From: Nitrospirota bacterium
GTDB taxonomy: Bacteria > Nitrospirota > UBA9217
Direction: 5' to 3'
Assembly (NCBI GenBank): GCA_963749655.1
Contig: CAVVOB010000015.1
Coordinates: forward strand, 122,742-186,741
DNA length: 64,000 nucleotides
Shown here: piece by piece, positions 1 through 64,000 of the stretch
Position numbering within the stretch: the stretch's first letter is position 1
Layout of the letters: each line of letters begins with the position of its first letter
Notes under the pieces: model-generated
Told to the model about the DNA's origin: nothing
Seen by the model: only the letters and a program-made list of their open reading frames with translations
The model's database searches: none
Program-made: the position numbers and the translations under genes

Positions 1-256
1 ACCCCCGCACGTCGTAACGGATCAGGGTGTAGCGGTCCGGGAAAGCGGAGAACTGGTCGTCCCACATCCGACGGTCGAACCCTCCGGAATGGATAAAGAC
101 GACTGCCGGCCCCTTCCCCTTCATTTCGTAATACAGCTTGGTCCCGTTCACTTCCGCGAAACCTGATTTCATTTCCCCTCCTATCCCCGCGGCCGGAAGC
201 GCAAAGACGCCGGCCAATACCACTGTCAGTGCGAAAAACCTACTCAGATCGAACAT
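1..256 (-). CDS. Alpha/beta-fold hydrolase, N-terminal part (runs off window edge)
   Basis: Manual translation from ATG at 256: signal-like MFDLSRFFALTVVLAGVFALPAA, then EVNGTKLYYEMKGKGPAVVFIHSGG...WDDQF...RYDVRG, a typical AB-hydrolase N-terminus. Confidence 0.85.
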   Translation of the reverse strand, partial: MFDLSRFFALTVVLAGVFALPAAGIGGEMKSGFAEVNGTKLYYEMKGKGPAVVFIHSGGFDRRMWDDQFSAFPDRYTLIRYDVRG

Positions 257-366
257 GGAATCTTTCCTATTGAAAGACGATAGATAAAACCATTTGATAT
301 CGTATGGCGGATGGTATCACGAAGCGCATTATTCCGTATTGTAAAAATGCGACAGGATGGATTGGT

Positions 367-1107
367 TCAGATCGCTCCGGGCGGCGTGTGCATCAGCGAC
401 TTGAAGTCGCGGATGAAGTGGGATTGATCGGTATAGCCCCATTCGCAGGCCAGATCAACGAGGTTCGCCCTGGCCGCGCCGGAGCGAAGCTGCGAGAGGA
501 TGTTCTGGAACCTGACGAGGCGGATGAACTGCTTGGGCGACATACCTGAATTCTCGCGGAACATGCGCTCAAGGGTCCTGGTCGTCGTTCCCAAAGCGTT
601 TGCGAGCGCATCAACTCTGATCCGGCCTCCGGAAGTCTCGACGAGATCTGCCGCACGGCGGTACGTTCCCCCCGGCGTGACCGATGCCAATCCTGCCCTG
701 CGGAAGAATTCCTCGAGGAGTCTTTGTTTTGCATCGAAGCCCTGCACAGCGGCAAGCCGCCCGCCCAGCTCGTCGACGGGAGTTCCGAGCACCCGGTGAA
801 GGTCCGCCCATGTATTGACCAGTTCGCCGGCGGCAACGTCCGCCACGCGCGGCATGATCCCGGGATTGAACCATACGCAGAAGTAGTCGCAGCCGTTCAT
901 CATGGGAATGCGCTGCAGCTCGGTGAACGGGCCGACATACAGCACCTTGCAGCGGGACTCGGACAGGATAAAGACCAGGTCGAAGTTGCCGTCAGGCGGC
1001 GCATCGAGCACCCAACTGCCTCTCCCGACCCTCCTCGGCAGCATCCAGAATTTCTTGATCAATCCGTCGAATTCTTCATGCGGTTTTTTTTCGATGCGAT
1101 GAAGCAT
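367..1107 (-). CDS. AraC-family transcriptional regulator (C-terminal HTH_18)
   Basis: C-terminal TRTLERMFRENSGMSPK...GYTDQSHFIRDFK AraC signature; start placed at MLHRIEKK (ORF track starts at 1194). Confidence 0.9.
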   Translation of the reverse strand: MLHRIEKKPHEEFDGLIKKFWMLPRRVGRGSWVLDAPPDGNFDLVFILSESRCKVLYVGPFTELQRIPMMNGCDYFCVWFNPGIMPRVADVAAGELVNTWADLHRVLGTPVDELGGRLAAVQGFDAKQRLLEEFFRRAGLASVTPGGTYRRAADLVETSGGRIRVDALANALGTTTRTLERMFRENSGMSPKQFIRLVRFQNILSQLRSGAARANLVDLACEWGYTDQSHFIRDFKSLMHTPPGAI

Positions 1108-1239
1108 TGCCCTCTCCGAATGATTACAAATACATCCGTCCTGCGTATTCCCGTTTACCCCCGGATGACCATAGCGACATTCCGATCGTCGCATGCGTCA
1201 CAGGCCGCAACAACGCTTTCCGGTCAATCGTAGCTCTAA

Positions 1240-1378
1240 CAGGTTGTTGAAAAAGCTCACGCGCGACGAATTTCATCGTGCCAGCGAAGGCTGGCATCCA
1301 GAATCATATTACAAACACTGGATTCCTGCCTGCGCAGGAATGACGGCTAAGGTCTTCAAGACGTTTTTCAACAGCCTG
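1240..1378. mobile_element. 139-bp MITE copy 1 (15-bp TIRs, CTAA target duplication)
   Basis: Ends CAGGTTGTTGAAAAA / TTTTTCAACAGCCTG; CTAA at 1236-1239 and 1379-1382; near-identical copy at 37115-37253. Confidence 0.85.
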
Positions 1379-1965
1379 CTAATGCCTCAATCGCTTTTCC
1401 AACTCTTCTTTTGTGTTTTCCAGAGGCACCACGATCTTCCCTGATTTGTTTATAGCGCCCCATTTGACTCCGGTGACAGACCGATGCTCACCTTCCGGAA
1501 CTTGGCTGCATTCGCGGCATACGACAGCGAATACCTCCGCTAAACGGGAAAGCAAAGTCGTATTCGGGTTTTATGACGACATTCAGCTCCTTGTCGACAA
1601 AGCCGAACTTGGCCCCTGATAGGGTCCTCGCAAGTCCTTCGGAAAAATAGTCTGCGCCATTGTCGTACAGGTAGACACGGACTGCTTTGCCCGATCTTGA
1701 TACATAAAATACCTTGTCGCCCGCCAACAGTTCGGCCGGTCCGTCCTTGAAAACTCATTTTACCGAGATGGTCCGGACGAATGCGGAAGCCGTCTTCGCC
1801 GACGAAATCGCCGCATTCTCCCTGTGAAGTAAGTTCGGACTGATGATTACGGTCGGACTGACGGGACACATACCTGCAATCCGCCGCCGCGGCAGTCTTT
1901 GCTGTTGAGACGGAAAAAAGAATGATCATAATGAAAAAGCAGCATCTCTTCGACGATCTCTTCAT
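1379..1965 (-). CDS. Exported WG-repeat (KWG-type) protein, frameshifted in this sequence
   Basis: Signal peptide in ORF 1540-1965; DYFSEGLAR...KFGFVDKELNVVIKPEYDFAFPFSGG in ORF 1488-1727; final frame KWGAINKSGKIVVPLE ends at TAG 1379-1381. Confidence 0.7.
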
Positions 1966-1998
1966 TCGACGCTCCTTTCATTGAGGCGAACAAGGCCC

Positions 1999-2736
1999 CT
2001 ACTTCACGACCCTCTTCGCGCCGTCGGGATAGGTCGTTATAATACTCTCGAAGGGCGTACGGGAATCCCGCTGGTAGCTGAATTCGGTCCTGATCACTTC
2101 CTCCGCCGTTTCGTCGGCCTTGAACATGCGGGTCAGGATGAGCCGGTTCGCGGCGTCGTATGCATAGGTCGTATAGGTCACGACCTTCTCATGCTTGCCC
2201 CGGACGACCTTTATCATCTCCTGGATCGTCGTCCTTACGCTGTCGGCAACCCCGACCAGGAACCCTCCGGCAGTGGCAATGACCAGCGGCGCAACGACGA
2301 TGGCAAGCATGACCACGGCCGCATCGCGGTCGCCGTGGATTTGCGTATGACCGGCGACGTTGGCCGTAACCCCCGTCCCCTGGGCTCCGGCCTGGAACCC
2401 CTTGCCTGTCCATTCATAAATGACCCTGAAGGGTTTGCTGAAGTCGCTCTCCGACCCTGCCACGACGACATCATATGATATCTCTGTCCGCCCGTCGAGC
2501 AATTCCACGATAGTGAAGCGGTCCCCTTCACGGGTCGGCCTTTCCTTGAGGCGCGGCCCCAACAGGGGGAGGCCGTTCGGATCGTATTCAATATAGGGTA
2601 TAAGTATTTCCTGCGACTGCGCATGATGGTTTTCAAGACGCACCTGTTTCGGGCCGCAGCCGGCAGCAAGAACAACGAGGCACGAAAGATTTACCAGCAC
2701 TCTGAAAAGCGGTGAAGTTCGCATATGTGTTCTCAT
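1999..2736 (-). CDS. Putative lipoprotein of unknown function
   Basis: Lipobox-like LAAG|C after a hydrophobic stretch; internal hydrophobic helix; start uncertain. Confidence 0.6.
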   Translation of the reverse strand: MRTHMRTSPLFRVLVNLSCLVVLAAGCGPKQVRLENHHAQSQEILIPYIEYDPNGLPLLGPRLKERPTREGDRFTIVELLDGRTEISYDVVVAGSESDFSKPFRVIYEWTGKGFQAGAQGTGVTANVAGHTQIHGDRDAAVVMLAIVVAPLVIATAGGFLVGVADSVRTTIQEMIKVVRGKHEKVVTYTTYAYDAANRLILTRMFKADETAEEVIRTEFSYQRDSRTPFESIITTYPDGAKRVVK

Positions 2737-2798
2737 GTCCCGACGGCTATCGGATCGCATCGATGATCCATGCTTAATTTTGCCTGCCCGGCCTTCCA

Positions 2799-3140
2799 TC
2801 AATCGGAGTTTCTTCTCCGCTCATCGACATCTTTCATTTTCAACGCAGCCATATTCCCGGCAATATTGTCATCATCATCGCTGATCAGAGTGGCCAGATC
2901 ATAGCCCATTCCTTTTAATTCATTCGACCATACTATTCTGGAGGTGGCTATGTCAATGCAATACAGTTGGCCGTAGGTATGCGCATAAATGAAGTTTCCC
3001 CTCTTGACCATATTAACAAACCCGTTTCCGGACTTCAGCCATGATTGGCTGAGCGCTATTTCCTTGACGGTCTTGCCGGTTCCTGCGTCAACGACAGCGA
3101 TCTTCCCTTTGGAACCTATATACAGATATGACATTATCAT
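2799..3140 (-). CDS. Small PQQ-like beta-propeller-repeat protein
   Basis: YLYIGSKGKIAVVDAGTGKTV and GQLYCIDIATSRIVWSNEL motifs; GGAGG RBS upstream. Confidence 0.65.
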   Translation of the reverse strand: MIMSYLYIGSKGKIAVVDAGTGKTVKEIALSQSWLKSGNGFVNMVKRGNFIYAHTYGQLYCIDIATSRIVWSNELKGMGYDLATLISDDDDNIAGNMAALKMKDVDERRRNSD

Positions 3141-3230
3141 CCTCCTTCTGTCGCTGTTTCAACTGGCTGACGCCCTACCCGACCTGCGGTCCCAGTGTGT
3201 CGGTGAAACGGCTTATTACGTACGCGCAGA

Positions 3231-3497
3231 TTATCCGCTTTTGTCCGGAAAGTCGAAGAAGGATTCTTCACTCTCTTCGGTAAAAAAGAACAATCGATAT
3301 TCGTTCCTGCCGTAGTCGGTAACGATCATCATTCTGGTATGTTTTGGTGTTTCAGGTTCTTCTGCCAAAAACTTCATGCCGGTTCTTGCATTATCCTCAA
3401 AGAACTTGTTCCAGTAATCGGGCCCCCAACCCGCGGCGTCTCCGCCCCCGAGCTTGAAATAGAGGTTTTTAAATTCTTCTTTAGTCACTTCTTTCAT
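3231..3497 (-). CDS. Hypothetical protein (88 aa)
   Basis: Clean, protein-like, low-GC ORF co-oriented with its neighbours. Confidence 0.6.
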   Translation of the reverse strand: MKEVTKEEFKNLYFKLGGGDAAGWGPDYWNKFFEDNARTGMKFLAEEPETPKHTRMMIVTDYGRNEYRLFFFTEESEESFFDFPDKSG

Positions 3498-3510
3498 TTG
3501 GTTTAAAGTT

Positions 3511-3563
3511 TTGATCCGACAGTTTCTAATAATGTCGGGTTTCGCTCTGCCTACACGATCTAC
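3511..3563. repeat. Degenerate GTAG-type REP doublet
   Basis: TGATCCGACAGTTTCTAATAATGTCGGGTTTCGCTC resembles 4195-4230. Confidence 0.6.
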
Positions 3564-3586
3564 CGCCTAAAAAACGTTTTTGATCA

Positions 3587-4060
3587 CTATTCCTTTCGCC
3601 ATTCCTTACAAGTACCAAACAGCCCGAATCCATAACGACAATTTACTTGTTCAACTCCATATTCACGGGAAATCATACTTGTGACTTCTGAACTAATTTT
3701 TCCGAACGGTTGGGGAGTCCATAATGTGGGAAAGGTGTCCTCTATCTTTATCGTTGGCCCACCACTACTGTCCGATATTTCGAGTGTTGTCGTGCTAAAC
3801 GCCCAAGTCTTGCAACTGAATAATCGCTCTTGTGATATTTCTTTCTTCTTACAACTTAATGAATTTTCCTTCACGATTGGAGAAAGTGAGTCCTTAGCAT
3901 TCTCAAAAGTGAATCTTTTAAGAACCGTCGATTGCTGTTCGATAGTTACTGGCTGCAGTTTAACGATATTATGCATATCACAACTCGTCACTATGAAAAT
4001 AGGGAAGATGGTAAGAAGAGCGTATATTGAATGTAATTTTCTTATCATTTTAACTTTCAT
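3587..4060 (-). CDS. Low-GC putative lipoprotein
   Basis: ATG at 4060 with AGGGAG RBS; hydrophobic signal ending IVTS|C. Confidence 0.55.
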   Translation of the reverse strand: MKVKMIRKLHSIYALLTIFPIFIVTSCDMHNIVKLQPVTIEQQSTVLKRFTFENAKDSLSPIVKENSLSCKKKEISQERLFSCKTWAFSTTTLEISDSSGGPTIKIEDTFPTLWTPQPFGKISSEVTSMISREYGVEQVNCRYGFGLFGTCKEWRKE

Positions 4061-4174
4061 AGCTCCCTTGTTTTGCCTGTATTTCCACACATGATACGTT
4101 TTTGAATTGCAATTATGACAAATACTATGACTTCCGTGAGAATAGTGATACCTTATGAAGAAATACAGCAGTCT

Positions 4175-4245
4175 GTAGGTCGGGTCGCGTTTTATGACCC
4201 GACAGCTTCTAATCATGTCGGGTTTCGCTCCGTTCTACCCGACCC
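4175..4245. repeat. GTAG-type REP doublet (inverted pair)
   Basis: GTAGGTCGGGTCGCGTTTTATGACCCGACA...TGTCGGGTTTCGCTCCGTTCTACCCGACC; same family at 56281-56390. Confidence 0.7.
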
Positions 4246-4433
4246 GCTCATCGCACTAAAGGCCGCAGTCCGTCCGCACGTCCCGTTTTACGATCCCTAT
4301 GACTGTATCAGAAAGCGGTTTTTCTGTAAACAGTGTTCAGAAACAAAATCTCGGCCGCTGGTAATTGTAATTTTGTAATACCCGTCAACCACACCAGAAA
4401 TCGTTATGCTTTTTATTGTCGGAGATTGAATCG

Positions 4434-4465
4434 AAAAAAAAGGGCTTGCAGTTTTTGCAAGCCCT
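4434..4465 (-). terminator. Rho-independent terminator of the Kazal-domain gene
   Basis: Minus strand: AGGGCTTGCA-loop-TGCAAGCCCT followed by a T-run. Confidence 0.75.
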
Positions 4466-4506
4466 AACATTATTATTGAAGGAAACGTATGCGATTATGG
4501 ATGAAA

Positions 4507-5769
4507 TTATTGCAAATTAATCCCGGCCGCTGCAGCCTCGCAGGAGTTTGCATAGGAGTTCCCATCGCAACCCAGCACCGGATTATAAAACGACAAACAC
4601 AACCCGGGGCGCTGTGAACATGCCCCCGTTCCTTCACAATCGCCTGACGTTTTTGCGCAATATTGCGTCGAAAGGCATTCAACATTCGTAATGCATCCTG
4701 TCGGCGCCGGAGGTGCTGCGCAATTCCCTTTGCTTGCGATGGCAATGCCTGAGACTGCAGCCTCGCATTCGCTTGAATAGGTTGTGCCGTTGCACCCACA
4801 GACCGGATCTGCCGCTTGGACGCAAAGCGACGGCCGTGCCGTGCAGGAACCCTGGCCGGTGCAGTCTCCCAGCCCTTTGGTGCAATATTCGCCGGCAGTG
4901 CATTGCGAATTGTCAAGACAAGCGGTCGGCTGAGGAGGCATAACTACGCAGGCGCCCAGAGAGGTAACGGACACACCTGCGACAGCGGCTTCACATTCAT
5001 TTGCATATGTGCTGCCGTCGCAGCCGCATACCGGATCATAATTCTGAAGACAACCGATCGGCCGGGATCCGCATGTTCCCTGGTCCGGGCAGCTCCCCAC
5101 GGCCTTCACACAATATTCTCCGCTGCCGCACTGGCTGTTGTCCGCGCAGGAAACAGGTGGCGGCGGAGTAATCTGGCAGGCCCCTTTAAAAAGAAGGTTC
5201 GCGCCCGCCAGCGCTGCAACACAGTCGTTGGAGTAGGTTACGCCGTCGCAGCCGCAAACAGGATCATAGATTTCAGTGCATGAAATCGGCGTTGTTGCAC
5301 AGGAACCGGAGGTGCCGCAGCTTCCGGCAGTCGTGGCGCAGTAATTTCCGGCGGGACAGTCGGTGCTGGCGGTACACGTCTGTGAGCAGACAATACTTAC
5401 CTTGCCGATATTCGTTGTTTTCTTTCTGGAGACGGCCACCGTCGTGAGGGTCTTTACAACTGTGCCGTTGACCGTCACCGTAAGGGTGTAGGTCCCTGCG
5501 TGGACATGGTGAATCCTGAAGTGACCCTTACTATCAGTCGTGTCCTTCAGATCGGAATCCGTGACAGCGACGATCGCCCCTGCAACAGGACCACCGGCGT
5601 CACACGTGATCGTGCCTCGAATCCCGCCTTTCTCGTGACCCTTTTTCCTTTCCTGCTCGTGAGACCGGTCATGCGACCTTTCATCGCAGAAAGCAGTACC
5701 TGTCCAGGACAGACTGAGAAACACCGCAGCAATCAATACCACGTAAATTAATACACTCTGCCTCCTCAT
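4507..5769 (-). CDS. Secreted protein: carboxypeptidase-regulatory-like domain plus four Cys-rich Kazal-type modules
   Basis: Signal peptide MRRQSVLIYVVLIAAVFLSLSWTGTAFC; GTITCDAGGPVAGA...TTDSKGHFRI...AGTYTLTV domain; four C-x3-(Y/A)-(D/N)PV(C/L)GC(D/N)G-x-(T/S)Y-x-(N/S)-x-C repeats. Confidence 0.85.
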   Translation of the reverse strand: MRRQSVLIYVVLIAAVFLSLSWTGTAFCDERSHDRSHEQERKKGHEKGGIRGTITCDAGGPVAGAIVAVTDSDLKDTTDSKGHFRIHHVHAGTYTLTVTVNGTVVKTLTTVAVSRKKTTNIGKVSIVCSQTCTASTDCPAGNYCATTAGSCGTSGSCATTPISCTEIYDPVCGCDGVTYSNDCVAALAGANLLFKGACQITPPPPVSCADNSQCGSGEYCVKAVGSCPDQGTCGSRPIGCLQNYDPVCGCDGSTYANECEAAVAGVSVTSLGACVVMPPQPTACLDNSQCTAGEYCTKGLGDCTGQGSCTARPSLCVQAADPVCGCNGTTYSSECEAAVSGIAIASKGNCAAPPAPTGCITNVECLSTQYCAKTSGDCEGTGACSQRPGLCLSFYNPVLGCDGNSYANSCEAAAAGINLQ

Positions 5770-5891
5770 GTGAACGCCCCCCTTTCCCGACATAATGCGT
5801 ATGATTTTATGTATACGTGCCGGTCGTGTCAAGATAAAATAAAGACTATTCACAGAGAACAGCGGCTAGCAAAAAGATGCAAAAAAAAGCA

Positions 5892-5922
5892 TTGACAGCG
5901 TATCGAATTTTATATATATACT
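5892..5922 (+). promoter_or_regulatory. Sigma70-like promoter of the padR operon
   Basis: TTGACA at 5892-5897, then 17 bp, then TATATA; AT-rich region just before the GGAGG RBS. Confidence 0.6.
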
Positions 5923-5944
5923 TTTATATATTTCGGGAGGACCT

Positions 5945-6496
5945 ATGTCAGTGAAGTACGCCATGCTCGGCATCCTTGCGGAAAAGGATCTGCACGGGTA
6001 TGAACTCAAGACCAGTTTTGATGAAAAAGTCGGTGAATTCTGGAGCCTGAACTACGGGCAGATCTACTCCACCCTCGACCGGCTGGAGAAGGACGACCTC
6101 GTAACCCACGACCGCAAGGCACAGGACAAGCGGCCGGACCGGAAGATCTACAGCATCACGAGAAAAGGCAGAAAAGAGCTTGACGAATGGCTTGCCACGC
6201 CGGTGAACCGGGTGCGGGCGCTGCGCGACGAATTTTTTGTGAAGCTCGTGTTCATGGACAAGAACAACCCCGCCCCGGTCCTGGACCTCATCGAGAAGCA
6301 AAAGGCCCTCTATCTCAAACAGATGAACCGGCTCACCCATCAAAAAGTGGAATTGAAAAAGAAGCCCAGGGCCGCCGACGCGCTCACCACGGAACTGCTG
6401 ATGGATGCGGGGCTGTTCCACGCCGAGGCGGACATCAAGTGGCTGACGCTGTGCGAGGCGAAGATCAAAGCGATTATGAAAAAGCAGAACGCATAG
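5945..6496 (+). CDS. PadR-family transcriptional regulator
   Basis: LGILAEKDLHGYEL...GQIYSTLDRLE...RKIYSITRKGR wHTH plus C-terminal helical domain. Confidence 0.92.
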   Translation: MSVKYAMLGILAEKDLHGYELKTSFDEKVGEFWSLNYGQIYSTLDRLEKDDLVTHDRKAQDKRPDRKIYSITRKGRKELDEWLATPVNRVRALRDEFFVKLVFMDKNNPAPVLDLIEKQKALYLKQMNRLTHQKVELKKKPRAADALTTELLMDAGLFHAEADIKWLTLCEAKIKAIMKKQNA

Positions 6497-6575
6497 AGCA
6501 AAGCGCAGAGGGTTGGAATCTTCGCCCATGCACTATGCTCTCTGCCCTATGCTAAATCTCCTATCGAGGTGAACC

Positions 6576-7265
6576 ATGATCGAACTGAAGAATGCGAGCA
6601 AGAAGTACCAGCAGGGCAGCCGTGAAGTGCATGCCTTGCGCGACGTTTCTCTCAGCATCAAGAAAGGCGAGTTCCTGTCGGTCATGGGAGCGAGCGGCTC
6701 GGGCAAGAGCACCCTCCTGAACCTGATCGGCGGCCTGGACCAGCCGTCTTCGGGGGAGATTTTCATCGACGGCAGGCCGCTTCACGGCATTTCCGACGAC
6801 GAACTGACCCTTATCCGGAGACGGCGCGTGGGATTCATCTTCCAGTTCTTTAATCTCCTGCCGATTCTCACCGCCGCCGAGAATGTCTCTCTCCCCCTTC
6901 TGCTGGAAGGAACGCCGTTCTCGGAGATCAAACCGAAGGCCGTCAAACTTCTGGAACAGGTGGGGCTGGGCGCGCGAACGGAGCACCGGCCCGAACAGCT
7001 CTCGGGCGGTGAAATGCAGCGCGTTGCGATCTCCCGGGCGCTCATCTCCAATCCCGCCGTTCTCCTTGCCGACGAACCCACGGGCAACCTCGATTCCCAC
7101 ACCAGCGAGGAGATATTCATGCTCCTCAAGAACCTGCACGACCAGGGCCAGACCATCGTCATGGTGACCCACGATCCCCGGGCCGCGGCTTACGGTTCAC
7201 GCATCGTCACGCTCAAAGACGGCGCTGTATCGGAGGATATCTGCATCGGAGGACAGGCTGCGTGA
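6576..7265 (+). CDS. ABC transporter ATP-binding protein (LolD/MacB-type)
   Basis: Walker A GASGSGKS, LSGGEMQR signature, LLADEPTGNLD, VTHD. Confidence 0.95.
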   Translation: MIELKNASKKYQQGSREVHALRDVSLSIKKGEFLSVMGASGSGKSTLLNLIGGLDQPSSGEIFIDGRPLHGISDDELTLIRRRRVGFIFQFFNLLPILTAAENVSLPLLLEGTPFSEIKPKAVKLLEQVGLGARTEHRPEQLSGGEMQRVAISRALISNPAVLLADEPTGNLDSHTSEEIFMLLKNLHDQGQTIVMVTHDPRAAAYGSRIVTLKDGAVSEDICIGGQAA

Positions 7266-9868
7266 CGCTCACGAACCTGCTTCGCCACGTCAGTCTCAAG
7301 CGTTTGAAACTGCACAAGGCCCATACGTTCATGTCCGTATGCGGCATCGCCTTGGGCGTGTCCGCCATCGTGTCCATAGGCATCGTGAGCAGGGGCGTCG
7401 TACGCTCTTTCGAGGAGTCGATCAATTCCATGGCCGGTAGGGCGAGTCTGCAGATAACCGGCGGTCAATCGGGTTTTCCGGAAACCATGGCTGAGCGGGT
7501 GCAAGGAGTAAGCGGCGTCGAATATGCCGTACCCGTGATCGAGACCACGGCCATCCTTATCAACGGGATCAACAGGGAAAGCCGGTCGATCGTCATCATC
7601 GGCGTAGACGTGTTGCAGGACCATCATATCCGGGATTACCGGGTGTCGGACGAAACCAGCGACATACCCGACCCGCTCCTGTTCCTCGCAAGACCCGATT
7701 CCATTTTGATGAGCCGCGGCTTGGCGCATGAGAACAACCTTCATATGGACCAGCCCGTTACGATCGAAACCGTTCAGGGCGTCCGCGCTCTCACGATGCG
7801 GGGCTTGCTCGAGCCGGAGGGCCCGGCCAAGGTCATGAGCAACAGCCTCGCGGTAATGGACATCTATGCCGCACAAATGGCCTTCGGGAAAGAAGGCAAA
7901 ATAGACCGGATCGACGTGAGTCTGCGTTCCGGCGAAAATGCTGAAACTGTCCGGAAACGCATCATAGCCGCGCTCCCCGAGGGATATATTGTCGACTCCC
8001 CCGCGGTCCGCTCCGGTCAGATTGAGAGGACGCTCGCCAATTTAAAACGTAACATGAGCACCATCGGCCTCGTGGCAATGTTCATCGGCATGTACCTTAT
8101 CTATAACGCGGTATCCATCATGGTCGTGCAGCGCCGGAGAGAGATCGGCGTGCTGCGCGCCCTGGGAGCGACCCGCAGGGGCATCGTGCGGCTCATTCTG
8201 ACCGAAACGATCGTTTTGTCCGTTGGAGGATCCGCCCTCGGCATCGGATTGGGCATCCTCTTCGCCCACGGCTCGCTGGATGCGGTCAGCAAGAACATTG
8301 CCATTCAATATCAATTGACCACGACCGCAGCCGTTCCGCTCATGATATCTTTAAACGATATCGTCGCCGGCTTCACGGTTGGCGTTCTCACCAGCATTTT
8401 GGCCGCGCTCTTCCCCTCCTTCGCGGCCGCTCGCATTACCCCGGTCTCAGCCATCCGCTCCCTGCCTTTTTCCGACGAGGAGTTTTTCTCCCGCCGAAAG
8501 CTCAGAATGCTGTCTTTCCTGCTGTTGCTGCTGGCCGGCTTACTGTTGCTTCTCTATGGAGCGACCAAAAACGTTTCGCAGAAATACCTCGTCCTGATGA
8601 TCATGGCTGCTGAATATTCGCTGCTGTTCGGAATTACCTTCGCCCTCTCCTCGGTGCTGCGGGTCGCCGTTTTTCTGTTCCAGAGCTGCATTGCCCCCCG
8701 GTTCGGGGCGGTAAGCAGGCTCGCAGGGCTGAATATCCGAAAAAATGTCAACCGGAACGCCGTGGCCGTGGGCGCAGTATTTCTCGCCATAGCGATTTTT
8801 ATCAGCGTCTCGAACATGATAATGTCCGTCCGTGCCTCGGTCATGCAATGGGTAGAAACTGCGGCAAACAGCGATCTTTTCGTTACAGCCGGCCATACCT
8901 TCTCAGGCCATGCGAGAAAACACGTTCCCATGCCCCTGAAGATGCGCAAAGAGATAGAAGAGATCGAGGGCGTCCGCTTCACGGACATATATCGGCAGGA
9001 GTTCATCCCTTACAAGGGTTCAAAAATCCTGGCCGCAAGCGTCGACGTGCGGCGCAAGCTGGAATACAGCTCGTTCGTAATAACGAAGGGAGATGCATCC
9101 GGTATAGGCCGGCTGCTCCCCGATCAGGACAATCTGCTGGTGAGTGAAAGCCTCGCCGTACATCATGGCATCAAACCGGGCGATAAACTCATTCTCAACA
9201 CGCCCGAGGGACCCGTGAGCTTCGGTGTCGTCGCGATCGACGTTGATTACACCTATGAATTCGGCAGTGTTCTCATGGACACGGCGACCTATCAGAAACA
9301 TTGGCACGACAACCTTGCCGACATTATCGAAGTTCTTGTCAAGAATAAACAGGACATTCCCTCGGTCCGCGAAGCGATCCTGAAACAGCAGGGGACGCAG
9401 AAGCGGTTATTCATCCTTTCCATGGACGAATACCTTCAAGAGACCAGAAAAGTCATCGACCAGATATACGATATATTCCACGCCATGGATATTCTCACGC
9501 TCTCCATAGCCTGTCTCGGTATTATCATCACCCTGCTTGCGTCGGTGCTCGAACGAACGCGCGAGATCGGTGTCCTCCGGTCCCTTGGGGCATTTAAAAG
9601 TCAAGTGGCGAAAGTCGTCGTGGTTGAGTCCGTCATTCTCGGCTTGACCGGCGGGATACTTGGAGTCCTCGTCGGGATAGTCATAGGATGGATGAGCGTC
9701 GAAGGATTTATCAGCGGCGAAGCGGGAATGAGCATCCATTACCTTGTCGATTATGCCGCTATAGGGAAAGCAATCGTTCTCGCGGCAGGATTCTCGGCCC
9801 TGGCAGGCCTCTATCCCGCCTGGCGCGCGGCGAAAATAAATATCACCGAAGCGCTGGCATATGAGTAA
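7262..9868 (+). CDS. MacB/FtsX-family ABC permease, paralog 1
   Basis: Two periplasmic-domain/FtsX units (QRRREIGVLRALGA; ERTREIGVLRSLGA); ends EALAYE. Confidence 0.92.
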   Translation: MTLTNLLRHVSLKRLKLHKAHTFMSVCGIALGVSAIVSIGIVSRGVVRSFEESINSMAGRASLQITGGQSGFPETMAERVQGVSGVEYAVPVIETTAILINGINRESRSIVIIGVDVLQDHHIRDYRVSDETSDIPDPLLFLARPDSILMSRGLAHENNLHMDQPVTIETVQGVRALTMRGLLEPEGPAKVMSNSLAVMDIYAAQMAFGKEGKIDRIDVSLRSGENAETVRKRIIAALPEGYIVDSPAVRSGQIERTLANLKRNMSTIGLVAMFIGMYLIYNAVSIMVVQRRREIGVLRALGATRRGIVRLILTETIVLSVGGSALGIGLGILFAHGSLDAVSKNIAIQYQLTTTAAVPLMISLNDIVAGFTVGVLTSILAALFPSFAAARITPVSAIRSLPFSDEEFFSRRKLRMLSFLLLLLAGLLLLLYGATKNVSQKYLVLMIMAAEYSLLFGITFALSSVLRVAVFLFQSCIAPRFGAVSRLAGLNIRKNVNRNAVAVGAVFLAIAIFISVSNMIMSVRASVMQWVETAANSDLFVTAGHTFSGHARKHVPMPLKMRKEIEEIEGVRFTDIYRQEFIPYKGSKILAASVDVRRKLEYSSFVITKGDASGIGRLLPDQDNLLVSESLAVHHGIKPGDKLILNTPEGPVSFGVVAIDVDYTYEFGSVLMDTATYQKHWHDNLADIIEVLVKNKQDIPSVREAILKQQGTQKRLFILSMDEYLQETRKVIDQIYDIFHAMDILTLSIACLGIIITLLASVLERTREIGVLRSLGAFKSQVAKVVVVESVILGLTGGILGVLVGIVIGWMSVEGFISGEAGMSIHYLVDYAAIGKAIVLAAGFSALAGLYPAWRAAKINITEALAYE

Positions 9869-9939
9869 CTACTATGCGGAGCGCGGAATTGAATCTCGAT
9901 ATTTTGCTGCTGCAACAGCCATTTCAGGGAGGGTTGTGA

Positions 9940-10437
9940 ATGGAACTGGACAAAAAAGCATGGCCTCAAATTCAAGAAATATTCCGAAACGCTTTTCGCA
10001 GCTCGTTCCATTTCTCGATCGCCACGGTCAATGAAGACGGCTCGCCCCATGTTACGCCGATCGGCTCGCTGATCCTGCAGGACGACCGGACCGGATTTTA
10101 CTTTGAAGAGTACACGACCAACCTGACGCGGAACCTGGCTCGCGACAAAAGGGTCTGCGTCATGGCCGTGAACAGCAGCAAGTGGGCATTGATAAAATCA
10201 TTCTTCCTCGGCAAGTTCATCACGCCGCCCGGCGTGCGGCTTATGGGGACCGCGGGAGAACGGCGGGAAGCGACCCCGGCGGAGCAGGCCCTGTTCCGGA
10301 AGCGTGTGAGAAAATACCGGATGTTCAAAGGCCACGATCTGCTCTGGAGCAGGCTTCGTCATGTCCGCGAGATCCGGTTCGACGCCTTTGAACCTATCCG
10401 CGTGGGAGTATTGACCCGTCATATGTGGAAGGACTGA
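9940..10437 (+). CDS. Pyridoxamine 5'-phosphate oxidase-like (FMN-binding split barrel) protein
   Basis: IATVNEDGSPHVTPIGS...TRNLARDKRV motif. Confidence 0.8.
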   Translation: MELDKKAWPQIQEIFRNAFRSSFHFSIATVNEDGSPHVTPIGSLILQDDRTGFYFEEYTTNLTRNLARDKRVCVMAVNSSKWALIKSFFLGKFITPPGVRLMGTAGERREATPAEQALFRKRVRKYRMFKGHDLLWSRLRHVREIRFDAFEPIRVGVLTRHMWKD

Positions 10438-10489
10438 ATAAGCTTTCGGCTTAAAAAATTTTCGATCTAACAATCGAACAGGAGACCCT

Positions 10490-13084
10490 ATGACCCTCAC
10501 CACTCTCCTCCGCCGCGTCAGTCTCAAGCACGTCAGGCACCAGAAGACCCGGACGATCATCGCCATGCTCGGCATCTCCCTGGGCGTGGCGACCATGGTC
10601 GCGATCGACATCGTGAACACGAGCGTGCTCCGTTCGTTCGAGGAATCCATCAACAACGTCACAGGCAAGGCCGCGCTCCAGGTCACGGGAGCGGAATCCG
10701 GGTTCCCTGAAGCCATGCTCGAACGGGTGCAGAACGTGCCGGGTGTGGAATTCGCCCTGCCGGTGATCCAGACGAATGCGATGTTTTCCGAAGGAAGCAA
10801 GCAATCGTTCATGATCCTGGGCATTGACGCGCTGCAGGACCACCAGATCAGAAGCTATAAGCTGTCGGACGAAAGCGCGGATATCCCCGATCCTCTGCTG
10901 TTCCTGGCAAAGCCCGATTCACTCCTGCTCACGAAAAAAATGGCCGAGCGCGAAGGCATCAAGATCGACCAGAAGGTCCGGGTCCAGACCGTGCAGGGCT
11001 TCAAGACCCTCACGGTGCGCGGCTTGCTCGACCCCGAAGGTCCGGCGAAGGCAGCGGACGGCGACATCGCGGTCATGGACGTGTACGCCACCCAGCTCGC
11101 GTTCGGCAAAGAAGGCAGGATCGACCGGATCGACGTGAGCATGCTTCCCGGTGAGACCCTCGACGGGATGAAAGCGAAGATCGCGGCCGCGCTTCCCGCT
11201 GGCTATGTGATCGACACGCCCATGGAGCGGAGCAGGCAGGTCGAGCTCACGCTCGCGCGCTTCAAAAAAAGCATGAGCATCGTCGGGGTCATGGCCCTGC
11301 TCGTGGGCATGTACCTGATCTACAACGCGGTCTCCATCTCCGTGGTGCACCGCAGGAAGGAGACCGGCATTCTCCGGGCATTGGGCTGCACCCGGGGCCA
11401 GGTGCTGCGGCTCTTCCTGTTCGAGACCGTGGTGCTCTCCGGCATCGGGTCGCTCCTCGGCGTCGGGCTCGGCATCCTGTTCGCCAAGGCGACCGTGGGC
11501 ATCGTGGCCCAAAGCGTGACCGACCTGTACCTGAAAACATCGGTTTCCGAACTCGCGTTCTCCCATTTCGGCCTGATCTTCGATGCCAGCCTGGGGATCA
11601 TGACGAGCCTCGCCGCTGCTCTCGTCCCCGCTTCCGCGGGTGCAAAAATTTCACCGATCTCCGCCATCCGCGTCCAGCCTTATACGGACGGCAATCTATT
11701 GCTCGGGAAAAAAATCAAGATCGCGGCCGTCTGCTCCGTCATCCTGTCAGGCGTCATTCTGCTCGCGTATAAAAACGCAGACCCCGCGTCAACCATCAGG
11801 TCGGCAGGCACGACCTCCATATCCATGCTGTTTCTCGTACTCGGCATATCTCTGGCAACGCCGTCGCTCCTCCACGGGTTCATCGCGCTGTTTCACCGAT
11901 TCCTCTCCCCGCGCCTGGGCGCCGGTGGCAGGCTCGCGGGCCTGAATCTTCAAAAGAACATTTCCCGAAACGCCGTGGCCGCAGCAGCCGTGTTCTTCAG
12001 CATCACCATGCTCGTGAGCTCGGCTAATATGATCCACAGTCTGCGCGTCTCCCTGACCGAGTTCATCGAAGCCGTGACCCAGGCCGACATCCTGATCAGT
12101 TCGGGCCATCTCATGGCAAGCGGCGGCACGCCGAACATTCCCATGCCCGATTCGATGCGGAGCGAGATCGAAAAAGTGCCCGGTGTGCGCCTGGCGTACT
12201 CTTTCCGGAAAACAAACATACATTACGCCGGCAGGCGCATACTCCTTGAATCCTTTGATGTGGACCTCAGCAAGGATTACGTTGTTTTCAATCTGTTCGC
12301 CGACGGCAAACGAGCGGACATGATCAGGCTCCTTCCGCGGCAGGATTACGTGGTAGTGAATGAATCCCTTGCAGCGCGGCACAACCTCAAGCCCGGCGAT
12401 TCCATCGACCTGCCCACCCCGGTCGGCGTGAGGCGTTTCGGCGTTGCCGCGATCGTGGTGGCCTATGAATCGGACTCCGGCGTCATCTGGATGGACATGC
12501 ATACCTATCGGCGATACTGGAAGGACACGGTCGCGGACATGTATGAAGTCATCATACAGCCCGGCTCGGACATCCAGACGGTGCGCAAAGCCCTGCTCGA
12601 CCGGTTCATGGGGGAACGGAGCCTCTTCGTCACTCCCGGCCGGGAATTCAAGGACGAGGTCATCAAGATGCTCGAGCGTTCCTTCGTGGTGAACAATGCC
12701 GTGCTGTTCATCGAGATGATCATCGCGGGATTCGGCATCGTGATCACGCTGTTGGCGAGCGTGCTGGAGCGGACGCGCGAGATAGGAATCCTGCGCTCCA
12801 TCGGCATGACCAGAAAGCAGATTTCGGGCATCGTGATCATCGAGTCTGCGATCCTCGGCGCCTGCGGCGGCGTCCTCGGGTCGGCTGCCGGCACGCTGGT
12901 CGGCTGGTTCAGCCTGGAAGGGTTCTTCCGGATCGACCTCGGCGGGAGCATCCGCTATGCGGTCCACGGCCCCTCCCTCTTCTGGGCATTCCTCTTTGCG
13001 ATCGGATTTTCAATACTCGCCGGTCTCTACCCCGCCCGGCGCGCAGCCGGGACGAATGTCGTCGAGGCGCTGGCATATGAATAA
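10490..13084 (+). CDS. MacB/FtsX-family ABC permease, paralog 2
   Basis: Same architecture as paralog 1 with shared motifs (DIPDPLLFLA, ERTREIGILRSIG). Confidence 0.92.
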   Translation: MTLTTLLRRVSLKHVRHQKTRTIIAMLGISLGVATMVAIDIVNTSVLRSFEESINNVTGKAALQVTGAESGFPEAMLERVQNVPGVEFALPVIQTNAMFSEGSKQSFMILGIDALQDHQIRSYKLSDESADIPDPLLFLAKPDSLLLTKKMAEREGIKIDQKVRVQTVQGFKTLTVRGLLDPEGPAKAADGDIAVMDVYATQLAFGKEGRIDRIDVSMLPGETLDGMKAKIAAALPAGYVIDTPMERSRQVELTLARFKKSMSIVGVMALLVGMYLIYNAVSISVVHRRKETGILRALGCTRGQVLRLFLFETVVLSGIGSLLGVGLGILFAKATVGIVAQSVTDLYLKTSVSELAFSHFGLIFDASLGIMTSLAAALVPASAGAKISPISAIRVQPYTDGNLLLGKKIKIAAVCSVILSGVILLAYKNADPASTIRSAGTTSISMLFLVLGISLATPSLLHGFIALFHRFLSPRLGAGGRLAGLNLQKNISRNAVAAAAVFFSITMLVSSANMIHSLRVSLTEFIEAVTQADILISSGHLMASGGTPNIPMPDSMRSEIEKVPGVRLAYSFRKTNIHYAGRRILLESFDVDLSKDYVVFNLFADGKRADMIRLLPRQDYVVVNESLAARHNLKPGDSIDLPTPVGVRRFGVAAIVVAYESDSGVIWMDMHTYRRYWKDTVADMYEVIIQPGSDIQTVRKALLDRFMGERSLFVTPGREFKDEVIKMLERSFVVNNAVLFIEMIIAGFGIVITLLASVLERTREIGILRSIGMTRKQISGIVIIESAILGACGGVLGSAAGTLVGWFSLEGFFRIDLGGSIRYAVHGPSLFWAFLFAIGFSILAGLYPARRAAGTNVVEALAYE

Positions 13085-13195
13085 CAACAATGTCTAAATC
13101 CGGATACCGAAATTCTAAATGGATCTGTTTGGATTTTTATCATTCGATATTATTTAGGATTTCGAGCCTGGAATTTCGAATGTAACGGGAGACTT

Positions 13196-15781
13196 ATGAC
13201 TCTCTTCACCCTGCTCCGCCGCATCAGCCTCAAGCACATCAGGTACCAGAAGGCCAGGACCGTCATCGCCGTTTTCGGCATCGCGCTGGGCGTGGCGTCG
13301 ATGGTATCGATCGATATTGTGAACGGGAGCGTTCTGCGGTCTTTCGAGGATTCCATCAACCGTGTTGCAGGCAGGGCTTCGCTCCAGGTCACGAGCGCTG
13401 ATTCGGGCTTTCCCGAGGAGATGATCGACCGCGTCCAGAAGGTTCCCGGCGTCGAATATGCCCTGCCGGTCATAGAAACAAACGCTGACTTTTCGGAAGG
13501 CACCGGACGCTCCTTCATGATACTGGGCGTTGATTCGCTCCAGGACCACAAGCTGCGGAGCTACTCGCTGACCGACGAAAGCGCCGACGTCCCCGATCCG
13601 CTGATGTTCCTTGCACGATCCGACTCCATTCTATTGACGAAAAAGATGGCCGACCGGGAAGGCATCAGGATAGACCAGGCGATACGCATCCAGACCGTCC
13701 AGGGGATCAAGACCTTTTATGTACGAGGCCTCCTGAATCCCGACGGCCCCGCCGGCGCGGCAAGCGGAGACATCGCCGTCATGGACATCTATGCGGTGCA
13801 GAAGGTATTCGGCAAAGACGGAAAAATCGACCGTATCGACGTGAGCTTCCTGCCGGACATGAACCTGGATATCATGAAGGAACGCATCCAGGCCGCTCTT
13901 CCCGAGGGCTATTACGTGGACACGCCCATGGGCAGATCCCGGCAGATCGAAAACGCGACCCTGCGGTTCAGGAAAAGCATGGGTTTGGTGAGCTTCCTGG
14001 CCCTGTTCGTGGGAATGTTTCTCATTTACAACACCGTCGCCATATCCGTGGTGCAGCGCAGGAGGGAGATCGGAATTCTGCGCGCCCTGGGAGCGACCCG
14101 GCGCCGCATCATCGGCCTGTTCCTGGGCGAGACCGCAGTGCTGTCCGCGGTGGCGTCCCTGATCGGTCTCGGGCTCGGCTTTGTCTTCGCGAAAATGACC
14201 GTCGGCGCGGTCGCGCAAAGCCTGACGGACACGACAATCCGGGCGACGGTCACCGACCTCGTCTTCACGTGGAAAGATTTCGGCCTGGATGCGGCGACCG
14301 GCATCGGCGCCAGTCTTGCCGCCGCGCTGCTCCCTGCATCGAACGGTTCGCGCATCACCCCCATATCGGCAATCCGCAGCACGCCTTATTCCGACGACGG
14401 CTTCCTGCTGAGCAGCAGGATCAAGCTGCTCTCCCTGTTTTCCATCCTTGCGGCGCTCGTGATGTTCATGGTCTATACGCGCACTGATGCATCTTCGAAA
14501 AGCTCATCAATGGTATTCTGGACCATGGCCCTGCTCCTTCTCGGCGTATCCCTTGCGACGCCGGCGTTTCTAAAGGGTTTCATGCAGCTCTTGCACGGCC
14601 GGCTTGCAGCACGTTTCGGCGCAAGCGGAAGGCTGTCGGGCCTGAATCTTCAGAAGAACATCTCCCGCAATGCCGTGGCGGTAGCGGCCGTGTTCTACGG
14701 TATAGCGCTGTCCGTGGGGACGTCGGGGCTGGTGCACAGTGTGCGTGTCTCTTTGTACGATTATTTCGACTCGATCATCAGCGCCGATATTATAATCAGC
14801 TCCGGGAACTCCCTGGCCATGGGCAGTTCCTCGAACATTCCCATGCCCGTGGAGATGGTCAAGGACGTCGAGGAAGTGCCGGGCGTGCTCTCCGCGGAGC
14901 CCTTCCGAAAGGTGTATCTGAACTACGGAAACCGCCGGATCCTCCTGGAGGTGTTCGATGTGGCCTTCAGGATGCAGCACTGCCCTTTCATGATCGCCGG
15001 GGGCAGCAGGGAGGACATGCTCCGGAAGCTGCCCGGACAGGACAATGTCGTCGTTGACGAAGGCTTCGCCATCAGGAACCACATAAAGCCGGGAGACACC
15101 ATCTCTCTTCCCACGCCCCTGGGACCGCGCAAATTCGGCGTGGCGGCGATCGTCGTGGCCTACGATTCGGACGCAGGCACGATCTGGATGGACATAAATA
15201 CCTTCCAGCACCTTTGGAAGGACAAGCTGGTCGACATCGTCGAAGCGCGCGTGAAGCCCGGCGCCGACCTGTCCCGGGTACGCGAGGCGATCTTGAAGCG
15301 GTTCGGCAGCGAGCGGAAACTGTTCGTCCTGCCGGCCCGTGAATTCAAGGAGGAGCTCCGCAAGATGCTGGATCGGATGTTCGTGGTGAGCAACGCCGTC
15401 AATATCATCACCCTGATCATCGCCGGATTCGGCATCATCGTCACGCTCCTTGCATCGGTCCTGGAGCGCACCCGGGAAATCGGCATTCTGCGCTCCATCG
15501 GCATGACGAAAAAACAGGTCGCCCTCGTGGTCATCATCGAGTCCATGCTCATCGGCGCGGCAGGCGGGCTGCTGGGCGCGGCCACGGGCATCGCAATCGG
15601 CTGGCTGAATGTCGAGGGCTTCTTCCGCGTGGATTTCGGCGCCAGCGTCAGCTATCATATTCACATCCTGTCGATTATCCTGGCCGTGGCGCTCGCTGTC
15701 ACACTCTCGGCCGTGGCCGGGCTCTATCCCGCCTGGAGGGCGGCAAAAACCAATATCACGGAGGCGCTGACATATGAATAG
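13196..15781 (+). CDS. MacB/FtsX-family ABC permease, paralog 3
   Basis: Same architecture; ends EALTYE. Confidence 0.92.
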   Translation: MTLFTLLRRISLKHIRYQKARTVIAVFGIALGVASMVSIDIVNGSVLRSFEDSINRVAGRASLQVTSADSGFPEEMIDRVQKVPGVEYALPVIETNADFSEGTGRSFMILGVDSLQDHKLRSYSLTDESADVPDPLMFLARSDSILLTKKMADREGIRIDQAIRIQTVQGIKTFYVRGLLNPDGPAGAASGDIAVMDIYAVQKVFGKDGKIDRIDVSFLPDMNLDIMKERIQAALPEGYYVDTPMGRSRQIENATLRFRKSMGLVSFLALFVGMFLIYNTVAISVVQRRREIGILRALGATRRRIIGLFLGETAVLSAVASLIGLGLGFVFAKMTVGAVAQSLTDTTIRATVTDLVFTWKDFGLDAATGIGASLAAALLPASNGSRITPISAIRSTPYSDDGFLLSSRIKLLSLFSILAALVMFMVYTRTDASSKSSSMVFWTMALLLLGVSLATPAFLKGFMQLLHGRLAARFGASGRLSGLNLQKNISRNAVAVAAVFYGIALSVGTSGLVHSVRVSLYDYFDSIISADIIISSGNSLAMGSSSNIPMPVEMVKDVEEVPGVLSAEPFRKVYLNYGNRRILLEVFDVAFRMQHCPFMIAGGSREDMLRKLPGQDNVVVDEGFAIRNHIKPGDTISLPTPLGPRKFGVAAIVVAYDSDAGTIWMDINTFQHLWKDKLVDIVEARVKPGADLSRVREAILKRFGSERKLFVLPAREFKEELRKMLDRMFVVSNAVNIITLIIAGFGIIVTLLASVLERTREIGILRSIGMTKKQVALVVIIESMLIGAAGGLLGAATGIAIGWLNVEGFFRVDFGASVSYHIHILSIILAVALAVTLSAVAGLYPAWRAAKTNITEALTYE

Positions 15782-16667
15782 ATTGCGGATTGTGAATTGC
15801 GGATTGCGGATTTTAGGATCAAAGACCTACGGAGCGGATAAGGGATTTCATAATCCAAAATCCGCAATCCGAAATTCGCAATTCCCCCGGTGGTTGCTGC
15901 GCGTGATAGCCGCAATAATCTTCCTCGGCATAACCATGCCGGTCTCGTCAACCTACGCTCTCTCGGGCCGCGACGTTTTCGAAAAAGTGCACGACGTAAG
16001 CTTAAAGGCGCTGGACCACAAGATCGAAATGACCATGGTCCTTTTCGACAAGGGCGGCGGAAAACGGAGCCGCACGCTCACGTCATTCAGCAAGAAAGCC
16101 GACCCCGAAGCGTATAAAGCGCTTGCTGTCTTCAAGAGCCCGCCTGACCTCAAGAACGTCGGTTTTCTGGTGCACGCCCATACGTTTTCCGATCGCGATC
16201 TCTGGGCATACTTTCCTGAATACAAGCGCGTGCGCCGCATCGCGAACACCTCCCAGGACGATTCGTTCTTCGGGTCCGATCTTTCCTATGATGATTTCAC
16301 CGGTCCGCCTAATCTCGACGATTTCAAGTTCAGCATTCTTAAAGAAGAGGACGTTGACGGGAAGCCGTGCTATGTCGTTGAAGTAACGCCGAAGACCCGC
16401 CGGAAGTATACGAAGTATATCTCCTGGGTGGCCAAGGACCTCTGGATCCAGCTCAAGATCGACTACTACCAGGACAAGGACATCTACCGCTCGGGCGTGT
16501 TCAAAGACGTCAGGATCATAGACCAGGTCCCCACGCCGTTCCAGAGCGAAATGGAGAATAAAAAAACCAGGCACAAAACGGAACTCACGATCGAAAGCGT
16601 GCAGTACAACACCCATTTTGCTGACGATCTGTTCACGCAGCGGTCGCTGGAACGGTCGGGGAAGTAA
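15774..16667 (+). CDS. Outer-membrane lipoprotein-sorting (LolA-like) periplasmic protein; start uncertain
   Basis: FKSPPDLKNVGFL...WAYFPEYKRVRRIA...SFFGSDLSYDD...DDLFTQRSL family motifs; the N-terminal ~38 codons are a translated heptamer repeat. Confidence 0.85.
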   Translation: MNRLRIVNCGLRILGSKTYGADKGFHNPKSAIRNSQFPRWLLRVIAAIIFLGITMPVSSTYALSGRDVFEKVHDVSLKALDHKIEMTMVLFDKGGGKRSRTLTSFSKKADPEAYKALAVFKSPPDLKNVGFLVHAHTFSDRDLWAYFPEYKRVRRIANTSQDDSFFGSDLSYDDFTGPPNLDDFKFSILKEEDVDGKPCYVVEVTPKTRRKYTKYISWVAKDLWIQLKIDYYQDKDIYRSGVFKDVRIIDQVPTPFQSEMENKKTRHKTELTIESVQYNTHFADDLFTQRSLERSGK

Positions 16668-16672
16668 TACCA

Positions 16673-18187
16673 ATGCGGAATGAAAAAAAATCGCAGAGGG
16701 CAGCGAGCATGGCGCAATGTGCAAAGAGTAACAGATTTTTCGCGATGTTCTATGCTCTATGCTCCATGCTCTATGCTCCCTGCCCCCTGCTCTATGCGGT
16801 CCGCGCGGTTCGGCCGGATAAACGACTGCTGGCCATATCGTTCGTAGTCGTAATGGCTTTTCTCGTTGTCGGAAATACCTACGCCGAAGAGACTCTCTCC
16901 CTCTCCGGCAGGCTGAACATGAGCGCTGTCGACGATCTGGACAAGGACAGCGTGAAGGAAGACCCCACCGTGGAAGGCAGGATCAAGCTTGATGCGACGG
17001 GAGAGAACTGGCGATTTCACTCATGGCTTGAAGGCGGGTTTGACGGGAGCGTGATACGGCCGCCGGAGGACCGCGGGCTGTTCAAAACCTACGACCGGGT
17101 CTACCAGAGCAATACGCCCTATCTGGAATTCAAGGACCTTTCCGTTACCCGTTCATCGGGAGATATGGAAATCAAGGCCGGGATCCAGCGCTTTGCCTGG
17201 GGCAGACTGGACGAATATCCTCCGAACGATCTGCTGAATCCCTGGGATTACACGCGGTTCCTCACAAAATCGCTGGAAGACAGAAAGATCGGCGTTCCCT
17301 CCGTCTCCTTGAATCTGACCAAAGGGGACTGGACCTATGAAACGGTCTGGGTCCCGATCATGGTGCCCTACCGGCTGGCCCTGCCCGAGGAACGATGGTC
17401 AGGGATCTCGTTCGGCCCCCTGCTTTCAGGCGTTCCGAATGCCGAAGTAATTCCAACAGAGCCCGATCTCCCGGCGCGCACTCTTGAAAACGGCAACTTC
17501 GGTTTTCGGGTAAAGCGCGGTGGAGACATCGAATGGGCGCTCAATCTCTTCGCAGGCTACGACCCGAACCCCGTGTTCAAAACCACGGCCCTCGTGATCG
17601 ACCTCCAACCGGGAAGAACAGCGATCGATCCGGGCTACACGCCGGACTTTCACAAGATCGTTTCGATCGGACTGGACGCCGCAACGGTCCTGGGCGATTG
17701 GAGCCTCCGCGCGGAAGGGGCCTGCATCGCGGGCCGCTTCTTCAATATCAGACAGGAACTCTGGGGATACCCGTCCGCTCCCGTTCCCGGCGTGAATCCC
17801 CTGAACGACATCGAGGTCAGGAGCAATGCCCTCGACTACGGGATCGGGGCCGACTACCGGCTGATCGAGGACGTCATGATGACGGTTCAGGCCCAGCAGT
17901 CCGTCATTCTGGACAGGCCCGACACGCTTTACGATCGGAAAATAGAGACCATCCTGTGGGCCAGCATCAAGGCGGGTTGGATGAACCAGAAAGTGGAAAC
18001 GAACGCGACCGTCGCCTGGAACCCCGAGCACGGGGACCGGATGACAAAGGCCGTCGTCTCCTATATCTTTACCGACGCATGGAAAGCGTCAATCACGGGA
18101 ATAGACCTGAACGGACCGGACCAGTCGGTTTTCGGAAGATATTCGATGAACGACCAGGTGGGAGGAGAAGTGGTGTATTCCTGGTAG
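16673..18187 (+). CDS. Probable outer-membrane beta-barrel protein (DUF1302-like); start uncertain
   Basis: Signal peptide ending NTYA; KAGIQRFAWGRLD...NDLLNPWD motif; amphipathic strands; C-terminal YSW aromatic signal. Confidence 0.7.
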   Translation: MRNEKKSQRAASMAQCAKSNRFFAMFYALCSMLYAPCPLLYAVRAVRPDKRLLAISFVVVMAFLVVGNTYAEETLSLSGRLNMSAVDDLDKDSVKEDPTVEGRIKLDATGENWRFHSWLEGGFDGSVIRPPEDRGLFKTYDRVYQSNTPYLEFKDLSVTRSSGDMEIKAGIQRFAWGRLDEYPPNDLLNPWDYTRFLTKSLEDRKIGVPSVSLNLTKGDWTYETVWVPIMVPYRLALPEERWSGISFGPLLSGVPNAEVIPTEPDLPARTLENGNFGFRVKRGGDIEWALNLFAGYDPNPVFKTTALVIDLQPGRTAIDPGYTPDFHKIVSIGLDAATVLGDWSLRAEGACIAGRFFNIRQELWGYPSAPVPGVNPLNDIEVRSNALDYGIGADYRLIEDVMMTVQAQQSVILDRPDTLYDRKIETILWASIKAGWMNQKVETNATVAWNPEHGDRMTKAVVSYIFTDAWKASITGIDLNGPDQSVFGRYSMNDQVGGEVVYSW

Positions 18188-18430
18188 GTTTTAAAAGCAG
18201 TTATGAGTTAACTGATTACAGCACAAATTTTGTTTACTTTTTCTTTTGTCTTTTAACTCAAAACTATAAACTAAAAACTTGTTTTTTAGGGGAAGTGGTG
18301 TACTCCTGGTAAGACTTTAAAGCAGTTGTGAGTTGTGAGTTTTGAGTTAACTGATTACAGTACGAATTTTGTTGTTTACGTTTTCTTTTGCCGTTTAACT
18401 CAAAACTAAAAACTGAAAACTAAAAACTTT
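18167..18430. repeat. Tandem duplication (~125-bp period) of the gene 3' end plus a GAGTTTT/AAAACT heptamer element
   Basis: GAAGTGGTGTAYTCCTGGTA at 18167 and 18292, each followed by AAAGCAGTT...GAGTTAACTGATTACAG...TTTAACTCAAAACTA. Confidence 0.85.
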
Positions 18431-18433
18431 CTT

Positions 18434-19840
18434 TTACAAGGTGACCACCCTGTTCCTTCCTTCTTCCTTCGCCTTATAGAGGGCCGTATCGGCCCGCGAG
18501 AAAACCCGCTCCGATCCCGAATCATTCTCATCAAGCGCGGTAACTCCCGCGCTCAGCGCGACGTCCACTTCCCTGATGCCGTCTCCGATCTTTTCGTCGC
18601 TGATGAGCTTCCGGATCCTTTCGGCCACGATGACCGTTTCTTCACGCGTCGACGCCGGACAGATGACCAGAAACTCCTCGCCGCCGACCCTGCCGACGAT
18701 ATCGTGCTTCCGGAGGCCCGCCTTGATGCGCGCGGCAACGACGCGAAGGACCACGTCGCCGAACAGGTGCCCGTGGGCATCATTGATCTGCTTGAAGTGG
18801 TCGATATCGAGCATGATGAGGCTGAGCGCCCCGCCGGTCCGCTTCGAACGCTGAAATTCCTCTTCCAGCCGCTCCACGATGTAGCGCCGGTTCCGGAGGC
18901 CGGTGAGATCGTCGGTGATCGCCATCAGCTTCAGATGGGACTGGGCCTCATTCAGCCGCTTGACCAGCTTGAGCAGTTCGTCGTCGCTGTACTTGTCCAG
19001 GATGTTGCGGAACGTCTCAACCATGGCGAAGATCCGGCCTTCGCTGTCCCGTACAGCCGAGGCCGAGATCTCGAAATGCCGCTCCCCTCCCTGGCGGTCG
19101 AAATGGGTATGGAGCACCTTGACCGTGTTTTCCCCGCGCTCGAAGATGCGCGGCAGAGGGCAGATGATATGCGGACCTTCGCAGGGGGTGTCCCGTTTAT
19201 GGGTGACGGAATAGCATTTTCTGCCGATCAGGTCGGCGATATCGGTGCCGAGCGACGCAGCAGCAGCCGCATTGGCCCTGATAATCCGGTAGTCACGGTC
19301 GATGACCACGACGCCGTCGGTCATGCTTTCCATGATGCTTTCCACATTGTTCCGGGCCGCTTCCAGCTCAACTACCTTGTCCTTCAGTTTCTTTACGAGC
19401 TGCTCGTTGTATTTCTTCAGGAAGACAGGTTCTTCGAGCGGCGGCCTGACCGGCTGCGCCGACTGCCTGTCGCGCCCGGATTCGAGCGCTTCCCTGACCG
19501 TAGCGACGATGTCCGAAGGACGACAGGGTTTGATCAGAAAACGCGACACACCCAGGGCAACTGCCAGGTCCCGGTCTTCCGCATCGAGATAGTTGGCGGT
19601 AAGGAACACGACAGGAAGCGTCCTCAGGTCGTCGTCCTGCCTGACGGCGCGAAGGAACTGGAAGCCGTCCATATGGGGCATTAAAACATCGGTGACGACA
19701 AGGTCGGGCCTCCCGTCCCTGGCGAGTGCAAGCCCTTCCGAACCGTCCCGGGCGAGCAAGACTTCGTATCCTTCGGCTATGAGCGTTTCCCGCAGGACGT
19801 TCCGAACGACGTCATTGTCGTCGATGATGAGAATTTTCAT
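18434..19840 (-). CDS. Response-regulator diguanylate cyclase (REC-PAS-GGDEF)
   Basis: REC (IIDD...TDVLMPHMDG...KP), PAS (IGRKCY), DDLTGLRNRR, RKHD I-site, GGEEF. Confidence 0.93.
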   Translation of the reverse strand: MKILIIDDNDVVRNVLRETLIAEGYEVLLARDGSEGLALARDGRPDLVVTDVLMPHMDGFQFLRAVRQDDDLRTLPVVFLTANYLDAEDRDLAVALGVSRFLIKPCRPSDIVATVREALESGRDRQSAQPVRPPLEEPVFLKKYNEQLVKKLKDKVVELEAARNNVESIMESMTDGVVVIDRDYRIIRANAAAAASLGTDIADLIGRKCYSVTHKRDTPCEGPHIICPLPRIFERGENTVKVLHTHFDRQGGERHFEISASAVRDSEGRIFAMVETFRNILDKYSDDELLKLVKRLNEAQSHLKLMAITDDLTGLRNRRYIVERLEEEFQRSKRTGGALSLIMLDIDHFKQINDAHGHLFGDVVLRVVAARIKAGLRKHDIVGRVGGEEFLVICPASTREETVIVAERIRKLISDEKIGDGIREVDVALSAGVTALDENDSGSERVFSRADTALYKAKEEGRNRVVTL

Positions 19841-20994
19841 TGCGGCTCCCGGTGGCGGATCAGGCGGAAGAAATGGTCCACAAGCTGCGGATTGAATGCC
19901 GATCCGCTGCCTTTCCGCAGGACCTCGATGATACGCTCATAGGGTATCGCACCCTGGTAGGCGCGGCGGCTTCTCATGGCGTCGAACACGTCTGCAATGG
20001 AGATCATCTGGCTCGTAATGTTCGGAGTCCATCCCCCTTTGATTGACGGATATCCGCTCCCGTCGAATTTGCGGTGGTGCTCCAGCGCGGCAATGATCGA
20101 CAGCTTGGGGATCCCTTCGATGCCCATGAGATACCGCGCGCCCTTCACCGTGTGGGTCTCGATGGCCTTACGCTCCTCGGGGGTGAGCACCCCCGGCTTG
20201 TTCAGGATCTCATCGGGAATGAATATCTTGCCCACGTCGTGCAGCAGCGATGCGACGCCGATGCTGTGCAGATGGGTGCCGCTGAAACCCAGGCTTTCCG
20301 CCTGGGCCATGGTCAGGATGCACACATTGGTCACATGAGTAAAGGTATACTCGTGGACCGACTTCAGCGTTGCCAGAAGGCTCAGGGGGTTGATCTCCTG
20401 CCGGAATCCCCTGATGAATCCTTTGACCATCTCGTCCACGCCGCGCACGTCTATCCTCCGGTGCCTCTTGGCGGACTGGTAGACCCGCTTCAGCTCTTCA
20501 AGCTCCGCCTCGGTGAGCTCGGATAATTCCTGCATGGCCCGGTCCGCAGCTGCGGACTGGGCTTCCGCCCCTCCGCCGGCGGTCCCGTCTGCAACTCTGA
20601 GCTCGACCTTGCCAAGTTTTATGCCGCTCGTCGACCGCAGCGAAACGGCTTCCGGCGTAGCAAGGTCTCTGACCAGGTCCTGCAGCTCCGGCTTCTGCAT
20701 GCCTGCGACGAAGGAAAGCCGTTCCACCGATTTTTTGCGCAGGATCCGCGTGAAGTTCGACACATAGGCGCTTCCCGGCGGAAGCGGGCGATTGTCAGCG
20801 ACCAGATCATCTCCGATGAGCAGGAGCGTGATGTCCGGCTTCACTTTCAAAAGCCCGTCGATGAGCGCAAAGGCCTTGTCGATATACTGCTGGACCTGCG
20901 GATGGCCGGACGAATAGAGCATGGTGTTCGTCACCGCAGCCGTGATCTGGGCGATCACGCGAACCAGATGGTCATGGATTTCAGGCTGGTTCAT
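19837..20994 (-). CDS. HD-GYP domain protein
   Basis: LHDVGK, HHRKFDGSGYP, IADVFDAM. Confidence 0.9.
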   Translation of the reverse strand: MNQPEIHDHLVRVIAQITAAVTNTMLYSSGHPQVQQYIDKAFALIDGLLKVKPDITLLLIGDDLVADNRPLPPGSAYVSNFTRILRKKSVERLSFVAGMQKPELQDLVRDLATPEAVSLRSTSGIKLGKVELRVADGTAGGGAEAQSAAADRAMQELSELTEAELEELKRVYQSAKRHRRIDVRGVDEMVKGFIRGFRQEINPLSLLATLKSVHEYTFTHVTNVCILTMAQAESLGFSGTHLHSIGVASLLHDVGKIFIPDEILNKPGVLTPEERKAIETHTVKGARYLMGIEGIPKLSIIAALEHHRKFDGSGYPSIKGGWTPNITSQMISIADVFDAMRSRRAYQGAIPYERIIEVLRKGSGSAFNPQLVDHFFRLIRHREPQ

Positions 20995-21018
20995 AGGTCA
21001 GCACCGCTGCAAATAATC

Positions 21019-23289
21019 CTACTTCCGCTCCTTCAATTTTATGCAGATCGCCTTGATCTCCGCATTGCCCGACCGTTCACCGATCGCCAGAAGTCCCTGG
21101 ATGCTTTCTTTCGGATATTGGCCGAGCGTCCTGAACAGCAGCCGCTGCATCTTCGCGCGCCGCTGCGGATAGAGCATGCGCGCCCGTGCCAGCCGCTCCA
21201 GGTCGGGGATCGCCCGGGGATCGCCGATCTCCGCCAGGGCTTTGATGGCTTCTTCATTATCATTGTAGTCCGCCTCGAAGAGGACGATGCGTTTGATCTT
21301 TGCCAGGATGTCGTCGACGACCTCCGTGGTGCGGTACTGGCCGGCCAGGGCGATGGCCTGGAACGCAAGGTCCGGGTCCTTCGAACGGATGGTGTCGCGA
21401 AGCACCTCTACGGCCCCGGGGTCTTTGAGCTTGAGCAGCGTATTGAGCGCCTCCGTGCGGACCACCTGGTCCTGATGCTGCAGCAGCGGCTTCACGACGG
21501 GGATGGATGAAGCCGATCCCGCCCGCCGGATGAGGATCAGCAGGTTGCGGACGTAATATTTGCGGGGATCGCGCAATCTCTTGTGCGCTTCGCGCACGCC
21601 CGCCTCTCCGAACATGCAGAGAAGGTTGAAAACGACCCGTCTTCCGCCGGGCGCCTCGTCCTTGCCGTAAATATCGAGGAGCCCGGGTATGGTCGCCGAG
21701 CCCAGGGACAGGATCAGGCCGGCGGCCTCCTGGCCCTTATCCTTCATCCACATTTCGAAGGCACGGAGCGCTTTCGCGATGAATTCGGGCGTGAAAAAGA
21801 CCTTGCGCGCCTCCGCGGCCGCTTCGCGGATCCCCTTGACGGATTTCTCGCTCATATGCCGCCGAAGCGTTTCGGAGATGTCCCAGAGCAGCATGAAATT
21901 TCCCGTCACGAGGAAGCCGGCCATGATGGCGGAAAGTTTCCGGGCGAACTCGCGGTAGTCTTCCTCGTCGATGTCCTCCTCCATGAAGGCGATGAGGGCC
22001 CTGCCGACCTGAAAATCAAGGTGGTCGTCTTCCAGCGTCCGCGCATATTCCTCCACCGGGATCTTTTCCCCGACAGCCACTGCGGTTTCCGACAGGCGCT
22101 TCAGCATTTCGCTGTATTCATCGGGAACATACTCCTCGTATTGCTCCCGGTCAAAGAGCTTTTCCATGTGCTCAGGAAGGATGAGCGATGAAAAATCCAC
22201 ATCCCCCTGATCGGCTGCCTCGGGCCCGCCGTGCTGCGCTTCAAATCCCTGGGAATGAGCGCGCGTCAGCTTGCCGACGAGTCCCGTGAGCGTGGGCGAT
22301 ATCTCCCGGCCCTCCGAGCTCGCCTGGGAGATCATGTCGATCACAATGTCGTCGGGAAATCCGCCCAGCAGCTCCTCATCGGCAACGCCCTGGGTGTGCG
22401 TGGAAATGCGCTGGAACGCCACGGACAGGAATTGCTTCCGGAGCTCGGGATGGAGGTCTTTCAAGAGCGTATTCAGGTTCGACATGGTCGCGGACTGCTC
22501 CCCGGTAAGCTCTTTCTTTTCCGCCCGCACGCGGACGTGCTCCGAGATGATGCGGTCGTAGCTCTGGAGCGCCGCGCCGGCATCGAGCTTTCGCTCATTC
22601 AGGAGCTGTGCCAGCTCCGCCGGATCGATCTCCCCGTCCTTTGCAGCGATCCCCTCCCCCGGACCGGCGAGCGTCCCTGCCGTCAAATGGGCGACAAAAT
22701 CCTGCCACAGGCCTGATCCGGGCTTTTTCTTATCCGTGCCCGACTCGGTCCTGTCGGCCCGCGTCTGCACTATTTCCTGCTCTTCCGTTACGTGGAAGCG
22801 GCCGTAATCAATGACCTGGATCCGGATGTGGGGGATGCCTGCGTCCGTCATGACTTTGCCGGCGCCGCCCCCGGCCCTGATGTCCTCGGGTTTTGTAGTG
22901 ATGATCCGGTGAAATTTCACCAGCTCATCCTTGGTCAGACCGCGGACGAAAGTGACCGAGGCGATCTCCTGCTGGTTGAGGGAAAGGGCAAAATCACGAT
23001 AGACCGGGTTCTTCTGGTCGAGGTAGTCCTGCCCCACGAGCAGCGTGTCCTTGGCAACGCCGAGGGTCATCTCTGCCCGGATCTCAAAGAGCTTCTGAAG
23101 AATGCGGTAGGCCCGGTCAATGCTTCGGGTTATCTGGATATGACCGGGCGGGTAGATCCCGACGTTCTTCCGGGAAATATTGAGCTCAATGACTGCTTCG
23201 GAGAGAAGACGGGTGTCGAGGGGAATTTCCTTTTCCGTGCGGGCAGCAGGAGATTGCGGTAGACTATTTTTTTCCTGCTTTTCATTCAT
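21019..23289 (-). CDS. HEAT-repeat protein
   Basis: YPPGH N-terminal motif similar to the HD-GYP N-terminus; C-terminal HEAT repeats (DPRKYYVRN, VRTEALNTL, LAEIGDPRAIP). Confidence 0.8.
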   Translation of the reverse strand: MNEKQEKNSLPQSPAARTEKEIPLDTRLLSEAVIELNISRKNVGIYPPGHIQITRSIDRAYRILQKLFEIRAEMTLGVAKDTLLVGQDYLDQKNPVYRDFALSLNQQEIASVTFVRGLTKDELVKFHRIITTKPEDIRAGGGAGKVMTDAGIPHIRIQVIDYGRFHVTEEQEIVQTRADRTESGTDKKKPGSGLWQDFVAHLTAGTLAGPGEGIAAKDGEIDPAELAQLLNERKLDAGAALQSYDRIISEHVRVRAEKKELTGEQSATMSNLNTLLKDLHPELRKQFLSVAFQRISTHTQGVADEELLGGFPDDIVIDMISQASSEGREISPTLTGLVGKLTRAHSQGFEAQHGGPEAADQGDVDFSSLILPEHMEKLFDREQYEEYVPDEYSEMLKRLSETAVAVGEKIPVEEYARTLEDDHLDFQVGRALIAFMEEDIDEEDYREFARKLSAIMAGFLVTGNFMLLWDISETLRRHMSEKSVKGIREAAAEARKVFFTPEFIAKALRAFEMWMKDKGQEAAGLILSLGSATIPGLLDIYGKDEAPGGRRVVFNLLCMFGEAGVREAHKRLRDPRKYYVRNLLILIRRAGSASSIPVVKPLLQHQDQVVRTEALNTLLKLKDPGAVEVLRDTIRSKDPDLAFQAIALAGQYRTTEVVDDILAKIKRIVLFEADYNDNEEAIKALAEIGDPRAIPDLERLARARMLYPQRRAKMQRLLFRTLGQYPKESIQGLLAIGERSGNAEIKAICIKLKERK

Positions 23290-23557
23290 GATACTATTAT
23301 ATCCGGATTTGTCCGCTTTTCCAGAAGAATTGATACAAACTGCAGCTTCCCGCTTCATTCCTTCCTCCCCGCCGCGTTCAGAGGGGTCGGGAACCGGCGT
23401 TCACCTCAGTCATATTATCAATGTCGATGCGCGAAAAAAGCCCAACAGCGTTCTCTGCCGGCCGCCGGAATACATGCCATATGCTATAATCAACTTGTGC
23501 TTGCCCGATCAACAGGAAAGGACAGCCGCATAAAACACAACTGCGCACGAGACACCG

Positions 23558-24601
23558 ATGATATTCAAAGTTTTTAAAAAAGAAGAGCTGAAGACGTTTT
23601 TTGAGCGGCTTGCCGAGGACAACACGGTCGTCGGTCCCGTCCAGACCGGCATCGACCGGTCTGGAAAGCCGCTCTATCAGTTCGAGCAGGTGTCGGACTT
23701 CGAAAAAGTGCGCCTCGACTACACCACGACCAAGCTTCCCGCAAAACGGTATTTTCTGCCCTATCGTGAAGCAATGGCGACCTTCCGGTTCGAGAACAAC
23801 GACTGGCAGAAAAACATCGACTTCAACATCGACAGGCCCTACGTCTTTTTCGGGCTTCACGCCTGCGACATCAATGCGCTCAACAGGCTGGACAAGGTCC
23901 TGATGGGCGCCACCTACCCCATGCCCTATTACGCGGCAAAGCGCATGAACATGTTCATCATCGGCGTCGACTGCCGGCCGCAGCCGTTCTGCTTCTGCCG
24001 ATCCATGGGCGCGGACACCGTCACCCACGGATTCGACCTGTTCCTGACCGATATCGGCGACCGCTATTTCGCCGAGATCATGTCCGCTACGGCGTTCGAC
24101 TTCCTGAACATGATCAAAACGTCGGAGCCGGACGAAGACGACCATGTGCGCTACATGAAGGTCGTTGCCGAGAAGAACAAGCAGTTCACCGCCCATGTCG
24201 ACACGTCGGACCTCACCAAGATTCTCGACATGGAGTTCCAGTCCCCGGTCTGGAAGCAATGGGGCGATAAATGCCTGGGCTGCGGCACCTGCGCCAATGT
24301 CTGTCCCACCTGCTATTGCTACGGCGTCGAGGAAACGGTGCGCGTCGACTTGAAGGGCGCGGACAAGAACAAGACGCTCTATTCCTGCAACGTCATCGAC
24401 TTTGCCGAGGTCGCCGGCGGCCATAATTTCAGGCCCGAGCGGTCCACAAGGCTCAAATACCGCTACTATCACAAGCACCGCGGGTTCGTCGAGGCCTTCG
24501 AGGAATCGCTCTGCGTCGGCTGCGGCCGGTGCGGCGAGGCCTGCCTGGCCGGCATCACGGTCCCCGAGGTCATTGCCAGCGTGCGGGGAGAGGAGCCGTA
24601 A
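23558..24601 (+). CDS. hydB: Group 3b [NiFe]-hydrogenase/sulfhydrogenase beta subunit (4Fe-4S)
   Basis: CLGCGTCANVCPTCYC and CVGCGRCGEAC ferredoxin motifs; GLHACD. Confidence 0.85.
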   Translation: MIFKVFKKEELKTFFERLAEDNTVVGPVQTGIDRSGKPLYQFEQVSDFEKVRLDYTTTKLPAKRYFLPYREAMATFRFENNDWQKNIDFNIDRPYVFFGLHACDINALNRLDKVLMGATYPMPYYAAKRMNMFIIGVDCRPQPFCFCRSMGADTVTHGFDLFLTDIGDRYFAEIMSATAFDFLNMIKTSEPDEDDHVRYMKVVAEKNKQFTAHVDTSDLTKILDMEFQSPVWKQWGDKCLGCGTCANVCPTCYCYGVEETVRVDLKGADKNKTLYSCNVIDFAEVAGGHNFRPERSTRLKYRYYHKHRGFVEAFEESLCVGCGRCGEACLAGITVPEVIASVRGEEP

Positions 24602-24602
24602 G

Positions 24603-25506
24603 ATGGACCACCGCCTGCGCTTCCATGAAGTGATCCCTGCACGGAAATGGCAGAGGAAATCCGACCTCGGCAGCTACGAGTACACCTACAAGGCCGAGAT
24701 CACGAGCATCTACAAGCTCACTGATTTCGAGAACCTCTACCGCATCCGGCTGGTCGATGACGACGACCGCAGGCACTTCTCCTTCCGGCCCGGCCAGTTC
24801 ATCATGCTGGAGGTGCCCGGCGTGGGCGAGGCCCCCTTCTCCATCTCTTCGTCGCCGAGCAACCGTGAGGACATAGAGCTCTGCATCCGCACCGCGGGGA
24901 ACCTCACCGCCTTTCTCAGCCGGGCCATGCGCGGCATGCTCGTAGGCGTGCGCGGCCCCTTCGGGACCAGCTTTCCCATGGAGCGGATGCACGGACGGGA
25001 ACATTCTTCTCATCGCCGGCGGCCTGGGGCTCGCCCCTCTGCGTTCTCCTATTGCCCACGTGCAGGAGCACCGCAGCAGATTCGACCATGTCGACATCAT
25101 CTACGGCACCAAGGACCCGTCCCGTCTCCTGTTCAAGTACCAGTACGAAATGTGGAAGAAGGACGACATCAATCTCCACATCATCATGGAAAAAGCCGAT
25201 CCTGCGTGGACAGGGCCCGTGGGCATGATCACGAAAGTGCTGGAGGAGATCATCGCGAAGCGCGACGCCTCGTTCATCAACAACACCTATGCCGTCGTGT
25301 GCGGCCCCCCGGTCATGTTCAAGTTCGTCTGCGATATGCTGTCGGCGAAGGGCGTGTCGATGCAGAAAATGTTCGTCTCCCTCGAGCGGCGCATGCACTG
25401 CGGCATGGGGAAGTGCTGCAGGTGCAACGTGGGCTCGACCTATACCTGTCTGTCCGGCCCAGTCTTCGACTACTGGACCGTGATGAACCTGAAAGAGGCG
25501 ATTTGA
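24603..25506 (+). CDS. hydG: Group 3b hydrogenase gamma subunit (FAD/NAD(P)-binding, 2Fe-2S); one frameshift near 24990
   Basis: RPGQF...GEAPFSISS...RGPFG, then a second frame with [10 protein letters not shown]...CGPPVM...[14 protein letters not shown]. Confidence 0.85.
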
Positions 25507-25577
25507 TACTGCGACAAAACTTTCCCGCAGAGACGCGGAGGCGCGGAGTAAAGCCTCGTAAATTACTCTACACAGCT

Positions 25578-25656
25578 CGTCATCCCCGAATGCCTCTGTC
25601 GGGGATCCAGTGATTTTCCTGTAATCTCTGGATGCCGGATCAAGTCCGGCATGACG
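25578..25656. repeat. GTCAT...ATGAC double-hairpin REP-like element
   Basis: CGTCATCCCCGAATGCCTCTGTCGGGGATCCAG...CTGGATGCCGGATCAAGTCCGGCATGACG; relatives at 36950-37034, 47005-47063 and inside both MITEs. Confidence 0.7.
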
Positions 25657-25681
25657 GCAAAGGACTTAAAAGAGTGACACG

Positions 25682-26491
25682 ATGAAATCATCCAAAGAAA
25701 CGACTCGAACCTTCCTCGGTATCCCTCTCGCAAAACCGAAGGTTGCGTTCTTCGAACTTTCCTCCTGCGAGGGCTGCCAGCTCCAGATCGTGAACAACGA
25801 GGCGTCGCTGCTCGATTTCCTCTCCCTCGTCGAGGTGGTCGCCTTCCGCGAAGCCATGACCGAGAAGAGCGACGACTACGCCATAGCCTTCGTGGAAGGC
25901 AGCGTGACGCGCGCCGATGAGATCGAGCGGCTCAAGACGATCAGAAAGAACACAAAGGTCCTCGTTGCCTTCGGTTCCTGCGCCTGCTTCGGCGGCGTGA
26001 ACCAGCTCAAGAACCGGTTTCGCGATCCCGCCTGGGTACAGAAGCAGGTCTACGGCAGTCATCCGGTCGTTACAAACGACACTGCCCAACCGCTGGAAGC
26101 CTTCGTTCCCGTGGACCTCAAGATCTACGGCTGCCCGGTGAAAAAGGAAGAGGTTGAAAAGATCGTGACGAACGCGGTCCTGGGCAAGTCCATCGTCCAC
26201 CCCAAGTATCCGGTCTGCATGGAATGCAAGGCGAACGAGAACACCTGCCTCTTCGACATCGGCGAGCCCTGTCTCGGCCCGATCACGCGCGGCGGCTGCG
26301 ATTCCTGGTGTCCGAACAACAGGTTCGGCTGCTGGGGGTGCCGGGGCCCGGCGGACGATGCCAATGTGGAGCAGATGAAGGTGATCATGAAGGAGCGCGG
26401 GTTCTCCGAGGAGACCATGCTGGACCGGCTGGAATGTTTCGGGGGCTTTGCGCAGCATGCGGAGACGCTCAGAAACGGCATGAAACGATAA
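25682..26491 (+). CDS. hydD: Group 3b hydrogenase small (delta) subunit
   Basis: SSCEGC, GSCACFGG, GCP, VCMEC, CLGPITRGGC, CWGCRG. Confidence 0.9.
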   Translation: MKSSKETTRTFLGIPLAKPKVAFFELSSCEGCQLQIVNNEASLLDFLSLVEVVAFREAMTEKSDDYAIAFVEGSVTRADEIERLKTIRKNTKVLVAFGSCACFGGVNQLKNRFRDPAWVQKQVYGSHPVVTNDTAQPLEAFVPVDLKIYGCPVKKEEVEKIVTNAVLGKSIVHPKYPVCMECKANENTCLFDIGEPCLGPITRGGCDSWCPNNRFGCWGCRGPADDANVEQMKVIMKERGFSEETMLDRLECFGGFAQHAETLRNGMKR

Positions 26492-26603
26492 AGTGCTATT
26501 TTTGCCACGAATTAACGCGAATTTTCACGAATCAAGTCCAAGACTCTGCTTTAATCCGTGTCAATCTGTGTAAATTCGTGGCTCAAGCAGTGAAGGGACT
26601 CCT

Positions 26604-27878
26604 ATGAAATCTACCCGCACCATCGACATCCACCACGTGAGCCGGGTCGAAGGACACGGCAATATCAAAATATCCATACGCGACGGAAAGCTCGAAGAGG
26701 CCCGCTGGGAAGTGGTGGAAACGCCGCGCTTCTTCGAGGCGATGCTCGTGGGCAAAAAATGGGAGAACGCGCCCTGGATCAGCGGCCGCATCTGCGGGAT
26801 CTGCTCCATCGGACATACGCTGGCCTCCATCAGGGCGGTCGAGAACGCTTTCGGCATCGAACCCACGGAGCAGACGCGGAAACTGCGCCTGCTGCTCAAG
26901 CACATGGAGACGCTCCAGAGCCATATCCTCCACCTGTACTTTCTCGCCGCCCCCGACTTCCTGAACGCAGGCAGCGTTTTCCCGCTCATCGATTCGCACC
27001 CCGACGTGGTGAAGCGCGCGGCGAACCTGAAGCTGCTGGCGAACGACATGTGCGACTGCATCGGCGGCAGACGCCTTCATCCGACCCGGACCGTCGTGGG
27101 CGGGTTCACCATGCTTCCGGAAAAGCGGGACCTGATCCAGTTCAAGCTGCGCCTGCAGGATGCCAAAGACGACCTCGTGCGGACAGCCGAATTGTTCCGT
27201 TCCTTTGCCATACCCGATTTTGTGCGCGAAACCGAGTTCGTCTCGCTCAAGGGAAAGGGCCGCTACCCCTTCATCGGCGGGGACCTCGTATCCACCGACG
27301 GCGTGGTAAAGAGGGAGCATGAATACAAGGCCATGACCAACGAGTATATCGTGGAACAGTCCACGTCGAAGTGGAGCCGCCTATCGCGCGAATCCTTTGC
27401 CGTGGGAGCGCTGGCGCGGCTTAACAACAATTTTGCCCTTCTCCATCCCGTAGCACGGGAGCTGTCGGAGAGTTTCGGGCTCAGGCCCGTATGCCACAAT
27501 CCCTACATGAACAACGTGGCCCAGCTTGTCGAATCCCTGCACGTGGTCCTGGAATCCATCGATCTGATAGACGAGCTTGCGGGCATGGCGTGGCAGGAGC
27601 CGCGCCGGAAGGTGGAGCCGAAAAGCGGCCTCGGTGTAGGCGCCGTTGAAGTGCCGAGGGGCATCCTCTATCACTCTTACGAGTTCGACAGCGAAGGAAG
27701 AATCACGAATTGCGACTGCGTGATCCCGACGAGCCAGAACCACGCGAACATCCAGCATGACCTCAAGGCGCTCGCCTCCCAATATACCGCCAAAGGATCG
27801 CAGGACCGGGACATCGAGCTTCTGGCCCAGATGCTGGTCCGTTCCTATGACCCCTGCATCTCCTGCTCCGTGCACTGA
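26604..27878 (+). CDS. hydA: Group 3b [NiFe]-hydrogenase large (alpha) subunit
   Basis: SRVEGHG, L1 RICGIC, EVPRG, L2 DPCISCSVH. Confidence 0.93.
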   Translation: MKSTRTIDIHHVSRVEGHGNIKISIRDGKLEEARWEVVETPRFFEAMLVGKKWENAPWISGRICGICSIGHTLASIRAVENAFGIEPTEQTRKLRLLLKHMETLQSHILHLYFLAAPDFLNAGSVFPLIDSHPDVVKRAANLKLLANDMCDCIGGRRLHPTRTVVGGFTMLPEKRDLIQFKLRLQDAKDDLVRTAELFRSFAIPDFVRETEFVSLKGKGRYPFIGGDLVSTDGVVKREHEYKAMTNEYIVEQSTSKWSRLSRESFAVGALARLNNNFALLHPVARELSESFGLRPVCHNPYMNNVAQLVESLHVVLESIDLIDELAGMAWQEPRRKVEPKSGLGVGAVEVPRGILYHSYEFDSEGRITNCDCVIPTSQNHANIQHDLKALASQYTAKGSQDRDIELLAQMLVRSYDPCISCSVH

Positions 27879-27940
27879 GTCTTGCTTAGGGCACCGGGCA
27901 GAGCAGACTGCGCATAGTGCATAGGGCATAGGGTGGAAGC

Positions 27941-28066
27941 CTCTGCTCTTTGCTCTTTGCTCTTTGCTCTTTGCTCTTTGCTCTTTGCCTTCTGCGCTCT
28001 GCCCTCTGCCCTCTGCTCTCTGCCCTCTGCTCTCTGCTCTCTGCCCTCTGCTCTCTGCCCTCTGCT
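27941..28066. repeat. Heptamer simple-sequence run (CTCTTTG / CTCTGCY)n
   Basis: Direct inspection; preceded by GCATAG-type heptamers forming the opposite arm. Confidence 0.9.
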
Positions 28067-28079
28067 TCGGGGAGCGCGT

Positions 28080-28481
28080 TCAGCCCTCTTCCCTTCTTCT
28101 ATTCATCCTGAGCACCAGAAGCAGAAGAAGCAATACTGCGAGGACGTACAGGAGCGGATTCGTCGAATATACATTTTCTTCGATTACCGTCGCGACGCGG
28201 TAGTGGGTGGTAACAACGGTCGTTGTTAACGAATTAACAGGGCTGGCTGATTCCGTCGGTACGCTCTGCAACACCGGTTCCGCTCTTTTCCCCTTCTTTT
28301 CCTTTTTGATCCGAACAGGCCTCCCATCCTTGTCATGGAGATGATACTCCTTGTAGAACAAGTTCCACTCCTCGCACTCTTTCATGCACAAATGTCCGCC
28401 GTACCGGTCTGTTTTGCCCGGATGAGACCAGGCTGTAAGGGGCAGAAAAAGAATAAGGATAAGCATGAGAAGAGGTTTCAT
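28080..28481 (-). CDS. YHYH-like domain exported protein with C-terminal membrane anchor
   Basis: Signal peptide, HPGKTDRYGGHLC...YHLH, C-terminal TM helix followed by RRR. Confidence 0.75.
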   Translation of the reverse strand: MKPLLMLILILFLPLTAWSHPGKTDRYGGHLCMKECEEWNLFYKEYHLHDKDGRPVRIKKEKKGKRAEPVLQSVPTESASPVNSLTTTVVTTHYRVATVIEENVYSTNPLLYVLAVLLLLLLVLRMNRRREEG

Positions 28482-28553
28482 TGCACGAGTTTATCCGAGC
28501 GCCGGGGGAGAGTCAACAAAGCAGTTATAATGCCACGAATACCGTCTTTTTTC

Positions 28554-28582
28554 TTGACAACATCTGTGCGTGATGTTACATT
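28554..28582 (+). promoter_or_regulatory. Sigma70 promoter of tRNA-Ala
   Basis: TTGACA-17bp-TACATT upstream of the tRNA. Confidence 0.7.
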
Positions 28583-28608
28583 AATCGCCTGTTTGGGATG
28601 TACTTTTT

Positions 28609-28684
28609 GGGGCTGTAGCTCAGCTGGGAGAGCACAAGGCTGGCAGTCTTGGGGTCAGGGGTTCGATCCCCCTCAGCTCCACCA
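28609..28684 (+). tRNA. tRNA-Ala (GGC)
   Basis: 76 nt, GGGGCTGTAGCTCAGCTGGGAGAGC...CAAGG-CTGGCAG-TCTTG...GGTTCGATCCCCCTCAGCTCCACCA; G3:U70 Ala determinant; encoded CCA. Confidence 0.96.
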
Positions 28685-28691
28685 AAATAAA

Positions 28692-28724
28692 CAAAGGCTG
28701 GTCATTCATGACCGGCCTTTTTTT
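28692..28724 (+). terminator. Terminator after tRNA-Ala
   Basis: AAAGGCTGGTCA-TTCA-TGACCGGCCTTTTTT. Confidence 0.75.
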
Positions 28725-28842
28725 ATTTTGGTGAGGGGGATCGAACCAAGGGAGTTTGAGGGAAAGGATTTCCCTCATGCTTTAGGGGAGCACACGAGGG
28801 GACTGGTCCCCTCGTGGAGCGAGCATGCGAGCGAGTGAGATT

Positions 28843-28926
28843 CCCCCTCAGCTCCACCAAAAAATAACAAAAGGGTTGACCAATCGGTCAGCCCTTTTTT
28901 GTTGTTGGTGGAATTGGGGATTGAAC
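28843..28926 (+). repeat. Second copy of the tRNA-Ala 3' end plus terminator and antisense tRNA end
   Basis: CCCCCTCAGCTCCACCAAAAA, hairpin AGGGTTGACC/GGTCAGCCCT, then TGGTGGAATTGGGGATTGAAC. Confidence 0.8.
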
Positions 28927-28948
28927 ACAGGAGGTATGGGGGAAGATT

Positions 28949-29323
28949 CTATCGCTTCTTCACATATTTCACGCCTTCAACATCTTTCAAGTCACTGTCC
29001 TGTGTCCAGATAACCGCATTATGAATTCTGGAGGTTGCCACAATTACTGCATCAGCCATGGGTAATTTTAATTCATGGCCGATCTTCGCGGCAGTAACAG
29101 CGGTTCCGCTGTCAAGGTCGATCAACTGTCCCTGCTGCATCAATGCAATTGCCTGCAATGCCGCATCCTCGCCTCGCTGTTGCAGGACCCGTTTGAATAC
29201 TTCCAGGATGCAGAGCGTCGGGACAAGAAGATCCTCGGTGTCTTCAATGGCAGGGGCGAAGAAACCCGCATTCGATCCATCCGCAAGATATTCGAGCCAT
29301 CCACAGGAATCGACGAGGTTCAT
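28949..29323 (-). CDS. vapC: PIN-domain (VapC) toxin
   Basis: VDSCGWLE, LEV, MADAVI, TQDSD acidic PIN motifs. Confidence 0.9.
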   Translation of the reverse strand: MNLVDSCGWLEYLADGSNAGFFAPAIEDTEDLLVPTLCILEVFKRVLQQRGEDAALQAIALMQQGQLIDLDSGTAVTAAKIGHELKLPMADAVIVATSRIHNAVIWTQDSDLKDVEGVKYVKKR

Positions 29324-29526
29324 ACGCGATCTTTTTCCCTGTTCACCGTCGTATCAATCCCCTTCAGAAAGCCGCGCATGGACTTCACCTTCTTAACCGG
29401 AACGAGTTCGATACGATTTGCGTAATGAATGACCTGCATCTTCTCTCCCGGTTTGATACTAAGAGTTTCGCGAACATCACGCGGGATAACAACCTGATAT
29501 TTCGGGGAAACAGTGACGGTTTTCAT
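29320..29526 (-). CDS. vapB: AbrB/MazE-type antitoxin
   Basis: TVSPKYQVVIPRDVRETLSIKPG; overlaps the toxin start. Confidence 0.9.
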   Translation of the reverse strand: MKTVTVSPKYQVVIPRDVRETLSIKPGEKMQVIHYANRIELVPVKKVKSMRGFLKGIDTTVNREKDRV

Positions 29527-29705
29527 AGTGCCCTCCATCGATAGGCTATACGTATTACTATATCACCATCGATGAGCCATGGCAAGAAAAAATCCAAATC
29601 TGTCGACGGGGTAAAAAAGAGATTGGTGATGGATGATAGATGGCGAATGGCAGTGAGATGACGGCCTTTTCGTCCGGCGCAAGTGACGTGAAAGAACCGC
29701 GCGGA

Positions 29706-30422
29706 TTACCAGCCGATCAACACAAGCGATATGTTGTCTTTGCCGCCCATGCGATTTGCAGCCTCGACCAGAATAGCAGCAGCTTTGTCAAGATCGTCAT
29801 TATGAATTTTTATCAGTTCTTCAATTGCTCCGTCCGACAGCATGTCTGTCAAACCGTCGGAACAAAGCAGAATGATGTCCCCCGGCAGAAGATCGACGCT
29901 GTGGCCGTCGCATTTCACGGCTTTTGACGGGCCGAGCGCCTGGCTCAGAACACGCGCTTTGTGAAAAAAGAACAGCTCGCGGATCATTACCTCCTGGTTG
30001 ATCCCGTAATCCATCGTGTGGTCTGTGGTGATCCGCGCCAGGGCGCCCTGCCGATAGAGGTATGCCCTGCTGTCCCCCACGTGACTGAGATAAGCAATGT
30101 CATTCCTGATGCAGAGAATGACGAGCGTAGTTCCCATGCCGCTGAGCGCCCGGCGCCTCCGTGATGCCTTCTGCACTTCAGCGTGGGCATGTTCCAGGGC
30201 CTGATTCAGCAGCGGCAGAATGTCGTTATCCGGCGCTTCTTCCTGCTGTTCCTTCAGGAAGGCGAGAGCCTTTCGGACAGCCAGACGGCTTGCAACGCGG
30301 CCCGCGCGGGGACCGCTGAGGCCGTCGGCAAGAAGGAAAAGACCCTCTGCCTCATCAACAAGAACCGCGTCCTCGTTCACGCTCTTCTTTCTTCCCTTAT
30401 CCGTCTTCCACGAAACGCGCAT
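29706..30422 (-). CDS. PP2C-family (Stp1-like) Ser/Thr phosphatase
   Basis: NED, ADGLSG, GMGTT, HVGDSRAY, TDH, LCSDGL, GGKDNIS. Confidence 0.93.
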   Translation of the reverse strand: MRVSWKTDKGRKKSVNEDAVLVDEAEGLFLLADGLSGPRAGRVASRLAVRKALAFLKEQQEEAPDNDILPLLNQALEHAHAEVQKASRRRRALSGMGTTLVILCIRNDIAYLSHVGDSRAYLYRQGALARITTDHTMDYGINQEVMIRELFFFHKARVLSQALGPSKAVKCDGHSVDLLPGDIILLCSDGLTDMLSDGAIEELIKIHNDDLDKAAAILVEAANRMGGKDNISLVLIGW

Positions 30423-30446
30423 TGTTCTCCGGTTTTCAACGACTCT

Positions 30447-33400
30447 TCAGCAGCCGACCTTCGTTATGCCGGTCGCGGTCTCAATGGTCAGTCCGTCAAA
30501 GTGCGTCACGGAATCGGCCTTGGTCCAGAGGCCGACGTAGCCCTGGACCATCTTGTCGGCTTCGTACTCCAGAACAAGCCGGTCGTTCAAATAACACCAC
30601 ATGCCCCGGTCCCGGACCACGACGCGGAGATCGTGCCATCGGCCGGTTGTGATCTTTTCATGAATGCTTTTCAGCTCGATGCGCCTGCCGTTAACGTACT
30701 CGAACAGGATAGCGTTGTCCTCAAGCGCGTTGATCCGGAACACAAAATAGTTGTTCACGTCCCCCATGCCGAAGGCGATGCCGCCTGCCCGGTCGATATT
30801 GCCGCTTACCGGCTTCACGCGCACCCGGACCGCGCCGTCCGATATCCGGGTGTCCTTCACAACCGCCAGAGGGAAATAGTAGTAAGCCTCGACGTTGTCA
30901 AGAAACTCCTGGAGCGCCTGTCCGACGAATTTGTTCAAAGCCCCTGCCACGCCGGATGATAGGGTGAACCCCGCGCGCGAGCCGTCCTGCATGCAGACCT
31001 GTTGTCCATCAATGGTCGTCTTCCACGATCCGCCGTGAGTGTAGAAATTCACGATCCCTTCATCCCTTTTCTGTGTCAGAAAATCATAGTCCGAATGGAA
31101 AAAGGCGTCTGTCAGGCGCTCCACGTCGGCCTGACTCGTAATTGCCACGTCAAGAAGACGCGAGGAAGCAAGAAGACGGCCCATCTGGTCGAGTTTCTCC
31201 TCGAGCGAGAGTCGGTCATAGTCGGTGATTGCTCCCTCGATCAGGTCGCCGCGAAGTTTTACCTGGAACCCAAGCTTGCCGAGCACGCTGCCCAGAAAGG
31301 CAATGCGAAGCGACTTGCCGTAATAGCTCCCCGCGCCGCCCGAGAACTGGAGCGATATATAGTTCTGACTGCTGTTGTCGCCGACAAAGGCGTCGACCGT
31401 AGCGAAGTGATAGCCGAACTTTGCAGACAGATTCATATACTCATGCGAGAGGATTGCATAGCTGACCCCACCCGGCGCCGGGCCGAGCTCCGCTGCGGCG
31501 CTCGCTGACAGGAGCGTCAGGATCTTGTTCATTCCGAGGCCGATGGATCCCTCCCAGCTCACGCCGGGATGGGTAAACCCCTTCCATATGGCTTTCAAGG
31601 GCAGGCACTCGACATGATCGGGGGTTACTTCGTGGCACGTGGTAAGCCCCTGCTTCAGGCCTCCGCCGAGGTCGATCAGCCGCAGTTCCAGCGGTATCTT
31701 TGCCTTGAGTTCGATCGATCGCACTTCGTATGTTTCGTCGGTAAGACCGAACATGGATCGAACGGCCTGCTCGTGGGTATAACGAATGACGTCATGGATC
31801 GTCTTGCATCCATGGGGTGCGAAGGATGGATCGTCGGAATTCATGAGATTGAGCGGCGAGATGAGGTCCAGCACACGGCGCATTCTGCGGTGCACGGGGC
31901 TGTCGAAGACCTGCGTCTTCCTTCGTTCTATCAGGCTGGTCAGCTCCCCGACAATGCCGGAATAGACTTTCGGCGGGTCAGTTGTAAGCGTGACCATATC
32001 CCCGTTCTTGAGTGTTGTTGTGGCGTTTCCCGCATCCACGATCAAGGGCATGCCGAACTCCCGCGCCACCGAGGCAAGATGGCTTGAGGCGCTGCCTATG
32101 TCGGTGATGATTGCATTGACCCTTCCGACGTGCTTCGCAAGGTCCGGCGATGCGGTCCGCGCCACGAGCACAGCCCCTTCCGGGACGGTTTCATCATCAG
32201 CACTCTCACGCCGGACAAAGACCGCTCCCGCTGCTATGCCCCGGGAGGCCGATTTGCCCGAGGAAAGCAGCGTGGCATGCCCGGTAACATCGACGACCGG
32301 GGCGCCCGACACGCTGCTTACTCCGCCGCCTCCGAGCGGTCGCGACTGAATAATGAACAGATTGCCTGAATCATCAAGCGCCCATTCAACGTCCTGTGCG
32401 GAGCCGAACAGAGCTTCGAGCTTGAGACCGTAATCAGCGAGTTTCTGTATGGTCGCATCGTCAAGAGAAGCAGAGCCTTGCTCATGAGCAGGCACGGTTT
32501 GGAGGACCGTTCCGCCTGCCGGAAGATTCACCATCCGCGTATCCTGCCTTGTTATCCTTCGGTCCTTGATCTGCAGGGATTTCCGGTCCACGACAAAGAG
32601 GTCCGGCGAGGCGCTGCCGTCAACGAGCCGCTCGGCGAGGCCCCGGACCGAGCTGATAATGACGTCCCGGGAATCGTTTCCCGAAGGCGAGTTAGTGTAC
32701 ATGACGCCGCTTGACCTGGGGTCTATCATGGCAACCACGGCCACGGCCATGGGCGTCTCCTGGTCCGTCAGTCCGTAGCGCAGACGATAGGTCGTCGCGC
32801 GGGAGGAGTACTTGCTCGCGAGAACCTGTTTCCAGGCTTCGAGTATGCCGCTCTCCACGACGTTCAGCACTGTCGCGTACTGGCCTGCAAAGGTGGCGGC
32901 CGTGTCCTCGCCCACTGCGCTGCTCCGCACCGCGACACGGATGCCGGGCCTTGTTCTTTTCGCCAGTTCCCGATAAGCCTGAATGATCTCCCCGGCAATG
33001 TCGGGCGGTACGGCTGCTTTGACGATAGCGGCGCGGATGCCTTCGAGCTCTGGCGCTCAAATGCTTCCGGCTGGTCCGGTGATGCCCGAGCAAGCATCTT
33101 CGCAATGAAATCGTCAAGGCCGTTCGCAGAGAGGAAACGCCCGGTGGCAACTGTCGTTACGCTGAAGCCGGCCGGAACCGGGAGGCGGAATTCGTTCGCG
33201 ATCTTTGCCAGATTCGCGGCCTTCGCGCCGGTAATATGAACGGCTTCACCTTTGATACGCTCAAACGGCAGCACCAGAGCGTTTGACCGGGCAGCGTATT
33301 GCGGCGTAAGTTCCCCGGTAATTGAATGATCGATCCGCATAAGACTTGTTTCGAGCTCGGCTGCGCCTTTGCCCTTGAGCGGGGCGAGCGCATACACCGC

Positions 33401-33628
33401 TCCGAGCGCCGCTTCCCATAGGGCTTCGTAGTGCGCGGCTGCCCAGGACAGGGACAAGGGCCTGCCGCTGTAGTATGCCTGCTCGAGGTCGGCGATGGCC
33501 GAAAGTGCGGTTTGGTTATGCTCCAGGAAGACCCGGAACGCCCGGTACTTTCTGACATGCGGACCCCGCACGTTCAGGAGCGGCACGCAAGCGCGTTTCT
33601 GATTAAAGAGTGATAGAAGATTCTTCAT
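30447..33628 (-). CDS. Atypical PEP-synthase/PPDK-like protein (ATP-grasp + mobile His domain + extra C-terminal domains); frameshifts near 32980-33050
   Basis: GAKAANL...VPAGF, VRSSAVGED...FAGQY, QDVEWA...QSRP, GSASSHLASVARE; no PEP-binding barrel; C-terminal beta-sandwich (GRWHDLRV...GYVGLW...FDGL). Confidence 0.8.
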
Positions 33629-33932
33629 GGCGGCAGTCGCGAAATTCTCAAATGCAGTATAACAGACAGGATAGAAAAAATCCCGTACATTGTTTGAACC
33701 AGCCGGAAGATGCACACATTTACGCCGCTTGCCGTATCAGTTTGATAGTTCTGAGTTGTGAGTTTTTAGTTTCTAACTGAATGCGGGCGGCACATAATGC
33801 ATAGGGCATGGAGCATGGCGCACAGGGTGGAGTCCCTCTGCCCTCTGCTTCCAGCTCAAAACTAAAAACTAAAAACTCAAAACTGGTTTTATTATGCTGA
33901 TTGATGCTCCGGGACGAAAGAAGAATTTCCCT

Positions 33933-34006
33933 CCTCAGCTCCATCAAAATAAACAAAGGCCGGTCATTATTGACCGGCCTTATCATTTTCATGAAGGGGA
34001 TCGAAC
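33933..34006 (+). repeat. Third copy of the tRNA-Ala 3' end plus terminator and antisense end (attR-like)
   Basis: CCTCAGCTCCATCAAAATAAACAAAGGCCGGTCATTATTGACCGGCCTT...AGGGGATCGAAC matches 28671-28746. Confidence 0.85.
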
Positions 34007-34084
34007 GAACGACTGATCCACTCACGAAGCGAAGTGTGCTCAAGCTGCCGAATGCCGTCAAGAAACCATAGGGCAACGCTTTTC

Positions 34085-34970
34085 TTACGCGGCTTTCGCC
34101 GTCTTGCTCCTCCACTCCACGGTGATATCCCTGACGAAATCGTCAAAGGTCCGGGGCTTCCTGCCCAGGAGCTTTCTCCGTTTTTTCGAGGTCGTCCTTC
34201 GAAGCGATCATCCCCTTCTCCTGGAAGAACTCGTACATGATCCTCATTTCAGGGATCATGAACTCCGGCATTATGTTCTTTACCTTTTCTCCCCAGGTAT
34301 CGAGGTCGTTTCCACTGTAGCGCACCTCCCGTCCCAGGTGCTTTGAATAGATCCTGGCGATCCCTTCGCCGGTCAGGGTATCGGATCCATGGATGTCATA
34401 CGTCCGGCCTTCGAGTCCGGATTTCATGAGCGCATTGACCGCACAGTCGGCGATGTCGCGTACATCGACCCGGTTCAGCCCCTTTTCGCCGATGGGCTGC
34501 GGATAAATACCGTACTGCATGATCGCGTCCTTTAACCACACGTCATTCTGGAAAAAGTTATTCGGCCTGAGGATGGTGTAGGCGATCCCCGATTCCCTGA
34601 CGGCCTTCTCCACCGGCAGTTTGCTCCGGAAGTGCGGTATTCTTTCCGATCCTTCGGGCATGGCGACCGACAGATAGACGATCTTCTTGATTCTGGCCTT
34701 CTTTGCCGCGGACACTGCAGCGAGCCCTTCATCGGTTTCGCTCAGCCCCACGGGGGCCAGCAAGAACATGCTGTCGATGCCTTCGAAGGCCGCCGGCAGC
34801 GTATCGGGATCATCAAGGTCCGCCCGGTACCCTTCAGCGCCCTTTGGCAGCTTTTTCAGTTTTTCCGGCGAATGGCTCATGACCCGGACAGCAACCCCCT
34901 GCTTGAGCAGGCCGGCCACCACCATGCTTCCAACCATGCCTGTTCCACCTATTACGAGTGTTTTCATCAT
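34085..34970 (-). CDS. NmrA-family NAD(P)-binding protein; frameshift near the 3' end
   Basis: GGTGMVG Rossmann motif, HFRSK, TILRPNNFFQN, VDVRDIA; likely true end LLGRKPRTFDDFV...KAA* in another frame. Confidence 0.88.
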
Positions 34971-35314
34971 CTTTGACCTCCTATCGCTGCTCACCGGAAG
35001 TCTTCGAAAATTTATGGGGTGTTAATCGTGCGGGATGCGAAGATGCTATTGTGAGAGAGATACTTAAGCTTGACACCGATGGAGCGATAAGTCAAGGAAA
35101 CCGGGTAATATAGAGTGGCCGTTAGTACTGCACTTTGATTGTTTACGTGCCGCCTCAGCGGTGCTTATCGAGTCTTTTGCGGGCAAGTCGGTCCGGGCAC
35201 GGGAACCCGGGGGCAACAAGATACGCTTTCGGACGGAGGATCCTTTGCAGCCCGAAGGACAAAATGAAATCCGGCTTGTTGTACTGATTCGAATTGTCCT
35301 CTATACTATATCTT

Positions 35315-36808
35315 ATGACTCCTTCAAACCCCGGTGACAAACAACACCGCTCTCTCCTGCAAAGGATCGCCTACGCGGCCATGGTCGAGCGCGGATTGCT
35401 TCCGGACTTTTCTCCCCAGGCCCTTGCCGAACTCGACGGGCTCCGCGAGCCCGCTGCACAAACGAACACTGCAACGCGTGATCTGCGGGACCTGCTCTGG
35501 TGCTCCATCGACAACGATGATTCGCGCGACCTGGACCAGTTGACTGTTGTAGAAGCCATGCCGGACAACAGCGTCAAAGTGTTCGTTGCCGTCGCCGATG
35601 TCGACAGCATCGTTAAAAAGGACTCGGCGATCGACGAGCATGCGCGCAGCAATACCACGTCGGTCTATACTCCTGCCAGGATCTTTCCCATGCTGCCGGA
35701 GAAGCTTTCGACGGACCTGACGTCCCTGAATTTCGCTTCGGACCGGTATGCGGTGATCGTCGAGCTGGTCGTGGGCGAGGATGGGGCATTGCTCCGTTCC
35801 GATGTATATGGCGCGCTTGTCCGGAACCGGGCAAAACTGGCCTACAACAGCGTCGCCGCCTGGCTGGAGGGCGCCGGGCCGGTCCCCCGCGAGATACCCG
35901 CGGTCCCCGGCCTCGACGAGAACCTCCGGCTCCAGGACCGCGTCGCACAAAAACTGAAGTCGCTCCGACACGAGCACGGCGCACTGAGCCTTGAGACCGT
36001 GGAGGCACGGCTGGTGTTCGACGCTGATGAGCTCAAAGACCTCCAGGCTGAACGCAAGAACAGGGCCAAGGACATCATCGAGGACCTCATGATCGCGGCG
36101 AACGGCGTGACTGCGCGTTTTCTCTCGGCCAAAGGCCTGCCGTCGTTCCGGCGCGTGGTCCGCACGCCGAAGCGATGGGACCGCATCAGGGAACTTGCCT
36201 CGGACCATGGCCAGGCGCTTCCCGCGGAGCCTGACGCGAAATCTCTGGAAGCGTTCCTCACCAAGGCGCAGGCTGCCGATCCGCTCCGGTTTCCCGATCT
36301 TTCCCTTGCAATCATCAAGCTGCTCGGCGCGGGTGAATACGCGCTTGAAGTGCCGGGAGACAGTTCCAGCGGCCACTTCGGCCTCGCCGTCCAGGATTAC
36401 TCCCACTCCACAGCCCCGAACCGCCGCTATCCGGACCTGATCACGCAGCGTTTGCTGAAGGCGGCCCTTGCCGGACAACACATGCCCTACGGGAACGGAG
36501 AGCTGTCGGCTTTGGCAAAGCACTGCACGGAACAGGAAGATGCGGCAAAGAAGGTCGAACGACAGGTCAGAAAATCCGCTGCGGCGATGCTCCTGGAACA
36601 CAGGATCAATGAACAGTTCGATGCCATCGTGACCGGCGCAGCGGAAAAAGGCACCTGGGTCCGGCTGCTTTCTCCGCCTGTTGAAGGAAGACTGACGGGC
36701 GGCTTTGAAGGCGTCGACGTGGGACACCGGGTCCGCGTTCAGCTTATTCATACCGACGTGGAACGAGGGTATATAGACTTCAGAAGGGTCGGGGAAGGAA
36801 AGGCATAG
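35315..36808 (+). CDS. RNB-domain (RNase II/R family) exoribonuclease
   Basis: SIDNDDSRDLDQ, VADV, HFGLA...YSHSTAPNRRYPDL, C-terminal S1. Confidence 0.92.
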   Translation: MTPSNPGDKQHRSLLQRIAYAAMVERGLLPDFSPQALAELDGLREPAAQTNTATRDLRDLLWCSIDNDDSRDLDQLTVVEAMPDNSVKVFVAVADVDSIVKKDSAIDEHARSNTTSVYTPARIFPMLPEKLSTDLTSLNFASDRYAVIVELVVGEDGALLRSDVYGALVRNRAKLAYNSVAAWLEGAGPVPREIPAVPGLDENLRLQDRVAQKLKSLRHEHGALSLETVEARLVFDADELKDLQAERKNRAKDIIEDLMIAANGVTARFLSAKGLPSFRRVVRTPKRWDRIRELASDHGQALPAEPDAKSLEAFLTKAQAADPLRFPDLSLAIIKLLGAGEYALEVPGDSSSGHFGLAVQDYSHSTAPNRRYPDLITQRLLKAALAGQHMPYGNGELSALAKHCTEQEDAAKKVERQVRKSAAAMLLEHRINEQFDAIVTGAAEKGTWVRLLSPPVEGRLTGGFEGVDVGHRVRVQLIHTDVERGYIDFRRVGEGKA

Positions 36809-37114
36809 GCAACAGCTCTTTGCCACAAGTGAAGGTTCATAAAGGTAGGCACACAGAGGACGCAGAGAAAAGCTTAAAAATGCTCTGTGTTTAATTAGGT
36901 TTTAAAGATCTTGATTTGCGAAGGCCTGGGGTAGTAAAGCCACGCTGTTCGTCATTCCAGCGAAAGCTGGAATCCAGAGGTTTCCTTGAAATACCTGAAT
37001 TCCCCCGGCTTCAAACTTGCCGGGGCAGGCGACGGCACGAAGCATTGCTGATGACCGCATCAGTAATTTTGCGTGCTCCCCGTGCTTTGCGGGAGACCCG
37101 CTTTTATATATTAA

Positions 37115-37253
37115 CAGGTTGTTGAAAAAGCTCAAGCGCGACAAATTTCGTCATGCCAGCGAAGGCTGGCATCCAGAATCATATTAAAAACACTGGATTC
37201 CTGCCTGCGCAGGAATGACGGCTAAGGTTTTCAAGACGTTTTTCAACAGCCTG
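37115..37253. mobile_element. 139-bp MITE copy 2 (TTAA target duplication)
   Basis: Same TIRs and length as 1240-1378; TTAA at 37111-37114 and 37254-37257. Confidence 0.85.
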
Positions 37254-37266
37254 TTAAAAGGAACGC

Positions 37267-39814
37267 ATGTCGACTTCCCCACTCAAGACGGAAATGATCT
37301 TCTGGCAGCAATCCGTTCCTGAACTCCTGAAACGTTTGAACGCGACCCCTGCGGGTCTATCGAGCAGCGAGGCGGCTGACCGGCTGAAACAATCGGGCCC
37401 GAACATGCTGCGGCCGCCGCGCAAGCGCGCACTGGTCCTTCAGTTCCTCGCCCGGTTCAAGAACCCCCTCGTCATCATCCTCCTCATCGCCAGCGCAGTC
37501 TCAGCCTTCACCGGCGATGTGACCAGCTTTCTGATCATCAGCGCCATTGTGGTCATGAGCGTTACCCTGGACTTTATCCAGGAGCACCGCGCGGGCAAGG
37601 CGGCCGAGGAACTGCGCCAGTCGGTGGCGATCCGCGTCCAGGCGCTGCGCGACGGAAAGAGCATTGAAATTCCCGCGGCAGCGCTGGTGCCCGGTGATGT
37701 CGTGTTGCTGTCCGCAGGCGACCTGATCCCCGGCGACGGCCGGGTGCTTGCGGCCCGGGATTTCTTTGTGAAGCAGGCGCTTCTGACCGGCGAATCTTAT
37801 CCCGTTGAAAAGTTTTTCCGCGAGCTGCCTGACGCAGGGCAGGACATGGCCGATGCCGTGAACTCCGTGTTCATGGGCACGTCCGTGGTGAGCGGCTCCG
37901 CGCAACGTGCTCATCTGCCGCACCGGACCGAACACTTCGCTGGGCGAGATCTCCGATACACTCACCACAAAGGCCCCTCCCACCGCATTCGAGCAGGGCA
38001 CCCAGCGCTTCGGGCTCCTGATCATGCGGTTTACGATCCTGCTCGTCCTCTTTGTCGTCCTGGCCAATGCCTATTTCCACCGGCCCTGGCTCGAATCATT
38101 CCTCTTTGCCGTGGCCCTTGCCGTCGGGCTCACGCCCGAGCTTCTGCCCATGGTCGTTTCCGTGACCCTGGCGCGGGGCGCCATGCGCATGGCAAAGAAG
38201 AAGGTGATCGTAAAACGGCTCGAATCCATCCACAACCTCGGGAGCATGGATGTGCTGTGCACGGACAAGACCGGTACGCTCACCGAGGCCCGCATCCATC
38301 TGGAGCGCCACGTGGACGCCCTCGGCAAGGACAGCAGCCGTGTTCTTGAGCTGGCCTATCTGAACAGCTTCTTCGAATCAGGGCTGCGGAGCCCCATGGA
38401 TGACGCCATTCTGGAGCACAAGGAGATAGACGTCACAGCCTGGAAAAAGATCGATGAAGTCCCCTTCGATTTCGAACGCAGACGGGTTTCCGTGATCATT
38501 GATAACGGCAAGGACAGGCTCCTCGTGGTAAAAGGAGCGCCTGACGATATCCTGGGCTTCTGCATCCTCTGCGAGAAAAAGGGAGAAGAGAACCCTGAAT
38601 CAATGGACGAAGCAGCGCTGGCCCGGGTCCGGGCGCTCCACGAGACCTTCGCCCGTGACGGATTCCGCGTCCTCGCCGTGGCCTGGAAAAAGGTGGAGCA
38701 AACGGAGCATCATGCCGTGGTGAACGATGAAACGGAGCTGGTCTTTGCCGGGTTCGCCGCCTTTTTCGATCCTCCGAAGAAGAGCGCTCAGGAGGCCCTG
38801 GCCAAACTCGCCCATGCGGGGGTGGCGGTCAAGGTCGTGACCGGCGACAATGAACTGGTGACCCGGCATATCTGCGAGAAGCTCGGCCTGCCCATAACCG
38901 GGATCCTGACCGGCGCGGACATGCAGGCCATGGATGACCACGCGCTCTCGGCCTGCGTGGAGAATGTGAATCTCTTTTGCCGGGTCAACCCCGCGCAGAA
39001 GAACAGGGTCATCCTCGCGTTAAAACAGCGCGGCAGGGTCGTCGGGTATATGGGCGACGGCATCAATGACGCGCCCTCGCTCCATTCAGCGGACATCGGC
39101 ATTTCCGTGGAAAGCGCGGTGGATGTTGCGAAAAGCGCGGCCGAGATGATCCTCCTGGAGCAGGACCTGAACGTGCTGCATGAAGGCGTCGTGGAAGGCC
39201 GGCGCACCTTCGGCAACATCATGAAATACATCATGATGGGAACGAGCTCCAATTTCGGGAACATGTTCAGCATGGCCGGGGCGACCCTCTTCCTCCCCTT
39301 TCTTCCCATGCTGCCGGTGCAGATCCTCCTGAACAATCTCCTGTATGACGTCTCGGAGATCCCCATCCCGCTCGACAGTGTCGACGAAGAATATCTCACC
39401 CAGCCCCGGCATTGGAACATGAACTTCATCCGCAACTTCATGTTGTCCGTGGGCCCGGTGAGCTCGGCTTTCGATTTTCTGACCTTTTACATCATGCTGA
39501 GCGTGTTTCATGCCGGAGAGAAGCTCTTCCATACCGGCTGGTTCATCGAGTCCATGGCAACGCAGGTGCTCGTGATCTTCATCATCCGCACGCGCCGCAA
39601 TCCGTTCAAAAGCCGTCCCAACCTCTGGCTTACGCTCTGTTCCCTTTCGGTCGTAGTCCTCGCTGTGCTGCTGCCGTATACGCCGCTCGGCAGGTACTTC
39701 GGATTCGAACCCCCGCCAATCTCCTTCTATGCGATCCTGGCAGGCTTGGTGTTCTTCTATCTCTTTGCGGTAGAAGGGATCAAGCAGTGGTTTTTCCGAC
39801 GATTTGCGGAATGA
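37267..39814 (+). CDS. mgtA: Magnesium-translocating P-type ATPase; one frameshift near 37905
   Basis: TGES, AVGLTPELLP, DKTGT, PFDFERRR, KGAP, TGDN, GDGIND, SSNFGN, QILLNNLLYD. Confidence 0.9.
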
Positions 39815-39868
39815 TGAAAGGGACCGCGTTTCTTGCCAAATTAGAGTTTCAGTACAGCAAGAAGAATT

Positions 39869-39928
39869 TATCAGTAACTTCCATATCAGTAACTTCCCGT
39901 TGACAACATCTTGCGTCAAGCATATATT
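39869..39928 (+). promoter_or_regulatory. Sigma70 promoter preceded by a 14-bp direct repeat, at the left edge of the low-GC block
   Basis: TATCAGTAACTTCC x2 (39869-39882, 39884-39897), then TTGACA(39900)-17bp-TATATT. Confidence 0.6.
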
Positions 39929-40140
39929 CGTGAAAATAAGGGAATGCGCGGCGCTGACCTTGCTAAATCAGGAAACACCGAAAATTCGTTCTTCCCCAGG
40001 GGGGCTAGCTATAGCTTGATATTTAGGCTGAGCACTAAAAAGCATTATTTTTGCTAAACTGGTAAAAACCAAAAATGCGGATTTTACCAGTTAGGACTGG
40101 GCTAGATAATTACTGGTTGATTTGGAGATTGACCGACTAT

Positions 40141-41064
40141 ATGAATAAGTCAGACGATGAAAGAGATCGCGCGCTGAAGAGGAAGTTCAATAAATTGTTG
40201 GCAGATTGGAAGCAAAATAATGGCCCTTGCATTATTTGCGGCGAAAAAGAGGGTAATGAAGAAGACGATTTACCTCCAAAAGTTCTCTACCCTCGGGCAT
40301 TAAGAAACAGCAAAACATTCTTCTACAAATTTCCAGCTTGCTCTGACTGCAATAGGGGGTCATCAAATGAAGATTTCCTGATGAGCCTTCTTTTGACATT
40401 TTGGCTTAATCAAGATGCTTATCTTAAAAATGTGGAGCCTACGGACCCCGATTTGCTAGCATTGCATAAACAAGCCGAGAGTCAGTGTCAAAATTCATCG
40501 TTAGCGGTTCAGGCACACATTCGGAAATTACTGCAGACGTATGCTGGTAATCACCCGGTCAATGGCATGCCTGCCATCAATATCGACAAAGTGCCTATAA
40601 ATAGAACACTCACGAAAATAGTTAAAGCAATTTACTGGTTGGAGACGGGTGGTGATATTCTTCAGAAGTATAATCCCGGCTGGTGGATCATGACTGCTAT
40701 CGATGCATCTAAAGAAACGTTCATTGAAAAGCACTTAAAGTTGAGTTCTTCAAACATTATGTGGGAAGATAAGTTTATTTCACATCACTCAATCGGCGGG
40801 CCGAAAAGCGGTGCCGATGGCTTTATATCATGTTCTCTTCATTTCTATTCTAATAGATCTGCCCAAAAAGGGATGCATTGGTTATTGATCGCTGCGCCGG
40901 ACACTACTAGATTAAACAATGATAGTCTATTCGAATTATGTGCAAATAACTTTGGAAAGCCTACCATAAGACCGAGATTATGCAAATATTTAATCACGCA
41001 TTTATTGGCCGCATTGGATCAAATATTATCTTCTCTCGGTATTTCCAGGAAACAGACAGTCTAG
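40141..41064 (+). CDS. HNH-like Zn-finger protein (cassette-like)
   Basis: CIICG...EDDLPPK...PACSDCN; low GC; GGAG RBS before ATG 40141 (ORF track starts at 40075). Confidence 0.7.
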   Translation: MNKSDDERDRALKRKFNKLLADWKQNNGPCIICGEKEGNEEDDLPPKVLYPRALRNSKTFFYKFPACSDCNRGSSNEDFLMSLLLTFWLNQDAYLKNVEPTDPDLLALHKQAESQCQNSSLAVQAHIRKLLQTYAGNHPVNGMPAINIDKVPINRTLTKIVKAIYWLETGGDILQKYNPGWWIMTAIDASKETFIEKHLKLSSSNIMWEDKFISHHSIGGPKSGADGFISCSLHFYSNRSAQKGMHWLLIAAPDTTRLNNDSLFELCANNFGKPTIRPRLCKYLITHLLAALDQILSSLGISRKQTV

Positions 41065-41077
41065 CGGACGAAAACAT

Positions 41078-41137
41078 TTTCAACCAGGCGCTCGACATCG
41101 ACTCGCCAAAATGCGGCGAGTCAGCGCCGCGTTGTCC
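41078..41137 (+). other. attC-like recombination site 1
   Basis: TTTCAAC-CAGGC-GCT[C]GAC...TCGCC-loop-GGCGA-GTCAGC-GCCGC-GTTGTCC: AAC/GTT ends, L-box pairing with an extrahelical C, just after a stop codon. Confidence 0.7.
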
Positions 41138-41184
41138 TTCCTCAGTGCTACGTGCAGATATCGATTGATATGAGGTTTTAGCCG

Positions 41185-44100
41185 GTGAGAACATATCTCA
41201 ATTGGTTACATATTTCTGACATTCACTTTCACGCGAAAACAGAATGGCGTGATAGTCACGTAAGAATTTCACTCCTCAACTTCCTGAAGGAAGAATTAGG
41301 GAAGAACGAAACTCTGAAGCCTGATCTGATCTTCTGTACCGGCGATATTGCCTTCGGCGAAGCGGATGCAGATAGCTTGGATGAACAATATGCCAAGTCT
41401 ATTGTATTTTTCGAAGAGCTGCGCGCCGCCTGCGGTCGCAATGGAACTTCTCTTCCTAAAGAAAGACTCTTTGTTGTGCCAGGCAATCACGATATCAACA
41501 GAAAGAGCATTGATGCCGCTGTGCAATCCAAGCTTCACACTTGGGCTAAGGATGCCCATCGCAATAGCGAAACAATCAATCAACAATTCAATGATAAACG
41601 GTACGAGGTCGGCATCGCACTAGCGCGACTTGCTGAATATGACAGATTTGTAAAGAATTATTTGCCGCATCATTATGATGAAGATGGGAGATGTCGTTAC
41701 GCACACATCGTCGATATAGATGGTTTAAAAGTAGCTATTGCAGGATTCAATTCAGCATGGTCATGTGCTGGCCCAGAAGACGATCGGCATCTATGGATGG
41801 CAGCGGAGTGGCAGTTCTATTCCGCAAAGGATAAAATCAGTGATGGTGCTATCCGTATCGGGCTGATGCATCACGCCGTAGATTGGTTAAATGAAGAAGA
41901 ACGTGATGTCACAAAACGTCAGATTGTAAATAAATATCATCCGTATCACTTCTGGTTGCACGGACACGTCCACAATGTTTGGATTGAGCCGGGCCAAATC
42001 AATATCACAATTGCTGCCGGTGCTACGAATGCTCAGAAAAGTGACGAATTCGGGATCAATTTGGTTCGACTTGATTTGGCAAATTCAAAAGGAAACGCGC
42101 ACCTTTTTTGCTACTCTCGAAAAAATGATGGCTGGACGTATATGCTTGACCCCAATCAGGCACCGCATGGCGTATGCATGTTTGATGTTCCACTCGGGCT
42201 GAAAAAATTATCTGCTTCAGCGCTGACGGCGTCGGCTAAAAGAAATCCACGACTGTTTGGACGAGAAGCGCTTCTTAAACGTGTTTCCGATGAACTCCAG
42301 CTGCAATCGTTCTTGCTAATCTACGGCTTGCGCGGAAACGGCAAAAGCTCTCTCATTGAAGCGCTGGGACGCCAGTCCCCATTGGTAGATAAAGAGCATG
42401 TGCGTTTTCTTGTGACACCGGCAACAACAGTCGATGATTTTTTCCAGCGCTTTGCCGCACTCCTAGGAGATACTTCTGAATTTCCAAAGACACCAAAGGG
42501 CGACTCTTCGGTCGTCGCAGAAGAAATTAAACGTCGCTATCCCAACCCACGCCCGGCATGGGTCTGGATCGATAGAGCTCACCATTTGATGGACAGCGCA
42601 GGTTTCCGTAGTCTTGAAGTACGCGCACTTCTGCGCGGACTTCAACTGGCGCTCGGATCACAGTGGCATTGGGTTTTCGAACTTCGGGAACGACCACCCC
42701 GTGGTCTGCTAGGTGCGGATGCCTGTGAATGCGAAGTGCCGGGTTTGAATAAAATCGCTCTTTCTGAATGTCTGGATCATGCTGCACCTACTGGAAAGGA
42801 AGTTGCTTGGCACTATACCGGCCAAGAACTCAAGGGTATTTATCAATGGCTTGGCGGAGGTCACGGACGACAGGCGCAACCACAGGCTATTCAGCTCTTG
42901 ATAGAAGTTGCTCGCGGTCTTGATGAAACTCCACTTCAGACGCTTGAAAGACACAGAAGTGATTTTGAGCAGAAGATTGAAGATGTCCTGCTTGGCGATT
43001 TGTATGGCAATGTTCTTAATGCTGAAGAACAGCGGTTGTTGCAAACCTTGAGCCTTTATAGAAATTCAATACCCCATGACCATGCTGAGGTCTTGGAGCG
43101 GCAGTTGAGTATACCCGGTTCTTGGGATGGCTTGGACCGTCGTTGTTTACTGACCGCGAATGATGATCACTCACAGTACTATTTGCATAGCCTTATATCG
43201 ATTTGGATCAGAACGCGCATGGGTTATGTCGGGCAAGAAGACGGCGATCCTGCCTTTGAAAGTTCGACCCCCGAAAGAGATCAGAAGCACGCGCGAGGTT
43301 TACACGCTGTCATTGCCACCTGCTGGCTAGATCAACTTCGGGGTAGTCGGCGCGCTACAAATCTGAATATTGATAGAGCGCTTGAAGCATTTTATCATCT
43401 CACAGCTGCCGGCGAGGCGGATCGGATTCAGAGTATTGCCACAGATTTACTGACAGGTAATAAAGTTTGGGCGATTCGACGTATTGAGAATTTATATACC
43501 TACTTATACAAATCCAAAGCTCCTCTTGCTCAACTTCGTGCCGCTCTTGAATACGCAGAGATACTTGAACCCGACAACGACAAAGTCCAACGCTTTCTCG
43601 GCGAGTGCTGGCGTAAAGCTGAAGGGTGGAAGAGCCCCAAAGCACTGGGATATTTCGAACAAGCCTGCCGATTAAATCCTTCCTTCCCTCCGTACTGGGC
43701 CAACCTCGGCAAAGCCTTACTCGCGCAAGGACGCGACGGTGCGAATCAGTTCATTGATAATTTCGCGGCGTTGGAGACAGAAACCCCGGCAGCAATAAAC
43801 GATTATGTCCGATCAGTTTATTTTGATTGTCTCCATGCGCTTGGTAACTCAAAACTTGCCTCAAAGCTACGCTTGGAAAGAATCGATGCCGGATCGAATC
43901 ACCCGGCTTTCTATGTAGACGAAGCTAAAGCGCGGCTTAAAGCACGGGATCCAAAGGGTGCATTAGAAATCCTTGATTTGGCGCAAAAGAGTAGTGCTGT
44001 TGATCACTTCACGGAAGTTGTACGCGCTGAAGCATTGCAGTGTTCGGGTAAGCGAGATCAGGCATCCGCATTACGTATGGCAAAAATTCAGGCTGGGACG

Positions 44101-44877
44101 CGTCACACTACTTTTTATATGGAAGAAGCCAAATCATGTTTAGAAGTGAATGATCCGAAAGGTGCGTTGAAAATCCTTGATTTAGCCGTAAAGAATGGCT
44201 TGGCCGATGAAAAAGTATACACGTTGCGATCGACCGCAATGTATTTAGACTGGAAATTTGAGCAATCTACCGTAAGACGTATGGAGCGCAAACAAGCTGG
44301 CATACGTGAAGCCGATTCCTATGGTGTTGAAGCTAAAGAATGCCTGCGTACTGGTGATGCAAAAGGTGCCCTGGATGTCCTCGATTTAGCGGAGAAGAAT
44401 GGATGCGTAGACGATTTTCTTGTTTCTATCCGTGCAACGGCCTTGGATCAGCTGGGGAAAGCAGATGAAGCCTCGGCTCTTCGTATGGGTAAGATAAAGG
44501 CAGGCAGTAGAGACCCTATTTTCCATAATGACGAAGCCAAAGCTCAATTAAGGCACGGAAACGTAAACAAAGCAATCGATATTTTTGAACGAGCCGTAAA
44601 AAAGGGATGTACTGATGAATATTCTTACGCGATATTGGCAAACGCTCTGCACAAGTCTGGAAAGTTGGACAAAGCAACTGCTATCCGTATGGATCATATC
44701 GCAGCAGGCAGTAGCAATCCTGCATTTTATGCCGATGAAGCCAAAACGCGAATAGAGATGAACGATCAGAAGGGTGCCCTATATATCCTTAATTTGGCAG
44801 AAAAGAATGGTTGTGCGAATGAATATATTGTAACCCTGCGAGCAAAATTGCTTCGCGATGGTATTACTTCTGAGTAG
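41185..44877 (+). CDS. Calcineurin-like metallophosphoesterase - STAND (NB-ARC-like) NTPase - TPR-like repeat protein
   Basis: SDIH, GD, GNHD, HH, GHVH; LFGRE, Walker A GLRGNGKS, Walker B WVWID; five 68-aa helical repeats at the C-terminus. Confidence 0.85.
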   Translation: MRTYLNWLHISDIHFHAKTEWRDSHVRISLLNFLKEELGKNETLKPDLIFCTGDIAFGEADADSLDEQYAKSIVFFEELRAACGRNGTSLPKERLFVVPGNHDINRKSIDAAVQSKLHTWAKDAHRNSETINQQFNDKRYEVGIALARLAEYDRFVKNYLPHHYDEDGRCRYAHIVDIDGLKVAIAGFNSAWSCAGPEDDRHLWMAAEWQFYSAKDKISDGAIRIGLMHHAVDWLNEEERDVTKRQIVNKYHPYHFWLHGHVHNVWIEPGQINITIAAGATNAQKSDEFGINLVRLDLANSKGNAHLFCYSRKNDGWTYMLDPNQAPHGVCMFDVPLGLKKLSASALTASAKRNPRLFGREALLKRVSDELQLQSFLLIYGLRGNGKSSLIEALGRQSPLVDKEHVRFLVTPATTVDDFFQRFAALLGDTSEFPKTPKGDSSVVAEEIKRRYPNPRPAWVWIDRAHHLMDSAGFRSLEVRALLRGLQLALGSQWHWVFELRERPPRGLLGADACECEVPGLNKIALSECLDHAAPTGKEVAWHYTGQELKGIYQWLGGGHGRQAQPQAIQLLIEVARGLDETPLQTLERHRSDFEQKIEDVLLGDLYGNVLNAEEQRLLQTLSLYRNSIPHDHAEVLERQLSIPGSWDGLDRRCLLTANDDHSQYYLHSLISIWIRTRMGYVGQEDGDPAFESSTPERDQKHARGLHAVIATCWLDQLRGSRRATNLNIDRALEAFYHLTAAGEADRIQSIATDLLTGNKVWAIRRIENLYTYLYKSKAPLAQLRAALEYAEILEPDNDKVQRFLGECWRKAEGWKSPKALGYFEQACRLNPSFPPYWANLGKALLAQGRDGANQFIDNFAALETETPAAINDYVRSVYFDCLHALGNSKLASKLRLERIDAGSNHPAFYVDEAKARLKARDPKGALEILDLAQKSSAVDHFTEVVRAEALQCSGKRDQASALRMAKIQAGTRHTTFYMEEAKSCLEVNDPKGALKILDLAVKNGLADEKVYTLRSTAMYLDWKFEQSTVRRMERKQAGIREADSYGVEAKECLRTGDAKGALDVLDLAEKNGCVDDFLVSIRATALDQLGKADEASALRMGKIKAGSRDPIFHNDEAKAQLRHGNVNKAIDIFERAVKKGCTDEYSYAILANALHKSGKLDKATAIRMDHIAAGSSNPAFYADEAKTRIEMNDQKGALYILNLAEKNGCANEYIVTLRAKLLRDGITSE

Positions 44878-44896
44878 AAACGAAATACGACGCTGG

Positions 44897-44954
44897 TTCC
44901 AACCAGGCGCTACATCGACTCGCCAAAAAGCGGCGAGTCAGCGCCGCGTTGATC
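44897..44954 (+). other. attC-like recombination site 2
   Basis: TTCCAACCAGGCGCTACATCGACTCGCCAAAAAGCGGCGAGTCAGCGCCGCGTTGATC; almost identical to site 1, ~20 bp after the stop. Confidence 0.7.
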
Positions 44955-45354
44955 CCGAAGGAAAAGATCATCAGGCTCGGGAACGATATCGTCCCGGACG
45001 CCTCAGGGTTGAAGGTTTTGTGTTTTGGTTCATGGAGGCCCCAACCACACCTTCTGAAAAGTGGTTTGCTTGTCCGAGGCTTGCCGATAATGGTCCAATA
45101 AGCTCCAGACCTACACCGGCGGCCAAACTGCCCTTGCAGAGGGCCGCTGGGCATAATTTTGCTTGGTACTTTTACTTCAGCGATTTGAATACCTTCGCGT
45201 ATGTTGCAGGAGACAGCGCGAGTTTTGAATGGACTTAACCCGACGCAATAATCTCAACCACGCCGTACCTTTAGGCGGAAGTAGTCAAGAATTCACGCGC
45301 TTCTCCCTTGCCCGCAACTGTCGAGTGCCCCTGGTAGCCCGTTGCGAAAACTGA

Positions 45355-45383
45355 TTGATAAACAATAGCCATATTGTTATAAT
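45355..45383 (+). promoter_or_regulatory. TA promoter with palindromic operator
   Basis: TTGATA-17bp-TATAAT; the spacer contains AACAATA-GCCA-TATTGTT. Confidence 0.65.
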
Positions 45384-45415
45384 TGCAACAACAGTAAATA
45401 GACTGATCGTGAGGT

Positions 45416-45631
45416 TTGATAAATATGAGCCCGACAAAAACTATAATTTCAAAAGCCTTGAACCTTAAACCGGCGGAAAAATCCCTTCTTATCGAAGCCT
45501 TGCTTCGGAGCCTTGATGTAGCTGATCCGAAAATTGAAAAGATATGGGCGGTTGAAGCCGAGAAAAGACTCAAGGCATACAAGGCCGGCAAGGTTAAAAC
45601 GGTCTCATTCGAGGATATGTTCGCTAAATGA
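45416..45631 (+). CDS. Addiction-module antitoxin
   Basis: ALNLKPAEK...IEKIWAVEAEKRLKAYKAGK...FED; overlaps the toxin gene. Confidence 0.85.
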   Translation: MINMSPTKTIISKALNLKPAEKSLLIEALLRSLDVADPKIEKIWAVEAEKRLKAYKAGKVKTVSFEDMFAK

Positions 45632-45921
45632 AACTGGAGATTCTCGAAATTGCCCGTCGGGAATATGAAGAGGCTAAAGAGTTTTACGAGGCAGAGCAAC
45701 CCGGCTTAGGATCCCAATTCAAGGAACAAATCAGGCATTCCCTTCTCCGCATTCAGCAATACCCTCAAGCATGGCCGCCGGAGCGCAAGGCAATCCGGCG
45801 ATACATCGTCCACAAGTTCCCATATAAGATTCTCTATTCCATTCAAGCTGACAAAATTGTCGTTCTTTCATTCGCGCATTTACACCGGCAACCGGGCTAC
45901 TGGATTGACAGACAGAAGTAA
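45628..45921 (+). CDS. RelE/ParE-family toxin
   Basis: ARREYEEAKEFYE...PGLG...RRYIVHKFPYKILY...HLHRQPGYW. Confidence 0.9.
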   Translation: MKLEILEIARREYEEAKEFYEAEQPGLGSQFKEQIRHSLLRIQQYPQAWPPERKAIRRYIVHKFPYKILYSIQADKIVVLSFAHLHRQPGYWIDRQK

Positions 45922-45966
45922 AATCTCTTGTTTGAGCGGACCGTGGCCTGTACTATCGCACTATGA

Positions 45967-46025
45967 ATTCAACCATCGCATCCACAGCGACGTGCCAAAG
46001 TCGGCGCGTCAGCGCCGTGTTCATG
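45967..46025 (+). other. attC-like site 3 (divergent or chimeric)
   Basis: ATTCAAC (RYYYAAC)...GACGTGCC-loop-GGCGCGTC-AGCGCCGT-GTTCATG; right arm shared with sites 1-2. Confidence 0.55.
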
Positions 46026-46091
46026 TGCAAATTACCGGCATTCTGCACCTTAATCCGTCGGACGTTGTTGCATAGTAGCAGGTAAAGTACT

Positions 46092-46229
46092 TTATTCATC
46101 CCCTCGCGCCTTCCCTTCTTTGGCTGCCTTCAAAATCTCTTCAGCAGTATGTCCTTTTCTTATGATCCCCTTGATGTCGGCCAGGCCTTTGTCCTCCACG
46201 ACCTTCCAGTAATGATCAAGTACGGTCCG
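46092..46229 (-). pseudogene. Fragment of a universal stress protein gene
   Basis: Translates RTVLDHYWKVVEDKGLADIKGIIRKGHTAEEILKAAKEGKA, versus RTVLDYYQKALADKGLTNVKQIIRKGHPAEEILKTAGEEKA in 57020-57487. Confidence 0.75.
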
Positions 46230-46441
46230 CTCGACCGTCCTGGTGCAGAAAAGGATGCCTTCCCGGGGCTATTCCCAAGGGTTCAAGTCCCTGGAATATT
46301 AAAATGAGTTAGAGCTTTCCCTCCGGTATAGTCGTATAATGAATATATCCCAGAGAAGCGTAGATTCAGACATCTCTCCGAATTCACCCGTCTCTTCGAC
46401 CGTCTTCAGAAACATATCCTGTTAAACAATGAGGAGGCACT

Positions 46442-46846
46442 ATGCTGGAAAAGAATTTGCCGGGAGGTAACACTCAGTCCTATTGCGGGAAGTGCACGAC
46501 GGCTCGCGATCACACCATCATGACGATGGAGGGAGACGCAATCATCAAGGTGAGATGTCAGAACTGCGGCAGTATGCACAAATTCAGCGATCCGCTCGTT
46601 GTTCATAAAGTCCGCAAACCGAGAGTGAAAAAAGACGATGCAGCGACAGCGGAAGCAGTCTGGGCGGCCGGTCTCGCGGAGGCAAAGGGAAAAGAGCGCG
46701 ATTACAGCATGGCTACGAATTATCGCATAGGCGACATTGTCAATCACCAGACCTTCGGCAAGGGCATCGTGAAGAAGCTTTATGTCAACAAATGCGATAT
46801 GCTCTTCAAGGACAGGGAACGGCTGATGGCCTCGACCAACAGCTAA
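46442..46846 (+). CDS. Hypothetical Zn-ribbon protein
   Basis: CGKC...CQNC, C-terminal GDIVNHQTFGKGIV; GAGGAGG RBS. Confidence 0.75.
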   Translation: MLEKNLPGGNTQSYCGKCTTARDHTIMTMEGDAIIKVRCQNCGSMHKFSDPLVVHKVRKPRVKKDDAATAEAVWAAGLAEAKGKERDYSMATNYRIGDIVNHQTFGKGIVKKLYVNKCDMLFKDRERLMASTNS

Positions 46847-46915
46847 ATACGGCCCTGTCTTACTAATAAGATCATTAATGCAAACGAAGTAACCATTGTT
46901 ACATCCGGAAAAGTC

Positions 46916-46963
46916 CCCCCCCCCCAACCCTCTCCCCTCTGGGGAGAGGACAAAGGTGAGGGG
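46916..46963. repeat. CCCTCTCCC/GGGAGAGG REP-like palindrome
   Basis: Reverse complement CCCCTCACCTTTGTCCTCTCCCCAGAGGGGAGAGGG matches the intragenic copy at 49244-49284. Confidence 0.7.
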
Positions 46964-47357
46964 CAAAGCAGTAACGAATTTAAATGCGTTTGTATTAGTA
47001 ATGCCGTCATTCCGGATTTGAGTCGCCTGCCCCGGTAAGTTTGAAGCCGGGGCGGGAATGACGATGGGCGGCTGTACCTTCGAACTTTCAATTCTAATTT
47101 TTTACCGTTGTTTCACAGCGCACCTTCCTTCATGCCGGCGTTCGGACCGTAACGGCCTGATAACAATCTTGTTATACTAATCTTATAAGCCGGGACCAAA
47201 ACCTTTTTTGCCGCAAAGGACCCAGAAGACACCGAGAAGCGGAAATCCTGCAGTCATGAAATTTTTCCAGCCCTTCTCTGTGTGCTCGGTGACCTCTGTG
47301 GCTGATTCTTACGAACAATATCATTTCCGGCACCTGCAGCAAAAAGGAGCGTACCAT

Positions 47358-50300
47358 TTGAAGTTGAGCAACAAGACCATTTTCGGCGACCTGCCCGATG
47401 TCCTGGCACGTCTTCAGGGAAACGACCTGGAAGCAAAGTGCAAGCGTGTACGAGCCGCCGCTGCGATCGGAATTGTTCAGCAGCGACCAGATGGAAGCAG
47501 CACGGCAGGACCCTGGCGGGTTTGCACACGCTCGAGCCCCGGACACGCTCCTGACCGGCTTCTGCCGCGGTTGGCCGAGAATGAAGCCATCCTGACCGGG
47601 ACCCGCAGCCTGCTGGTAGAGGCGGTCAAGACCGATCGCCGGATCACGCCGGCGGCTGAATGGCTGCTCGACAACTTCTATCTGATCGAAGAGCAGATCC
47701 GCATGGCGCGTAAACACTTGCCGAAGGGTTACAGCCGGGAGCTGCCCCGCTTGCTGGATGGACCGTCCGCCGGACTTCCGCGCGTGTATGACATCGCCCT
47801 GGAGACGATCTCGCACGGCGACGGCCGCGTGGACCCGGAAGGTCTCAGCAGTTTTCTTGCGTCCTACCAGACCGTCACGGTCCTGAAGCTGGGAGAATTA
47901 TGGGCCGTCCCCATCATGCTGCGCCTGGCGTTGATCGAGAATCTCCGGCGCGTCGGGGCGCGGATCGCCGCCGACAGGATCGACCGAGACCTCGCCGACT
48001 ACTGGGCGGACCTGATCACCGAGTGTCGTTGCCAAGGACCCGAAGAGTCTGATCCTGGTCCTTGCGGACATGGCGCGCTCGAACCCGCCGCTCAAGAGCG
48101 CCTTTGTCGCGGAATTCGCCCGCCGGCTTCAGGGACAGGGCCCTGCCCTGGCAATGCCGCTCACCTGGATCGAGCAGCACCTCTCCGAGTGCAGCATGAC
48201 GATCGATCACATGGTGCAGTCGGAGAACCAGCAGCAGGCTGCTGACCAGGTTTCGATGAGCAACAGCATCGGCAGCCTCCGGTTTCTGGGCGCAATGGAC
48301 TGGCGGACGTTCGTCGAGACGATGAGCGTTGTCGAGAAGACCCTGCGCGAAGACCCCCGCGGCACCTACGGCAACATGGATTTTTTTACCCGCGATCGAT
48401 ACCGTCACGTGGTGGAAAGGATTGCAAAGAGCGGCCGTCTGTCCGAAGCGGAGGTGGCATCCGCAGCAGTCCGGCTTGCCCGCGAGAGCGCGGCCCGGGG
48501 CGACGGAAATCGCGACCACGACGATCGCGCGGCCCATGTGGGCTTTTACCTGATAGACAAGGGACTGGCGCAGCTCGAACGCCTGGCAGGGGTCCGGCGT
48601 GTCCGCCTCCGAGTCCCTTCGAAGGGCAAGCAGCCGGTTTCCTTTGTTCCTCTATCTCGGCACGATCGTGCTGATCACGACTTGCTTTTCACCAACCTCT
48701 GCTGGCGAAGGCGCAGAGTGCCGGCTTGCACCACTGGCTGCTCCTTTTGACGGGTATCCTCTGCATTGCTCTCCACGAGTCAGCTGGCTATCGCCGTGGT
48801 GAACTGGCTTGCTACGGTGCTCGTAGCGCCGCATTCCCTGCCGCGAATGAACTTCTCCAAAGGCATCCCCCCTGAATCGCGGACCCTGGCCGTTGTCCCG
48901 ACCATGCTCACGAGCACCCGGAACATCGAGGACCTGATCGAGGCGCTGGAAGTCAGGTTCCTGGCAAATCGCGACGACAACCTGCTTTTCGGACTGCTGA
49001 CTGATTTTCAGGACGCGTCAGAGGAAACGTTGCCCGAGGATGAACCGCTGTTGCTGCTCGCCCAACAGAGAATCGAAGAGCTGAATGAAAAATACGGCGA
49101 TGGAAACAAGCGACAGGTTTTTCCTTTTTCACCGCCCCCGCAGATGGAATCCCATGGAGCGCGTCTGGATGGGTCACGAACGCAAACGGGGAAAGCTTGC
49201 GGATTTGAATTCGTTCTTGCGCGGCGGTGTTTCCTCCTCACCTCCCCCCTCACCCTTGCCCTCTCCCGCGAGGGGAGAGGGGGGTAATAGCGGCTTCTCC
49301 CTCGTCGTCGGCAATACCACTGCTTTGTTGAACATAAAGTACGTGATCACCCTTGACACGGATACCCAGCTGCCGCGCGATTCGGCGAGGCAGCTTGCGG
49401 GGGCCATGGCGCATCCGCTGAACCGTGCGCTGTACGACGAAGGCAAACAGCGCGTTGTCGCCGGGTACGGCATCCTTCAGCCGCGGGTCGGCGCGAGCCT
49501 GCCGGGCACAAACCGATCGCTCTATGCGCGCATGGAAGGGAGCGATGCGGGCATCGACCCCTATACGCGCGCCGTCTCCGATGTTTACCAGGACCTCTTC
49601 TATGAAGGCTCCTTTATCGGCAAGGGGATCTACGACGTCGACGCCTTCGAGCAGGCGCTCGAGGGACGCTTCCCCGAGAACCGGATCCTGAGCCACGATC
49701 TTATTGAAGGATGTTTCGCCCGGTCCGGACTGCTGAGCGACGTCATGGTGTTCGAGGAATATCCTTCCCGCTACAGCGCCGACGTGAGCCGCCGCCACCG
49801 GTGGATCCGCGGCGACTGGCAGCTCCTGTCCTGGCTGCGGGGGGTTGTCCCCGGTCCCGGCCTTTCCAGGCAGCGCCGCAAGAATCCCCTCTCGCTGCTG
49901 TCCCAATGGAAGCTCTTCGACAACCTTCGCCGCAGTCTCGTGCCTTCGGCCTTGACACTCCTGCTGGCGCTCGGCTGGACGGTTCTCTCGTCGCCCTGGT
50001 TCTGGACCCTGTCGATGATCGGGATCATCCTGGTCCCTTCATTGATTTCCTCTATCCTGGACCTGCTTCGAAAACCGATAGACGTGCTTCCCAGACAGCA
50101 TCTCGCTGCCGTAGGGCACTCCCTGAGGACGCGCCTTGTTCAGGATTTGTTTACGCTTGCCTGCCTTCCCTACGAGGCCTATTTCAGCCTCGATGCGGTC
50201 CTGCGTACGATCGGCGGATGTTCGTAACGCACAAGCGGCTTCTTGAATGGAGTCCCTCAGGCGACGGGGATGAAAAAAACCGGACAGGCCTCGCTTCGAC

Positions 50301-53300
50301 GTGCCGGACCATGTGGTTCGCCCCATTTCTGAGCGTCCTCATCGTGATATATTCGGCCTTATCGAATCCCGTTGCATTGGGAGCGGCCCTGCCCCTCCTC
50401 GCGCTCTGGCTTGCTTCCCCTGTCATCGCGTGGTGGATCAGCAGGCCGCTTGCCTTACAGGTCGAACGATTGACGGACGACCAGACCCTTTTTCTCCGAA
50501 AGCTTTCCCGAAAAACCTGGTCCTTCTTCGAGACCTTTGTCGGGCCGGAGGACAATTGGCTGCCGCCTGACAACTATCAGGAGCATCCTGTTCCCGTTGT
50601 CGCTCATCGCACGTCGCCCACGAACATGGGGCTCGCGCTGCTGGCCAATCTCTCGGCCCTTGACTTCGGCTACCTTGCAGCGGGGCAGTTCATCGACCGC
50701 ACGACGAAGGCATTCTCTGCGATGCAGACCCTTGCACGATACCGGGGCCACTTTTTCAACTGGTACGACACGCGGTCCCTGAAGCCGCTCGCGCCCAGGT
50801 ATATATCCACCGTGGACAGCGGGAATCTTGCCGCCCATCTGCTCACCTTGCGGCAGGGTCTGCTGGCGCTTCCCGATCAGAAGATCGTGCATCCGAAATT
50901 GTTCAGCGGGCTCTCCGACACCCTGCAGGTTCTCGTGGACGAGTTGGCAGCTGAAGAATCAACTTCTGGTCAGCATGAAGAACATATTTACGGCGAAAAC
51001 GCCTCGGGAGGATTAAAGCCGGGGCGCCTTCGCGGTTCAAGCCTTTTTGATTCAACCGGTCTCGATCAACTTCAAATCGACCTGGAGTCCGCCTACACTT
51101 CCCCGCCGACCACGCTCGCGGCTGCGAGGCTCCGCCTTGAGGCCCTGACAACGTCCGCGGAGAAACTGTTTTCCCGGATCGACGATTCCAATATCCACCG
51201 GGAAAATCAGGCAGCACGGTGGGCGCGCGCCTTTGCCGCGCAATGCCGGGCCGCGCTTGACGAACTGACCCTTCTCGCCCCGCTGTCCGATCGCGATGCC
51301 GATGAGATCCCGACGCTGCGCGATCTGGCGCAACGAGGAAACGACATCGCCGCAGAGAGGATCAAGGCCATCGAACGGCTCGCAGTGCAGTGCCGATGAA
51401 CTGAGCCGCATGGAGTACGACTTCCTGTTCGACAGGTCGAGTCATTTACTGGCCATCGGGTACAACGTCGACGGCCGCAGGCGGGACACGAGTTACTACG
51501 ATCTGCTGGCTTCGGAAGCGAGACTCTGCAGTTTCGTCGGGATTGCGCAGGGTCAATTGCCGCAGGAGAGCTGGTTTGCCCTGGGCCGACTGCTCACGAA
51601 CGCCGGCGGAGCGCCGGTCCTCGTTTCCTGGAGCGGTTCGATGTTCGAATACCTCATGCCGCTCCTGGTGATGCCGACGTATGAGCGTACACTGCTCGAT
51701 GAGACCTGCAAAGCCGCCGTGGCCAGGCAGATCGAGTATGGGAAAGAGCGCGGGGTGGCCTGGGGCATTTCGGAATCCGGCTACAACACGATCGACGCTC
51801 AGCTCAATTACCAGTACCGGGCCTTCGGCGTTCCCGGTCTGGGGCTCAAACGCGGCCTCGCCGACGATCTGGTCGTCGCGCCCTATGCCTCGGCGCTTGC
51901 GCTCATGGTGGCGCCCGAGGAGGCCTGCCTGAATCTGCAGCGGCTCGCTGCGGAAGGCGTTGAGGGGAATTTCGGGTTCTATGAAGCGATCGATCACACG
52001 CCTTCCCGTCTGCAGCGCGGCCAAACGAGCGTCGTGGTCCGGTCCTTCATGGCCCATCATGAGGGCATGAGCTTTCTCTCTCTTGCCTATCTGCTGCTGG
52101 ACCGTCCGCATGCAGAAACGCTTCGAAGCGGACCCCTTGTTCCAGGCGACCATGCTGCTGCTCCAGGAGCGGGTGCCGAGGGCCACGGCCTTCTATTCGC
52201 AGATTGCCGAACGTTCCGAGTCCTACACTGCTTCCCCCGGCGCCGAAGCCGTCGGTGCGCGTTTTCACCGGCCCGGACACCCTGTCTCCCCAGGTGCAGC
52301 TGCTGTCGAACGGCAGATACCACGTGATGATCACGAACGCCGGGGGCGGGTACAGCCGCTGGAAGGACATCGCGATCACGCGCTGGCAGGAAGACGGCAC
52401 CCGCGACGATTGGGGCGCATTCTGTTACATCCGCGACGCGGGAAGCGGGGAGTTCTGGTCAACGGCGTATCAGCCTGCGCTCAAACGCTCGAAGAATTAT
52501 GAGGCGATCTTCTCGGAAGGCCGGGCCGAGTTTCGCCGCCGGGACCATGACATCGACACCCATACCGAGATCGCCGTATCTCCCGAGGATGATATCGAGC
52601 TGCGCAGGATCACGATCACCAACCGCGGCCGGACACGCAGAGAGATCGAGGTCACGAGTTACGCGGAGGTCGTCCTTGCGCCGCCTGCCGCGGACGCGCT
52701 GCATCCGGCGTTCAGCAATCTTTTTGTTCAGACGGAGATCATCGAGCAACGGCAGGCGATCCTCTGCACCCGCCGTCCCCGCTCCCGGGACGAGCACTCG
52801 CCCTGGATGTTCCATCTGATGGCCGTCCACGGGGCGGAAATCGGCGACGTTTCCTACGAGACCGACCGCCTGCAGTTCATCGGACGGGGAAGGACCGTTG
52901 CCGACCCGCAGGCAATGGACGGCCCGGGGGCGCTCTCGGGAAGCCAGGGCTCGGTGCTCGACCCGATCGTCGCCATCCGATATCGGATCACTCTTGACCC
53001 GGACAAATCGGCAACGATCAATATCGTCACCGGGATCGGCTGAAACCCGGGACCTCTGCATGGGCCTTGTCGAGAAATATCAGGACCGGCGACTTGCGGA
53101 CCGCGTCTTCGATCTCGCCTGGACCCACAGCCAGGTGCTCCTGCGCCAGATCAATGCCACGGAAGCCGATGCGCAGCTCTATGGACGCCTTGCCGGCTCC
53201 GTGCTCTATGCCAATTCTTCTCTGCGCGCCGATCCGGGCGTTATCCTGAAGAACCGCCGCGGACAGTCCGGCCTCTGGGGCTACTCCATTTCCGGAGATC

Positions 53301-56122
53301 TCCCGATCGTGCTGCTGCGGATCGAGGATCCGGCAAATATCGACCTGGTGCGCCAGCTCGTACAAGCCCACGCGTACTGGCGTCTCAAGGGGCTGGCGGT
53401 GGACCTCGTGATCTGGAACGAAGACCACGCCGGGTACCGGCAGCTGCTGCAGGAGCAGATCATGGGGCTCATTGCCGCAGGCGTCGAAGCGAACGTGACG
53501 GAACGTCCGGGCGGCATCTTCGTGCGACCGGTGGACCAGATATCGAACGAGGACCGGATCCTGCTTCAAACAGTCGCCCGCGCCGTCATCACCGACAGCC
53601 TCGGCCCGCTCGCGGACCAGGTAAACCGTCGCGCGCTTGCAACGGCGCCCGCGCCGCGCCTCATCCCGACGCGGGCCTACAGCCCTGAAGCCCCTCCTCT
53701 CGCGATACACGCCCGCGAAGACCTGTTGTTCTTTAACGGTTTCGGAGGATTCACGCCTGACGGCCGCGAATACATCATTACGACCGCAACGCGGCAGAAG
53801 ACCCCGGCGCCCTGGGTGAATGTGCTGGCAAATCCGCATTTCGGGACGATTATTTCGGAGAGCGGAGCTGCCTACACCTGGAGCGAAAATGCCCACGAGT
53901 TCCGCCTCACTCCCTGGAACAACGATCCCCTGTCCGATTCCGGCGGAGAGGCGTTTTATCTCCGTGATGAAGAAAGCGGCCATTTCTGGTCCCCCTTGCC
54001 GCTGCCGGGCTGCGGGACGATGCATTACGTCACCCGCCACGGGTTCGGCTACAGCGTCTTTGAACACATGGAGGACGGGATCCGTTCGGAGGTCTGGGTT
54101 TACGTTGCAATGGATGCGTCGGTCAAATTCACGGCACTGAAGGTGAAAAACGAATCAGGCCGTCCGCGCCGTCTCTCGGCCACCGGTTACGTGGAATGGG
54201 TGCTGGGAGATCTGCGGCCGAAAACGGCAATGCAGGTGATCACCGAGATCGATCCCAAAACCGGCGCGATCTTCAGCCGGAACCCCTATAACCCGGAGTT
54301 CGCCGACCGGACGGCATTCTTCGACGCAGGCGAGGCGACCCGGACCGTGACCGGCGACCGGACCGAGTTTCTCGGTCGGAACGGCACGCTTCAAAGACCG
54401 GCTGCCATGACCCGTGCGCGGCTTTCCGGAAGGGTCGGCGCCGCCCTCGACCCCTGCGCCGCCATCCAGGTACCCTTCGATCTGGCGGACGGGCAGGAGC
54501 GGGAAATCATCTTCAGGCTCGGCGCAGGGAGAAACGCCGATGACGCCGGCAACGTGGTGCGCCGCTTCCGGGGATCCGCAGCCGCGCGCGGGGCGCTTGA
54601 GAAGGTCTGGGAGTATTGGAACCGCACCCTCGGCGCGGTGCAGGTGGAAACGCCCGACCAATCCGTCAACATGCTGGCCAACGGCTGGCTGCTATACCAG
54701 ACGCTGGCATGCCGTGTCTGGGCGCGAAGCGGATACTACCAGTCCGGCGGCGCATTCGGTTTCCGCGACCAGCTGCAGGACGCGATGGCGCTCATTCATT
54801 CCGAGCCGCGGCTTGTGCGCGAGCACCTCCTCCTCTGCGCGGCCCATCAGTTCAAGGAGGGAGATGTCCAGCATTGGTGGCATCCCCCTGTGGGGCGGGG
54901 CGTGCGCACGCGCTGTTCCGACGATTTTCTCTGGCTGCCCCTGGCCGCGTGCCGCTATGTTCTCGCAACCGGAGACACGGGAGTGCTGGATGAAACGGTC
55001 CGTTTCATCGAGGGCCGCCCGATGAACCCGGACGAGGACTCGTATTACGATCTTCCCCGCCCGTCCGAGGAATCGGCAAGCTTGTACGAGCACTGTGTGC
55101 GGGCCGTTCTGAAGGGCCTCACCCGCGGCGAGCACGGCCTACCGCTCATGGGCTCCGGTGATTGGAACGACGGCATGAACCTGGTCGGCAGGCACGGCAA
55201 GGGAGAAAGCGTCTGGCTCGGATTTTTCCTGCATGAAGTGCTGGTGCGGTTCTCCGAGATCGCGCTTCTGCACAACGATCCGTCATTCGCCGAACGCTGC
55301 CAAGAGGAAGCCGCTCGTTTGCAGGCGAGCATCGAGGAGCACGGCTGGGACGGCGAGTGGTATCGGCGCGCTTACTTCGACGACGGCTCTCCGCTGGGTT
55401 CTGCAAGCAACTCCGAATGCCGTATCGATTCCATTGCGCAAAGCTGGTCCGTTCTCTCCGGCGCCGGGGATAGGGAGCGCTCCCGCAAGGCAATGGAAGC
55501 GGTGGACAAGCTTCTTGTTCGACGGGAGCATGGCCTGATCCAGCTCCTGGACCCTCCCTTCGACAAATCGGATCTGGACCCCGGCTACATCAAAGGCTAC
55601 GTTCCCGGTGTAAGGGAGAACGGCGGGCAGTATACCCATGCGGCGATCTGGACAGCCATGGCCTTTGCCGCGTTGGGCGACAGCAACCGCTCATGGGAGA
55701 TGCTGGCAATGATCAATCCGATAAACCATGCGAGCTCAGCCGAAAAGATCGCGATCTATAGAGGAGAACCCTACGTTGTCGCCGCCGACGTTTATGCGTC
55801 CCCTTCGCACATCGGGCAAGGCGGATGGACCTGGTATACGGGATCGGCAGGATGGATGTACCGGCTTATCGTTGAATCGCTTCTCGGGGTGCGGCTCGAA
55901 ACGGACAAGCTGCGCTTCGAGCCATGCCTGCCTGGGGCATGGGATGCGTTCAAGGTGCACTATCGGTACCGGGAAACCATTTACCATATCACTGTTCGGC
56001 AACGACGCGACCATGGCGGGACGGTCGTAACCGTCGACGGGATTGAGCAAATCGGCGAGACCATTTCCCTTATCGACGACCGTCAGGAACACACGGTCGA
56101 GGTGGGACTTGCGGCAAGGTAG
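47358..56122 (+). CDS. Cyclic beta-1,2-glucan synthase-like protein with C-terminal GH94 phosphorylase domains (Cgs/NdvB-like), split by many frameshifts
   Basis: Consecutive ORFs carry [86 protein letters not shown]; TTG start after AAGGAG is inferred. Confidence 0.85.
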
Positions 56123-56280
56123 ATTTCTACCTCGCGGATTTACCGATACAGAACTCACAAACCTGCAGGCTGGCTGCGTGCATGCAGATCTCAAGGTGCC
56201 CTGTCATCCCACCCCGAAAACAGCATCGTTCTTCATAACTATACCCTATTGCCCAAAAGCTCCTTTTCCGGTATAGCCGG

Positions 56281-56390
56281 GTAGGTCGGGTAGAACGTCT
56301 TTTGTGAAACCCGACGCTTATTTGCCGGAATACTCGCAGTAGCGCAAGGGACCGAAGATGTCGGGTTTCGCTGCGCTCTACCCGACCTAC
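56281..56390. repeat. GTAG-type REP inverted doublet
   Basis: GTAGGTCGGGTAGAACG...GAAACCCGAC and TGTCGGGTTTCGCTGCGCTCTACCCGACCTAC. Confidence 0.75.
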
Positions 56391-56489
56391 CAGCTGGAAT
56401 AGAACCCGTTCGCATTATTGACACAAATACTACCAAGTGATATATTGTTGTTACGTGGAATGACGGAAGAAATGAGGTGAGATTTAATT

Positions 56490-56714
56490 ATGACGACCGC
56501 CACTCAATCGATTCTCAAGCAGGCGCTAAATCTAAACCCGGTGGAACGGGCGGAATTGATCGAAGAACTTTTTCACAGTTTCGATAAGGCCCATAATGAT
56601 AAAATCGATAGCCTCTGGGCTAACGAGTCGGAGGCGCGGATTGATGCATATGAGGCGGGAAAAATCACCTCAGATTCCGCAAAGGGAGTTTTCGAGCGAA
56701 TCAATAAACGATGA
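56490..56714 (+). CDS. Addiction-module antitoxin (paralog of 45416-45631)
   Basis: ALNLNPVERAELIEEL...LWANESEARIDAYEAGK; promoter TTGACA(56418)-17bp-TATATT. Confidence 0.85.
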   Translation: MTTATQSILKQALNLNPVERAELIEELFHSFDKAHNDKIDSLWANESEARIDAYEAGKITSDSAKGVFERINKR

Positions 56715-56890
56715 ACATCCGCATCCTATCGTGTGCAGAGCAGGAACTTGCTGATGCGGTTGACTACTATAATAAACAATGTCCCGGTCTCGGATTTGAA
56801 TTTGCAGCCGAAGTGAAGAGTACCCTTACCCGCATCATCTCCTTCCCGGAAGCATGGCCTCACCTTTCCCAACGCTCAAGACGCTGCTAA
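56711..56890 (+). pseudogene. Truncated RelE/ParE toxin (59 aa)
   Basis: MNIRILSCAEQELADAVDYYNKQCPGLGFEF...FPEAWP...RRC*; lacks the FPY-containing C-terminal part. Confidence 0.75.
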
Positions 56891-57019
56891 GAGCGCCTGG
56901 GCTGCGATGAAGCAATGGAGTGAAGGCCAACCGGCAGCTTGTCCATAGGATATTCAATCGGGTAGCAGTGGATTCTCTCCCCCAGCCCCCACACCACCTG
57001 GCAGGCGGCCGCCCGATAT

Positions 57020-57487
57020 CTACGACTGCTTCACGATGAGTACGGGGATGGCCGCATTGTCCGCAACTTCCCTGCTGACGCTTCCCATGAACAGGTGCGT
57101 GGTCCTTTTGCCCCGCGCACCGACTATGATCATGTCCGCTTTCTCTTCCCCGGCTGTCTTCAAAATCTCTTCAGCGGGATGCCCTTTTCTGATGATCTGC
57201 TTGACGTTGGTCAGGCCTTTGTCCGCCAAAGCCTTTTGATAGTAATCCAGGACGGTCCGCGCCTTTTTGTCCAGTGCGTTCTGATATTCCGTTCCGGTCA
57301 GTACATTTTTCAGTGTCGCCATTTCCGCGTCTCCAAGCATCTCGGCAATGAGCGACTTGCCCTCGAATTTCTCCACATAGACCAATCCGATGAATTCGGG
57401 ACGGATGCAGGAGCAAATATCCGCGAATGTAGAAAAAGCGTTCTTCGTACCGATGGTATCGTCTGCCGCAATAAGTATTCTCTTCAT
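57020..57487 (-). CDS. Universal stress protein
   Basis: MKRILIAADD...GHPAEEIL...DMIIVGARG...MGSVS...PVLIV. Confidence 0.92.
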   Translation of the reverse strand: MKRILIAADDTIGTKNAFSTFADICSCIRPEFIGLVYVEKFEGKSLIAEMLGDAEMATLKNVLTGTEYQNALDKKARTVLDYYQKALADKGLTNVKQIIRKGHPAEEILKTAGEEKADMIIVGARGKRTTHLFMGSVSREVADNAAIPVLIVKQS

Positions 57488-57991
57488 TGTTCCCCCTTTT
57501 CTGTGCCTGCGTTTTAAGAATGCGCATTTTCAGATATGTTAAATTATCGATAGTCTCGTGACCATCCATTGGAAACAAAAGAAAGCGATGGTTGTCCGGA
57601 TGGATTTTTTGACTCGGCGGTTTTCCGTCTTTTATCGGCCGAAAATCAGTATAGGGAAACAATAGCACAATTAAAGTACGAATGCAGAAAGTACGTTTTA
57701 AAGCGGAACACCCGGCAATGGGGTTGATCCGGTTTTCCGTCCGGTTGACGGTTCGCTTCTGTGGAATTCGCGTTCCGGAACATTCAGCATATCTTGCTAT
57801 TGCACGACTGGCTTTGTTTCCTTCACAGCAGGACAAAAGCATAAACACGCGATACAATAATAGTGAAGAACGGCAATCCCGCGACCTGGCATCCCCCGGC
57901 GCCTGCCGGGGGGGCTCCTCTCTGAGAGCATACCGAGCTGTTCTCCGTGCAGTCAGATTGCATCGAATAACGTGATATACTAAGGAAATCT

Positions 57992-59686
57992 ATGAAAGTA
58001 AGCCAACGGGCAGGAAAGCCCGCAGAACCATCCATGCTGGTCAACGTTCCGCAACTAATTACTGCCTACTATGCGGTGACGCCCGTCCCCGGCATAACCG
58101 GGCAGCGTGTTGCCTTCGGCACTTCGGGGCACCGCGGTTCTTCCCTCGAAAGGACCTTTAATGAACGTCACATCCTTGCCATCACCCAGGCTATCTGTCT
58201 TTATCGCGCGGGAAATAAAATAGACGGACCCCTTTTTCTCGGCATGGACACCCATGCCCTTTCCGTGCCTGCGTTTGCCAGCGCACTTGAGGTTCTGGCG
58301 GCCAACGGTGTGGAGGTCATGATCGCGGAAAAAGAAGAATACACACCCACGCCTGTTATATCCCATGCGATCCTCACGTACAACCGCGGGCGCCGGACGG
58401 GACTCGCTGACGGCATCGTGATCACCCCATCCCATAACCCGCCGCAGGACGGCGGATTCAAATACAATCCCCCAAACGGCGGGCCGGCGGAACGCGCCGT
58501 TACCAGCTGGATCGAGGCGAAAGCGAACGAATTTCTTGAGAATGACCTGAAGGGCGTGAGAAGAGCGCCCTATGAGAAGGCAGTGCGGGCAGATACGACG
58601 CGCCGGCACGATTACCTCGATTCCTATGTAAACGATTTGGGCAGCGTGATCGACATGGAGGTTATTCGGGGCGCGAATATCAGTCTGGGTGTGGACCCGC
58701 TCGGCGGCGCCGGCGTCCACTACTGGCCTCTGATCGCAGAACGATACGGTTTGGATCTCACGGTCGTGAACGACGCTGTGGACCCGACCTTCCGATTTAT
58801 GTCGGTCGACTGGGATGGTCAGATCCGCATGGACCCGTCATCACCTTACGCAATGCAGCGGATGATCGGCCTGAAGGACCGCTTCGATATCGCTTTCGCC
58901 TGCGATACCGACGCCGACAGGCACGGCATTGTAACGCGCACGGCCGGATTGATGAACCCCAATCACTACCTTTCGGCCGCCATTCTCTACCTTTTCCAGC
59001 ACCGGGCGAAATGGCGCAGGGAAGCGGCGATCGGAAAGACCGTGGTGAGCAGCGGGATGATCGATCGCGTCGCTGCCAAGCTCGGCCGGAAGCTTTATGA
59101 AGTGCCTGTCGGTTTCAAGTGGTTTGTCGACGGCCTGCTCGACGGTTCTCTCGGGTTCGGGGGCGAGGAAAGCGCGGGCGCTTCCTTTCTCCGCCGGGAT
59201 GGTGCCGTCTGGACAACTGACAAGGACGGGATCGTCCCGGCCCTGCTTGCGGCGGAGATCACGGCGCGTATGGGCCGCGACCCCGGCGAGCTCTATCGTG
59301 AGCTTACCGCCGAGTTCGGTGAGCCGCTGTACGACCGGTTCGAAGCGCCTGCGACTCCCGGGCAAAAAGAGATCCTGAAACAACTCTCTCCGCGCCAGGT
59401 TACGTCGACCGTTTTGGCCGGGGAGACGATAGAGAGCATCCTCACCCTGGCGCCCGGCAACAACGCTCCAATCGGCGGGTTGAAGGTGATGACAAAAAGC
59501 GGATGGTTCGCGGCACGACCGTCGGGGACCGAGAACATTTACAAGATATACGCGGAAAGCTTCCTCGGCAAGGACCATTTGCATCGTATCCAGGAGGAAG
59601 CGCAGTCGATCGTCGGACATGTTCTGGCGGCGTCTTCGCAGCAGTCGAAGCTTCCGTCCGGGCCGACACCGAAGGAGAAGCGATGA
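57992..59686 (+). CDS. pgm: Phosphoglucomutase
   Basis: FGTSGHRG, TPSHNP, DTDADR, GEESAG, RPSGTE. Confidence 0.95.
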   Translation: MKVSQRAGKPAEPSMLVNVPQLITAYYAVTPVPGITGQRVAFGTSGHRGSSLERTFNERHILAITQAICLYRAGNKIDGPLFLGMDTHALSVPAFASALEVLAANGVEVMIAEKEEYTPTPVISHAILTYNRGRRTGLADGIVITPSHNPPQDGGFKYNPPNGGPAERAVTSWIEAKANEFLENDLKGVRRAPYEKAVRADTTRRHDYLDSYVNDLGSVIDMEVIRGANISLGVDPLGGAGVHYWPLIAERYGLDLTVVNDAVDPTFRFMSVDWDGQIRMDPSSPYAMQRMIGLKDRFDIAFACDTDADRHGIVTRTAGLMNPNHYLSAAILYLFQHRAKWRREAAIGKTVVSSGMIDRVAAKLGRKLYEVPVGFKWFVDGLLDGSLGFGGEESAGASFLRRDGAVWTTDKDGIVPALLAAEITARMGRDPGELYRELTAEFGEPLYDRFEAPATPGQKEILKQLSPRQVTSTVLAGETIESILTLAPGNNAPIGGLKVMTKSGWFAARPSGTENIYKIYAESFLGKDHLHRIQEEAQSIVGHVLAASSQQSKLPSGPTPKEKR

Positions 59687-62229
59687 GCGACCAGACACCT
59701 GCCGGCACGTTTATCTACGGCCTTTTACCCACGGAAGTCGAAGGATTCGATTCCCTTGCCGCGCTGGCCCTGGATATGCACTGGTATTGGAACCATTCCG
59801 CGGACGAGGTATGGAGGCAGCTTGATCCCGCACTATGGGAGATTACCTCCAACCCCTGGGTCGTCCTGCAAACCGTCTCGCGGGACCAGCTCCGTCGTGC
59901 ATTAGCCGAGCCCGCTTTCCGCAAGAAGGTTGATGACCTCTTGCGGGCCAAGCGACGCGATGCGGAATCCCCCGCATGGTTCCAGCAGGAACATCCGCGG
60001 GCGCCGCTCACCTCAGTCGCCTATTTCAGCATGGAATTCATGTTGAGCGAAGCTCTCCCGATTTACTCGGGCGGACTGGGCAATGTTGCCGGCGATCAAC
60101 TCAAGGCCGCGAGCGATCTTGGCGTGCCGGTGGTCGGCGTAGGGCTGCTCTACCAGCAAGGGTATTTTCGCCAGGTGCTGGACAAGGACGGGGCGCAACA
60201 GGCTCTCTTCCCGTACAACGATCCCGGCCAATTGCCGATCACGCCCCTGCGCAAACCGAACGGGGACTGGCTGCGGCTGGAGATCGAGCTGCCCGGCTAC
60301 TCGGTATGGCTGCGCGCCTGGCAGGTCCAGGTCGGCAGGGTGAAGCTGTACCTGCTCGACAGTAATGACGCGGCGAACTCCCCAATACGTCGGGGAGTAA
60401 CCAGCGAGTTGTACGGGGGCAGCCCGGACCTGCGTCTCAATCAAGAGCTGGTGCTCGGGATCGGCGGATGGCGGCTGCTCACCGCCCTCGGCATCAGGCC
60501 CGAGGTATGCCATCTGAATGAAGGGCATGCTGCTTTCGCCGTGCTGGAACGCGCCCGGACCTTTATGGAAGAGACCGGCCGGCCCTTCGAAGTCGCGTTG
60601 GCCGCTACGCGGGCGGGCAATCTTTTTACCACGCACACTGCCGTAGCCGCCGGCTTTGACCGTTTCGCTCCCGACCTTATCGACCAATACCTCGGTTTGT
60701 ATGCCCGGAACAAGCTCGGCATCCCGATCCACGATTTAATGGCGCTTGGCCGCCAAAACCCGAAGGACTCTCTCGAACCCTTCAATATGGCGTACCTTGC
60801 CGTACGAGGCAGCGGGGCAATCAACGGGGTGAGCCGCCTTCACGGGAAGGTGAGCCGGCATCTCTTTGCGCCTCTTTTCCCGCAGTGGCCTGAGGAAGAC
60901 GTGCCAATCGGACACGTGACGAACGGGGTGCACATGTCAAGCTGGGATTCGGAGGAGTCCGACTCTCTCTGGACGGACGCATGCGGAAAGGACCGCTGGC
61001 ATGGAACGCTGGAAAACCTGGAAAAGGACATGCGCAGGCTTCCCGACACCAGGCTCTGGGAATGCCGCGCTTCCGCACGCGAGACTTTGATTGAATATAT
61101 TCGCGGCCGTCTTTTTCGGCAACGGGAATCTGAGGGCGCATCACCCGGAGAAGTTGAAGAAGCAAAGCATGTTTTCGACGTCAATGCCCTGACGCTGTGC
61201 ATCGCACGCCGCTTTGCCTCCTACAAGAGACCCACTCTGCTGCTCCACGATCCTGAGAGGCTCCTTCACATTCTCACCGATCCCAGGCGCCCGGTGCAGC
61301 TCGTTATTGCAGGAAAAGCCCACCCGGCGGACCAGGGAGGGCAGGACCTGATTAAGGAATGGACGCATTTCATCAGGCGGAACGAGGCGCGCAACCATGT
61401 GATCTTTTTGAGCGACTACGACATGTTTCTGACCGGACAACTCGTGCAGGGAACGGATGTCTGGATCAATACGCCGCGACGGCCCTGGGAAGCCTGCGGG
61501 ACGAGCGGCATGAAGATCCTTGTCAACGGAGGCCTTAATCTGTCGGAATTGGACGGCTGGTGGGCTGAAGCCTATACGCCTGAAGTGGGGTGGGCGATCG
61601 GGGACGGCAAGGAACATGGCGACGATCCGGCCCGGGATGCCGTTGAAGCGAAGGAGCTCTACGAGCTGATCGAACAAAAGGTGATCCCTGAATTTTACGA
61701 CCGCGACCCGAACGGCATCCCCGCGGCCTGGGTCGCCCGCGTCCGTGAGAGCATGTCCCGGCTGACACCCCGCTTTTCCAGCAACCGGACCGTGAGGGAA
61801 TACACCGAGCAACACTATCTCCCGGCTGCAGCCGCCTACCGTGAGCGGGCTGTCGATAAAGGTGCTGCGGGCAGAAACATAGTCAATTGGGAACATGCTC
61901 TGAAAGCAAAATGGGTCACGCTGCGCTTTGGCGACGTGCAGGTCCGGACAAAGGGGGCCGAGCACATATTTGAGGCAAAGGTGTATCTCGATGACATCGA
62001 CCCCGATGCGGTGCGGGTGGAGATTTACGCCGACGGCATCGCAGGCAGCGCGCCCGTGCGTCAGGAAATGAAGCGCGTTCGCCAACCGACCGGCGCCCCG
62101 GGCGGCCACGTCTACAGCGCGTCCGTGTCTGCGGCCCGCCCTTCAGCGGACTATACGGCGCGGGTGATACCGCACTTCGACGGCGCTGCGGTGCCTCTGG
62201 AAGACGCTCACATCCTGTGGCAGCGGTAA
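59683..62229 (+). CDS. glgP: Alpha-glucan (glycogen) phosphorylase
   Basis: YFSMEF, YSGGLG, HLNEGH, GKAHP, EACGTSGMK PLP motif. Confidence 0.93.
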   Translation: MSDQTPAGTFIYGLLPTEVEGFDSLAALALDMHWYWNHSADEVWRQLDPALWEITSNPWVVLQTVSRDQLRRALAEPAFRKKVDDLLRAKRRDAESPAWFQQEHPRAPLTSVAYFSMEFMLSEALPIYSGGLGNVAGDQLKAASDLGVPVVGVGLLYQQGYFRQVLDKDGAQQALFPYNDPGQLPITPLRKPNGDWLRLEIELPGYSVWLRAWQVQVGRVKLYLLDSNDAANSPIRRGVTSELYGGSPDLRLNQELVLGIGGWRLLTALGIRPEVCHLNEGHAAFAVLERARTFMEETGRPFEVALAATRAGNLFTTHTAVAAGFDRFAPDLIDQYLGLYARNKLGIPIHDLMALGRQNPKDSLEPFNMAYLAVRGSGAINGVSRLHGKVSRHLFAPLFPQWPEEDVPIGHVTNGVHMSSWDSEESDSLWTDACGKDRWHGTLENLEKDMRRLPDTRLWECRASARETLIEYIRGRLFRQRESEGASPGEVEEAKHVFDVNALTLCIARRFASYKRPTLLLHDPERLLHILTDPRRPVQLVIAGKAHPADQGGQDLIKEWTHFIRRNEARNHVIFLSDYDMFLTGQLVQGTDVWINTPRRPWEACGTSGMKILVNGGLNLSELDGWWAEAYTPEVGWAIGDGKEHGDDPARDAVEAKELYELIEQKVIPEFYDRDPNGIPAAWVARVRESMSRLTPRFSSNRTVREYTEQHYLPAAAAYRERAVDKGAAGRNIVNWEHALKAKWVTLRFGDVQVRTKGAEHIFEAKVYLDDIDPDAVRVEIYADGIAGSAPVRQEMKRVRQPTGAPGGHVYSASVSAARPSADYTARVIPHFDGAAVPLEDAHILWQR

Positions 62230-62252
62230 TCCGATCAAAGGAAGAAAATACA

Positions 62253-62879
62253 ATGAAGAGAGCGACTGCAATCACCTGCTTGTTTCTGGATATCGGAGGC
62301 GTCCTGCTCACCAATGGGTGGGACCATCACGCCCGCAAAAGGGCGGCAGCGAACTTCAAACTGAATTTTCCCGAGATGGAGGACCGGCATCACCTTACCT
62401 TCGACGCCTTCGAGGAGGGGAAGATCACGCTGAAAGAATATCTGGATCGGGTGGTCTTCTGCCAAAAGCGGCCGTTCACCCGGGCCCGGTTTCGGCGCTT
62501 CATGTTCGCACAATCGAAACCCTACACCGGGATGATCGAGTTAGTCCGCCGGCTTAAGGCCCGATATGGATTGAAGATCGTCGCGGTCAGCAACGAAGCG
62601 CGGGAACTGAATGAATACAGGGTCCGAAGGTACAAGCTGGATGGGTTCGTGGATTTTTTCATTTCCTCCAGCTTCGTCCACCTGCGAAAGCCCGACGCGG
62701 ACATCTTTCAGCTTGCGCTGGATATCTCCCAGGTGCCGGCCAGGCACATAGTCTATGTTGAAAACACACCGATGTTCGTCCAGGTCGCGGACGGTTTGGG
62801 GATTCCCAGCATTCTTCATAGGGATTACGCATCCACGTGCAAGCAGCTGGCCGCGCGCGGATTGGAGGCGTCGGAATGA
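62253..62879 (+). CDS. HAD-superfamily hydrolase
   Basis: FLDIGGVL, SNE, RKPD motifs. Confidence 0.85.
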   Translation: MKRATAITCLFLDIGGVLLTNGWDHHARKRAAANFKLNFPEMEDRHHLTFDAFEEGKITLKEYLDRVVFCQKRPFTRARFRRFMFAQSKPYTGMIELVRRLKARYGLKIVAVSNEARELNEYRVRRYKLDGFVDFFISSSFVHLRKPDADIFQLALDISQVPARHIVYVENTPMFVQVADGLGIPSILHRDYASTCKQLAARGLEASE

Positions 62880-64000
62880 CGGACCAGTCACCTATGACAC
62901 ACGCCGCGCCGCGCATCCTTACGATCAATGGCGGCTCGTCGAGCATCAAGTTCGCGCTGTTCGAGGCCGGCGACTCGCTCCGACGGATTCTGGAGGGCAG
63001 TATAGAGCGGATCGGATTGCCGGAGACCGCCTGGCGGGTAAAGGCTTGAAGCCGGAGGACAACTTTTCGAGGCCAATGGCCGCGCCGGACCATACTGCGG
63101 CGGTGGGCGCTCTGATGGACTGGTTTGAAGAACGCGGCCTGGGCGATGCATTGAGTGCGGTTGGGCATCGTGTGGTGCATGGCGGACCGAAGTACAGCAA
63201 GCCGCAGCGAATCACCGCGGAAATGGTCGAGGAGCTGCACCGGCTCAGTCCCTTCGATCCTGAGCATATGCCCGAGGAGATCCTGCTGACCGAGGCGTTT
63301 CATCGCCGATTTCCCGACCTGCCCCAGGTGGCGTGTTTCGATACGGCTTTTCACCATGACCTGCCGCGCGTGGCGCAGTTGCTGCCGATCCCACGCCGCT
63401 ACGAAGCGCAGGGGGTGCGGCGGTACGGGTTCCACGGGCTGTCGTATGCGTTTCTCATGGGAGAACTGGACCGCCTGGCCGGAGCGGAAGCGGCGCAAGG
63501 CAAGGTCATCCTCGCCCACCTCGGCAACGGCGCGAGCCTGGCGGCGGTGTGCAACGGGAAGCCCGTGGACACAAGCATGGGTTTCACCCCCGCAGCCGGA
63601 GTGCCGATGAGCACCCGCTCAGGCGATCTCGATCCCGGACTGGTTTGGTATCTGGCGCGTACCGAAAAAATGAGCGCGAAGCAATTCAACGAGATGGTCA
63701 ATTCCCGGTCCGGGCTGCTCGGCGTGTCGGAGACCAGTTCCGATATGCGTGACCTGCTCGACCGTGAAGCGCAGGACGTGCGGGCTGCTGAAGCGGTCGC
63801 GCTGTTTTGCTACCAGGTCAGGAAATGGATCGGAGCATTCGCGGCGGCATTGGGCGGACTTGACACGCTGGTGTTCTCCGGCGGCATCGGAGAGAATGCG
63901 CCCGCGGTCCGCGCCCGGATTTGCGATGGCCTGGGATTTTTGGGCATCGACCTCGAAGAAATGCGCAACACGGCGAATGAGGGCGTGATTTCTGCGGGCG
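62876..64000 (+). CDS. ackA: Acetate/propionate kinase (partial; frameshift near 63030)
   Basis: INGGSSSIKF, GHRVVHGG, FDTAFH, RRYGFHGLSY, HLGNGAS, TSMGFTP, FSGGIGENA. Confidence 0.9.

Follow-up and report, generated by a model that had tools for sequence, protein, structure and literature searches.

The block at 40-47 kb of the window, i.e., of the whole 64,000-nt stretch analysed (C15:122742-186741), is best explained overall as a chromosomal CALIN of three cassettes in a genome with two integron platforms on other contigs, a reading to which we assign a probability of about 0.85. It is highly probable that the block is made of genuine integron cassettes.

Cassette units and the attC family of the genome

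In a cassette, an attC site lies behind a gene or operon, and the integrase cuts this site between G and TT. The window contains three AAC...GTT palindromes, all on the + strand, that mark off gene cassettes. The sites, bounded by their outer 7-mers, lie exactly where the sequence-only reading had placed them: site 1 at 41078-41137 (60 nt; AAC 41082-41084, GTT 41131-41133), site 2 at 44897-44954 (58 nt; AAC 44901-44903, GTT 44948-44950) and site 3 at 45967-46025 (AAC 45971-45973, GTT 46019-46021). Sites 1-3 start 13, 19 and 45 nt, respectively, past the stop codon of a co-oriented ORF. Measured from G|TT to G|TT, the middle unit spans 41132-44948 (T41132 to G44948, 3,817 bp, +) and the third unit 44949-46019 (1,071 bp, +). 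The GC content is 0.40-0.50 across 40-47 kb and 0.54-0.65 in the flanks, in agreement with the lower-GC block described earlier.

No integron integrase was found in the window using TIGR02249 at E <= 0.001, as the sequence-only reading had claimed; the sole matches to this model on C15 lie outside the window at 77517-78311 and far under the cut-off. In the excerpt of Cury 2016 (PMC4889954) used here, a CALIN is defined by at least two attC sites, less than 4 kb apart and on one strand, with no integrase nearby. The three same-strand sites, less than 4 kb apart and without a nearby integrase, are therefore a CALIN by that definition.

The window sites belong to the integrase-associated attC family of the genome. 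TIGR02249 matched C29:9153-9992(-) at 317.9 bits against a cut-off of 265, and a split copy at C38:149610-150547(+) at 178.6 and 132.8 bits. A search with nhmmer seeded with the three window sites gave 39 genomic sites. The covariance model was then built from 21 intI-adjacent sites only, i.e., 16 of the 17 sites known on C29 at that point and all five on C38; one C29 site straddling two fetched loci was left out. The bit scores thus refer to a model of this genome's own sites, which were first gathered by similarity to the window sites. Over the genome, the model gave 45 matches at E <= 1. C29 has 20 of them, each + strand and downstream of its intI(-); C38 has five, each - strand and upstream of its intI(+). 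Both the integrase genes and the further repeat copies that the CALIN reading called for are thus present in the genome. Nor do the sites ignore gene ends: a co-oriented ORF (>= 60 aa) ends <= 60 nt upstream of 33 of the 40 sites scoring >= 30 bits, and the same applies to 380 of 1,925 random positions.

The register with a single unpaired base has 84.7% of cells paired and a covariation score of 0.296 compared with a shuffle mean of 0.096 (0/500 as high), with compensatory swaps at pairs 21-49 (GC 13, CG 7) and 23-47 (CG 14, GC 6). An alternative register left 7 of the 21 sequences broken at these two pairs. The family carries a 6-nt bulge in place of the second single extrahelical base of canonical sites, and its central spacer is mostly paired.

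The middle cassette was also found in a second array. Metagenome contig L048 shows 85.2% nucleotide identity to the window over 41125-44950 only, i.e., from 6 nt before the site 1 GTT to the site 2 GTT. Upstream of the gene, L048 has a same-family attC (664-722, 60.2 bits) and, after it, an AAC...GTT palindrome of 121 nt whose last letters are GTTGTCC, as in site 1; the neighbours of the cassette differ from those in the window on either side. Homology bounded at the GTT triplets between different neighbours indicates that cassette 2 is a real, discrete cassette, and it moved between arrays at some time.

These results bear on the reading in which the palindromes are not integron sites but a dispersed intergenic repeat (REP/MITE-like) or terminators bounded by AAC and GTT by chance. 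The genome does contain other dispersed repeats, such as the one at 46876-47005 (~130 nt), which has copies on six or more contigs; about 20 family matches lie away from any integrase, and Rfam holds no family matching the sites. However, 25 of the 45 matches form two strand-uniform arrays starting beside intI in the canonical divergent orientation, the stem of the family covaries and bears a conserved unpaired base on one side, the sites are not followed by a T-run, and the homology of cassette 2 breaks at GTT triplets. In addition, a 515-aa DDE transposase element is inserted straight after the GTT of several family sites. We therefore consider this reading largely refuted and extremely improbable. 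The CALIN reading stands, as the window sites join about 25 intI-side sites and the middle unit recurs as a discrete unit.

Structure of the three sites and mobility of the array

When attC is single-stranded, its bottom strand forms a hairpin that the AAC/GTT triplets close; the integrase recognises the strand to be cut by bases left unpaired on one of the arms. Site 1 scored 66.8 bits (E 6.7e-22) with the model from intI-adjacent sites, with 18 of 18 model pairs formed and none broken. A single unpaired base, C on the top strand and G on the bottom, lies 9 nt after AAC in a register backed by covariation across the family, and corresponds to the extrahelical C noticed earlier. Site 2 (52.3 bits) is 93-94% identical to site 1 over 45-54 nt, so the two were rightly called nearly identical. 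Its one broken pair falls at a 2-nt deletion, through which the single unpaired base is lost and a 5-nt bulge remains; the attC after the gene in L048 (4600-4652, 30.4 bits) is deleted at the same place. Site 3 scored 39.6 bits with five broken pairs following a 3-nt gap. Its AAC/GTT triplets and central core are intact, and only 0 of 5 spacer pairs and 2 of 3 L-box pairs form, leaving the arms unpaired. Its 3' arm matches the 3' arm of the C38 site at 140955-141013, and site 3 probably either combines two sites or has decayed. The next-best match in the window scored 11.7 bits (E 0.22).

Folding of the bottom strands as DNA gave -18.4 kcal/mol for site 1 (z -4.05) and -18.6 kcal/mol for site 2 (z -5.10), with 0/200 shuffles as good in each case. 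Site 3 gave -12.6 kcal/mol (z -2.08, 7/200 shuffles as good), and its minimum-energy fold is not the end-closed hairpin. That is, sites 1 and 2 fit the description as imperfect palindromes, and site 3 fits it only partly.

The R-box consensus is RYYYAAC/GTTRRRY. The R'' 7-mers of the three sites (TTTCAAC, TTCCAAC and ATTCAAC) and their R' 7-mers (GTTGTCC, GTTGATC and GTTCATG) depart from it beyond AAC/GTT, and the deviation mentioned in the sequence-only reading is real. The conserved part of attC is the AAC/GTT triplets, according to the excerpt of Cury 2016 (PMC4889954).

We infer that only site 1 looks fully competent for recombination, whereas site 2 is doubtful and site 3 dead; the array is therefore probably partly fossilised rather than freely shuffling. 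The sequence-only reading had proposed a shufflable defence array. In its strongest form, this would mean an active array in which the genome's IntI excises and reinserts all three cassettes in trans, reordering or donating them on demand. Movement would indeed require IntI in trans. In its favour, the genome has complete platforms whose attC sites are of this family, site 1 is intact, cassette 2 has moved in the past, and mobilisation of CALIN cassettes in trans is considered likely (Cury 2016, PMC4889954, excerpt). However, the arms of site 3 are non-complementary and form no hairpin, the single extrahelical base is missing from site 2 as well as from its counterpart in L048, and the reading frames of both intI genes are interrupted, with two frameshifts in the C29 copy and one in the C38 copy. 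These frameshifts may be assembly errors, as breaks also occur in the ATPase beside the array (one frameshift) and in the glucan-synthase-like gene (47208-56122), which reads in eight overlapping frames. Taken together, a freely shuffling array appears rather unlikely, and it is doubtful that the cassettes are still mobilisable in this cell. We prefer the partly fossilised CALIN.

Cassette genes and their expression

Cassette 1, the start of which is undefined, contains ORF1 (40141-41064, +, 307 aa). No Pfam or NCBIfam family was found for ORF1, and its 84 homologues are all unnamed or annotated "hypothetical". The N-terminal CxxC...DH...CxxCN motif resembles an HNH-like zinc-finger region, and the fold of the C-terminal alpha/beta domain is unassigned. 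In the predicted structure (pLDDT 89.7), the best fold matches of the N-terminal part were the HNH domains of IscB, which were weak (Z 5.3 and 5.0); similarity to PtuB was also weak (E 1.6e-3), and the nearest Atlas clusters are auto-named HNH endonuclease (0.96-0.97). Column H43 is His in 27 of 29 alignment rows, and ORF1 and its closest relative have Asp there, where the catalytic His is presumed; ORF1 also has an extra C-terminal tail of ~27 aa. ORF1 is probably an HNH-derived protein, with the Asp and the weak fold matches (Z <= 5.3) counting against this reading. We compared six loci with full-length homologues, excluding a seventh in which only 25 residues matched. A clear AAC...GTT hairpin with one-sided unpaired bases follows the homologue in two of the six, a delta-proteobacterial and a Nitrospinae MAG, one of which has a further hairpin before the gene; a third locus is doubtful. 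An ORF2 homologue was found at none of the six loci.

Cassette 2 contains ORF2 (41185-44877, +, 1,230 aa), in which a metallophosphatase domain is followed by an nSTAND6 NTPase and TPR-like repeats (Pfam: nSTAND6 1.4e-55, Metallophos, TPR families). All motifs are intact, i.e., D12xH, G53D, GNHD at 100, GHVH at 260 and the Walker A motif GLRGNGKS at 381, and the repeats comprise five 68-aa units (204-nt DNA repeats). The N-terminal part matched PDC-S60 (1.4e-32) and, over 280 positions, NF053861 DS8_antiphage at 92.5 bits. Orthology to DS-8 was ruled out by the cut-off of 790 bits together with the different NTPase family. DS-8 is a single protein of metallophosphatase and NACHT domains that was validated as anti-phage and needs both domains (DefensePredictor, PMC13092281, excerpt). 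On this domain-level likeness, we lean towards an anti-phage role for ORF2. As a STAND/NLR-type sensor, it would recognise a phage cue through the TPR repeats and oligomerise through the nSTAND6 NTPase, and the N-terminal metallophosphatase would act as the effector, as in DS-8.

Cassette 3 carries a toxin-antitoxin (TA) pair. The antitoxin (45416-45631, +; likely start ATG 45425) matched PF09720 (Unstab_antitox, 1.9e-16) and TIGR02574 (32.6 bits, cut-off 31.9). The ParE-family toxin (45628-45921, +, 97 aa) overlaps the antitoxin stop by 4 nt and matched PF05016 (3.5e-7, 31.1 bits, cut-off 23). Upstream, a promoter-like site at 45355-45383 (+) reads TTGATA-17-TATAAT with an extended -10 (TG before the second hexamer; 11/12 matches), consistent with the earlier suggestion that the pair has its own promoter. 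A 573-nt block including this site is 91% identical to a TA locus in congener G003 that has no attC, indicating that the module is not confined to cassettes. In the C29 integron, a paralogous ParE/antitoxin pair forms the last cassette. The cargo of the genome's own integrons is similar and includes ParE/antitoxin, HigBA, GmrSD_N, HNH and DUF4062 genes, and 29 of the 48 ORFs scanned have no Pfam family. For the TA pair, a role in stabilising the array is more likely than one in defence. Therefore, of the defence loading proposed by the sequence-only reading, the part concerning the NLR-like gene is retained through its likeness to DS-8, and the part concerning the TA pair is not favoured.

As the array has no Pc promoter, expression would rely on cassette-borne promoters. 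A + strand promoter-like site upstream of ORF1 (39900-39928, TTGACA-17-TATATT, 11/12 matches) lies in the 326 non-coding nt between the P-type ATPase stop (39814) and ORF1. The region contains 11 such sites compared with a shuffle mean of 10.3, showing no excess, so 39900-39928 is a consensus match only. ORF1 may be expressed from it, perhaps with read-through into ORF2, and the TA pair, which would stabilise the array, may be expressed from the site at 45355.

Flanks, assembly and comparison with known systems

Homology to relatives ends at 39798-39823 in all eight relatives read. Just past site 3 lies an internal piece of a universal-stress-protein gene (46092-46268, -), with 68% protein and 78% DNA identity to the intact gene at 57020-57487. 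This piece is outside any recognisable cassette and marks a decayed distal edge.

We weighed whether the cassettes come from an integrase-bearing array or another organism and were mis-joined at repeats during assembly or binning, in which case the hybrid site 3 would be a false join. The genome is a MAG of 39 contigs (86.6% complete, 5.84% contamination) with many frame breaks, site 3 looks like a fusion of two site types, one supplying the 5' half and the other the 3' half, and synteny with relatives ends exactly at the ATPase stop codon. However, the array lies inside the 186,741-nt contig C15, the end of which is ~18 kb away, no repeat coincides with the left junction, and the core common to the site types is only ~20-25 nt. 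Moreover, congener G013 has intI(-) 1.2 kb downstream of the orthologous ATPase, in the orientation that the + strand cassettes of the window would need. This arrangement was seen in only one of the eight relatives read. The contig of the closest relative stops right after the ATPase, as expected if arrays sit there, and same-family attC sites are present in congeners G003 and G012. A misassembly or misbinning is thus very improbable, and the chromosomal CALIN remains our preferred reading; it would most likely have arisen by rearrangement, or by loss of an integrase formerly at this locus.

The element is of a known kind, as CALINs were described in 2016 and defence cassettes in integrons in 2024-25. 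As in the CALINs of Cury 2016 (PMC4889954, excerpt), the window has three same-strand attC-type sites spaced 3,759 and 1,012 nt apart, within the 4-kb clustering limit, no nearby integrase, cargo unrelated to resistance genes, and complete integrons elsewhere in the genome. It differs in that two of the three sites are structurally impaired, scored here by the genome's own model and not the curated attC model, and in one 3.8-kb cassette; at 3,817 bp this is about twice the "~2 kb" quoted there for the largest known cassettes, supporting the earlier remark on its size.

Anti-phage cassettes are carried by sedentary chromosomal integrons and by mobile integrons, and their activity against phages was tested using Vibrio and enterobacterial hosts (Darracq et al., bioRxiv 10.1101/2024.07.02.601686; Kieffer et al., bioRxiv 10.1101/2024.07.02.601719; excerpts). 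The window shares with them a candidate defence gene as a cassette, one self-promoted cassette and TA cassettes alongside, and shares with sedentary arrays attC sites that are highly similar within the genome. In contrast, it lies in what appears to be a Nitrospirota MAG, and its candidate is a single 1,230-aa STAND protein. Like DS-8 (PMC13092281, excerpt; NF053861), ORF2 combines in one polypeptide an N-terminal metallophosphatase, its catalytic motifs intact, and a P-loop STAND NTPase behind it, with N-terminal domains aligning over 280 profile positions; it differs in having nSTAND6 instead of NACHT, a long C-terminal TPR-like repeat sensor, and a score of 92.5 against the equivalog cut-off of 790 bits. 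Finally, although its module exists at 91% nucleotide identity without attC in a congener and the toxin and antitoxin roles are assigned by family match, the TA pair resembles the type II ParE/TIGR02574 "addiction module" cassettes of chromosomal integrons in passing the Pfam cut-offs, in its 4-nt overlap and own promoter, and in having a paralogous pair as a cassette in the C29 integron.

Three cassettes and their attC family

The window comes from a metagenome-assembled genome (G000; 4.27 Mb, 39 contigs, 86.6% complete, 5.84% contamination). At 40–47 kb of the window, G+C was 0.40–0.50 against 0.54–0.65 in both flanks, and this block carries three units on the plus strand. ORF1, the HNH-like gene of cassette 1 (40141–41064), is followed after 13 nt by site 1, a 60-nt AAC...GTT palindrome (41078–41137). 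ORF2, the metallophosphatase-nSTAND6-TPR gene of cassette 2 (41185–44877), is followed after 19 nt by site 2, a 58-nt copy of the same palindrome (44897–44954). The overlapping two-gene operon of cassette 3 (45416/45425–45631 and 45628–45921) is followed after 45 nt by site 3 (45967–46025). The sequence-only reading had described a lower-GC block, had placed the three sites, had called the first two nearly identical and had seen no integron integrase gene (intI) in the window; we found the G+C step, site positions exact to the base, 93–94% identity between sites 1 and 2, and no match to TIGR02249 in a search of the window.

In IntegronFinder, a CALIN (a cluster of attC sites without integron integrase) consists of at least two attC sites that share a strand, are separated by under 4 kb and have no integron integrase among them (Cury 2016, PMC4889954). 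The window sites are separated by 3,759 nt and 1,012 nt, all are on the plus strand, and the window is free of TIGR02249 matches, which makes the cluster a CALIN under this definition. We consider it highly probable, at roughly 0.85–0.9, that they are the sites of genuine integron cassettes in an integrase-less array. Of the shufflable defense array proposed earlier, the integrase-less integron cassette array stands, while "shufflable" and "defense" are terms that we still infer.

We seeded nhmmer with the three window sites and iterated the search over G000, which returned 39 sites. Seventeen were on contig C29 (all plus strand, 13.6–36 kb) and five on C38 (all minus strand, 137–148.5 kb); both arrays show the canonical layout, beginning next to an intI and extending outward from it on the other strand. 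The family was originally gathered by likeness to the window's sites; its placement beside intI is independent of that likeness.

The structure of the family was assessed on 21 of the 22 integrase-adjacent sites (the omitted one straddled two fetched loci), with zero window sites in the alignment. In the tested structure, the AAC/GTT closure spans 4 bp and is followed by a 6-bp stem, one unpaired base and stems of 3 bp and then 5 bp. It paired 84.7% of the cells of this alignment, gave a covariation score of 0.296 compared with 0.096 in shuffles (0 of 500 as high), and outscored all slid controls. The pairs flanking the unpaired base changed on both sides (GC 13/CG 7 and CG 14/GC 6). A pairing register without the single unpaired base was rejected, as it leaves broken pairs in 7 of the 21 sequences, at three pairs that change on both sides in the chosen register. 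The unpaired base lies 9 nt after AAC, and all excess bases of the family are on the 5' arm of the top strand, i.e., the 3' arm of the bottom strand, which is where described attC sites have their extrahelical bases, the signal for strand choice. Canonical attC sites have a second single extrahelical base, in place of which this family has a 6-nt bulge. Rfam 15 matches at 39–48 kb (E ≤ 1) included no attC-like family and consisted only of a chance snoRNA-like match.

A covariance model built from these 21 intI-adjacent sites of G000 scored window sites 1, 2 and 3 at 66.8, 52.3 and 39.6 bits (E 7e-22, 2e-16 and 9e-12), and the next match in the 64 kb scanned reached 11.7 bits. Over the whole genome, the model gave 45 matches at E ≤ 1: 20 on C29(+) beside intI(−) and 5 on C38(−) beside intI(+), each set uniform in strand; 3 in the window; small clusters on C19 (4), C14 (3) and C30 (3); and scattered matches on C20 (2), C28 (2), C27, C35 and C12. 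The genome-wide search for intI and more repeat copies that had been suggested as a check on the array was therefore productive on both counts, with intI on C29 and C38. Copies spread over the genome irrespective of gene ends, which the same reading had named as evidence against an integron, were not what we found. An attC is located at the 3' end of a co-oriented gene, which usually lacks a promoter; here a co-oriented ORF of at least 60 aa ended no more than 60 nt upstream of 33 of the 40 sites with at least 30 bits, compared with 380 of 1,925 random positions.

Decay of the sites and the missing integrase

All three window sites carry the AAC (5') and GTT (3') triplets. When the bottom strands were folded as single-stranded DNA, sites 1 and 2 formed end-closed hairpins at −18.4 kcal/mol (z −4.05) and −18.6 kcal/mol (z −5.10), with 0 of 200 shuffles as good. 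For site 3, the fold had −12.6 kcal/mol and z −2.08, was equaled or bettered by 7 of 200 shuffles, and was not an end-closed hairpin. The claim of imperfect palindromes bounded by AAC...GTT thus held at all three sites for the triplets, and at sites 1 and 2 for the end-to-end fold, and failed for the fold of site 3. In site 1, all 18 model pairs form, and the extrahelical C already noticed there is present as an unpaired C (bottom-strand G) 9 nt after AAC. In site 2, a 2-nt deletion takes out the single unpaired base, and a 5-nt bulge remains. The attC after the ORF2 homolog of L048, a metagenome contig, has a deletion at the same place, indicating that the deletion is old and travels with the cassette.

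Site 3 keeps its triplets and central core; its arms are mismatched, with 0 of 5 spacer pairs and 2 of 3 next pairs possible. Such arms could belong to a heavily decayed single site, which is the alternative reading, or to an assembly mis-join, which is possible. Site 3 combines a "TCCAC"-type 5' arm with a "GTCAG"-type 3' arm, and the arm types always co-vary in the family; we infer that site 3 is a hybrid that arose by recombination between the conserved cores of two sites, the intervening DNA being deleted. It is rather unlikely, in our judgment, that the array can still be mobilized in this cell.

TIGR02249 matched C29:9153–9992 (−) with 317.9 bits, above its cut-off of 265, and C38:149610–150547 (+) in two adjacent pieces in two frames (178.6 + 132.8 bits); in 14 control genomes, no match reached the cut-off. 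The C29 intI has two frame changes and the C38 intI one. Their closest database relatives are intact at 477–479 aa, and a few are named integron integrase of Nitrospirota. The P-type ATPase upstream of ORF1 (37267–39814) also lies in two overlapping frames, with relatives intact at 851–868 aa, and a glucan-synthase-like gene of ~9 kb (47208–56122) lies in eight. The frame-broken genes reflect either an indel-rich assembly or unusually many pseudogenes; since the neighboring ATPase and glucan-synthase-like gene are also broken, pseudogenes are indistinguishable from assembly indels in the case of intI. As a side observation, the integron integrases of this lineage have an extra N-terminal region of ~160 aa (477–479 aa compared with a 315-position profile; fetched loci L001, C29:7653–11492, and L002, C38:148110–151670).

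Counting G000, 9 of 41 related genomes had an integron integrase above the cut-off. Eight relatives were readable downstream of the orthologous ATPase; in these, homology to the window ends at 39798–39823, no more than a few bases from the stop codon. The DNA beyond the stop differs in all eight from the window and from each other. Therefore, the left edge of cassette 1 cannot be fixed by synteny. In the congener G013, 1.2 kb separate the orthologous ATPase from an intI downstream, which is on the opposite strand and at a contig end, in the position and orientation expected of an integrase serving the plus-strand cassettes of the window. In two further relatives (G001 and G010), the genes after the ATPase have G000 orthologs ~11 kb beyond the C38 intI. 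These gene orders point to an ATPase-adjacent locus that is variable and would once have held an integron, the platform of which would have been rearranged or lost in G000. Rearrangement and platform loss are two of the four CALIN routes published in Cury 2016 (PMC4889954). It is also possible that the cassettes were inserted at a secondary site.

Several short sequences were observed between the ATPase and ORF1. Immediately past the ATPase stop codon is a CCGCGTT (39826–39832), and the spacer before ORF1 contains, at 39947–39958 (−), 12 nt that repeat the attC 3' arm exactly in inverted orientation; both may have arisen by chance or be what is left of a lost site. ORF1 is preceded by a leader of ~80–100 nt (40035–40140), in which we saw an inverted repeat of 14 nt and a −10-like GATAAT box. 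The leader recurs at 73–79% identity at C28:338016–338097, where it precedes an unrelated gene of 135 aa and lies ~1.3 kb from a lone attC, and is also present in two related genomes (G003:C18:4383–4461; G024:C1:287404–287479 and C14:371398–371473). We read it as a possible shared regulatory leader or, alternatively, as a small mobile element.

Cargo of the cassettes

Cassette 2 could be followed as a discrete unit, which is the strongest single finding of the analysis. L048 encodes a 1,227-aa ORF2 homolog and aligned with the window at 85.2% nucleotide identity over 3,829 columns (window 41125–44950), with only repeat-level matches elsewhere. The common block starts 6 nt ahead of the site 1 GTT and stops on that of site 2, in keeping with cassette limits, which fall at G|TT. 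On its upstream side, the L048 gene is flanked by a 150-aa ORF unlike that in the window, a same-family attC (664–722, 60.2 bits) and an AAC...GTT palindrome of 121 nt that ends in GTTGTCC as in the window; on its downstream side, it is flanked by an attC (4600–4652, 30.4 bits) and then unrelated DNA. A gene cassette is defined by retaining its start (here TTGTCC) and its own attC amid changing neighbors, as cassette 2 does.

At 3,817 bp, cassette 2 is below the 4-kb clustering rule of IntegronFinder. The largest known cassettes were quoted as ~2 kb in 2016 (Cury 2016, PMC4889954), so that cassette 2 is about twice that quoted maximum, in agreement with the earlier remark that the middle cassette far exceeds the typical size. 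It is also the largest single-gene unit in G000; the spacings in the C29 array are 541–2,911 bp, and at least two of the longer C29 units contain an insertion sequence. Separately, we observed a conserved sequence directly after the GTT of at least seven attC sites (C29:22342–24000 and 31001–32700; C38:139300–140955, 145000–146650 and 146850–148488; and after the attC sites C14:216352–216410 and C30:119994–120053). In the five copies with ORFs scanned, it leads into a 515-aa DDE transposase (DUF772 + DDE_Tnp_1_6), one C29 copy being frame-split. The element has the appearance of an attC-targeting insertion sequence.

ORF2 encodes 1,230 aa with a Metallophos domain at 8–264, nSTAND6 at 357–504 (E 1.4e-55) and TPR-type repeats at ~800–1230, including five 68-aa units. 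The calcineurin-type metallophosphatase motifs are all intact (DxH at 12, GD at 53, GNHD at 100 and GHVH at 260), and a Walker A is present at 381. The protein has, with intact motifs, the layout of an effector, a STAND P-loop NTPase and a C-terminal repeat sensor that is found in the Avs, bNACHT and DS-8 type. DS-8, a validated system, consists of one protein with a metallophosphatase and a NACHT NTPase; according to PMC13092281, mutation of either domain abolishes defense, and the substrate is unknown. ORF2 resembles DS-8 and other NLR-like sensors in architecture and lies outside the DS-8 family: it matched NF053861 (DS8_antiphage) at 92.5 bits over the N-terminal positions 1–280 of 994 only, far under the equivalog cut-off of 790 bits, and membership was rejected. 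The N-terminal domain also matched DS9_1, the PADLOC candidate PDC-S60 (1.4e-32) and an effector model. ORF2 belongs to a large family with a wide distribution: among 8,000 candidates scored, it had 452 relatives at E ≤ 0.001, most of them 950–1,250 aa long and most with no annotation beyond metallophosphoesterase or AAA ATPase. Judged by its domains, ORF2 is on balance probably an anti-phage gene.

ORF1 (307 aa) had no Pfam or NCBIfam family, including no Pfam HNH, and its 84 relatives were unnamed. Their alignment showed an invariant CxxC...CxxCN with a near-invariant DH between the halves. Two of the 29 rows, the window copy and its closest relative, have Asp in place of the near-invariant His, which makes nuclease activity doubtful in the window copy. 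Foldseek found nothing in the PDB at E ≤ 0.001 for the ORF1 model (pLDDT 89.7). With a wide aligner, the N-terminal fold gave weak matches to IscB HNH (Z 5.3 and 5.0, below the tool's reliable level), Cap5 (4.3), McrA (3.9) and a phage HNH endonuclease (3.6), and the C-terminal domain gave no convincing match. The clusters of the Atlas, a protein cluster resource, nearest a stored ORF1 homolog were auto-named HNH endonuclease, and PADLOC gave a weak match to PtuB (E 1.6e-3). Taken together, the fold matches, the Atlas names and the PtuB match weakly suggest that ORF1 is HNH-related.

The surroundings of ORF1 homologs were examined at six genome loci with a full-length homolog, of which two had hairpin sites, one was doubtful and three had none. 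In a delta-proteobacterial MAG, an AAC...GTT hairpin of 95 nt, with an unpaired base on one side only, follows the homolog, and in a Nitrospinae MAG such sites lie on both sides. Going by these flanks, the ORF1 family is cassette-borne elsewhere. None of the six loci carried an ORF2 homolog, indicating that ORF1 and ORF2 are independent cassettes; a two-gene system of ORF1 and ORF2 was rejected on this count and because the upstream gene in L048 is different.

Cassette 3 encodes a ParE toxin (PF05016, 31.1 bits, cut-off 23) and a PF09720/TIGR02574 antitoxin (PF09720 60.2 bits, cut-off 23.3). The genes overlap by 4 nt, as in a type II ParE pair, and a near-consensus promoter with an extended −10 element precedes them by sequence match; both profiles and the putative promoter bear out the toxin-antitoxin pair with its own promoter that had been read from the DNA. 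A paralogous ParE/antitoxin pair is the last cassette of the C29 integron. In the congener G003, the module is present at 91% nucleotide identity over 573 nt without any attC. The integrons of G000 have cargo of the usual kinds: among 48 ORFs scanned, 29 were without a Pfam family, and the others included ParE and HigB toxin-antitoxin pairs and one protein each of GmrSD_N, HNH and DUF4062.

A second, diverged antitoxin-ParE set with an opposed universal stress protein (USP) gene was observed just past the glucan-synthase-like gene (56420–57487). It comprises a promoter-like TTGACA-17-TATATT, an antitoxin of 74 aa, a ParE cut short at 59 aa and, on the minus strand, a complete USP of 155 aa. 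In the copy beside site 3, ParE is intact and the USP is present only as a fragment (46092–46268). A dispersed ~125-nt inverted-repeat element at 56270–56395 also flanks the toxin-antitoxin module in G003.

Beyond site 3, ORF5 (46442–46846) encodes a 134-aa zinc-ribbon-like protein with a weak CPxCG_zf match. It has paralogs on C28 and C20 and relatives in all five related genomes searched; the C28 paralog lies directly after a lone attC, and the other paralogs and orthologs are in unrelated contexts. ORF5 may be a fourth cassette, but the covariance model found no attC after it. A ~130-nt dispersed repeat follows at 46876–47005, with copies on C13, C14, C19, C28, C35 and C38.

Comparison with known systems

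We tentatively propose, at somewhat less than even odds, that the metallophosphatase-nSTAND6-TPR and ORF1 families are cassette-travelling single-gene anti-phage candidates in Nitrospirota-type chromosomal integrons and that site 3 reflects cassette loss by homologous recombination. If so, the 3.8-kb STAND cassette would mean that integrons can carry NLR-sized immune sensors at about twice the former size limit, and the hybrid site would record a loss through ordinary homologous recombination between attC cores and not through the integrase. The comparison of two arrays identifies a 3.8-kb STAND/NLR-type gene as a bona fide cassette, and ORF2 and the ORF1 family are two concrete candidates for phage challenge. 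The array also illustrates decay, with the integrase missing where a congener has one, one site without the bulged base and another with mismatched arms.

CALINs were defined in 2016 and described as common, often in genomes that also encode IntI (Cury 2016, PMC4889954). Reports from 2024–25 describe anti-phage systems in cassettes of mobile and sedentary integrons, some with their own promoters and some in CALINs (10.1101/2024.07.02.601686; 10.1101/2024.07.02.601719). The window array belongs to this already described kind; it leaves knowledge of how integrons work unchanged and adds an environmental, non-proteobacterial case to the recent finding that integrons store anti-phage genes. It goes beyond a textbook CALIN in its host lineage, in the size and type of cassette 2 together with the direct evidence that it is one cassette, in the visible decay of two of its three sites, and in a congener with an integrase at the same locus.
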